DNA of 58,765 nt, counting the filler, from Sphacelaria rigidula (taxonomy: Eukaryota), in the NCBI GenBank assembly GCA_964200075.2. It is 7 parts of 7 records of this genome, joined end to end, with 100 filler letters (N's around TTAATTAATTAA, not from the genome) between each part and the next. Parts side by side here need not be neighbours in the genome. Positions count along the whole stretch, not along the records: positions 1 to 8,311 come from CAXNAA020011568.1; 6 more parts are not named here. The stretch is one strand, 5' to 3'. This document shows, piece after piece, positions 1 to 58,765 of this stretch. The notes beneath the pieces are model-generated. The model was not told the DNA's origin and ran no database searches. It saw nothing but the letters and a program-made list of their open reading frames with translations. Every line of letters begins with the position of its first letter. Positions within the stretch are counted from its first letter, which is position 1. The translations under genes and the position numbers were made by a program.

Positions 1-1180
1 AGTGTGGGGAAAGCACTGTTTTAGGCTTGAGCCTCATCTCGAAGTTAAACCTCAATTCTCACAATTTGTTGTTACTTCAAAAACTTCACGGAGAGACTCT
101 TGCCTGACTTGTGCGTCCTCCAGCTCAAGGGGCGTCCCCCTCTGCTGTGCGCTTCAAGTTGGTCTCCTCCTGTCTGCAGGCTAAACTGACTCTTAGCTGC
201 TGCCCACTTCTCCTTAGCCAAACTCCTCTAACAGAGTGCCGGAAGAATATCTAGATATTGTTGCCTCTGCCAGACGATCTGGACAAGAGGACTGTCCACG
301 AGGGACTCCTCCAGTAGCACTGGCCTCGTGCTCGACAAGTCCTTTCTTCTCACTTGCTATTATCACGGAGGGATCCTCTACAGACCACATCAAGAGCTAA
401 ACAGCAAGGGGCCACACAGATAAGGGTCATCAACCCAGGATCCCCTGTCCCCTGCCACTGCTCCAAGCATACATGCGGTTATAGTGAAACCTACGGCTTG
501 GTATAATTTGGCTACGGGTGGGAAAGGCACAAATGGTCACCGTCTGCAGCTCAATCGTTTGTTTTTTTCACCTCAACCGGTCTTACATCAACGAGGTTTT
601 GCTTTCCAGATACTAGGGGAGTATCCCACAGTCAAACCTCGGATATTGGGTTAATTGACCGCCGGTATCGCTATCACCTGACAATCTAAAAGGATCCGCA
701 AATACTCTCGGCGACACATGCAACCACATACCTCTTATGTCTCATAAGTGATGCCGTTTATGTTTGCACGGGGCTTTTTCGTGTCCGATGTTCTATAATG
801 GGTGATCGTTTGTTTCATATCTTCGGCGTTTCTTCCGTTGAAATAATGTTTTATTGCCCACCCACTGCTACCCTTCGTGGGCAAACAAAAGTACGCAAAC
901 AAAAAACAGTCGGCCCGAAAATGGTCGTATTTCGAAGTTTTGCTCCCTTCAAAAAAAGAGAATCAAGCTAAAATATCGAAAAAGTATATGATAAAAAACA
1001 TATGTATGTACAAGGTTCTCCTTCGGGAGGTTGGTACGGTCCTCCCAGGGGGTGACGCAAGTCGATAATATAAAATATACTTCGTATGTCGTCTCAGTGT
1101 ACTGCTAAAGAAAGCGTGGATAAAAATGACTTGCTGTCAGAGAAACCTCGGCAGAAGTGGTAAAAATGTGATATGATACG

Positions 1181-1537
1181 TGTGTGGAAGATACCTCTTT
1201 GCAGTGACATATCGGAGACTGATGCCACACATGTATGACGAACCAGCGCAAGCAGGGACAAGGTAGGAACGGTCCGGAAGGACTAGATTACCGAGGACCC
1301 TGTAATGCCGACGTAACCAGACAACTCGGGGTGATGTCAGGAAGAGCCCAATATTAAGACGGTCCAACATCCCCCGAGGTACTGGTCGCGACCACTTCTT
1401 GTCTAACTCTTTCTTGCCTACATATACAAGAGGAAATCATCGCCAGCCCGGAAGTTCCTTCGGCACCAGGACGGCAGTCTCCCCCGTAGGTCTCTGACTA
1501 CTCTAGCGATACGCCTTCCTCACGTTGGCGACACCAG
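1181..1537 (+). mobile_element. LTR (about 344 bp) followed by a putative primer-binding site; truncated LTR retrotransposon 5' end
   Basis: Starts TGTGTGGAAG (1181) and ends CTTCCTCACG (1524), an imperfect terminal inverted repeat of the TG..CA type. It is followed after 1 nt by TGGCGACACCAG (1526), a TGG-initiated PBS-like sequence. No gag ORF is recognisable downstream. Confidence 0.55.
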
Positions 1538-1704
1538 AACAGAACTCAGGCAAGACAGGCCTTAAAGGTAAAAAACTAGAACGAAAACCGACTGCTCACC
1601 GACACCGGAAACACTATGGTCCTCCAAGGAACGCAGTCCAGGTGAAACGGATGGGCCATGTGCATAGTTATTCGTGTTGAGAGCTTATTGAAGTCATGTG
1701 TTTG

Positions 1705-1905
1705 GGTCAACGCGAAATTGGCTCCCTCAATGTGCATATATGTGTCACCCGCATGACTAATGAAAGAGCGAATCGCGAAGTTAGACTCCTCCGGGTGTAG
1801 TATGTGTCACCTGTATGGCTAGTCAAACAGTGAAACCGCGAAATAAGTCTCATCAACGTGCATCATATGTCACGAGAATGGCTAATTAAACAGCGAAACC
1901 ACACT
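1705..1905. repeat. Degenerate tandem repeat, about 3 x 62 bp
   Basis: Recurring tatgtgtcacc...atg(a/g)cta.t.aaa.agcgaa.c.cgaa units at about 1740, 1801 and 1866. Confidence 0.55.
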
Positions 1906-1911
1906 ATCAAC

Positions 1912-2160
1912 GACTGCTGCCGAGATAGCCCCCCCCCCAAACCGGCCAAAAATGTGCACGGAGGCGATGATCATAAATGCCGTTAGAGCTGGTTTCGTGT
2001 TCCACGACGCGACTTATTTGGGCGTTATAGCTATTTCGGACTGCTATGAGCCTTTCATGTGGGCGGCATTGCTGCAAACGAGCCCAATAGTGGGATCGCA
2101 GCCGGTTTGTCGGACGGACTCCCGTGCACTTTTTGTGGGGGGGCTATCTCGGCATTAGTC
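1912..2160. mobile_element. MITE with a 4-bp TSD (CAAC)
   Basis: TIRs gactgctgccgagatagccccccc / ggggggctatctcggcattagtc, flanked by CAAC at 1908-1911 and 2161-2164. Related to the element at 3776-4040. Confidence 0.75.
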
Positions 2161-3230
2161 CAACCAACCTTTCACCACCATAGTGCGAACGTCACGGCAA
2201 TTAATCAAGCAGGCCGACCTCTGGAACCGCGGTGATTCGAAATAGCATTGACAAACAAAATGATCTGACCTGCGAATGCACGACCTTGTCATACCCTAGC
2301 ATTTAGCAAACGAAAGAAAGGGAGGTATATTGGATGGTCTTACCGCATCCCAGCCCACAAGCTGAGAGGAGTCGAAAACTACAGACAGTTCAAGATTCCA
2401 CACCTCATCACGCATGAAATGGAGAAAAGTGTCAACCGTCTGGAAAAAATATATATCGGAGAGATGCGGGTTTCTTGGTCAGTACGGTAACTGATTCCTG
2501 CAGCGGGGCACCAAAACAGCCCTCAGTTGTGATGTGAAGGTACATACTAGGAGCAGAAGCTGGAAAGAGCACGGTGAGAGTTGGTTCCTAAGCAGCCTTT
2601 GGAGCAGCTGCGGGAAAAACAATACACCACACGGAGGACCATCATCGCCGAACATGTAGCTCAACTTGTTGAGGCTCTCAACCATGCTACATTCTGCGCC
2701 GTACCCCAATGAATCGGTAACGTTACATCCCGCGCTGACACAAGTTCAACCGGCAGCCAGGAAAAATCAACAATGTTGTTAGCAGGGGCTGTTGATTGTA
2801 AAATCGAAACACCAATCTTCCTTTTTTCAATCTGATCTTGGACGATCACTGTTATGACTCATACAACGCATCATCGCTCGCCAGGTATACAGATGCGCCC
2901 CTAGCGCTATCCTGTGCATCAGCCCGTGTGAGAGTCGCAGCCAGAGTGAACGGTACCCTCGCTGAAAAAACACAACCGATTCCGCAGCACGTGTGCTGTG
3001 TAAGAGCAAAACAAAAAGTTCACAAATGAACACCCGGTCATCATGGCAGCTGATGATATAAAACCAGTACCACAACGACCCATCCATCTCAGAAGCGCGG
3101 ACGGTTCCCCCATAAAAAAGCCTAGAGTTCATTCATTTCGAGCTTACTTTGGGGATAAAAATCCGGCCAACAGGAGCGTTTTGTATTACCTGATCTGGGG
3201 GCGGATTGTCTACTACTAGACAGCTCCATT

Positions 3231-3443
3231 ATGAAATGAGTTTTGAGGAGGCTAGCCAGTATGCGACAAACATACGAGGGAAGTACCGCCCGCAAGTGCC
3301 TTCGATCATTTTCGGAGGGGTGGGGCGTACTCGTTCGTTGCTTGCCTTAGTCGTTTGACTATTGACCGTTCGAGACACTCACAAACGATACTTCCCTCGG
3401 GTTTTTGTCGCATACTGGCTAGCCTCCTCAAACCTCATTTCAT
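3231..3443. mobile_element. Fold-back MITE with about 55-bp inverted arms; carries an internal fragment of retroposon family A
   Basis: atgaaatgagttttgaggaggctagccagtatgcgacaaa is inverted by tttgtcgcatactggctagcctcctcaaacctcatttcat. No clear TSD. Confidence 0.7.
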
Positions 3444-3487
3444 TGATCAACCTCTTTTTATAGAATCCCCTGTTATAGAACGATATT

Positions 3488-3772
3488 TTCGTGAGATTGA
3501 GAGTAGAGGATACGATTTAGAGTGAAGATCGGCCAATTAGTGAATTATTAATCGTTTCAGTTCCGAAATACCCCTCCGCGAGGCCCGACATGCTTCCTGT
3601 AGTAGCATTCCACTGAGGCCCTCGGTATCACTAAGTACGATATCGATGAGTAACTGTAAGCACACGCCAGTCATGGAAGCAAAGAAAAGCACACACGGAA
3701 TGAAAAAACGGGCAAGTCAGATCGAATGATCAAAGCCATTCTCAATCAGCGCTCTATTCTCGATCTCACGTT
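3488..3772. mobile_element. Inverted-repeat element (MITE-like)
   Basis: cgtgagattgagagtagagg..gatttagagtg (about 3490) is inverted by cattctcaatcagcgctctattctcgatctcacg (about 3740-3770). The same arm recurs at about 50295-50347. Confidence 0.5.
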
Positions 3773-3775
3773 TCC

Positions 3776-4040
3776 GACACTTTCTACGATACCCCCCCCC
3801 CCAAACCAGCTAAAAAAGTGTCACGAAAAAAATGGCCATACAGCGCCTGATGTTCGGGTTCCGGCTGCATGAAGCGCCTCNNNNNNNNGCGCCTCATATT
3901 GGCGACATTGGCTAGAATGAACCTAAGCGTGGGAATCCCCAGCTTCTCGTTGTGCTAGGATTTTCCCATTTCGATTTACGTGAAGATTTTGTCTCCCAAA
4001 ACCGTGCACTCTTTTGGGGGGGGCTATCGTAGAAAGTGCC
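3776..4040. mobile_element. MITE with a 4-bp TSD (TTCC)
   Basis: TIRs gacactttctacgatacccccc / ggggggctatcgtagaaagtgcc, flanked by TTCC at 3772-3775 and 4041-4044. Confidence 0.75.
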
Positions 4041-4604
4041 TTCCACAGGTCACGATTCCGAATGCACACCTTTGGCCGCAACGCACTCATTACATCACAT
4101 ACCTGCATTTTCTGTTGCAATGAACTAATAAAATAAGTATTTTAATCAATTACTAAATATATTATTAAACATATTACGAGATGTATAATTGAATAAATGT
4201 TGAAATAAATACTTTTTTCAAAATATTTAGATAAATATTCGAAAAAATAAACGTTAAATAATAGTTCAGTAAATTAAGCAAGTGATTGATTAATTGCCTA
4301 ATTGGTTGGATGGCTGGTATGATGTTGGGGGTGGATTATTATTTTGTGGGAGACGGGAACACAACAATCTAGACTGCTGCAGTATGAGCCCGCTGCATGG
4401 GAACGCAATATAGTGTCTGTAGTATACAGCATGGTGTATTCATATAGGACAACACCCTATATTATTTACTAATTAGACTGCACAGATGTATTGATCCCAA
4501 CTACTGTGTTGTTCATGTGTGCGACTATGCTGGTTGAGTGCCCCCAGGGACATCCCTACACAGTTACTCCACAGTTGCACTGCTGTGTATATGCTCACCG
4601 AAAA

Positions 4605-4920
4605 CACTATATTCGTGAGATTCAGAGTGTAGTTTCAGATTCAGAGTCAGGATTTCAAACGGAAGACCTGTTTTCTTTGTGGTCGATTCGTATGCGAAAC
4701 AGTTCGCGTCACTAACCAACCAACATTGGAGGCTGTGAAAACACGCACGTTTATTACTCGGATTGGTTGATTAGTGACGCGACCTGTTTCGCATAAGAGT
4801 TGACCACGAAGAAAACAGCGTTCTTCCGTTTGAAATCCAGGATTTCAGGGAAAACAGTTCTTCCGTTTGAAATCCTGACTCTGAATCTGAAACTACACCC
4901 TGAATCTCACGAATATAGTG
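4605..4920. mobile_element. Fold-back element with CACTA...TAGTG termini and about 120-bp inverted arms
   Basis: cactatattcgtgagattcagagtgtagtttcagattcagagtcaggatttcaaacggaag has its reverse complement ending at 4920. The two opposite-strand ORFs share HYIREIQ.VVSDSESGFQTE. No matching TSD. Confidence 0.7.
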
Positions 4921-4952
4921 TTCGAAGGAGCGGGCTAACCCATAGGTGTTAA

Positions 4953-6671
4953 CCCGTGAAGTACCGGCGCAGAGATGTTCCTGTGGAGTCAGTGTCGCGC
5001 CAAAGGGACAAAACATTCTTTTCGGGACAAAATCTGACCGCTTTGCCCTCTTCTAGTGCGCACTGCTGCAGCGCACGACATCAGATATATCGACTTGGAA
5101 TTGTTAACTGTGGTTTGCACAGCCTATGAGCGATGTTTCAGCGCCTCGCAGCGGCTGCAGCGCGCTTAGGGTCGTGCGCCACGAATTACGCAGCTCTACA
5201 GACTGTATGCCGACCGGTATACTGTAGATGGTCACGACCCAGAAAGGGCCGTAGTACAGACCGGTGCCAGTTTGCTACCGCATCGGCCGTCCACTCGCTT
5301 AACATGTCTAATTTTATGCATCTGCGCGTGCATATTTTCATTCGCCTGGAGTGCGGAAAGTCTGGGCTGTCGTACAGCCTATTTGAGGGCGCATGGACGG
5401 CGTTCCCCGAAATCGCTTGTGGCCATGTTGTAGGAAAGTCTTGGGCCCCACTGCGCGGCGCACATATTGTCTGTGTTGTGTCCGACGAGTGTGCAAAGTT
5501 TCATGATGGAACGCGCAGTTGCAGGCGAGATATCCACAATAAACTTGCACTGGGAAGTGGGAGTTTACCCTAGGAAAGTATGAAAGTATCCAGAAAACAT
5601 GAAATGCGGTTACGTACGCCCTGGTTACGCCGTATCTCAGATGCAGTTAAGCAGTACAACGGTACGGGTACTGTCTGGAGACCTTACATTGCATCGGCAT
5701 ATTACAGCTGATACTGTACTTCATATATTGGTCATGATGGAGTTTTCATATTTATTTCAAATCCGTCAGCTGCCCCGCCAGACATGGATGCAAACGATCG
5801 TGCCGTTCTCGGTTTCTTCGATAGCAATTGAGATGTTTATTTTTCAGGCGGATTGCACACTCCATATGCAACGCCCTAGGCGTGGTGATGCGCTGGAACG
5901 CGAAGCGTGGTCGCCACCTATCGCCGTACCATGGGGCCCGCAAGGAACCCGTACCGAGCAACACCATACACTCCACCGAACGCGGGACACAATGACGTTC
6001 TCAATCTGCAACTTGCGTCGACAATCCAGCCTTAAACATAGCATTTCAGATATGCTGCATGTTGGGCCGTACGTCCTCCCTTTGGGGCACCTCGCTTGTA
6101 TGAACTACACCTACTTGCGGATGATTCCAGCTGATATTCATACGATCACTCTTGTATGCGAAAATCTGCACACGTTCGACTTTCTTTCTTTTGGTGCAAC
6201 ACTGGTAGACCTGGAGAAATGTACATAAACAATGATTGGTACTCGATTTTACTTGGTTTCAGAATGAAGAAAAATCTGAGAAAATTCACGATTTGGGGCA
6301 GATAAGCAGTGGTGAGCAGTAGACCCAGGTCGTCCAGAACGTGCTTTGGTCCAAAGTCGGCTCAAAGGTATCGATTTGAGCTCTCGAAATGCGTCGATTT
6401 GAGCTCTCGCAAAGCACGCTTTACACAAGAAACTGCACCCCCCTTGCCCGAGACTTCTCGGTATACCTTGAGAGTTCTCGGTATACCTTGGTCGATGTTA
6501 GGGTTAGGGTTAGCGTTAGGGTTGGTGGCATATCTCCATAGTGCCAATCATTGTTTGCGTACATTTCTGTAGGTCCCCTCTGTGAAGCACTTGTCCACGG
6601 ATGCATCTTTGTTTCAAGGACATGTCTGTCATCCCTGTCACACGGACATCCCTGCGCCGGTACATCATAGG
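4953..6671. mobile_element. Non-autonomous piggyBac-like element (degenerate right end)
   Basis: Left end TTAA|CCCGTGAAGTACCGGCGCAGAGATGT. The right end acatccctgcgccggtacatcatagg|tgca is its reverse complement with 4 mismatches, and the right TTAA has decayed. An internal TTAGGG-like tract lies at about 6497-6523. Confidence 0.55.
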
Positions 6672-7258
6672 TGCATCATTTGAGGGAGCTCTCTGTTACG
6701 GGTCGCACAATCACAGCGATTTTGTCACCCCCCTGCGCTTGTCCTCCACAGCTGACCGACAGTGAGGACGTTTGCCCACGTGTGTACTTTGTTCAACTCG
6801 CCAACGGCTCATTGCACGGTCTTGGTTTTGCTGCTGACTAAGACGAAGGCAATGTTCAATTTTCTTCAACCTATTTGCTCTCATGTTCTCTTGACACTCG
6901 CTGCATAACCGCTGTCTTCGTGCTCCCGAATCAACGAGAACGCAAAAAAATACCCCGCCATGAACAGGCTTTTGTTGTTTAGGTTCCTCTTTCAAGTTTT
7001 CCATCATCTTGTACAGGCTTTTGTGGTTCGGGATCGACACCCAGCAAAAAAGAGTCAGTGTGGGCGACTTTCGATGGCCAGAACACGCGCCACAGGTAGC
7101 AGATGACACCCAAACCTGAAAGGTAATGTACTGCTACGCCTCCTTCGTGCACTGCAAAAGAAAGCGTGTGATAAGATGCCTTGCCGCCGGAGAAAACTCG
7201 GCGAAAGTGGTGAAAAATGTGAAATGATGCATGTACATATATATATATATACATATCA

Positions 7259-8090
7259 CACCCTGGACAATACAATATGTTTCCAATACATTATGCCCGC
7301 CCAATAAGTCGATGCGTCTCGCGTTCAATATATATTGGGCGAGCAATATGATGGCACGAGAGGCAGGTCGATATATATTGTGTAATCAATATGTCAAGGC
7401 TCGTGACATGCAATATATATTGACCGAACAATATATCACGACACGCCATCTTAATATATATTGGCCGATAAATATGTTGGTGCGACACGGCGCCAATATA
7501 TATTTGTCGACAATATATTGGCTGCCACACGAGGTCAATATATATTGACGATTCAATATACTTGACACCTTGAGTGCAATTATATACATATATATATATT
7601 GCCGCCCCAATATGGTGTACTGTCAATTCGTCCAATATATATTTTGGGCGAACACTACGCGAGGGATTCGATTTTCACAATATATATGTATTGGCTGAGC
7701 AATATGTATTTCTGGTTCAATGTATATTGGCAAAGGTATATTAACTAGTGCGGCGGGCACTTTGATGTCAACGGGCGCCATCAAAATGTGTGCCACCAGA
7801 TACCGAAAACATTCAATATATTCTTCCGCGGGCGTGTCCAATACATATTGGCTGCCCAGTATGTATGCGGCGAGCGTGCACAATAAACATTGGAAACACA
7901 CTACTTTTGCATGGTTTACGTTCAATATATATTGTGGAAAAGATATGTTACGCGTCGCTCCGACTCGATACATATTGAGAAACAACAGAAGCAATACATA
8001 TATTGAACGTTTTGCTCCGTGTATATTGGCATGCGTCACTTCGCGATCAAGACACGGGGAATATATATCAACAGCCGATTGTAAATTTTG
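7259..8090 (+). repeat. CACCCTGGACAA terminus followed by a 42-bp-periodic array of palindromic CAATATATATTG motifs (probable subterminal repeats of a CACTA/CMC-type DNA transposon)
   Basis: Palindromes at 7326, 7369, 7411, 7452, 7494, 7536 and 7839, 7881, 7923, 7966, most followed 6 nt later by a CAATAT-like half-site. The terminus matches the TIR of the MITE at 28963-29128. Confidence 0.7.
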
Positions 8091-8311
8091 GGGTTCAACA
8101 CTAAAATGGGGCTGAAGTCGCATTTCTATATTGCAGGGAAGATACGAAAGAGTAACACAGAGCGGAAGTATCTTCCCCCCCCAAACTCCGCAGGAGGACT
8201 TAACCGTCAGACCGCGAGAGTAGGTCACCTGCTGAATTGGCATCAATATTCACTTGGAAAAAGTACACGTGGTCCAGATGGACTACCAACACCGCGGTCC
8301 AAGGGTTAAGC

Positions 8312-8411
8312 NNNNNNNNNNNNNNNNNNNNNNNNNNNNNNNNNNNNNNNNNNNNTTAATTAATTAANNNNNNNNNNNNNNNNNNNNNNNNNNNNNNNNN
8401 NNNNNNNNNNN
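8312..8411. other. Artificial contig linker N44-TTAATTAATTAA-N44; the same linker occurs at 16721-16820, 25130-25229, 33539-33638, 41948-42047 and 50357-50456
   Basis: Identical 100-nt spacers with stops in all six frames, spaced exactly 8409 bp apart. Confidence 0.98.
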
Positions 8412-9185
8412 CCCCCCCCCCCCCACCCCCTTCAAAAACTCGAATTTTCGGTCTTGGGGCCTACGTGTTCCGAAATATATTTTTGGTAGACCCTTGGTAT
8501 GGCATAGATATCTGCTTGATCTCAGTACTGTACCTTTGATGTCGTGTACTACTTGGCTTTAGTTTTCTTCGGTATTGAGATGCACATGATTGAGCTGGGC
8601 GAGGTTGCGCAACTACTCGACTAGAATGTAGAGCCACTAACTACGTGATTTTAGTGTCTTTCCCTCCCAGCTTTCAGATCTTGATATATTGAACATTCCC
8701 TCCGGGAGCTGGGGCGAGGGGGGGGGTTATGCTCATGATATTGCAGCGTGGGCGCGGGAGGGGCCAGGGGTATTCGAAACTATTCCAGTCTACGGGTACC
8801 GTTGGTTACGAAATTATCAGCAATATAACCAACTTGAATGCACAACGTTTCAGTCTTCACTTTGTCCTCTATCGCACAAGGGAGTGTCCTTCGAGCGGAT
8901 TGTTTCGGAAGACAAAGCACCCATGATGATATGCTGTGTGTCTAGGTATTCTCGTCGTGACATGTGATCATCCTTTGCAAATACGGACACAAATCATCCG
9001 GAGATGTGAAGCACGCACAGGTCAGTTGCCGATTCCCGTTCCGTCGTAAACGCTGTTGTAACTTCACGGCACTACTTCTTCTTTTAGGCCTATCGCCGGC
9101 AGTGTTTCCGGTATTTCTGTCATCGTGACAGGTAAAGAGCGGAGTGTCTCGATATTCCACTTGGGGCTTCAACCTGTGTTCTCAC

Positions 9186-12100
9186 CTCGGCCTCTGCTGT
9201 AGCTACCCTAGACTCCAGCTCCCGCCCGCTTACGCTGTCAATGCCCTTCAAGAGAGACGAATAGCTGCGGGCACCCTCTCCTGGAAGCAGTACGCGCGCA
9301 CCCCTGCTGGATGCCCTTCTGCCGGCGTTTACTCTACTTTTGCCGGCGGTCGTGCACGCACTTCGTCGACCCTTGGCGTTTTTCACCAGGGTGGTTGCTC
9401 GTCCACCTCGCGAGGAGACTGCTGCTGCTGTTCCGGTTGTCGTTGTTGCGGGGTGATTTTCGCTCATCAAATGCGATGTTCCACTTCGGGGTAATACTTG
9501 TACCGCGGTTCCGGTTCCTCCGTTGTTGCCGTCTTGGTTGGCAACGAGCAGCGATGATGTCGACGTATGGTCTCCTGCGAATCTTGGCGCCAACAACCGG
9601 TGTTGTTGAGCCTGTTGGAGATCAAGAAGCGAGCTTCTGAAATCAAGCTGCGGGTGCGAAGATAGGTTCGTTCCGTCGGCTGTTTCTTCCTTGCTGTACA
9701 GTGCAAAACGTTCTGCTATTGTGGCCGCCTCCCGCGTCCCAACAAACGACCTGTCTTGTCGCGCGATGCCCCCGCCGCCCTCACCGCCCTCCTGTTGCTG
9801 CCGCCGCCGCTGCTGCTGCTGCCACAGTAGATCTTGTTGCTTCTGCAGGTCATCATGACCGGTCACGGCAGCAGACAGCACCGTTTCCTGAGAGGGTGTT
9901 TGTGTCGTTTCACCTTGTTGCCATTCCGCCGCGTCGCCTTGTTGTTCCGGTTCACGTCGACGTTCGTCTTCCTCGGCGGCAATGATGGCGTTTCCTTCAC
10001 GTGCTGTTTTATCTTCTCCGCAATCCCCGCCACCTCCGGTATCACCACCGCCGCCCCTGCCGACATCACCGAAATCCCAAGCATCTCCCCCACTTCCCAT
10101 TAACCCCGTAGCCTGCCTAGCCCCAGCAGTTCGGGGGAAGCCAGGAAGCAATCCACCGGCGGGGAGGAAACGTTTTGTTGACCCGGTGCTACCGCCCCCT
10201 CCGCCGAACATTGCTGCCCCGCCCGGCGGCCTCGGTCCCATGCCAGCAGCATAATATTCCGGGAAAAGGTCTGACGGCGCGGAAGCACACAGGCGATCGG
10301 CGCGCATCTGCCGTCGCTTTGCTTCTTTGTCGAACTGAGGTGGAGGCGAATGGTTCCACGCGAGAGGTTGTTGCAGGGGGGTGGCGTGTTTTTCAAGGTG
10401 TGACGCAGGCAGGAGGGAGGCTGGGTGGGAGAGGTTTTCAAGACATTTGCCGGTCATATGTTTCAATTGTGCGAAGAAAAAATGAAGAGATCAAAAAAAA
10501 AAAAGAAGACGAGATAAGCAAGCAAAAGAATCCCAATCAATTAACACAACGGTTCATTCTTTTTTGGTCGCGGTCATGGAATGGATTCCACTTTGATATC
10601 GTCATGACTACATTTATTTGTGAGACCTTTCCCGCAGGAGCAGTTTCATATTGTATTGAAAATACGATCGAGTCACGATTCGTCGTATTGGCATACATGA
10701 ATGATCGGCAAAATGACCAAATATCTCGCAGCCTAGTGTTCTCTTTTGTCGTGAAAGGGTTTCGGTAGGCCCCTCAGGCGGCGCATGCCTTTTGATGGAC
10801 CCTCAATCGATCGTTGGCTACGTATGAAACGCAAGTATTTTTGTTTCAAACGTTGTTCAAAGTAAGCCAGAGTTGGGGATCGCATCATTGTGGGTGATGG
10901 TCACCAACACGGAGGAGCTATACTCAGCGACAGCGTCTGGGTGACTGGCGCTGAATGTCAGCCCGCGCTATTGTTCCGAAAGCCGCCCGTCGCCCAAGGG
11001 GTCATCATCTGCGGACACCTGAGTCTGATCGTCATTTTCCAATTAAAAACGACACTTATCCGACAGGTCGATCCCTCTGGGTGGTCAAAAGGGTTAAAAT
11101 ATTTCTGGTCTCGACCGTCCAAACATCCACAGAATAAACACCAGTTGGTTGGTATTCTCCGTCAAGAGGATCCTCTCCCCCCCCTCCCCCCCCCCCGCTG
11201 CTATCATCTCGTTGGCTTAGCTCTGATTTCCCACTGCAACCCCTCCTCTACCAGAATACAGCGAGGGAAACCATTTATGCCCAATATTTCAACAGAGGGG
11301 CGCAAGCACGACGCAGAGACACACACAGCGTGAGGCACAACCGCTCATCACCGTAGTGTCTTTGGGGCTTAAACGCCGGAGAGCCTCCCAGCAGAAGCAA
11401 GGACCGTACATTCGACAAAAAACGAGCTCCAAAACGAAGACGACGACAAGTACAAACAGGGGGAAAACATCGACGGGACAACATTATATAACCAAGAAGG
11501 GAGCATGAGGCCGCATGTGAGGCCACGTCTTGTGGGGATTGGATGTTTTTCTCCGGATGGTTAAGTTTGAAACATTTGACACACGTTTCGCCCTCCTCCG
11601 CAACCTAAAATAACCCCCTACCATATGTTTCGGACACCATGCGTCGCCTCGGCGAGAGAAGTCTCGCCCACTTGTCCGATTCGTCAGGCCCCGACGTTTC
11701 GAGAACGGCCGCTGACCAACACTCCGGTCGGAGAGGGAAAGCTGTTATGCTGTTGAAACATGCAAAGTTTTCGCACATGGGACAGCTTACGACCCGTCTC
11801 GCATAGCTGACCAAGGAGGACTATCACATCTGTTGGCCCAGCATGATAAAATGCCAGACCGCAGGGTCAGAGAATCCTAAGCACAGCCCTTGCGGTACAC
11901 CGGGTGCGCGGCGTCCAGCGCTGTAGGTAGACAGTATGGGAAAGGGGCCAAGTGAGGTGCGTCGTGATCTGGATCAGCGCACCTACAATAAGTAATATAT
12001 AGGTATATCATGAGCTGCACAACGTGTGAAAGGTTCCACGTTGTCCTGACATTTTCCCCCGTTCTAGATGAATTTTCGTTCAGTAGCCGTTTCCAACAAA

Positions 12101-13970
12101 CCCTCGGAGCCGACTAAATCAGACACGTGGGCTAGACTCCTCGCAGTCAGGCGATGAGTAGTGCTCAACAAGCGTGGTAAAGAAGATTTTGAGTTTCGGG
12201 GCCAAGCTGTGTGTGAAATTTTGTTCAGAAACCCGGAAATCTAGGTTTAAAACATTCAATGCTCGCCAGAGGTGGAGCGATCAGAGTTCGTGCGATTTTT
12301 GCTTGGAGTTTCGGGTTTTGGGGGCACTTTTGACAAAGATTTTCTCCCCTTAACAGGAAATGACCAGACGCCCACCAGGAAGTGTGTAACCCGTGGCTGT
12401 CTCTGGAAGTGGCGATGCCAGAATATGAAGCAACTCATTCGAGGCCATCATCCAAATGCAAGATAACCAGTACGCTCCGGGCCGAACAATCTTAGCAGGA
12501 TGCAGCTCACCCTTCGTGCGACTCGCCGAACATATCACGGTACTTCGTGCTTGGTGATTGATCGCGAGCCTGGTCCGACGAAACCCCGGTGTGCTCCGTC
12601 CCGGCTTTGTAGGGATGCCATGTCAATGATCCTACGACTGCGGCACGCAAAATCATGAGTACACCCGAAACAGGAAATGTCGCCACCACCTGTCGTGGAT
12701 ATCTTACATCATGTCGCTGAGGCTGAGCCTCGGCTGGTGTTCGGGGACGACAGTCATATGACGGGGATAGGTTATCACCTTTCTTTGCACTCCTCCCGCA
12801 ACCACTGAGCGGGTTGCCCGCGGTGGCAACATTGCGAAGGAAAACAAATGTTTGGGCTTGGATGAACAGGTCGTGTGCATGCGGTCAGGCCTCGATAGTG
12901 ACGAACGGTCAGATAAGATCGTGAATTTACGCATCTACGCTCTCAAGCATCCCGCCAGGGAGAGACAGTCGATAGTAGGGAGAGGCCGGGAAGATTTTGG
13001 ATCCGAACATAACTCAGCTGAGCGGTTTTTATATATATATAGATCGGTGGACTGGGAACAAGTCAAGGTTTCGATGTTTGCGCGCGTCGATGGCACACGT
13101 TCGGGATGTGGGATGACGCGAAGATCTTCAAGTTTAGCTCAGGCGCTCCCTTACACCTTCGAGCACTTTGATGTCGTAAGCGCAAACGGGTCTTCACACG
13201 ATTTCAAGAGAGGTGAACTCAAGCTGTCGCAAACTGCGTTCATCCGACATGTTTAAGGGCGACTTTTCATCACGAAAACCGCCCGGAGCCCCCCGTATCG
13301 CCTACTTCCTTTCAAGGCCGTGAAAGGAAGCAGTAGTGTCCGGGGTAGGCACTGGGAAGCGGTAGGCCCGGTCATGCGGCTCTTCAACGTCGGCCGGGAA
13401 TCGGTGCCGCTGTCATCGGTACATATCGACACAGCGAGAATCCAACGCCCGTGGATGGGTGTGGGGTGTTGAAGATGTCCCAGTACCTAAGCTCCACTCC
13501 AGACTTCGGCGTTGCGTATACTGGGGGTTCGAGTGATGAGTTGTCGGCGCATGGGGATGTTGGGTACGCTGGAGCTTATGATCGGCGCTCGGTGTGGCCA
13601 CACAGGGGCGATTCTTGTTTTGTGAACCCATCAAAATGTTCTATATCGGAGACCCAAAAGAGCAAGACACCCTTTATAGCGCAGGTTGAACATGTAGCGA
13701 CTGGGGGTGTGGTCAAGGAGGCACTCTTTGTCGAGCGCGGTGCTCAAATTCACGCGGCCGTACGTGTAAGAGGTTTGTATTCCGATGACCACGTACGAAG
13801 ACAATCAAAGGTGCGTTCAATCCGCGAATAATCCACAGAGTTCCCCAGAGGAGTGGATCATCGGTGTAGGACGGGCAAACACACGAATGCGCGGCATCGT
13901 TACTCGAGGGAGTCGTTGTACGTGTCGTCAGCTGAACAGCGTGCTGACGTGTTGACAAAACCATGGTTGC

Positions 13971-14010
<40 letters not shown>

Positions 14011-15592
14011 CTCGGTGCTAATATTAATGCCTTGATGAACATCGCAGAAAAGTAATTTGGAGTATTCGGTATTTACCCGCACAATGAACAAGGAAGATCT
14101 CAAGACCATTCAGCTAACAACATAAAGTAAACATCTGCCAGAAGTCGTACAGTATTGCAAAGCTAGCTTCTGAGTATCCACCAACCACTATTTCGGCCGG
14201 CCGTTCAACTAGCCAGAATTTCGAGGTTTACCTGTGTGCCATCGTGCTGAGGAGGCTTGTATTGTCCCATACCTTCCATCTGGGATGTAGCATCTACCTG
14301 GGATATCCATGTGAGATATCCATATCTAACTGAAATGCCTGCCTGGAATATCCATCAGAAATTTTCATCTGGTGGGACATATCCCATCTGGTGAGCAATA
14401 TCCACCTGAAAAAAATCCGAGCGGGATTTCAGATTAATCCAAGTGCCCTTCTGCAGTAGTTACGGATGAACCTCGCATACATCGTTGGTGTCCGCGGAAA
14501 TGATTCACCTTGGGCAATCCGGATAGGCACCCATATGTCACGCGGATGTACCGAAAATACGTCAGAGTTAGGGTTGGATACTCCACGCAGATATGTCACA
14601 CGGATATTCCACATGGAATCCGAGGTGAAAATGACATACTAGATGGAAGTCCCGAATGGAAATGATTTCCCAGACATATATTTCGGATATATATATCCAT
14701 CCGGTGTATCTCCGACGGATATGACACTAAAGATGGATATTCCAGGCACGTGTGAACTTCCGTCTGAGATACTATGTATATCCCAGGTGAAGTTCCATAC
14801 CCCACATGAGTATCCTGGATGGACATAACTCCCCAGATAAATACTGTACACCAGGTGTATGTCGTATCCATTTGGGGTATCCCAGGTATACACCAAATTC
14901 CAGGTGGAGATCAAAATAAGAAACAGAAAAGGTAGAACAGAGTCCACTAAAACAGAAAAAACATGAAATATAGAGACGAAAAAAGACAAGAAAAGGCAAG
15001 AAAAGACAAGACAAGGAAAGAAAAGACAAGACAAGGGAATAAAAGACAAGGACAGACAAGACAAGGACAGACAAGGGAAGAAGAGAAAGGAAAAAAAAGG
15101 AAAAGAAAAGAAAAGAAAAGAAAAGGAATGATCGGCCTCTGCTACATGGCTCCTGCGGAAAAGTCTCGCGGAAAAGGCGAGGCAAGTACCACGACAGAAA
15201 GATCTTACCCTGCCCGTTTCCTCGCTCTCGTGTTCACCATTACTTCCTCTCCTGCTATGGCGTATTTCTCTTTTCCTCTCCCTCTGTCCTCGCTGTTTGC
15301 CTACGATATGTTCATGTTCATATTTCTGTTCTGATTATTCTCTTCCACGAGTTTCTCGAGTTTCTCGAGTTGCATCGCCAGTGTTTCCGTTCATCCCTTA
15401 CGTACGGGTACGCCCCGCTTGTGGCGACGGTTGATTTCGTCATGGATCAGTTCGTGCGCGACAGTCAACCGACCAATCAATCAATCAGGCAATAAACAAA
15501 TCAAGCTATCCGTCAATAACCACGCCAAATAAGGACGGACAGCAACCCATTACCATCGCATATACCCATGGCCAACGCCAAAAGGAGCCCAA

Positions 15593-15637
<45 letters not shown>

Positions 15638-15806
15638 TGATTGTTGCCTCAAGCCTGGTGATCTCCGCCATGAGCTTCCCTTTCTCCTTCCTGGCGATGT
15701 TCAGCTCCTTCGTCAGCTCCAGATTCTCGGCCACCCTTAATAAATTCTGTTGTGCGCCGTTCTGGCGCTCTCGCCCTAGTGCCTTCCGCAAGTTGCAGAT
15801 GCCCTC
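9186..15806 (-). CDS. Partial gene for a coiled-coil protein resembling the CFAP57/WDR65 C-terminus, with a long low-complexity exon; exons 15806-15636 and 10334-9186
   Basis: Exon 1 (cag|GAG..AAG|gtgtgt, 171 nt) encodes EGICNLRKALGRERQNGAQQNLLRVAENLELTKELNIARKEKGKLMAEITRLEATIK, which resembles the RIMQEN..LIKEIN.LR.E segment I recall from CFAP57. Exon 2 (cctcag|TTC..GAG|gtgag, 1149 nt, phase 0-0) is G/Q/T-rich and ends ELESRVATAEAE. The exons are better supported than the family call. Confidence 0.6.
12360..12666 (+). mobile_element. Retroposon family B 3' fragment; other copies at 15860-16180 (-), 19680-20000 (-), 27695-27745 (-), 33702-33775 (-) and 50457-50622 (+)
   Basis: Shared sequence ...gtgctccgtcccggctttgtagggatgcgaggtcaatgg...gcatgcatgatcATGAGTACAC followed by a C-rich run. 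The 5' ends are variably truncated. Confidence 0.7.
12850..13975 (+). mobile_element. Degenerate Ty1/copia retrotransposon RT-RNase H fragment
   Basis: Frameshifted remnants GLDEQVVCMR..KIVNLRIYALKH (RT), LKLSQTAFI, SQYLSSTPDFGVAY..D..YAG..DRRS, YEDNQ and LYVSSAEQRADVLTKP (copia RNase H ADxLTKP motif). Confidence 0.85.
13975..14008. repeat. (GA)n microsatellite
   Basis: Direct reading of the sequence. Confidence 0.9.
14297..14886. mobile_element. TA-flanked MITE (Tc1/mariner-like) with GGATATCC-type internal repeats
   Basis: TA|CCTGGGATAT...GTATCCCAGG|TA, with many gatatcc/tatccat variants inside. Confidence 0.55.
14980..15127. repeat. Purine-rich (AAGAC/AAAAG)n low-complexity tract
   Basis: Direct reading of the sequence. 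Confidence 0.8.
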
Positions 15807-16339
15807 CTGTTTTCCATTCCCGTGGCAAAATCGGAGTACATCAGATAGGCTAGCTTGACGGGGATGGAGGGGGTGTACTCATGATCATGCATGCCAAAGT
15901 CAGAAGACCATTGACCTCGCATCCCTACAAAGCCGGGACGGAGCACTCCGGGTATTCGCCGGACCAGGCTCGCACTCAATCACCAAGCATGAAACGCCGT
16001 GGTGTGTTCTGCGAGTGGCATGCAAGGTGAGTTGTATCCTGTTAACAGTGTTCGGCCTGAAGCCTACTGACTATCTTGCATTTGGATGACAGCCTCCAAT
16101 GAGTTGCTCTATTTTCTGGTATCGCCACTTCCAGAGACAGCCACTGCTTCTACACTGCCTTATGGGTGTCTCACCATATGGGATGGAGGGGGGGGAGTCC
16201 TACCACTTTTGTCTTCGGTTTCTCTTCGTGCTCTTAGCCGTCGACCTCCTGCCCTCCTCGGAGCGTGAGCTTCTAGTAGTGTCAAGGGGTTAACCCGGCG
16301 GTACAATACCTACCTTTCACTCGTATTTTTTTTCCTTCA

Positions 16340-16670
16340 TCCCCTCCTTCCCCCCCCCAGAGGAGGAAATGGGGGACGTAAGCGAACGTGGCATGAAATC
16401 ATTTGGTGCATTAGACAGAAGGCAGGAACCGATGGCTGTACTAGGAGGTACATGGTGGCAACAGAAGATGGCGAAACAGGATGGAGATGAGATATTATGT
16501 AGAAGGCTTTCGTGTAATGTATGGAAGAAACGCAATGAGCACCAAAATGTTGGAGGTGTCTCTATCAGGGGTAGGAACGGTGCTCCGTTCCGAAAGGAAT
16601 GTGTGGTCAATGGTCAAACGACTAAGGCAAGCAACGAATGAATACGATGACCACCCTCACCCCCGCACCT
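16340..16670 (+). mobile_element. LINE (non-LTR) family A 3' fragment; other copies at about 16870-17330 (-), 22310-22390 (+), 26221-26720 (-), 33805-34250 (-), 51110-51248 (-) and 3316-3375 (-)
   Basis: Copies translate to a CCHC-like ORF2 end (CPC....ESR.H.V..CELYKEER...GD.WW...K..GD.I...L.N.WKKR). They end ...aaggcaagcaacgaatGAGTAC followed by a C-run. Confidence 0.75.
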
Positions 16671-17742
16671 CTCCAACAGCAATCGCCTACTCCCAACACG
16701 GCCATCCCGTATCCGTCAGCNNNNNNNNNNNNNNNNNNNNNNNNNNNNNNNNNNNNNNNNNNNNTTAATTAATTAANNNNNNNNNNNNNNNNNNNNNNNN
16801 NNNNNNNNNNNNNNNNNNNNAAACCTCCTACAATGTCCCCTAGCTCGACTCTGTACACGAGTCACCCTACCCATCCGGGCGTCGGTCCTCAACATGAAAC
16901 CTTTTACATGTCTCATCACCTTCCTGATTCGCCCTCTTTGCCCAACATTTATCTCCTATAACAGTATATAGCGATTGTTTTCTCCCTACCATCTCATGTA
17001 CCAAATGATTCCATGCCACCTTCGTTCACTTCCCACATTTCCCGTTCTCACACGTCCCGTTCCTCCTTGTATAGTTCACAATTTGCCACTTCACGGGTTC
17101 TACTCTCTATTGCTCTTGGCACATGGGCAATTCTGTCCATCTTTTTCCTGCTCCACCCGACTACTGGTACACTTCTTCCTTCTTCCTGGGAAGTCCAGGT
17201 CCCCCACCCGAAATCGCACTTTGCAACCATTTCGACAGCCCACTGGGCCGTGCAGATATGTGTCCACGCCCTATCGTCTCTCTCAACCCTCCGTTCATCT
17301 CCAGGTGCTCTTCCTCATTTACTTTCCGTCTTAGCGCTGTTTTTCTCTTATTTCTAGCATGCCCTTCACCTTTGTCTTGTCCATGATATTCCGATTATTG
17401 TTGAGCAATGCTACGGTAAGGGTGCACTTTTTGCGCGAAATGTTGTCTGGTTCACGGGCTCCCAAAGATTCTAGACGCACAAGAATATGGGTCAGGGCAC
17501 CCCCGTTTTCAAATTTATTCGGGACATCCCTACGGTAGCACATTGGAGTAGTTATCCTGGCGTACTCTCACATTTTTCATAAGTCATGTTTGGCATAAGA
17601 TGAAGCGCTCCTAACAATTCTAACCTCAGAAAATATTTGTGCACCCCTACCGTAGCATGCCTCTGTTGGCAAAGTAACTGCTTGTGCCTGGAACAATAGC
17701 CAGCGCCCACCCACCCACCCACCCCCCCTGGTATTCACGTAC

Positions 17743-20700
17743 CACCTCCGGACATGCCCAGGGCTATTTCTCCGTCGCTTAATTCATCCTCAGATTCAGA
17801 TTCGTCCCTTTGTCCCAGCAGCGTGTTACCGTTATCCCCATCGTCATCGTCTGACTCCATCGCAACGCGGGCAATACTGCTGGTAAAAGCGTTACCCGAC
17901 CGTCGGGCTAGGACGGACCTGCCAAAAAACGGGAAATAAAGGAAATATGTGAATATATCACGGTTAGGACCAATCCTCGCCGGTTCGAGTCATGAAATCC
18001 ACGATTTCTTAGGCCTGATTGCTCGAAAGAGATAAAAAAAAGTCGGCCGTTGGTCAAACAGGTCTCCACGCGACTTTTGCGCCATTTCACGTGCCTGGGC
18101 TGCGCGTACCTAGGTTGCAACGCTAGAAACAAAGCCTAAGGATTGATCCGTATGGTACGAATCACTTACTCTAAAATCAAGTAATTTCCGTACGAATCAT
18201 TCATTCGTGCGGCCCTTGGAATATATTCATTACCCCTTGCGGAGAACCGAGGATCTTTCACGAACACTTACGAATTTGAGGCGACGTCATTTCCAACAGG
18301 TTAGACCAACTCTTATGGGAGCCGTTCAAAACCAGCAACAAAAGTTGTGCACGATTTTACACCATCTGTAAAAAAACACGTCTTCCGTGTGGTTTAGATT
18401 TTACTGTAATAGGGGGTCAGCTATAGTTATGTAGCGTGTCCCCTCACCACCCGACGGCGATGAAGGTGTGTTGCCTCGTCGCGAGACTTTCCTACATTGC
18501 CGCATGAGTATGATCACCTGTTGTCGCTGACGGGTGTAGATACACCGGATGTTCCGCTCGATGCGCCAGTATCCTTCATCTGACCAGTTTCGTTGGAAAG
18601 TAAACCGATCCACAACAGAGGGGGGAGGGGGGGGCAAGGCAACACAGAGTCGACCCCGGGGAAACAAGACGGCGAGAAGCATAGAAGCAAGAAGGCGAAA
18701 AAGCAAAACAGCAGAGACACAGAGAAGCAGGGGAGCAACACGTCCAAAATCAGAGGCCAGAGGTGAAAAAAAAAACATGAGCAAGGATTCCAGAGAGTCA
18801 GAGGCAAAAAGCAACGCGACCCGGACAAAACGACAGGCGAGAAAAAACTAATTTAATCAAAATGACAAACGTAAGCAGAAGCAAGCGCGAGAGCTCAAAC
18901 GACAAAAAGAACAACAACAAACAAACAAAAAGAGCTAAAGGCAACGCAACGTAGGGCGGGGCGAAATAAAATAAATAAATGAATTGAAAACGAAACAAGG
19001 AAGCACCATGCAAAACATTTATGCGCGTGTTATTTCCATTAAATATATACTCATCTACGGTGCACACATATATTCATGTATATGTTTGATCCTGCTTCGA
19101 CAAAGCCGTTACTTGAAAATTTAAAAATCCGACACATATTGTTCTGTACTTCTCTGTACTTCAGTTCTTCAGACTTTTCTTAATCAAAACACTGAAAGTG
19201 AGAAACGCACGTCCTTGGGAGAAGGGCGGGCGAAGTAGGCCTGAAGACTGGTGAGTAGCTTGTGCATGGCGTAGTTCTGCCTCTGCTGGTTGTGAATCAG
19301 CCCATACACGTTGGCCCCCAGGTACTGCGGAGGCCGCGGCTTGGGAAAGTCGGGAGGGTACGGCTGAAAAACCTTCGCCGCCGCTGTCTTGCCCTGAAAC
19401 ACGAAAAGCCAAACGGGCACGAGCACGAGCACGGGCACCGGCACGAGTACGAGTACGACTCAGTGTTTCGTTGGGTTTTTTTTCCAGCAGACGGATAACC
19501 AGAGGTATCCTGGAATGCCCCCTATATTTTTCAGCCGATACATAACCCAGGTAATCTGGGATATTCGATGTATCCACAAGATATACTGGATCTTGATGCT
19601 TGGTGCCCTACCCCAATCACCGGCTAAATAGCTCCAACACCTCTACGAAAAAAAAGTGAGGGCAAGGAGAGGAAGGGGGCGGGGGAGGGGGGGGTGTACT
19701 CGTGATCTTGCATGTCAAAGTCACGAGGCCATTGACCTCGCATGCCTACAAAGCCGGGACGGAGCACGCCGGATTTTCGCCTGACCAGGCTCGAAAATCA
19801 CTCCTCACGCGCGAAGCGCCGTGATGCATTGGGCGAATCGCATGGTGGATGAGCTGCATCCTGCTAGGGATGTTCGGCCCGAAGCGTACTAATTATGTTG
19901 TACATGGATGACAGCCCCCGATGTGTTGCTTCATTTTCTGGCATCGCCACTTGTACAGACAGCCATGAGTTACACACTTCCTCATGGGTGCCTCCCCATC
20001 TCAACATCATACGGTACGACAATTCTCATTTTCACTCCTTCTCTCTCTGTCTCCCTCTTTGGGGAGGGGTTACGAGACGTACGACGAAAAACCACACACG
20101 AAGAGAAAGCAAGCCAAATGATACCATACCTTGATGCGAAAATCCCCACGGGGCTTGAACTGAAGTAGCCCGCCGCACGCCCGCTTCGTGAACAACTCAC
20201 ACAGGACGCCTCCGTCCTCGCCGGTCGCTCGCTGCATTAATCGAGCCGCCAGGTTGACGCTGTCCCCCTACACGACAAGAAAATATACCGCAAAATCAAG
20301 AAAAATACACGAAGCAGGCCATAATTCGACAACCGCTACCCACAGCGTAGGCAAACACACGACGAGGAACAATGCAAGTCACATTCCCCTTTTTACAGCA
20401 GCACTTTCAAGTCAAAGCACACATGAGTACATGTACATAGATCAAGCGTATACTGCTAATCTGTTCAGTCCTGGAAAGACCCCTAAGACCCACCACAAAC
20501 AAACCAGCAACTCTAACGCATGGAGCAACAGGCACAATGCGGTACAGTCACGGCAATACTGAGAGACGCGCAATTTCGTGCCATACTCCGGCGTGTTTGT
20601 CATACTCCAGCGCGCGCGTGCGTTCTCCCTCTGCCGGGCGCATGCTATTTCATTTTAGTCCTCTTCTCTTTTTTTCACAAAAATTGTAAACCTCCTCGAC

Positions 20701-23700
20701 TACTGCGAGTTGGAAACGAAGGATGTACGTGCCCCCATCTCCTCTTCCCTCAATTAAATTGATTAGTTGACTGATGGACTGTTTGTTGCACATTAATTGA
20801 TCCCTGAGGGACCAAGCTGTAGTCATAATCCACAAGTCAGACATACACAATTCAACACGAAACAGAAACGGAAGCGGATACGATGTGTGTCGTGCTCGGG
20901 CAAGTGCTGTACTCGCGTGAACGGTGCACTTCTCCGAGTCATTCTCCAACAGCCGACCGACGACCATAACGGCAACATCAGCAACACTCAAGCAACAGCA
21001 AATGCAACATTGAATCATGGCGACGGCAGCAACAACAAAAACAACAGCAGTTACGCACACGAATCGCTATCACATGAGGCACACGAGCAATGAATGCACT
21101 GCACCACATCCAAGAACGTGATTGCACTACGTTACCCACGTCACGAGCAACGGTGAACTTACCCCTCATCCTTTTTCTGTTCTCAGAGAGAAACGGTACG
21201 TACCAGTACAGTGCCCATAAGCAGAACAGACAAGGTCTCATTCTTCATCATGACCAATATGGCAATCTTTCCTGTTGCTGACTTCCAGAAAGGGTTCAGT
21301 ACAGTACAGTACAGTACAGTACAGTACAGTACAGTACAGTACAGTACAGTACAGTACAGTACAGTACAGTACAGTACAGTACAGTACAGAAGAGTAGAGT
21401 AGAGAGTAAAACAGTAAACAGTACAGCTAAACTCACAAGCAAGAAGGCAGCCATCATTTTCGCTGTGTTTTTTTCTTAAAAAAAAAAAAAGACATCGTCA
21501 TCACATTATCACATGAGCGGTCACACACTACAATACATACCGCACCAAAGAGGGGGTACAATCAAACGTGAACTCACGAGCACGGTGTACTCCTTTCGAG
21601 TCTTAGACCCGACCACCCCGCAAAACGCCTCTCCGGTGGTGATCCCCACCGATCCCGTCTTGGCCAGATCAAACAATCGTTCGCACAGCCTCATGATCAC
21701 AAAAGTCAAATCAAAACGGAACATGGCACGACACAAAACGCGGGCGGCGGGTGTGGGGGGGGGGGTGGGGGGGGGGGACGCGGCGGAGGGGGGGGCGCAA
21801 AGAGGCATACTTTCACGATTCGGACGAATCATCGCCCGCTGAAAACAAAGTCTAAGGGTGTGTTCATACGGTGCGAATCAATTACACTAAAATGAAGTAA
21901 TTTCCAGACAAATCATTAATCCGTCCGACCCTCGCATACTTTTTTTTCATCCCTTTCCATCTTTTTCATCTAGGGGCGGAGGAGGGGCGAAGGCCGGCGT
22001 GAGCACGGGTTGGTTGGTAGGCAGAGGGCTGCGTACTATGAAGACATACTTTTCGCGTATGATGCATCGTACACTACATTTCATCACACCTCTAACATTT
22101 TTTGTTCAAATCTGCGATGTCGATATGTCTCCGACAGTCGATGAAACCCCAGATTAAAGCCGAGTACGTTTACCGTAGCAGTATCAGAAGCATCAGCAAC
22201 TCAAGATATCGCCACTTTTCATCGACGGTCGCATCATCTCAACCAGTGCCCCCCCGTTACGAATCTCGCCTTGGTTACAAGACACGCGTAACCCCCCTCC
22301 CCCAAAGTAGTGCTCCGTATCGAAAGGGGTGCGTGGTCAGTGGTGAAATGACTAGGGCAAGCAACAAAACAGTGCACCCCGCCTCCCGAGATATTGTTGA
22401 CGGGCTTTCATTTTCCATCGATTTTCATCGATTCCCATCCATAGAATGCGGGGAAATCGATGAAAAGTATGTCAAAGTATGAAAATAAAGGCCGTTGATC
22501 ATGACCCCAATATATTACCATCATGTACCTTAGCGCAGCCAACACCCCCCTGGTAGGGTCATCGGCGTGTCCCACTGGAGGAAGACCATACACAGCCACG
22601 AGCGTCGAACCCTTATCATCCATCAAGAACTTATTGATGCTGCCTTCGTACTCGTACACCGACTCCTGTACAGCGACCATGACCTTGTGCATCTCCTTCA
22701 TGGCCTCGTCGTATACCGCGGCGGCCAGAAGCGTCTTCTCTTTCAAGCCCAGATTCACGAACAGAACCGTCACTCTCCGGATCTGGGCCGGCCGGGTGGG
22801 GAGTGAAACATCAAGTCAGGGTATACGGTCAGGGGTTGCTTAGGGGTTTAAACATTCTCTGTTTTTAATTTTATTTTCCTCTTGGTTATAGTTGTACTTT
22901 GAATTTTCATGTTATTATCTCTGTACGCAATTCGATTTCGATTTTTCTCACGTGTGGCACCCATCGATCCGTTACTCGTCCAGTCGTCATCATTGAGATG
23001 GGCGCGCGCGCGCGCGTTTGTGTGTGATGTGTGATGTGTGATAAATGATCCAAGGTACATTACAGGTATCACGGCGAGAATAGAAAAAACGCTAGCTGAA
23101 CAGTATCCGTTCGTGTGCGACAGCTGTTCGGTCATCGAGAGGCGTCTGTGGGGGATACGTACTGTTATATGTATTCACATAGTGCGTTGTATGTCGGGAG
23201 GAGCACCTGTGCTTGAAAAAAAAACAACGAGGGGATGCAGAGCTCCATTATTCGAACTATCGATTGATTCATTGATTGATTGATCGATCGATTGACTTGT
23301 CGCACACGAATCTATTGGCTACTACGAATCCATGGGTGATCATGAGATAGACATACGCACCCAAGGAAAATAAACGGAGCATTCGCTGAAGGGGAAAAAA
23401 CTCGAGAAAACACGGGTAAGGCAAAGCAGCAGGACAAGAAGAGAAGAGGAACAACAGAATAACACCGACACCAGACGTTTCCCATCAACACGTGAAAATG
23501 TAAATATTATATATATATATATATATATATATCTCCCCGGTACTGTACGTGCTGCACGCATTTCCCCAACACCCTGTTCAGACAATCCATTTCTCGTGTC
23601 TTATCCGTGGCCAAGCACGCACGACTCAAGAACAACTCAGTCACGTCCTACGCATATATCGGAACACCGTAACTTCTCCAAGGGTCGGACGAATCAACGA

Positions 23701-24203
23701 TTCGTCTGGAAATCACTTGATTTTAGTGTGACTGATTCGTACCGTACGAATCAATCCCTAAGCTTTATTTTCAGCGTCGCAACCCAGGTACTATACGCGC
23801 TGCCCAGGCACGTGGAGTGACGCAAAAGGTGCGTGGAGACCTTTCGGACCAGCGGCCAAGATGTTCCTCCCTTTCGAGCAGTCAGGTCTGAAAAATCATG
23901 GATTCGGTGATTCGACCTGGCGATGATTCGTCCGAACCGTGAATTTTTCCAATCAGTACCCCCCTTGACCGCTCCCAGCTTCCTGCCTTCGCGCTTCCCA
24001 TCCAATCCCCACCCCTCCCCGACCAACCCCTGCCCTAGCGATTCCGCACCTCATTACTCCAGTGCTCATCCTCCGGGCTGTCCGGTCTGAGATTTCTGAG
24101 CACTGCCCCAGGGATGTAACCCTTGACCTTCGCCTCCAACATGGGGTCATCGAGACTCTGCTGCAGCATGTTGACCTTATTCTGCTTCCGCATGGGGATA
24201 TAC
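17743..24203 (-). CDS. Soluble adenylyl cyclase (ADCY10/sAC-type class III cyclase), partial: linker plus C2 domain and downstream region; exons 24203-24050, 22782-22529, 21689-21578, 20267-20130, 19393-19211, 18579-18518, 17918-17743
   Basis: Spliced translation YIPGAV..HWSNE|IRRVTVLFVNL..YEGSINKFLMDDKGSTLVAVYGLPP..HADDPTRGVLAAL|RL..SVGITTGEAFCGVVGSKTRKEYTVL|GDSVNLAARLM..FRIK|GK..VFQP contains the canonical sAC C2 motifs. All junctions are GT-AG with matching phases. The last two exons are less certain. Confidence 0.92.
17950..18240 (+). repeat. Interspersed intronic repeat; also at about 21810-21935 (+) and 23660-23945 (-)
   Basis: Shared gtacgaatca.t.ac.ctaaaatcaagt.atttcc..acgaatc..t.attcgt and cacg.ttcggacgaatcatcgcc segments in three introns of the cyclase gene. 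Confidence 0.7.
21298..21388. repeat. (ACAGT)n pentanucleotide microsatellite, about 18 units
   Basis: Direct reading of the sequence. Confidence 0.95.
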
Positions 24204-25996
24204 CTAAGATCTCGGCGTCGAGGGGGGCAGTAGCAATGTGGTTAGAAGGTGAGGAGGGGGATAGCCAGGGCGGGGCGGAGGCAAGAGAGGGGGGGGGGGG
24301 GGGGGGAAAATAAACAAAAAAAAAAAAAAATATAAAAAAGAGAGAAGAAAAAAAAGAAAAAAAAAAAACAAAAAAAAAAAAANNNNNNNNNNGGGGGGTT
24401 GGGTGGGGGGGGGGGGGGGGGGGAGGAAGGGGGGGGGGTGTGGTGGGGAAATATTGACAACATGAAATATATATTTCTTAAATGACATGATGAAATAAAA
24501 GTAAAAAAAATAACAACAAAATTAAAACAAAAAGGAAAATATTGAAGTAAACAAAAACATGAAATCTGGGTGACTGATCGATTAATCGATCGTTGATCGA
24601 TGAATGATTGACTGTCGTGCACCAACTGATCCCCCTAGGAACGCAGCCGTGGCCAGAAGATATGGACCTAAATTTATGTACCCTCAACGTAAAAAAAGAA
24701 GAAGAGATAGACGCTAACTGGGTGAAAACTGGAAGCTAGCAGAAAGAGACGCAAAGCGAAGGAAACAAAACGAGAGGAGCAAAATAACAGAAAAAAACTG
24801 GCAGAAGATTCCACGCTGAGGTTGGACGGGGGGCAGAGAGGTCGATGACAATATATATATCTGGGTCCCTGGAAGACTGAATGACTGGCGCACATGGGCT
24901 GATCTGCCTCAACAACACAAATCTACACGTGCTCACAAAACGGACAACACACGTATGTACCTCAAAGCTAGTGGTAAGCACCGTGATAGGTACACTCGCT
25001 CAAGAAAACTTCAGAATAGGCGGTAGAGATTAACAAAAAAACTAGGAGAGAAAGGCGCCACGCCAAGGTTCGCGGTGCAGGGGGGGGGGGGGGGGGGGGG
25101 GGAGGTGGTTTGTGGTGGAGAAAGGGGAANNNNNNNNNNNNNNNNNNNNNNNNNNNNNNNNNNNNNNNNNNNNTTAATTAATTAANNNNNNNNNNNNNNN
25201 NNNNNNNNNNNNNNNNNNNNNNNNNNNNNAACAAATTTGGACAATCTTAGAGAAACTAAGAAAATACCGATTCTGCATACTTCTGACGCTGACTACTGTA
25301 AGTATTTGTGAAAGTGCGAGTGCGAGTGGCGCACATATTGTTCTAGATAGTGCTGCGAACGATAGTCTCGGGCTGTGGTGCACAATTTTCCCGGGTGGGG
25401 TGCCTCTGGCCGTTAAAAGGATTGGTTTGATTGATCGTCGCACATTATTTTATCCCGCTGCAAGCGTCTAGCCGTGGTTACATGATGGACGTATGCGTAG
25501 ATGGCGTACAAAACGATGGAGGTTGACATGAAAATCATCTGTATTGAAACGAAGATCAGAAATTGACTGAGGATGGTTACTTCGTCATGTTTTAGCGGTG
25601 CTGCGATGTTGTGTTCTTGCATATGTCGAAATATGAAACATCCCATACGTCTTGATCAAAGACGATGAGGTGATCTTCAGCGTTGACCGCGGGTCTGAGC
25701 GGGGACGATGGACCGCGTGGCTGCGCAGTCACTAATGAGCACTGAAGATGGTGAATGATGAAGAATTACGTATTCACAAATACCATGAACACGAGAAGGA
25801 AGATACTCTCGGATCTGGAATGCTTGCAAATACGAATACTTTTAATGACAAATTGACTCAGCACACCCATTTTGTCCTCAAGGTACTAGTATCCTGGCAA
25901 CTGTACTGTAGTACGCACGAAGCTGTTTTTCTTTTTGTCCATGTTTTTCACTCAACACCCTTACCCCGACCTCTCTGCTTTCCTCTCGCAACGCAG

Positions 25997-28900
25997 GTGC
26001 TACTAGGGCTGCCGTACGACGGAGCTATCGATATCTGGTCATTGGGCTGCATATCCGTTGAAATGTTTCTTGGCCTTCCTGTTTTTCCGGGAGTCTCGGA
26101 CCACAACCAGATCTGCCGCATCGTGGAGATGACGGGAAGTCTCCCGGAGTTCATGCTAGAGAACGGCAAGGATACCCTCAAGTTTTTCAAGAGGGTGAGA
26201 GTGTTGCCTGATCGGGAGTGGGGGGGGCGTTTTCCTCTGTTGCTTGCCTTGCTGGTTTGATTACTGACCTCGCATCCCTGTCGAGACGGAGCACCGTTCC
26301 CACTCCCAGTAGAGGCACCTCCGAGATTTGGGTGCTCATTACGTTTCTTTTATACATTGCACAAGAAAAAATGTACATATGATCTTACCCCCCCCTCTGA
26401 TTCACCGTCTGTAGGTACCGCCTGTCTCCTGGTATAGCCATCGTTTTCTCCCTACTGTCGAATGCCTCAAACGATTTCATGCGACCTTTGTTTGCTTCCC
26501 GCATTTCATCCCCCCCAAGCGCGCCCCGTTCCTCCTTGTATAATTCACATTTTGCCACTCTATGAATTCTGCTCTTCATTGCTTTGCCACAGGGGAAATT
26601 TTATGCATGTACTCCCTTCTCCACTCCACCCACTACTGGTACACCTATCCCTTCTTTTCGGCAGGTCCAGATCACCCACCCGAAAATGAAATGCGCACGT
26701 CTTCGGATGAGAGACCTGAACCTGCCGAAAAGAAGGAGATATATCACTAGTCGAGTGGGGGGGGGGGGGGGGTATCTAGTTCTACCAAATGGTTTTCACC
26801 GACGCTATTGAACTTTATGCTTGAATTTTGGGCTATTTTGGGCTATGCCAATGGTGCACACGTCGGACAGATCATGATCTGTCTGAAACAGCTCATCAAA
26901 CAAGACTCTCGAATCCGTTGCTCCAAAAACACAAAATATGTAACCGCGGAGTCAGAAAAGCAAAACCGCAACCTTTGCGCTGCTCGGCGTGCTCGGTGTC
27001 CGGCGCTGTAAAGAGAAAAAGTGGAAAAGGGGGGCCAAGTGGTTCGGATGATGATCCGGATCAGTATACTGAGAAGAAGTAATTTTCAGACAGATCATGA
27101 TATGTCTGACATATGCGCAATGGTGTGTGCAGGCAGCTTTTACACCCACACCTTCGTCGTGGCGGATGCCGGAGCCGTTGTTGTCTCGCGCTGACTGGAT
27201 GATAGGCACTGTTCTCGGACCAGATTTTGAGCGGGTTGTATCGCTGTAGGTTAGCTTGCCATCAACGGCTCCTCTTTGGTATCTACAAAGTTGTCACAAG
27301 GGAGGATCGTACAAAATTAGAAGAAGAAAAAAAGTTTTTTTTTTTTCTTTCTCCTCGATGTGTTCCTGTACTCCGCCTCCCGCCAACCAAGTCGCTTTGT
27401 CTTCTTAGGAAAATGAAACGCGATGATAATGGCCCTGTGTGATGCTTGATGTTTGCGGCTCTAGAACACGGCCAATCTACCCCTGTTGTGCTCACATGGA
27501 CGTTGTTATGCTTTCATTTCAGGTGCCGATTAGCGAAGGTAACACCGATGGAATGAGACGTTGGCGGTCTGCCGCGGATATGGCAATCAGTCCAGATCGG
27601 GAAGACAGCGTAGAGGGAGGCAGGACTACTAGACGAGGTCGCGCTGGCCGAAACTATAGGCAAGACAACGGAGGCTGGGAGGGGTGGGAGGGGACGGGGT
27701 GGTGGTACTCTCATGATCTTGCATGCCGCAGTCATAGGGCGGGGGGAGCGCGGTCATGTCTTGGACGATCCAGATGCATCATGGACTCATTCCCTGCGCT
27801 TTTCCTTGATCTTCATCGTCATCGTTGCCCGAGCCCATTCGGTAACCCATCGCGATATGCACCCCTCCTCAATCCGCCATGCCCTGTTGTGTCGTGTCTT
27901 TTTATGCGGTTACACCTGGACGTGGGACTTGAAGTGTGATACACCGATTTCCCTCCAACCCACTCCGCTACTTCTCTTTACGCTCTCCTTGTCCATCTCT
28001 TCCCCCCTCCGACCCTCTTTTCCTCTCTCGCTGATCAGACATGTGCTGAAGTCGCCGGAGGAGTACGCGCGAGACACCAACACAACAGTGCCGCAGCTCA
28101 AGAAGTACTTCAAGCATAGCAATATCCCGGATATCGTGCAGAGCTACCCGCTGCCAGGAGCGGCCCGGCGCGGATCGTCGTCTGCTACAGGCGGCAGTGG
28201 TGGGGGTGGCGGGTCTCATGACAGTGTCACGCAGGAGAAGGAGGCCCGCCGAGTGTTCACGCACTTCGTGCTAGGACTGCTGAATCCCAACCCTTGGAAA
28301 AGATGGACGCCGAAGCAGGTGATTTGGGATGTACTGATTTGTTGATTTCATTGTCGCACATTAACTGCTCCCCTGGGAATCCAGCACACGTGGCACAGAT
28401 CATGATCTGTCTGAAATGACTATACAAAGAAGACTCTCGGATCTGTTGGTCCAAAAACACAAGATGTGTGACCGCGGAGTCAAAAAAGCCAAAGCGCAAC
28501 CTTTGTGCTACACGGCGTGTTCTGCGTCCGACGCTGCAGGGAGCAAACATGGAAATGAGGGGCCAAATGATCAAAATCATTGTCCGGATCAGTATGATTG
28601 ATTGATTGATTGATTGTCGCACTTTAAGTGACCCCCCAGGGGTCCAGCCGTGGTCTCGTGATAGACATACCCAAGAAAAACGAAATTCAAACACCCTTTA
28701 AGGAAAGAAAAAAAAGAGGGGTCGAACAGAACGACATGGCAGACTAAGTCGTGACGGAAGAAGAAAAGTAATTAAAGTTCAACACAAGCAAAGCACAGAA
28801 AGAAATGGCCGACCTATAACAAAAAACAAAAAACAAGAGGAAAGTATGAAGCAAATGAAAAAAACAATGAAACGACGGGGAAAAAGAAATGAGAGGAAGT

Positions 28901-31900
28901 AATTTCCCGACGGGTCATAATCTGTCCGAAGTCTGGAATCCAGCTGGAGTCACAAAGTTTCACACCTTGGACAACATATGGTCAATAGATGCAATAGACG
29001 AGAAGTGTACTGCATAAAGTATAGGCCTATTGCAACTGTTGCCGACCGACAATAGTCACAATAGGCCAATATTCTATGCAGTACGTTTCTTGTCTATTGC
29101 AACTATTGACCATGTATTGTCCAAGGTGTCAAAAAGGGAGCACTCGCTGGAGGAAAACTCGACATGGGAGAAGACAAATAAAAAGAGGGATTAAAACGAA
29201 CGAGAGTAAATGCTGAACTAAAACGAGAGATCGCAAGAGTGGGGGAAGAAAAAGAGAGAGAGAGAGAGAGAGAGGACAACAACCTGGGTAGTCGGTCCCG
29301 ATGAAGATGTTGAAAAACGATGACAAGAACTTCAACAAGATATAGATGGAAGACAAGAAAAAAAAAAAGAGGAAGAAGTGGAACGTCAAGACCATGATGC
29401 AGAACATGCGTACGAAGGTGTCTCCCTCTAATAAGAGTGTGTGTGCGTGGGCGTTCTCGCTGCCGTTTGTCAGAGGTTTGATGAAGAGCGAGAGAAGCCG
29501 CGGCGGGCGATTCTCTAAGTGGTCGGAACCGAAATGCTGCTGATGTCGCTGTCTTTGTTGCTCCTGATCCGGTCCACCTTGGCACCCTAGACTCTCCATG
29601 GCTCAGTTGTCCGTAAACCTTGGTGGTTGTTTGGTGGGAATCTGAGCTCTCTCCCACCGAATCTGCCACCTCCTATATTGAGCGCTGTAACGCTTGGCCC
29701 TTTCTCTCCGTCGGATGTTTGGCCGAAAAGGGTGAGCACGAGTTACTCAAGATAGAATTTCGTGTTCCGAACCGCGCCATGTCACCTTGCGCATCGCAGG
29801 CGGCGTCGCACCCCTTTATAACGGGACAACCGCATCCGCGAGACCTGGGAGCCCTCACCATAGCGGATGACCCGCTAGTCAGCGACCGGTACACGCGCCA
29901 GATGCAGGCGCTGCAGCTGAAGCAGCAGAAGAGTCAACGTGACGCGGAGCGCAAGCATGCTCAGCGAGTGCGTCAGCAGGTACCGGGAGATGTTACGAGC
30001 TCATGTGCTGTTCCTTTGATGATAGTTCTCCCTTTTGTCAACCCCGTTTTTGACGGCTGATTGTATTACTTTATGCGTTAATGTTGACAAGCGTTTTCTC
30101 TCCAGTACCCTTTTGAATGGAATATAATACGTAGGAGCTGCATTGGGCTGGCTCCGAGGTTGAGAAGTGGGCGTGTTTGAAAAAAGCTTGGCGACTCTTG
30201 GCTTTTGCGTCGTTCCGCTGATGCACTGGGCGTAGCGGTCCCCACTCTCTAGTTAGCCGCGCCCCTACACCACAGGCTTTTGTTGCATTTTACCTCAAAT
30301 GTAATACATTGATATGATACTCGGGGAAGACAATACAAAGAGTCATTTGAAACTCGGTTCTCCCCGTAGGGAATGGAGTCCTGTGGAGCTGGGCGCTGAC
30401 AGACTTGATTATAGAAGGCTAGCTGGGCACACATGGTACATACTCCTTCCTGCTACCCGTTGAGAAAGGATATTTATTTTGTTGAGCATTTGCGCTGCAA
30501 AGTTTGGCGTACGACGGAGACGCGCAGCGGGTAGAGCGTGACGCGTGTGGTAACTGGACGACGTGTTCTTGTAACACGGTATATAGAGCCCGGCCCCGCT
30601 CTCCTGCCAAGGACAAGTTACATGCTAGTTTTCCAGACAATGAACTCTTCATCATACCACGCATCAGTTGCAACCCATTATCCGTAACCATGCTGGTAGT
30701 TGGTGTTACCATTGCTACTGGAAGCAGACTCTCGTGGGTGGTATCAGCGACGACTCGAGCGATTGGCCGACACCTTTCGAATAAATTACAGCTGTTTTTG
30801 AAAGAATTACAGCCGTAGCCCAAAGGCGCTGTGACGAAATAATCGAACATGAAAAAAAGGTACGTCGTATTTCTTACATTCCGCATTACACGACGGTACC
30901 ATTATGTTGCGCTTTCAGGAACTTTCCTGAGAATTTGAGCTGATCATGATGGTGTACATGGCACAAAAAACTCTGTTGACTTGGTTACAGTGTAAACTAA
31001 CCGACACATGCGCTTATTTTTGGATACCGTAAGGCAGCCATTGATGTTGAGACTGTTCATCGGTGCCTTTCATTTGATATGAAGTTCAACCGAGGTGCAC
31101 ACCACCCTGCACCAAAATATTCCGTACACGCTCGCCCCAACCTTCACGTGTCGCCCTTTTGTGCAACGCAAGCAGCAGCGGGAGCAAGGAAGAGGCATGG
31201 CGATCCCCGGCGCGTCTCAGTCTCGCACCTTATCTTCCTCACTTTCGGGATCGGCTCAGCAGGGAGGAGGCATCCTCGCGTCGGGAGGAGGCGGCACCCC
31301 GGGTTCCATAGGTAGTCATCACTCCCAGTACCACGCTAGCCCCCTCCAGCGCCACGTGCGGCGTGGCAGCGGCGACAGCGGCTTGATGGCCATGCAAATC
31401 GCGCACACGCCGCAGGGAACTCCTCACGGGGGATCTGGTGGCAGCGGTTCGCGCGGAGGGGGGTCGGGCGGCGGAGATGACCATCGTTTCGGCATGTCTC
31501 GACCAATCGACGTGCCAATCGGTGGCCGAGGCGGCGGAGGAGTCGGCGGGGGTGGCGGGGTGGCGCACGGTGGGGCTCACAGCATGTTGGGCGGACATGG
31601 CAGGGGCAGGGGCCGTGGAATGGTCGGCGGTGACAGTGGCGCCGGAGGAGGGGGGTCAGGAGGGGGAGGCGGGCATGATCTGATAGCGCGATCTATGGGT
31701 GTTCCTGTGCGAGGCGGCGTCGGCACGTCGTATCCCCCCCATGCAGACGACGACGACGAGGTGGAACCCGGGCGTACAGAGGATCATAGTTATAGTTATG
31801 GCGCGGCGAGCTTCAGTCTCGGCGGCGCGTCCGGCAACTACGTCGCCAGCGATTTCGGTTACGCCCTGCAGAGACCCGGTCTGCGGTACGATCCAACGTA

Positions 31901-33435
31901 CAGGCAAAGCTCGCCCTCCGGACACAGCAGCAGTCACGTTGGATCGAGTTCGCTGCGCATCTGTGGACTACATGACGGCGGCGGTGGTATGGGAATCGGC
32001 CCCGGGTTGAATCATCGCGCCAGTTTCAACTCCTACATCCCACAGACGCACGATGGGCCTCGCAGAGGGCATGAGAGAGGCGGGAGAGCGATGAGCATGG
32101 ATCAAACCCAGACTGCCTCGCTTCACTACTACGTGGGCGCCGGTTCAGGCGGGATTGGTGCGCAGCTACCCGGGGTGCCGGGGCAATTCGGACCCCAGTC
32201 TCTACGCTACCCCAGCAACGTGCAGGCGCAGGCATCCAGCTCAGTTTCGGCGACCACTGCGGGCCCCCCGGCATATACCCCTCTCGCGCGCGGCGGGTTT
32301 TTGGGGCCGTCTGCCTCTACGTTCCGAAATGACGCGCCGCCTCAGGGTTCCGTCCCGTGGGTACGAGCAGGCCGCGGAATCGGGAACAGCGAACCGGTCT
32401 CTGGGGGTCCGCGCGCTCACTCGACCAGCCCGTTGTGCGGAAGGTGAGAAAGGAAAGAGGCGGAAGTTGAACATGATGAAGTACAAGGTGTTCCTGTTGT
32501 CAAGACGGTTTGATTTCGCAGAGGGGGGACAGGCGAGAATGAGTCATGAACAAGCGCAATGGTGACCCTCTAGTAAAAAAAAAAAGTAAAAATTGGAGTA
32601 CATTATGTCAGGAGATACTGCGAACTTCTTCGCCAATGATGATACCATTTGCGTCTGTCGATTTTGTTTGGTATGTTGGATTAAAGAGCTTGCCCAGGTA
32701 TACACGTCGTTCGTTTGGAAGCTGTACTTGCGTCGACAACAGTCTTTATTGACCAAGTCGATGATTCTCGGTTATGACTTACCCCTCCCCATCCCCTCTC
32801 CCCTCCCCTCCCTCCCGCGCATCAGGCCACCGTCAATGGACTTTCCCGCCGTGGATGCGTCCGAGTTCGCACACGACCCAAACGGCGATGACATGAGCGT
32901 CAACACTCTCGACAGCGGAACTGCCGGAGACAACAACCACAACCATAGCAGTAACCACAACCATCACAACAGCAGCAACAAAAATAACTGGGGCGGCGGG
33001 GGGGGAGGGGTGCGGTTGGCCGGAGTAGAGTCGGACGTGGGTCACCGGACGCGACACACAGCTGGTGCTGGACGGCGCGGGCACCGACGAGACATCATGG
33101 GTAGCTTGGGCACAGATCCCGACATCGTTGCGAACGAGGTGGTGGGGGAGGGCGCAGGAGGGGGAGGAGCGCCGTTTGGGTTTAGGCTGGATGATGGAGG
33201 TAGGGTGCAGGGAGACGCGACGATCAGCAGTCCACTGAATTGGATGAGCGGGGGTGAGATGGATGACCCCGAGGGGGTGCACAAACGGTCGCTGAATGGT
33301 ACGTCGAAGGGTGTATCTCCGCGGTCGAAAGGCGTTTTAGGCGGGACGAGCAGCCCGCACGATGAAGGAGATTTGATCCGAAGAGTGGCGTGCGATGAGC
33401 CGCTACCAGGGATGGTGCAGCAGCAGCCACCACAG
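25997..33435 (+). CDS. Yak1/HIPK-like dual-specificity protein kinase (CMGC, DYRK family), partial: C-lobe and long disordered C-terminus; exons 25997-26194, 27523-27659, 28039-28318, 29800-29979, about 31176-32443, 32826-33435
   Basis: VLLGLPYDGAIDIWSLGCISVEMFLGLPVFPGVSDHNQICRIVEM (subdomains VIII-X, Yak1-type), LKSPEEY..KKYFK..IVQSYP, and FTHFVLGLLNPNPWKRWTPKQ|AASHPFITG (subdomain XI). Splice phases are continuous across all six exons. Confidence 0.9.
26856..27116. mobile_element. MITE with about 35-bp palindrome-containing TIRs and an 8-bp TSD (hAT-like); partial copies at about 28385-28595 and 11820-12020
   Basis: gcacacgtcggacagatcatgatctgtctgaaa / tttcagacagatcatgatatgtctgacatatgc, with flanks ccaatggt (26848-26855) and gcaatggt (27117-27124). 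Confidence 0.7.
28963..29128. mobile_element. 166-bp fold-back MITE with CACC...GGTG termini and a 3-bp TSD (TCA); CACTA/EnSpm-like
   Basis: tca|CACCTTGGACAA...TTGTCCAAGGTG|tca. The inverted arms extend over most of the length. Confidence 0.8.
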
Positions 33436-35118
33436 GTCAGTTTTTGTTTCGAGGAGAAAGGGGGGGGGGGGGGGGGGGCAGAGGGCAGTTCTCTTTGTTT
33501 TTGTATGCGCCGCTTTGTTGATTTCTTTTGTGGTTGTTNNNNNNNNNNNNNNNNNNNNNNNNNNNNNNNNNNNNNNNNNNNNTTAATTAATTAANNNNNN
33601 NNNNNNNNNNNNNNNNNNNNNNNNNNNNNNNNNNNNNNTGTTTTCAAATAAAAGAGTCAAGGGGGGGTGGTTGGGTTGAGGAAAGTTTACGGGCCCCCCC
33701 TGGGGGGGGGGGGGGGGGGGGGGGGGGGGTGTACTCATGATCATGCATGCCATAGTCATAAAACCATTGACCTCTCTATATATATTTATATACATATGCC
33801 CTTTTGGGGGGAGGGGGGGGCGTACTCATTTGCTGCTTCCCTCAGTCGTTTGACCATTGACAACGCATCCCTTTCGAGACGGAGCACCGTTTGTACCTCT
33901 AATAGAGACACCTCCAACATTCCGGCGCTCATCACGTTTCTTCCATATATTACACAAAAATACTTTCTACGTATCTTATCCCCGTCCTGTTTCGCGGTCT
34001 GTGGCCACCATTTATCTCCTACTTTAGTATAACCATAATTTTCTCCCTACTGTCTAATGCATTAAACGATTCCATGCCACCTTCGTTCACGTCCCGCATT
34101 TCCCCCTCTAGCAAGTCCCGTTCCTCCTTGTATAGTTCACATTTTACCACTATATGACTTCTGCTCTCTACCATATTGCTTTGCCACCGCGGCAGTTTTG
34201 TGCACTTACTTCCTCCTCCACACGACTACTGGTATATCTCTTTCTTCCAGCTCACCTAACCAGTTGTTTGCGTGCTTTGGGACAACCCTGCTGCCTACGA
34301 GCGGCTTGCAGAGTCTTGAATAGCTTTCATGGCAGTTTTTCGACAAAAAGTAAAACGTTTCTATACTGCCACGGAATGGGGGGAACGGAGGATGGGGCAG
34401 GGGGTGCCTGAACTGGGAGACATGTACTACTTACTCTCTGTCTCATCTGATGAGTTGTTGACTGTTTCCCTCGGCTTGTAACCAAATAACCGAGCCGGAA
34501 CCTAATTCCACACGGATCTGTATCATCGTAGCCCATCATCCGAAACCAAGCAGGTGGAGTCGGTCCTTTACTCATTGACTCATTATTACCGTTCCTAGAG
34601 AATGTGAGCACGATCTGGAAACATTGGAAATGATGACAGAGACCACCTGCAGACACCGTCTTTTTTCGTGCCCAGTTAGACTTACGTCCGGAGGTCATTC
34701 TCGAAACCTGCGGAGCCAAGCGAATCGGAAAAGTGGGCTATTCTCCTTTCGGTGGGGTGATGCAAAATGTCGATCGAATACTGTAGATACGATAGGGATA
34801 TTCCCTGTCTCAAGACTGAATCCCGTGTGACATGTCTCAAAACTGAAAAATTCGTCATAAGAAACCTCGTAAAAAACGGTCTTCCTGTTTCTCGTTCCCC
34901 CGGTTTTACTCTGTTCGTATTATCTTCCGTTCATGTCGTCATAAATTCCCCTTTTCGAGTGTTCTTTATTGAGTGTCCCCGACTTGTTTGCCTCGGGTAC
35001 GCCTCAGGGGATAAGTTAACTCACGCACGACAATTGACCAACAAACTATGAAAAACAACCTGATCAACCAACCGAACAATCAATATCCTCTCCCACTCTG
35101 ATACAGTCCCCGCTTTGC

Positions 35119-35203
35119 TCCCCAAACTTCGAGCCGCCGGCTGCAGCTACATGACCAATATTTCCCCAAACTTTGAGCCGCCGACTGCAGCTACGTGACC
35201 AAT
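35119..35203. repeat. Tandem duplication, 2 x about 44 bp
   Basis: ccccaaactt(c/t)gagccgccg(g/a)ctgcagctac(a/g)tgaccaat occurs twice. Confidence 0.85.
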
Positions 35204-36782
35204 CATTCGCGTTGCCTGTCCGGCTACTTGCTTGCGTCGACTGTCCAGCAGTACAACACGCGATCTCGGCTGAATTACGAATGCGAGCGGAACAATTATT
35301 GGGCTTTATTATGCCTCAGTTCGGCCGACGCATTACATTCGCGCGCGTTCGCTCAAGTGTTGTCTTCACCGCTGGGCCGGTGCTGGACCTGTGCTGGGCA
35401 TGTCGATTTTCATCTCACAATGATTGCAAAATACCTTCACGCGGCCTTTTCAGAGCGCAAGTGTTTATATTTACAGGATGTGTTCATCGACTGCCCCACT
35501 GATGGTACTGAATACCGCCACAGGTCCTCGAAATTTTGCAACGAAGGCATTGTGATGTACGCGGACAAGTGGTCACGGCAATTTCCATATCGTACGAGTA
35601 CTCAAGCCTTCTGCTTGCCCCAAGGCCACCACCCGAAAACGGCATGTTGAAACAGGCGACAACACACAGCTAGCAGCGAGTCCACGGCTGTAGTTGAATC
35701 ACTCAACATGGAGGAGGTGAACTTACGTACCGCGCCAGGATTCAGCTTGTCGTACTATATTAGCACGAGTCGGTAGCACAACCTCCAACAATAGATTTAC
35801 GCAAATGGTGGCATTTCACAGTACAACGCTTTACTGCTCTGTGCTGCAAGATACCGAACTGTCCTGTAGACGTTTACACTTTGTACGCCTCGTGAGTAAA
35901 TCAGGGACCCGGAAAACAAACCGGGAAAATAATGCTGTATGAGCAGACGTTAGACGTTTACGTTTTATCTTTGTATGTAAGTATAACTCTACTGGTGGAT
36001 TTGTGAAGGATACACGAACTATCAAAGGTCTCCATTACTCTACGGTACTCTACCACTGCACTGTCTATATCGTAGCCTACTCATTCGGGCATGTCGTGTA
36101 CCATCGGAGCGCCAGCCCGCAATACTTCTTGCCCATCAAACATGCAACATGAGCTTCCAAAGCGTACAGGTGTTCTGTGCAAACTTTGTCGGCGTGTCGA
36201 GAGATGCCAAGATTAGTCCACATGAAAAAAGGATAAAATCGACTGTTGTTGTACTCGTACATGCACTTATCAATCGAATGCACAGGAGAGCACGGACAGC
36301 ACTGCAGCAGTAGTCGTACACAGTACAGCAATGGTCAAGTGTGCGGTATTTCTGTGGAGTAAATAAAGCCGCTGATTGTAGTTGGTTGTGTAAAACCGAC
36401 AATATACTTGTATCCGAAAGAACTACTTCGTATTTGACAAAGATTCGACCGCCAAGTATTTACAAGTCGATGCTGTTGCAACGCCGTGGGCATGCAAAGA
36501 ACACGGCCTGGTTCATACACGCAAAGGCACCAACATTTGATCAATGCAAGACGGCCTGCTCAGTAGCAGCATCTAGCTGTGTGCGCTCGTTTGCTCACGC
36601 ACGTAGAAACCAATGCCAACGTGGGTGCTGTCAAGTGCCTGTTTACGACTACTGTACACATTTGACTGGCACATCAAAGTCCACGTGTGATCAAGTTGCA
36701 GTTTGCACGACAGCTTTCAAGGCAGGCTGCATTGCTCACGACTGTACAGCAACGGCCTCATAGAGACACGGAGAACACTCAC

Positions 36783-37372
36783 GTTATGCCCAACTCGTAG
36801 AACAGACCGATGCGCAAAACCATGGAAGCCTTTGAATCCTCTCCAGCGCGCCACCTTAGCGTGCACACCACCAGGCTCACCAGCAGTACGACGACGAGCG
36901 CCGACATTGCAATCATCTGATATCGGTAGCTTCTAACGAAGCCCCTGCCCATAGTAGTGCTCGCCACAATCTGCGCCAAAAAGAAACATAGCATGCCATA
37001 TGTCGCCAGATACGCCACATCCGGGACAGCCAGATACGGTACCCATCTCAACCTCGCAAGGGTTAAACCCGTGGCTACGGCCCGACTAAGACATGCGATG
37101 CACAGGATGCCGACAACCATTCGACGCCACCTAACACCCTCCCCGGGTTCGCTGGGTTGCCGTCGGCCGCTTGAACCTCCACCTCGGCGGCGGCGCTGTT
37201 GTGGTGTATGCTGTGAACGGCGTTGCTGTCGTGATGATGTTGTCGCTGGGGGTGGTGTTTGCTGCCTCGAGGTGCACAGGTATATCCATCCGCACCGTGC
37301 CGAAATGAGACAGAAGCTCATCGTTTCACCGACCAGGACCAGCATGCCCAGGTTTTGTTGTCCCTGATACAT
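36783..37372 (-). CDS. Exon of a multi-pass membrane protein, THH1/TOM1/GPR137 (DUF1084)-like
   Basis: About 5 hydrophobic helices: LGMLVLVGETMSFCLIS, WRRMVVGILCIACLSRAV, PDVAYLATYGMLCFFLAQI (compare P..LF..TY.LL.LFWA), IAMSALVVVLLVSLVV and LRIGLFYELGI. The exon ends at the donor AC|gtgagt. The start is uncertain and downstream exons were not identified. Confidence 0.6.
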
Positions 37373-39263
37373 CCTGCACACCCCGGGGATAACCCGAAAC
37401 AGAGCGAGTGTATACTTCTCGAAGTCGTCGACAACTGGGGCGACGGCGACCACGACGATCTTGACCAAGCCTGCCGATAGTTTTGCCGCCTTCCAAGAGA
37501 CCTTGTGTTTCAATGCAATGCTGCCTCTAGGAGTGCAGAGTCTTGCCTCTCGAGGAAACTGAGACACGAAAGATCGGCACCTGATGGGGGTGGTCTACGA
37601 CGTAACTGACCGATTAACGTGCGGTCCGACTGTCAGTTGTTCTGACTGTAGTTATATGCTTTTTCGTTTAGAAACAGCACTGAACTCAATGCCGTTTTTC
37701 TCACGCAGCGGTGACGGCGCGGTTGCGGCTGCTGTGGCGGCAAACTAGTGCTAGGATTCGCTAGATCTCCTTATGGGGATGCGTTGCATGACCTTTCGCG
37801 GGCAGTACTTTACTACCACATTGCTGTGAGGTGCAACGTTCTGCAGGGAGCAGTCGACGTCAGGCCTGTACGTGGTTAGCTTGTGTCCAATAACTTGGAG
37901 TATGGGTCTGGCTGGCTCTGGGCGTTTGGACATGAATCAATTTTCAACTTCCACTCTGCTGTATGGTTTATGGTTCCAATTTTTCGTGTCTGGGATCTTT
38001 ATTTCTTTGGAATGAGATACTGCGACATTTCACCCCAAACAACAGAAGTAAGAGTGTCATGTGCCCCACACAGGATTGAGTTTTGTTGAACCTAGAGAAA
38101 GTATGTTTGCGACAGGAGGAATGCGATGTAGATACCTAAGAAGACGGTGCACGCAGCACACCGCACATGATAGTGGCTGCTGTCGTGACCGACACACCAA
38201 CCAAAAGCTTTCGTGTGACTGACTTATCCCTCGCGCATACAACATTGCTCGATGTACCTTTAGAACACAACGGCAAAAAAAATGATTTGAGGGCTCTGGA
38301 AACTTCCGCAAGCCGCTTCTCCCACAACAAATAAAATAATAAACACGGAGTGAAAGTCATTTGTTGATTTTTGTGCCGCTATTGGCCGCTACTGAACGCC
38401 ACAACAAAGTGATCAAAACGGAAAACAGGCGGGCAGTACTAGTAGGCTTTATTGGACTATCGAGGCTCGACCAAACATTAAACCGGCGGCGAGGAACAGC
38501 ACTTGGTTGTAGAAGATATCTTGTCTTGGGTCGGTTTGAAACAGCAAAACCGCACAGCAAGACTTGCACTCTGGAAGCGTTCGGATTCCGGTTGTAATAA
38601 TACATTGACTGGGGTACTCACAACAACAGTATACAGAAAATAATTCAACACGTGCAACGCGCAACAGAATCAGATAGCAACATATGAACGACGGACGAGT
38701 TGACCATGGCCATCGCAACTTTCAAGTGTGGACAGAATACATGCAGCAGAGGCGACGCAAGTCCGTGACGCGCCCTGCTTTTGCACGGGAGGTAGATCTA
38801 CGTGGTGCGGCAGTGTTGTGTGTGCAGACTGTACCATACACTACAACGTAGTTGTGTACCTGTACAGTATTAGCATTTACAACCATCGGCGCACGGACGA
38901 TGATAGATTGTGTAGAAATTCAGTTGGTTGTGTTTCGCGCCAAAATAACACCAAGTTCATTATACGCGCAGGCACGGCAGTAGTAGTACTAGTTTGTGAT
39001 ATCTGAACCCAGGACAAGGTATTCATACTTGCACAGAGGACACAATACACTGCAATAATACTGGCTTCCGACAGGTATTCCAACACCACGAGTACGGACT
39101 AGAAACTGGTTTCGCTCGAAAAATTGAACCGCAGGATTTGACTATATAAATAATTTATTATTAATTGATTAATTCAATAAATAAGTTGAAGATTGTTTGA
39201 GGATCACCACAAGAAAAATATTACTGTAGTATATATGTTGATAAAAGGGGCAAAGACATGAAT

Positions 39264-39337
39264 GCGCTAGTGGTCTAGTTGGCTATGATTCCACCTTAGG
39301 GTGGTGGAGGTCGTGAGTTCAAATCTCACCTAGCGTC
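39264..39337 (+). tRNA. tRNA-Pro (anticodon AGG)
   Basis: Acceptor stem GCGCTAG/CTAGCGT, A box TGGTCTAGTTGG, anticodon arm CCACC-TTAGGGT-GGTGG and T arm GTGAG-TTCAAAT-CTCAC. An oligo-T Pol III terminator follows immediately. Confidence 0.93.
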
Positions 39338-39521
39338 TTTTTTCGCCCCTTTCCCGTGTCACATTTTCCCTCCTTGTGTTTTGTCTTGTACATCTTTGCT
39401 CCACGATATTTCTGCCTGCTTTTCTCACTGAATACCTCTATGATGCAGCAATTTTCCGATGTTATTAGTACACAGACACGACTGCACAACAGATTAAAAA
39501 AGCGAAGACAAAATCAAGGCA

Positions 39522-39686
39522 GGAATTTACTGCGCTCGGAAGTTCAACTTTTTATTACTCCACACGAGCCCGGCTTCACTTTGATTTTTTCCTGTGGTAT
39601 ATAGGGAATTTACCGCCCCTCGGAACTTCCACTTTTTACTACTACTGTACTCCACACGAGCCCGGCTTCACTTTAATTTTTTCCTG
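39522..39686. repeat. Tandem duplication, 2 x about 83 bp
   Basis: ggaatttac..c..tcggaa.ttc.acttttta...ctccacacgagcccggcttcacttt.atttttt occurs twice. Confidence 0.8.
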
Positions 39687-39949
39687 AAGAATATGCTACA
39701 TGCTGGTACATATACTGTTTGTGATAGATTTCCTTGCCGTACACAAGCGTAAGATTTAATGAAACAGCACTGTAGTTCAACACAATCCTCGCCCCCGTAC
39801 ACTACAGTTCGGGTTATAAGAGAACCACATGCTTTTCAAGGTCATCATGTTATACTTTGTTGAGAGCCATCGTAGGAACCATGATCACTGGTGTGGTGGT
39901 CAAATTGGCGAGTGATGCCGCGTTGATAGCGCTCCGCCCGCAAGAGGAC

Positions 39950-40420
39950 TTGAAAATGTGACGAAAAAATGGCCACACAGCGCATCGAGATGATGGGTGG
40001 TGGTTCCAGAAATCATATCTCCAGATCTATTTTGAAGAATGCAGAAGATATAGCTGGTATATCGGAAACCAGCTTCAAACACCTCAAGTGTAGATTTTGC
40101 CTCGGTCACTACCACACTTTTCTCTTGGGGGGGCGGGGGGCTACCGCTGCATCACTCCGGCCGACCCAAGTAGTAGTGTACTCATAATAAGTGGTTCGGA
40201 AGACATGATCATTTCCGCGTTTCGTCACTGCCTGGTGATTTCCCTTATTATCTCGAGAATATCCAGTTCAGTATATCAACCCCGCTCCCAATCCTCGATC
40301 ATGAAATACTCACCAGAATAAATTCAAATCTGCTGAAGACTTGCCGTTCGACGATATTTTTGAGCTTCGTAGAGGCCAACTTACTGTTCGCACTTTCGGG
40401 ATGACATGCACTTGCGTTCA
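39950..40420 (-). mobile_element. Degenerate PIF/Harbinger-like transposase remnant
   Basis: Minus-strand fragments ANSKLASTKLKNIVERQVFSRF and SYIFCILQN resemble the Harbinger motifs N..LS..R..VER.FG and ACCILHN. Many stops and frameshifts. Confidence 0.4.
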
Positions 40421-41047
40421 CTACTTACTTGAATCCCATATCTGCAGCCTTGTTGGAAGTAAAATTCTGCCTAGCTGAGTGGCGCTATACAGAAAATCCG
40501 TCGTACAGCTGCCGACGACACACACATCGGCCGTTCATTAGAGGGTGTCGGCGACACTTACTTGCACTTCGAGTACAAAACGCCGAGGGAGGGGAACAAC
40601 AACAGGGGGAAATGGTACACTCTATGCAACAATCGCTCATCCTTGACAAGTAACAACGATCATGCGGCATCACAATTCAAGTGAGATATTTTCGCTGAAT
40701 ACGCACAAGGCAAAAATATATAGTTTTAATGCCTCTTCTCCACTACTATAAATTTCCCCGGAACACACGCGCACGTCTCCTCCTGAGACAAGCACCTACA
40801 GGTGGGGGTGGGGGTGAACATCCGCCCCGAACGCCAACTATCTGAAAAACACCATTTCGTCACTATTATCGCATAATTTTTCGCCCGGAAACCTCGGAAT
40901 AACTTTCTTTGGCCTTCTTCCGCACAAACTCTTGACTTCGGACGCAGTCAAGATTCTTTCGTAAACAAGTCGGAATTCTTCGAAATCTCTGACTTCCTCA
41001 GGTATAGGTGTTTTTGCACATACCAGCTTGATAGTTCATCCGGAAGT

Positions 41048-41172
41048 CGAACTGCGTGCACTCCCAAAGCCAACCTGCGGCACACCCAAAGCCGAACTGT
41101 GTGCACACCTACAGCCAAACTGTGTGCACCCCTAAAGCCAAACTGCGTGCACTCCAAAGCAAAACTGCGTTC
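41048..41172. repeat. Minisatellite, about 6 x 21-22 bp (aactgcgtgcacNCCcaaagcc)
   Basis: Direct reading of the sequence. Confidence 0.85.
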
Positions 41173-44083
41173 ACAACAATCGAATAAGTGCGCCGGAATC
41201 CTTCGGGGAAAGTACAGCAGGTTATTCCGTGGTACTCACGGAGAAAAAAAACTGAACGACGAGCATCGAGACTTTGTTGGTGATAAACCACAAGAGGCGG
41301 CCTGACTTCCCACGGCTCACAACTGTGAGGTTTCAAAAAGATGTCCTATGTGCGAGAATAGAAGGCGGTACATCCACATACATACATTTATATATGGTCT
41401 ACAATCACGCATGCAGCAAGATCGACCAACCCGTCGGTACCGTCTCGTCTGCGCGTACATGCACACTCAAACCATCCCCGCGTGCCGTACCACACTTCGG
41501 AAACGAAAGAAACCACACACTTCTACTACACACAACACAACACACGTACTCGTCCGTACACGACCAACCTAAAACAAACCAGGGTGCTCGAGTGAGAGAC
41601 ATTTTCGTTCCCGCAGTTTCAGACTCAAGGCGGAACTACTAGTATATTTTCTGAGGGTCATGAAATGGGCCGAAAACTAACACTTGTCAAAGTGACGTCA
41701 TCCACGGGAGTAGTGTCACCGTCGAGAGGGTTCAACCCCGTTTGAGCGATGGATGACGACTCCCACGGGCACGGAATACCTTCAATACCTATTTGTGGTG
41801 CCTCAACAAACGATGGTTCTCGGGGAGAAAAAAAAAAAAGAAGAAATTCTACATGAGGGATACCACGATACGCCCCCCCCCCCCACGACCACGGAACGAA
41901 CCAAAAACCAACACACACCAAGCACGAGACACCAAGACCAACGCACANNNNNNNNNNNNNNNNNNNNNNNNNNNNNNNNNNNNNNNNNNNNTTAATTAAT
42001 TAANNNNNNNNNNNNNNNNNNNNNNNNNNNNNNNNNNNNNNNNNNNNCCCCCCCCTACCCCCTACTGTGGCTGTTTTTTTTTGCGGGGAAAAGGGGGGTG
42101 GGGGGGGTATCGTAGCATTGGTCCTTCATACTTTAAACCTGTCCCTTTCCTCGGGGCGAGTCCGTAGTCTACGGGGATTAACCCATCTCTCCCTCCCACT
42201 TTGGTATCGTAGAATCAACCAGCATTCCCACACCACGTCGATTCTCCCCGGATTTTGCTTTGCTACTGGTGCCCTGGCGCTGCGTACGAAGAACCTAGAT
42301 TCAGCTAGGAAAAACACGTTCGTGTCGGTATCCGAATTTTCAACGTCAGTCACTGCACTGTACACACCAAGGCACGTGTAACCCGTTTCTCTCTTGCGGC
42401 CCTTCTTGATTCACGGTTGGACGTCTTCTTGGGGCTACGCTAACCCTTTCGATTGCTTCTGCAGCGACTCTCCAATAAGGTAGTCTGGATGCTTCAGTGG
42501 TCAAAGCCGTCGGCATGTTACACCCGAGCAAATGTACAAGTAGTAGTCTGGTATGGCGATTCTGCCCCCCACGTTCATCACCGAGCATGGTTTCTTGGAT
42601 ACATGTAGGTTCTCTGGTGATCAGCAGTGACATAGCAATGAGCCAGATCCCCTTGTAGACCTAAATCGGCAAGACTTGCAGGTTGCGACACCTGGGAATT
42701 ATATCTCTCTTTCTCAGGCGTATTCGGAACACCGTCTTTCAATAAAGACAGCAGTGGTTCTCTTTACGCCTCCCCTCCGCTTCTTTACTCCCATTGATTC
42801 GAAACATGTTTTCTCAAGAGTAGCTGGCAGAGCCCTTGTATGCGCAGGAGCGAATGTCGGCGTACAATATAGTGAGAGCCGACCCCTCCAGCAACGAAGT
42901 CCACCTCATGGTTGTGTGGGTCACAGACGACAACCATCCGGCTACACTGTTGTGACAAATGTGTCTCGGTAGGCGGGTCGATTAGACAAGGGATCTCACG
43001 GCGAACGAATGTTGGTCCATTTCTTGTTTTTAAGTGGTGATTTATGTACGAAGGCTCTCGAGCTTTGCCCCACTCAAGGGCTATCTCTCCTCATGCAACA
43101 AGCTGGCGCACCATTGCCGTACGATCGCCAAGCATCCACCACGAAGAATCAAACCATTTTTTCTTGTTGGGAATCGATACCGATTTAACTTATCGACGGT
43201 CTTATTCGCCAAAGGTTTTGCGCTCTTGACACTCTCCTGGGAAATCGTGATTATTTGACACATATCAATCAAACGAACGGTCCAAAGCGCGCGATGGAAG
43301 TGCATCCGAGGCTTGTAGGGGCCACCGAAGGAGCCGATTTCGATCACTGTGCGTATTCGAACGAACCTCGAGTTTTTTTTTCTCGCCACACTTCGAACCC
43401 CTCTCCTTCCTCGAGACGAGTCCGTGGTCTCAAGGGATCAGCCCATCGTTACACACCGATGCTATATCAAGAAAGTTGGGGAGGGGGAAGGGGGGAGGGA
43501 ATGATGGACAATAATTGGCAATACCGACATTGCTACAACAAATCCTTACAGCCCAACCTTGGCCCCTCGTGTGGGATCTTTACCGCATGAGGCAATCTCC
43601 CTGTCACGTAAGCTCCTGTATGACGACCCGTGGATTGTAAAACTGATCCTCCCCGAACAACAGCGCACGTAAGTTATGCATTTTTGCTTTTAGTCGGGGT
43701 TCTTCATACACGTGGAATCGATGGCATTTTTCCACCGTGGATATTGACGAGTAACCGACCACGTGGTGGGGTAGGGTTCAAGGCTCCTCCTCCTTTCATA
43801 GCCTACCGAGAGACCTGCCAGAGAGTTACAAACGTCGTACCATATCTTTCTGTCACTTCTTTGGAAATGCTGGTGGCGTTTGTCGAGGATATACGCCGAG
43901 GGTGTGTCCGTCGAGTGCACATAGACATGGATCGACGTATGCTTCTTTGTTGTTGTCGTTCTCGAAATCCTTACTCCTGTTCTCGGGGAAACACAACGAA
44001 CGTTGTTTTTACCGAGCTAAAATCCTGGTGACCCGGTCTACATTGATTTGACAACGTGTCTAAGTTTTGGTTCGTCCTTTCAG

Positions 44084-47000
44084 GGGAATACGACGGAGTT
44101 GTCCACGCCGTGGGAATGCTATTCGCGGGAAGCCTCAACCGGTTCGCTAGCGGCTCGGGGTCCGTCCCCGACCCGGGCACGACGTACGATAAGATCACTC
44201 GACAGACTGCCTTCGCGGCAACTGCTGCGCTCAATGATCTTGCCCAAGCCGACGGCGGGGCGAAGGTGATCTACTCTCCGTTCACGCTTTATACTCACTA
44301 TTCTAGGTGCACTTGGTATTTTTTTCGTTTGCTGAATGTTACAAGATCATGAAGGATGACCTCGGATGCGAAATGGTGCAGTTTAGCGTTTACAAGTCTT
44401 CAAGAACGCCTACGAAGAAGGCAACTTGCGATGTCACACGGGTTAGGCACGAATATCTACGGCCTCATTCCTCTTTCATCTTTGGCATGATGTTGCGTGT
44501 GTTGACATGTACAGTTCCTTCGTTATACTTACTGCGAATCCTTGCCCTTCTCAATTTGACCCTTTCGTTGGCACGCTGGAGTCTGGGTACAGTGTCGTTC
44601 GATCCTCTGCATGCTGGCTAAAGGCCATTTTACGGACCTGCCCTTCGTGCATTTTACCGTATAGTAGTCAGCATCAGAAGTTTTCAGAATCCGTAGTTGC
44701 TGTAGATTTTTTACTTTTTCTCGAGTACTATTCTTCATTCCTACTTGAAAGTGCTAGCGCCGGTAGATTTAGGGAGAAAGCGTAGGCCGCGCTCAAACTG
44801 CATTGCCCAAATTGATGTTTTTGGGGCGATACGGACTAGATATCCCGGTTATCAGGAGGGTGAAATTGACTGTTTTTGGTCCAATAAAAGCAGTTTTCCG
44901 GCTCTTCCGCGACGAAACGGTATATATTCAGATGAATGAATATGCATACAGTTCTTCACAATAGCGATCGAGATCGTGTTTCCCTCCTATACTGCACAGA
45001 GCTCAGTCTAGCATTTTCTGCGGATGGCCTATTTTCGTTTTTTTTCACACAACATTTTCCATGAGGACTCGAAAGCGCTAGCGTCGATATTTCCGGCAAA
45101 ATAAGCAGACCGCGCTCAAATTAGAATGTCCAAGTTGGTGTTGTGGGGGCGATACGGAATAAATACTCCGTTTATCAGGAGGGTGTTATTGACCGTAAAT
45201 TGTCCAAGAAACATGGTTTTCCGGCTTTAGCGCAGTGAAAAGGTGGAATTTTAAAAAAACGATCCTTTTTTGAGCCTTCATTTATATAATCCGGATCGAG
45301 TCGGTCCACCGAAAATACCGCAAAGCTAGAACCTGGGGTTGCACTTCCGCAGGACCCCCGAAGATCGGTCAAGCCCGTAAGTCACTCAATCTTGATCGCA
45401 GATACTTTTTCTTTCAATATATGTCGACAGGACGAAAATTTCCCTCGATGCCCATTTTTTGGCATCCAACAGTCCCTTTGATGAGCGGTGGCAAGCGAAA
45501 CAAATTCGGAAACTCTTTGTGAAACTAAGAAATTACGAATTCTGCATACTTCTGACGCTGACTACTGTACTCAATTACACTGTACTATTTTCAAGGAATG
45601 TCCTTAGGACAACTGTTTTCTTTATACATCCTGAAATCACAGGTGGAGACCATGACTGTACAAAAGAGGGCGAACCAAAAATGTTTGCAAATGAAGCGAT
45701 GTGCTTGACCCGCCTGCGATGACCCCCTTCGGTGTGCGCAGAGACCGTTCGTGTTCATCTCCGCAGCGGAGGCACGGTGGAGTTTCGATAGTGTATTCGA
45801 GGGCACACCCGTAGGGTGGCTGCACGACTATCTCATCGCCAAACGAGCGGCGGAAGATGAGGTGAGTAGATTTTCCCTGGGACGGCTCTTATGTCGGTAC
45901 TGCCGAAGCACCGGACGGCCCGCAGCCTATCAGAGCACGTGTACCGTCGGCAACGGGTCATAGCCCCCCCCCCCCTGTACTCTGTAGACACGTTGCTGAA
46001 TCTCGGTGTGCTCCGACACTGCGGCAGCTGCGCCGCTGATTGTTTCGTGTCGACGGAAATACCTTGTATTTTTTTTTTTACCCACAGTATCTCGGGAAGA
46101 GAGATAATCTTATTTCTCGAGGTTATCGAGGTTGCGACACTTCGTCATGCTCCATCGGGTACAAAATTGGCGCAGGTGGTAGTGGTGGCATCTCGTTCAG
46201 TTCCCGCTGAGGGTCGGTGAAATGTACAGCGTGATCGAGTGCCCGTCGATTTCCTTGAACTTGACCAGATGGTTTTATTTCTTTGTTGCCGTGCTTCGTC
46301 GCCATGATTTGCTGAGACCTTCCCTACCGCTAATGAGATCGGGACCTGTTCAGCCTTTGCGTACTGAATGATTCTCACATGCGGGGGCAAGTGGTACTGC
46401 GATTCGAAATCAATCATCACCTAGCAGACGAACTCTTGAGGAACAAGTTGATCAGCCGGAAAACTAAACGTTTTTCGGAGTTCAGCCTCCTTGAAATATG
46501 ACCGCGACACCTTTGGTATTTCCACAGAAGCAAATACCTGGGGAGTATGTCGATAAAAAACTCCCCATCAACCATGGTCATGGCATCTTGGATATATGCA
46601 AAGGATTAAGCGTCTCTGGACTAATGCGTATCATCCTGTTGCAAGCGTATGCTTTCCCCCATCTACAATTTTGTAAACACCGAGTGTTTTGCTTGTTAGT
46701 CGAAGGGGAGCAAAAATCGACTGAAGATGGTAACGCGTGCCAGTACTGACCACTGAACCACCGTGTATGGCACCGTTTCCTTCGATTACACTTCATGAAG
46801 TACAGCTTCTAAACAACAAGCCTGCCCTGAGAGGGGTGGTGTTGCGGCCTAGCCTGGTGTGGACCAAGAGCCGGCCGGGTTCACTCCTTCCAGTCGCCGC
46901 TTTCCAGCTTGGCAGGTGACCAACCAGATGCAATTATTTTCCTTTGTTGAGGCACAGAGTTTCGTCGCCATGCGATCTTCTAGTTTCGTGTTTTGATATC

Positions 47001-48760
47001 CAACAGGTTGCTGTTAACCCAGTTTGTAACACTCACCCTGAAAAAACGGTTGCTGCGATGCAGTATATTAACAGTAATTATTGCAAATTGGTATCCAATG
47101 CTTGACTCATTCTTCTGTCTTCAAAGGGTGCAGTATCAATCAGTTTCGCCCCCCCCCCGCGCCCTCTTTGGTCTGACGAGGTCAGAAATCTTAACATTGG
47201 TTGAAAACCACCGTTACAGCAGTATGAAAGCCTCTGCAAGCATCTGTATTAGCTCACTCGAGGTACAGACAGCTGGTGACGGAGCTTGATCCTTTCCTAT
47301 ACCGCCCCTTAGTGTGCCATGCTGTATCCAAGTATCTCCGAAAGTCAGTCACCTCAATGCTGTCTTTTTTGTCACCTCATCAGATTGATCGTCCTGACTC
47401 GCGGTCAACTCGAACCTATATTTCGAAATCATTCTACCTCCCTGCTCCTAGTCATCCCAGTACCATACTCCCAGAGGTGTATCGCGTCTTGCAGCCTAGT
47501 TACTAGGATTGAGATCCCCCCCCTTTAACCAAGTTTGGCTTTATATCCCTTTTTTGGGTGTGGTTCATGTGTCACCCACCCCCTGGTGTTATGATGGACT
47601 GCATCTGACAGTTAGTCCATTTCGCTTGTACCGGGCACCAAATGATCGCCTGCTGATGTCCACGCTCATCTTTCGTGTGCGAGGCAGGTACAAATGAATA
47701 AATGCCGCGATAGCCCCCCCAGAAAAGTGGCTGGTGTGAGGAGGCAAAATCTACATGTGAATCAAAATGACAAAATCCGAGCACAGCGATAATCTCACAA
47801 CTCCCACGGTAGGGATCGTCTTCGCCGATGTAGCCGAAATGAGGCACTTCATGCAGTCTGGCACCAGCCACCATGCAACGTACGGCGAAGAAGATGTCAG
47901 TACTGTACGCGCGAAGCAAGAAGCACATTACGAGGAAGTCTTGTTCCAGGGCCGTGTTTTACAGGTTGTGCGGAAGACGTGCGGGAACTTGAGAACGAGG
48001 GCATCATCTTCAACCCTAATATTTGCCTTAACCTTCATTGGATACCCTCGCTTGCTTGTGGTTGCAGTGTTCATATGCGACGCGTCCTTGGTACAGCTGC
48101 TTGCATGCCCTTCGACATGAGCGCGTTTTCGTTTTTTGTTGTTGTTGTTGCAATTATCTTTGAACAGTACACGTGCGCCGCCTGTATTTGTTTCCGTGCA
48201 CAAACTTGTGTAGTCGTTTGAAAAAAAACTGATTGTCTAATGAACCTTTTTCATACCCTCCGCCTTTCCAGAACGATTCAGTGCTGTCCCCACTTGACGG
48301 GTATCCCTTTTGAGGCGCGTCCCCACTCCGGTGTTTAGCATTGGCTTTCGCCATTTCTCCCCTAACAGAGGTACGGCCCAATGCACTCCTAAGCTGAGCC
48401 CCACTACAAGGCGGTCAATTTTTTCTTGTACTGTATCGCCTTACAGTGGCGCCCCCTCTCTAGAGATGATTTTGTTGTCGCCACGCCCTCAAAGTGTGAA
48501 ACGCTGAGCCCTTCCTCCCATCCTGGCCATCCCTCGGAACTCGATGCATGCTGTCGGTACATTACAGTCGACTAGGATTGCCGGGCATCGATAGGCCTGT
48601 TCACGTCGAAACCTTGGCCACGGCTGCCGTAGAGGGCTTGCTCAACTCTAGCGTAGTCGGAGTGCAGAACTGGGAGAGAATGGAGCAGCTATACAAGAGG
48701 CATCAGGAGCATGGTGGCGGGTCCGGGCGGGCTTCCAATATGATGAATCGGGAGCTTTAA
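44084..48760 (+). CDS. Atypical short-chain dehydrogenase / NAD(P)-binding Rossmann protein (COQ11/At1g32220-like), 5'-partial; exons 44084-44265, 45742-45861, 46806-46915, 48568-48760
   Basis: Spliced translation YDGVVHAVGML..TYDKIT..|RPFVFISAA..DYLIAKRAAEDE|LL..LRGVVLRPSLVW..|..IDRPVHVETLATAAV..MEQL..stop includes a YxxxK motif. All junctions are GT-AG with matching phases. Confidence 0.85.
44745..45250. repeat. Diverged direct repeats (about 180 bp at 44745 and 45070)
   Basis: gaaag.gctagcg...ccgcgctcaaa...ggggcgatacgga...ttatcaggagggtg occurs twice. Confidence 0.7.
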
Positions 48761-49808
48761 CCCTTTTGGGACCGGGCCTCCAGAACGACCAATGAGGCTG
48801 GTCAGGAATGACGTGTCTGGCGTCTGCACGAAACAGTGGCGCGTTGCTGAAACTCCGCATATGTAACCGCAGGGTTGTTATGACGAAGACCGGAAGTTTC
48901 ATCCAATCTATTTTCAGGTGCAGGGTACGCATTAGGTGGTGTGCATCTGATGTAGCAAGGAGTATGAGTCGTGGTAAAGAGCTTGCAACAGGATGCGGCG
49001 ACCGGCGGGCCGCCCACCACTTGTGGCTTTGGATGATACTTTTGTCCTCATCACCTTACCACACAGCCCTTTGTGGTCGGGGTGGGCCGCCATTTCCCTC
49101 CTTGTTGCATGCGGCAAATTCTCTTCGAAGAGTATCAGCGTTGCGGCGCGCATGCATACAACAGTATAGTATAGTATAGTACAGTACAGTGTAGTACGCC
49201 TCTCCGACTGAAAGCAGCAGCTGCCGCTGCATACTCCCTTGCACGTTCTCGGCAATTCTCAGCTACCGAAATCAGAAGCCTATAAACAGCTTTGTCATCC
49301 CCGTCCACTACATACATGTGGACTGCACACTGCAAGTCATTGGCAGAGGTATACGCAGAATTCATTACGGTAGCTCCTGTTGTCTTTCCACAGCCCACGT
49401 GGATTTTGTGCCTCGTGAAAATGACCACATGACCACATGGTAGCATGTGCACTCGTTCCCGTTTTTTTTCGGTCCACCCTGTGTTGGTGTAAATTACTAC
49501 GTTTCAGTATAGAATTGCGACCCAAAAAACTCTCCGGAAAAACTCGGGAACGGTATACTGAGGGCAAGTAATACCATAAAACCAAGCTGCGACCACCCTG
49601 CACTTGAAAAACTGGGGAGGCTTATCTGGGGCCCCACACGATCTTTGCAGTGGCATTACACTCGACAACATTCCCCGCGCTGATCGTTCGGATCTGGTCG
49701 ATAAATTTTGCCTCGTCGTGATCGAGCAGGTCGCTAGAAGACATATTATTTGTTATTTCACTAACACAGGGTCAACCGTGTGTTAGTGGTGGTCCGGTCC
49801 CAAAAGGG
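48761..49808 (-). mobile_element. Non-autonomous piggyBac element (1048 bp) with a TTAA TSD
   Basis: TTAA|CCCTTTTGGGACCGGGCC ... GGTCCGGTCCCAAAAGGG|TTAA. A minus-strand Cys-rich remnant (CGKTT / SYRNEFCVYLC, about 49330-49420) resembles the piggyBac C-terminal domain. Confidence 0.9.
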
Positions 49809-51869
49809 TTAATGTATCGTGGACTTGACCGGACGTAATCAGTGCAGCAGAATCCGTCATCCTTGTCCATGAAAATCGGGGGAGAGATGAGTTGATTCCT
49901 CGATACTGCGGACTCATACCGAGGAAGAGGAGGGTTTGAACGGGCGACAAATGAAAAAAGTGAAGAAGAAGCGGTTTTAGTCACTCCATGGATGGGAATA
50001 GATGAGCCGCACTTTGTCCCTACGTTTTTGTCTCTCTTTTCTGAGTGAGTACTAGTAGTGTGGTTTTTGCGCAAGACCTTTTCCACCGAAGCCATGTTGC
50101 AGAGGCCGGCAATTTCTTGTTTTTTTTTTCTTGTCTAGTTCGGGCACTCAAAAGTTGAAAACTTCGAGAGCTGCACTTCTAGTCGGTATCTCGTTTGATG
50201 CATGTGCTTCATGCTTCGCTTCGTGCAATACCGCGTGCCCTCCAATTACATTGCGCGGTATTTGCTGCTCCACCTGGTGGTACCGTGAACAGTGTTTTCG
50301 TGAGATTGAGAGTAGATGATACGATTGAGAGTGGCTTTGATCATTCGCTTTAAGTGNNNNNNNNNNNNNNNNNNNNNNNNNNNNNNNNNNNNNNNNNNNN
50401 TTAATTAATTAANNNNNNNNNNNNNNNNNNNNNNNNNNNNNNNNNNNNNNNNNNNNCACCCTTCATGCGACTCGCCGAACACACCGCGGCGCTTCGCGCC
50501 TGGTGGTTGGAGTGCAAGCCTGGCCCGGCGAAAACCCGGCGCGGTCCGTCCCGGCTTTGTAGGGATGCGAGGTCACTGGTCTGATGACTACGGCATGCAT
50601 CATCATGAGTACACCCTCCCCCACACACACACATACACCCAACGTCCACGCGGACATCCACGCCCTGCACCATTTCACCGCAAAACTCACGTTACATGCA
50701 CATGTATGTAGTACACTTACCAAAAACGTTGTTGTGTCAACATCGTCCTCGTGTTTCTCACGCCTACCTTGTGTACCGCCGTTCGTATGTTGACAGGGCT
50801 TGCACAACATGGGATACGCATTGGTGTCTTACACGGTCAACGAGGTCACCAAAAACTAAGAGACCGGGGCACGGCAGTGCAAGCGCCATGGCGGCCATAA
50901 CAACAACAACGACGACGACGACCATCACCACGCTCACCGATTCCCTATGACAAAAATTAATACCAACGCATCACCGCGTAGCGATTGCAAGGCTTTGTCG
51001 AACACAGCTGACATACCATCGGCGAATTTCCGGTGGCCAGCAGGACAACTTCCGTGCTCCTTTCCCCTTCTTTCTTCATATCTACGAAGGAGGTGGTCGT
51101 GTCATGGTGGGGGAGGGGGGGGGGGGGGGGGGACTCATTGTGGGCTTGCCTTAGTGGTGTGACCATTGACCACGTATCCCGTTCAAGACGGGGCATCGTT
51201 CCTACTCCTAATAGAGACACCTCCAACATTCTGGCGCTCATTACGTTCGGGGGGGGGGGAGGGGGGATACGCATGATGGAGGCAGGGGGCGGTCTGAAAA
51301 TACACGGGAATACAGGAATTACGTTCCTGATGTTCTTGTGGTTCCCGATGTATTTGTAGCTCCTGAGGTCCCTGGGGTTCCTGGAGTAAGTCAACGACAG
51401 GGGGGATGGGGGATGGGGGGTGGGGTGGTGTGGAAACAATTCCACAAAAGTGGTACCTCGGGGATGATGCTATCGTATGCTCAATCTCACTTGCGAGGCC
51501 GGGCCTTTATAGCAACGTGGGTGAGGAGCGCGGGCGATGCTTTCCTGGGGTCTGGACTGTATATACGTTCAAAGTGCCGTAACAAGTATGTCACGAGTCT
51601 GAAGTTGATCTCACACCAAAACTCCTGCGGCGCTTTGACCACATATCGATACATGTTTCTACATAGCTCTCCCTGACCCTTCGAGTTCAGGTATTTCTCT
51701 TGTAAGAGAGTATCTGTGCAACGCGAGTATATTTTGTTAGTGCAGAACAGTGGGGCGCGTGCCAACGGAGCACGCCAGTTTCCCGCAGAAGTAGCTTGTT
51801 GATGCAGTTGATACACCTTCCTCGGTGGAGGAATTCGTGCAGTGTCGCTCAGTCATCTCGATGGTATTT

Positions 51870-52609
51870 GTTGTGTGTATTGTGTTGTCGTCCCATCTAT
51901 TCTGGACGCCAGTCTACACCTTTCGGTATATGTGGGCGCACCAGCCGGGGTCACGCAGGAGGAAGGTCAAGACAGGAGCTTTTGCTTTTTTCTTGAATTT
52001 GTTTTTGGTACCCCACCTTTCTTTTGCGGTGTGTGTGTGTGTGCTGTCGTCCCATCTATTCTGGACGCCAGTCTACACCGTTCGGTATATGTGGACGCAT
52101 CAGCCGGGGTCACACAGGAGGAAGGTCCACAGAGGAGTTTTTTATAATTGTCTTTAGCACCCCACCTTCCTTCTGCGGTGCTTGCTTTTATTTTTATCGC
52201 GAGTGGGGTTCAGCAATCACTTTCCCTCGTCGACCGTTAAGTCGAATTTTGTGTACCCACGACCTAAACGCTCTCCACCACTGTTGAGGATGGTGTGAGA
52301 AAAAACCCAGATGTCTCCGAGAATTGAACTCACGACCCAACCGTCAGAAGGTTTCGAGGTTACCAATTGAGCCATCGGGGCGACCGGTTGCGGTGCTTGC
52401 CTTTACTTTGTTTTACGCAAGTGGGGTTCAACAATCCCTTTCCCTTGTCGACCGTTAAGTCGAAATTTGTGTACCCACGACATAGATAGTCGCTCTCCGC
52501 ACTGTTGGACATGGTTCTAGAAAAAGTCCTAGATCGCTCCGAGAATTGAACCCACGATCCAACCGTCACGAGGTTTCGAGGTTACCAACTGAGCCACCGG
52601 GGCGACCGG
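51870..52609 (-). mobile_element. tRNA-derived SINE (about 356 bp, (CA)n tail) nested inside a second copy of the same SINE
   Basis: Two heads with A box TGGCTCA(G/A)TTGG and B box (G/A)GTTCAATTC begin at 52607 and 52385. Two tails lie at 51886-52031 and 52045-52175. The inner copy 52032-52387 is flanked by TTGCGGTG at 52024-52031 and 52388-52395. Confidence 0.85.
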
Positions 52610-52785
52610 TATATCTAATAAGGGTTAATCGTATTGCGTCCATTGGTATGGCCATGATCACCGTGGCGTCTCTTCAGCACAATGGGCGATATCGTTCAGA
52701 CTGGACGGTACACACGTGACAGTGTAGATGGGCGTTAGACAATAGATCCTGTAATGTACGCAGTATATTGTTTGGCAGTGTAATC

Positions 52786-53090
52786 TATTGTCCAGGGTGC
52801 GGTAGATAGACCGAAGCCCAACTACAATACACAGGACAGTACGCAACTGTACAATACAGGGCATGCAGTGTCTTCTTCTCTTGCCCCTTCGCCCGCTGCG
52901 TTCCTTCGCTCTGCCCAGGGGTACCACTAAAGAATCAGATTCCATAAAACCTCCGAAGAGCGTGACCTCTTTCTGCCGCCAGCTCTAAAATGTATCTTCT
53001 TCACCGCTAGGGTGTCACCTGGGTCTTGTGCTCATTTTTCAAGTGAAAACTACGCCAAAACAACACATAACCACACCCTGGACAAAAGAT
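52786..53090. mobile_element. Orphan CACCCTGGACAA-family termini (right end at 52799, left end at 53074)
   Basis: ttgtccagggtg and caccctggacaa match the TIRs at 7259 and 28963. Confidence 0.5.
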
Positions 53091-54023
53091 TCCATTGTCA
53101 ATAAGTGTACTGGGTACAGTATCGACTATTTCGTCTGTGGCAATAAACAATAGATTCCATACTGTGCACAGTGCATTTTTTTATAATGGAATCTTTCGGT
53201 GACACGTGATCCATGCTCTTTCAAACGCACGATGAGTGCGATAGAGATGGCATGGCGAACATGGCGATATCGAGGTATAATGCAGCATAGCTGTGCAGTG
53301 GTCTGTCGCGCGATGAGAGAGTGCAACATCATGTTACTGTCCAATTGTACTACTCCATTTAACTCTGGGTTGGTTGTAGTGGCTCCGATTTTGAGTGTAA
53401 AAGCGTGATCCACGCCACCACGGTTGGGGTGCCCTGTGTTCTGTGAATCCGGTGCTCCTGTGAGCCACATGTTTATCTCAAAAGTTCATCCGCTCAGGGG
53501 TACGTGTGGAGAAATTCGGTAAACGACCTGATGTTTCTGTTCGTATATCGCTCATATGGAACAGTAACCATGAACACTCTGCATGACTATAGTGAGAGGA
53601 ACGGGTAAATGACGGGTGCTTCCATGGCACGGGCTTGCCTAACCCCGAAGCAGAAGGGGGGTTTATTATTTCTGCTTTGTCGCTCGAGAGAATCGTGGGT
53701 ATGAGAGTCGGTCGTGCTGTGTGTTGTACCGTGTTGGGCTCTAAAAATGATCATCTTTCTTGCGCAGGTCATGAATACTGCGCGGTGTCGCGTGTGCAGT
53801 GCAGCAGTGCGTTTCTCTGGTGAGTCCTCACATATGAACAGCCTGCCCACAACAGTACAGTAGTAACGACGTGGTCCTATTTCTCACATGGCACGGGTTT
53901 GTTTTTTCTACTCTACCCCCCGTTGCCCCCCTCCCCAACAGAGACTCCCAGAAGAGAGGCGTGGGGGTGGGTATTTTACCGTGTGGCGATGAACAGGTGG
54001 TGCACTATTATACAGTGTTTACA

Positions 54024-54445
54024 AAACTGCTGCACTGACTCTCTGTCCGCTTTCTCGGGGACACGCTTCAACTCTCCCTTTCCCGCGCTCTTGCAGTAGT
54101 ACCGTGACGCCGATCATCCAATCCCGCAAGGGATGTCAGCAATCTAGTTAAGTTCGCTTTGTTTGCAGCAATTACCCTTCCTGTGCTGTAGTTTTGGCTT
54201 GTAAATGAAGCAGGAGGCAGGGAGGGGCTGGTGGGTTGCAAAAACATGTGAAAATGTCGTCCGGGGCCAGGATAAGCCACAACAGCCATGGTGTGTCTAT
54301 TCTATAATACTGTTCATACTGCAGTCCCACCACCGTACATATGAAACTACTGCACTGACTCTCTGTCCGCTTCCTCGAGGGAACGCTTCAACTCTCCTCT
54401 GGAAAGGATGTCAGCAAGGTGGTTAAGTTTGCTTCGTATGCGGCA
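54024..54445. repeat. Dispersed direct duplication
   Basis: aaact.ctgcactgactctctgtccgctt.ctcg.gg..cgcttcaactctcc at about 54024 and 54343. Confidence 0.75.
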
Positions 54446-57400
54446 ATTTTTGTTAGTTGAAAAATTGATAGTGGAGGTAGTGTACACGCTCTCGTCCCTC
54501 AGTGCTCTCGCCATACCATGGATCATGTAATCCTGCAGGGAGCTACCGTACCCTGATCATCCGAAGAAGGAAGGAGCTACTACACTGTACATGCTGTACT
54601 GTACAGTATAGTGCTACTTTTGCTTCCTCTCTCAGTAAAACACTGGATTACTGTGCACGGGTGCATTTCGTCGTCTCGGTGCTGTACAGACGACGGGGTT
54701 TTCAAATTTCCTGTGAATCGATAAAACTTGACCGTTCGCGCACGGATTATATTTTGACCTGGTTCTGCAGGACGTGAGAGAAGAGTGACAATTTTGTTCT
54801 CTTCAGTCTAAGTCTGGTTCAAAATACTGTTCCGATAAGGATCATTCGTGTCTTGGCTACAGTATGGGTAATCCGGACACCCTCGTACTTGTTGGCAGTG
54901 TGGGAGCTGGCGACATTACGCCATTAATATATAGGAATATAGTATATAATGATAAAAGAAAAAGACGAAGGAGAAAAATATCGCTAACCACCCAAGTTCC
55001 GATGCCGCAGGTGACCATTCGGGCTCCTGGAGGCAATGCCCATTGGTCCACTTAACACCGAAGCCAAACAGGAGTGGAGCTCAAACCAGGGACCAAGATC
55101 ACCGACCATGGCGATAAGAATCGCAGGGTCTCTACTGTGACTCAGGATTGCGAAATCTCCCGGTGCTCGATCATGTAGGGGATCTATACCCCTACATGGG
55201 AAAAGGAGACGGACCCTACGGCTGCAGTGTTCATGTATATATGTATCTTCCCAGCAGTCGATCTTGACAGCTTTTCCCTTTGTTCTGGTGGCCTGTTTTT
55301 TCCTGCACTGCTGGAACAAGAGTCATTTGTCGTTTGACAAAAACGTTAACCCGTATGCCTCCCCCCCCCAGTGTTAGTAGTACTACATTGGTATTGACGA
55401 TTTTTTTTTGCACTCTAGTTTCTACTTCATCCAGTTTTTGGTTTCTGTTTCCGCTTTTTGTTTGTCTAGCTCGTCTTCGTTCGGCTTTCTCCGCCCGTTC
55501 TTTCATTTCTTTCGTTTTTAATTCCCTTCTCGAGTCTATTTCATATTTTTGGGACCCTCGACCCCACAATCGCGAATTAGGGGCAGGTGTCCATGTGTGT
55601 TGTTTTCAAGTCAAGATGATGCTGCACGGGCCTTTTTGTGAAACGCCATTTGTTTTACTTGAAAACAATACAAACTGACACCCACCGTCAACACACGGTT
55701 GTGGGGGGAAAGTACGACAAACATAACATTGTGGGGAGTCCGATCCCAAAAGGGTCAAGCAGCGCGGAAGTTTCTGTCTTGTTTACCTTGAGTATATGTC
55801 CATCTTGATATCACGGGTGGATTTATCGGAAATAAGTCAATGTGCGACAATCAACCAATACAAAAATCAATCAATCGATGTGTCCCGCCAAACAGCAGTG
55901 CTGCCTCCCGTGGCAGACCTCTGAATACGGACTATCAGTACGACCTGGGGCCAGCCGACAGTTTCTTTGTCGGTTTACAGGTGATGTGGGGGCATAATAT
56001 GAGGAGTTCGGCGCTGAAATCGATCATTTTCACCAACACGTGCAACATCTCGGGGGATACAAGGAGAAGAGAAAAAGAAGAGAGCAAAAAAGCTATAATA
56101 GAGCGTTTTGAACATTTCGCAAAAACTGGAAAAATGTCATGAATTCGTGAAAAAAAACGGCGGCATCCCCCGTCACCAGCTTTGTACTTTCGCGCAGGAG
56201 ATCCTGGTAAATTTCGTCAAAACAATCCTGGAATTGGGCCCAGCCTGGCACGTTTTGTGTGACCCCGCTGCGCCTAGGTGGTCCAACTGATACAGGAGCC
56301 TTATTTACACTGGTCACGAATCCGAATCCCGACACGACCGTTTTTTGCCCCGAAATCTGGAAGATTTATTTTTCCAAGCCTTGAAGAAACGATCGCCATC
56401 GGGGATGTCATCGAGAAAAAGCGTTGCAGCTCAGTCCTAGTTGGATACTTGTGCCTGTGCTCGTTGTATGCGACAATCGGCTCGGAGGTCCTCTTCCATG
56501 ATGGAGCTACTGACGAGCTCGATGCCATCTCGCAGCATTCCTAGCGCACTCTTTACTGTGCGTGTCAAAGGTGCCATACCTCGTGCGTAATTTCGCCGCG
56601 TTTTATCAAGAACCAGAATACTCAAGAGCTCTCGCGCCATAAAATGAGACCCACCCGGCACTCAATGCAGTACAATGACATCATCGCCTAAACTGCGTCA
56701 ATCTCACGGCGGCGAAGCCGTGCGTTCCCAGGTTGGTCCGCAAATCACAGCGCTATGCTTACATCTGGCTGATTTGGGAAACTGAAGAAGTTGTTGAGTG
56801 CTGAGGGGTTTTACGTTTGACGAATGCCCCAGCTCATTTACTCTTATAATTATTTTCACACATCAGCCCGATCTCTCGGACCCGTGGTCACAGACATAGT
56901 CTCGCCTGTCCAGGGTTGTCACCACCATTTTTCACACGAAATAGAAGCGCTCATTGAGCGGTTTCTTCTGAGACTCCAAGAAAAAAAAATGAAACCAGCA
57001 GAGCAAGAAGTCAAGACAACAGAAGACAAGAAATCTGCCCGCCGAGGTGATCGGAGTATGGCGAAAGAAACAAATCACATCTCCGAACACAGTAAGGAGC
57101 TAAACGGACGCCCAGCGATGTCCGAGTAAGATGCGTGTAGGACCCAGTCCGATTCAGATAACGGCATCGACGGGAACGGTCCGAGAACCGGAGCCAGTAC
57201 AGTTCAGTGCGGGGTACCGAAAGGAACGGTTCGGGAACCAGTACTGCAGCCAACGTGATCCAGCCGAGCTAGAATGGCTATGAAGCTCCATATTGAAAGT
57301 CCTTGAGTTGAGGTTCGGGGCTAAGATTTAGAGAGACGGTTGATAGAGAAGGCTCCAGAACAGAAAGAGTTCCATGGACACGGGGTTGGTGCAAGACCCG

Positions 57401-58347
57401 CAACCCCCACCTGAACCACCTCCCAACATGGATAGATGGGACGATAATGGTACCCCATCCAATTGGGCCAAGGTTCATCCCGAGTGTCACAGCAGTAGTG
57501 TCGAGACAACTGTTGTGGATTACAGGTGGTGGCCGACATGAGACGGCCGAAAGGGAAATTAATAAGAAGTCACGAAAAAAAAACCGTCGCAGGTACGCTG
57601 ACGACACATCGTCTTGGGGAAGCCGTACCACTAGCCATCCGCTGGCGTCAGATATTACCGAACAAGGCAGAGAGTTGAACAACATCCGCAGGTACCTGCG
57701 GAGAAAAAAAATGATTCCAGGAAGACGAATACGTTCTAGCCGATATTTTTCTGGTGATGGAACATGACAGCTTCTGGTAGCGCAAGACGGTCATAATCTA
57801 ACTTCTCACCGTGATCTTGGAGATATAACCGTCCTGGCTGAAGGTCACGGACAAGCACTCCGGTCCAGTCTGGAAAGAATCGTTCGTTGGCTCCACCTGA
57901 ATACGGGAATGATGGCACACAATGAAAGACAAGAATGAGGCCTCACTGTCTGCATATTCACGGGCTGTACCGAAGCTTTACCGCGATAGGATATTGCTAA
58001 GTTTATGTATATATATATATATATGTACTCCCTCTGTCCGGAAATATAACTCGCATTTGGGAATTCGGAATATAAGGTCGGTTTGTCGTTCAGAGCGTTG
58101 CAATAAGTTTTTTTGCCTCGTTTTTTTTCGTGCTCCCAATGGTAGTATTGTTGAAGAAATGACCTAAAACAGGGGATGGTTCGATTTCATCCCCTCCCAT
58201 GATTTGTTTCGGCCCCAGACGGATTTGCCGAAGATCTGGTCGGTAAGGAAAAAGACCGTGTCGTTTTTCCTCAGTTACGTGGCGAGGAGAACGTTTTTTA
58301 TCCGTGGAATCTTGGCTATGTGTAGCCACCTGTAGGCGTGCACTTTG

Positions 58348-58612
58348 AATATATATAAATATATATATATATTTAATTATAAATATAATATATTTAATTA
58401 TAAATATAATATATTTAATTTATTAATTTATTAATTGGATGGATGGGTGGATAGATAACAATAAAATCTGGATGAAAAAATAATTATAAATATAATATAA
58501 ATTTAATTAATTAATTTATTAATTGGATGGATGGGATAGATACATAAGTAATTATATAAATAATTTAATTAATTAATTAATTAATTAATTAATTGGATGG
58601 ATGGATGGATGG
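58348..58612. repeat. AT-rich low-complexity tract with (TTAA)n/(GGAT)n and local tandem duplications
   Basis: Direct reading of the sequence. Confidence 0.85.
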
Positions 58613-58765
58613 TCATTTGATTTATTTTTTTGAGCAAGGGAAAGACAATATATATCCCGTTGACCGGGAGCAAAACTACAGGGTGCCAAAAATTGGGACC
58701 TTTGAACCAAAAAAAAGGCCTTAAGGCCGCTTCTTATATTGGACAAAAATAAAAACCTGGAAAAG

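Follow-up and report, generated by a model that had tools for sequence, protein, structure and literature searches.

An array of short palindromic sites with a period of 42 bp lies between 7259 and 8069 of the window (the whole stretch of DNA that was analysed, 58,765 bases), directly inside a 12-nt element end. The window consists of seven pieces of about 8,309 bases each, which come from different places in the genome and are separated by six identical 100-base linkers (44 N, TTAATTAATTAA, 44 N) at 8312-8411, 16721-16820, 25130-25229, 33539-33638, 41948-42047 and 50357-50456. Because the linkers split the window, features of different pieces are not genomic neighbours. The array is in piece 1 (1-8311), and anything continuous with it ends by 8311; the other sites that share its terminus are in pieces 4 and 7, elsewhere in the same genome. 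Ends of the CACC(C/T)TGGACAA type are present in three of the seven sampled pieces.

Recognisable coding sequence is almost absent from the window. When all 198 ORFs that reach 85 aa or more, and two further ones, were searched against Pfam, two sub-threshold matches appeared, to Pkinase (25739-26260) and SH3BP4_C (51795-52154); the two longest ORFs are low-complexity, glycine-rich sequences. One tRNA gene was detected by ARAGORN, a tRNA-Pro with anticodon AGG, and it was also the sole match when Rfam was searched over the window; eukaryotes typically use this anticodon. Microsatellites and homopolymer runs are numerous across the pieces, and the DNA looks eukaryotic and repeat-rich. Within 24289-24438 are runs of 18 G, 76 A and 46 G and a gap of 10 N (24383-24392), which may be an artefact of sequencing or assembly, and there are many other long runs of G or C across the window. 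A tandem array at 41044-41175 has a period of 23/45 bp (AACTGCGTGCACACCCAAAGCCA) and 5.6 copies at 81%. Two foldbacks in piece 1, with arms at 4603-4675 / 4850-4922 (97% complementary) and at 3231-3301 / 3373-3443 (85% complementary), are probably other small inverted-repeat elements.

Layout and phase of the array

All features of the array are described on the plus strand. The element end, CACCCTGGACAA (7259-7270), is the outermost part of the terminal inverted repeat; TCA stands immediately outside it (7256-7258), and the inner part of the terminal repeat follows at 7271-7283, with a CAATAT half-site at 7273. Read from the motif start, a unit consists of the 12-bp palindrome CAATATATATTG, 6 nt, CAATAT and a spacer of about 18 nt, and each unit carries CAATAT half-sites in both inverted and direct orientation. 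A degenerate unit (7284-7325; CAATACATTATG, 6 nt, CAATAA at +18, spacer) stands in phase, 42 bp before the first well-kept unit at 7326, which puts the start of the array 25 bp inside the end at 7259. This agrees with the sequence-only reading, which had the array begin just inside a terminus shared with a MITE at 28963; four other ends in the window share it. Units 1-6 (7326-7577; starts at 7326, 7369, 7411, 7452, 7494 and 7536) are the best kept and represent the high-copy core of the family. Units 7-10 (7578-7759; starts at 7590, 7633, 7678 and 7718) are more decayed, and the 54-bp step that leads to them is a (TA)n expansion at 7581-7599, by which the phase has moved by 12 bp. A gap of 121 bp contains two decayed unit slots (7760-7838), in which the only surviving half-site is the CAATAT at 7814, 25 bp before 7839. 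Units 11-14 (7839-8007; starts at 7839, 7881, 7923 and 7966) have the orientation of units 1-6, and an out-of-phase 14-bp palindrome, CAATACATATATTG, is found at 7992-8005. Scattered degenerate half-sites make up the tail (8008-8069). Altogether there are about 17 in-phase unit slots in about 720 bp (7284-8007).

With up to two mismatches allowed, CAATATATATTG matches 22 times in the 58,765 bases, where 1.81 matches are expected (sd 1.32); none of 100 shuffles reached 22, and the largest shuffled count was 5. Fifteen of these matches are inside 7326-7977 (four exact, six with one mismatch and five with two), and every one of the remaining seven has two mismatches. For the half-site CAATAT there are 69 matches in the window where 27.6 would be expected, 29 of them within 7273-8028. 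Start-to-start spacings along the array are 43/42/41/42/42/54/43/45/40/121/42/42/43, which is 41-43 bp in 9 of 13 cases, and the two shorter series reported from the sequence at the outset (43/42/41/42/42 and 42/42/43) were correct on re-measurement. At lag 42 the self-identity is 0.364; in 200 shuffles no lag from 10 to 130 gave more than 0.331. The site grammar and its phase are beyond chance. No further arrays were found in the window by blastn or with a unit profile, the matches outside the array being confined to TA runs and termini. An alignment hinted at a higher-order duplication of 7284-7480 in 7839-8030, but a comparison of unit pairs gave no support: of the 24 non-site columns, the cognate pairs agree in 10, 7, 12 and 9, where the mean for all pairs is 8.26 (sd 1.9).

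The shared terminus and the copies of the array

The 12-nt end CACCCTGGACAA has five matches in the window with up to one mismatch (7259+, 28963+, 29117-, 52788- and 53074+), where 0.40 are expected, and none of 100 shuffles reached five; when three mismatches are allowed, it matches 60 times and 54 matches are expected. When the five ends are aligned, CACC(C/T)TGGACAA is common to all (CACC-TGGACAA being invariant) and the sequences outside differ, similarity between the elements beginning at the shared 12-nt end. Further in, a GTACTGC-TA block is common to the ends at 28963, 29128 and 53074, and in part to that at 52799; the array-bearing end has just about 20 letters in common with the others. 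The shared end is adjoined by CAATAG, CAATAA or CAATAT in the related small elements.

The single complete element among these is a 166-bp foldback MITE (28963-29128), which has CACCTTGGACAA at both ends, CAATAG subterminal motifs, and arms of 87 nt that are 84% complementary. It is flanked on both sides by TCA, which would agree by chance once in 64 cases; the other three ends have no partner within the window. In an alternative register the duplication would read AAG, also 3 bp, with a terminal repeat that is 5 nt longer and has one mismatch. The direct arrangement TCA...TCA fits a 3-bp target duplication better, since an extension of the inverted repeat would require TCA...TGA. In piece 7, the right end of a related element (52737-52799, minus strand) terminates in TTGTCCAGGGTG at 52788-52799, and 53074-53196 (plus strand) contains the left end of a related element together with its foldback body, whose arms at 53085-53134 / 53147-53196 are 76% complementary; its right-hand terminus is missing or mutated. 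The two CACCCTGGACAA-family ends here (52737-52803 and 53070-53136) point apart across 266-274 bp, and as 67-nt arms they are 73% complementary. The sequence ACACGTGA is found on the left (from 52712) as well as on the right (to about 53213), as though a single small element had been divided or permuted around the DNA in between. Just to the left of the element end at 52799, a 222-bp unit occurs twice in tandem with 84% identity (52174-52610).

Five public runs from two studies contain the window or part of it; four share one organism label and one is labelled an algae metagenome. Logan contigs from four of the runs (X1, X2, X3 and X5) were compared with 6500-8311 at 80% likeness, the comparison passing over 7225-7264 (low complexity/repeat), the span that contains the boundary at 7259. 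The first six units of the array recur in 77-107 distinct contigs per run, as counted from contigs with another letter at 7404 and 7421 (100 and 102 in X1, 86 and 88 in X2, 83 and 77 in X3, 107 and 95 in X5, on a scale capped at 128). Among the matches listed, pieces fit 7265-7477, 7302-7544, 7325-7558 and 7365-7560; they differ from the array by about 10-20%, also in the spacers, and span five units along with their spacers. One copy matches from 7265 on, and the same contig has 978 upstream letters foreign to the window, which places the start of its similarity about 6 bp inside the proposed end. Since the spacers are common to many contigs, they are part of the repeat family and were not acquired; they are unique within the array yet not within the genome. 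The sequence-only reading had looked to spacers held in common by genomic copies as the evidence against spacer acquisition, and acquisition is indeed excluded by the match of about 80-85% across the spacers among the listed pieces.

Contigs identical to the array locus have a depth of about 67-77 in X1, 12 in X2 and 4.5 in X3. Summed contig depth, which is not equivalent to copy number and to which other organisms may contribute, amounts over 7293-7597 to 45,000-122,000 in X1, 5,500-17,000 in X2, 1,100-4,500 in X3 and 18,000-56,000 in X5; the count of distinct contigs is the firmer measure. In X1 the summed depth is 163-1,260 past 7598 and 4,000-22,000 over 7842-7963, and it reaches millions from 8086 on, where other elements start. 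The number of units varies among copies (joints 7431>7864, 7562>7874, 7446>7512 and 7555>7295). A further joint, 7383>7481, links the array to its own opposite strand at one locus in three of the four runs (X1, X2 and X5), as expected of a foldback derivative.

On the left, the array-bearing end is preceded by a (TA)n run (7237-7256) and by a repeat of a different family, a second copy of which lies at 1097-1183 (79-86% identical). The two copies diverge at 1184/7235, precisely at the start of the (AT)n run and the CACC end. This upstream family (6744-7234) is itself of high copy, with a summed depth of up to 685,000 in X1. On the right, a different high-copy repeat starts at 8070, which means that the array element is interrupted or truncated there, and loose contig ends before 8070 were seen in 87 contigs of X2 and 103 of X5. 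An inverted copy of the end was not found in 7300-8311 at up to three mismatches. None of the window's 198 ORFs of 85 aa or longer matched a transposase family in Pfam, the array element being cut at or before 8311. No coding part of the array copy lies within the window, and by 8070 the copy is either interrupted or truncated.

Beyond this point, an element of about 100 bp (8200-8309) is flanked by TTAA left and right, and its inverted ends (CCGTCAGACCGCG / CGCGGTCCAAGGG) are imperfect; on this account it looks piggyBac-like. It has the highest summed depth of the window, 2-3 million in X1 compared with about 70 for the contigs identical to the locus. Loose ends in other copies of this element read ...TTAACCCTT before 8210. 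One of its ends has the core CCTTGGAC in common with the CACCTTGGACAA end, which may be coincidence.

Conservation within the array and its interpretation

We consider it likely that the array forms the subterminal repeat region of the left end in a class II cut-and-paste DNA transposon family of high copy number, where it would serve as a phased binding platform. Its position at the end of a mobile element, already proposed from the sequence, is borne out by the shared 12-nt end, the upstream repeat that stops at 7234, the copy that fits from 7265 and the recurrence in 77-107 contigs per run. Conservation within the units follows the sites. In ungapped pairwise comparison of 14 units, identity is 0.85 in the 12-mer (an inflated value, conserved partly by construction, since the units were anchored on it), 0.29 in the 6-nt linker, 0.49 in the half-site and 0.25 in the 18-nt spacer, the last being the identity expected from composition alone. 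The half-site columns were left out of the anchoring, and their 0.49 is therefore an independent signal. Within the motif, the non-TA flank positions C1, A2, T11 and G12 hold 1.1-1.6 bits, against no more than 0.7 bits in linker and spacer columns, and because these letters are conserved a TA microsatellite alone does not explain the motif.

The spacers had first been described as sharing no similarity. That description stands for identity, which is at background; it does not stand for local alignment, where the mean score of the spacers is 8.03 against 7.63 +/- 0.19 in 300 shuffles, a level that 1% of the shuffles reach. The spacers retain a faint trace of common origin. Tandem Repeats Finder (TRF) called 2.3 units at 79% within the array (7453-7547), where the neighbouring spacers at 7452 and 7494 have TTGG-TGC-ACACG in common and so give rise to the call. 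Probably the array arose by tandem duplication of a 42-bp unit, of which the sites alone were kept. Among the listed near-fixed private differences in the array (7404, 7421, 7449, 7452, 7469, 7470 and 7488), three of seven fall on site columns, roughly as many as chance would put there, so that no constraint is visible in this copy. The array copy at 7259 looks dead.

These properties could also be those of a passive, decayed 42-bp minisatellite inside a repeat family, read by no protein, in which the apparent conservation of the motif comes from picking units by that motif and from renewal of the TA core by slippage. The faint common ancestry of the spacers agrees with it, as do the TRF call and the (TA)n runs at 7237-7256 and 7581-7599, and the bias from anchoring on the 12-mer is real. 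Alignable spacers had been named in advance as the mark of an old minisatellite, and they are found weakly, in the local-alignment score, though not in spacer identity. The array has the 42-bp period of an ordinary minisatellite and probably its origin by tandem duplication; unlike one, it is conserved in 18 of 42 columns with the remainder at background, and a plain tandem minisatellite was rejected since the units are not alike over their full length. A decayed one is harder to reconcile with the signal in the un-anchored half-site columns (0.49 against 0.25), with the conserved non-TA flank letters, with a phase kept over about 17 slots whose spacers are at background, and with a half-site that turns up again within the terminal repeat and, in other element families, next to the same end. 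On balance we regard the passive reading as improbable.

When metagenome contigs were searched with the array pattern, one locus was returned (L001, 1899-2071), a plain 42-bp minisatellite of 4.1 copies at 94% with the similar unit ATATATATTG, 6 nt, CAATAT, and its existence is a further point for a minisatellite origin. It has no CACC end and adjoins an unrelated 421-aa ORF and CA/TA microsatellites, and it was judged to be unrelated or coincidental.

A role for the host apart from transposition, as a cluster of transcription-factor sites, a bent-DNA or scaffold site, or a replication origin, would be in keeping with AT-rich palindromes phased on one helical face, and ATTGG or CCAAT can be read in several units. 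However, that reading is inconsistent across units, no gene was recognised nearby (Pfam, ORFs of the window), the array lies directly inside a shared mobile-element end, and the same array and spacers recur in 77-107 contigs per run, all of which makes a host cis-element very improbable.

Short conserved repeats alternating with dissimilar spacers of fixed length also recall a CRISPR-like guide or immunity array, or the iterons of a plasmid or virus, both of which had been put forward as lesser alternatives. CRISPR arrays belong to prokaryotic or viral hosts, have repeats of about 23-50 bp, and have spacers that differ between arrays or strains. Here the repeat is merely 12 bp, the same spacers are present in many genomic copies (77-107 contigs per run), and the host looks eukaryotic from its microsatellites, its high-copy small elements and its tRNA-Pro (AGG). 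The array pattern had no matches in viral contigs or in 185,579 prokaryotic species genomes, the terminus pattern had none in viral contigs, and no replication or cas-like protein was found among the 198 ORFs. The guide-array alternative fails on the shared spacers, the iteron alternative is contradicted as well, and the chance that either applies is negligible. Equally negligible is a protein with a 14-residue repeat (42 = 3 x 14), for which four ORFs of 106-208 aa cross the array on both strands, since none of the four matches a Pfam family, what is conserved is a palindrome in the DNA, no codon periodicity is seen at the variable motif positions (1, 2, 5, 6, 8 and 12; 1.1-1.6 bits), and open frames are to be expected across a motif that lacks stop codons in all six frames. 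A literature search with three motif strings gave 20 papers containing at least one of them, and the 15 matches listed look like unrelated studies, in which the strings are presumably primers.

For a transposon end, a mechanism can be outlined from the site grammar. The 42-bp unit contains three CAATAT half-sites, two head to head as the 12-bp palindrome and a third in direct orientation 6 bp downstream. A transposase, or a separate DNA-binding protein like TNPA, may bind the palindrome as a dimer, and as 42 bp corresponds to four turns of 10.5 bp, successive dimers would be set on one face of the helix. Acting together, many weak sites might fold the end and bring it into pairing with the opposite one for excision, and cooperative folding and pairing of ends has been proposed for TNPA on En/Spm (PMC2613891). 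Both the protein binding and the effect of helical phase are predictions. As to origin, one 42-bp unit may have been tandemly duplicated in a master element, after which selection for mobility would have kept the sites as the spacers drifted to randomness, and the family would have multiplied afterwards.

It is possible, though we think it rather unlikely, that the array represents an undescribed family of DNA transposons, CMC-like or other, whose ends carry unusually long series of four-turn-phased triads of palindrome plus half-site. If so, a one-sided, filament-like stack of DNA-binding dimers would extend along about 700 bp of a transposon end. Should an autonomous element be found, the 42-bp grammar would offer a natural test of helical phasing in the assembly of a eukaryotic transposition complex. 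The main value of the present analysis is for annotation, in that a CRISPR-looking eukaryotic array is read as a transposon end and a very abundant family sharing the CACC(C/T)TGGACAA end has been identified in a repeat-rich genome. None of the results challenges current understanding.

Comparison with known transposon systems

Several superfamilies were set aside by the sequences that flank the ends. PIF/Harbinger elements make a 3-bp duplication of TAA or TTA, and the MITE is flanked by TCA/TCA instead. A TTAA target duplication is characteristic of piggyBac and a TA duplication of Tc1/mariner; TTAA is absent at all five CACC-type ends, and TA is not directly outside them. Elements of the hAT superfamily have an 8-bp target-site duplication, and the eight letters on the two sides of the MITE differ (aagtttca and tcaaaaag), so that the one complete element has no such duplication; its terminal sequence is also not hAT-looking. 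The likeness to hAT elements (Hermes, Ac) is in the idea of the mechanism, with a multimeric transposase on several subterminal sites of one end, and a study of Hermes describes an octamer whose multi-domain transposase grips the left end and engages several subterminal sites together (PMC10368747).

The array-bearing family is tentatively placed with the CACTA/CMC elements, a placement that we hold with slightly more doubt than confidence and that rests on three indirect features, the CAC start, the one 3-bp duplication and the subterminal repeats. CACTA (En/Spm) elements have a short conserved terminal inverted repeat with a CACTA core, and the TNPA protein of Spm/En recognises the subterminal repeats (PMC2613891). 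All five ends here retain the CAC alone of this core, the array end reading CACCC. A 3-bp duplication (TCA/TCA) is found at one complete element (28963-29128), and direct and inverted subterminal motifs are both present, in the roughly 17 phased slots of 7284-8007. As in En/Spm, Tgm and Tam1, a short motif is repeated in both orientations over several hundred bp inside a terminal repeat that starts with CAC. A published parallel in size and form is the soybean element Tgmt*, in which a 13-bp CACTA terminal repeat and a 3-bp duplication accompany 24 subterminal repeats packed into 732 bp, with repeats paired so as to form palindromes (PMC2613891); the comparable figure here is about 17 slots in about 720 bp.

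The differences from plant CACTA elements are an end that reads CACCC or CACCT, an unrelated motif, a host that is apparently not a plant, and the absence of a Tnp2-type transposase or TNPA-like gene from the window. Outside plants, the CACTA-related SmTRC1 of Schistosoma shows that terminal cores vary, a CCC core and a 2-bp duplication being reported (PMC1636069). Compared with animal and fungal CMC elements of the SmTRC1 type, the present family has a CAC core and a 3-bp duplication and not CCC and 2 bp. Plant CACTA arrays are described as irregular and asymmetric, whereas the array at 7259 keeps a strict 42-bp period and a fixed grammar of palindrome plus half-site. As the probable end of a transposon, the array is a known kind of structure, and its sole unusual trait is the strict four-turn regularity that it maintains over about 700 bp.
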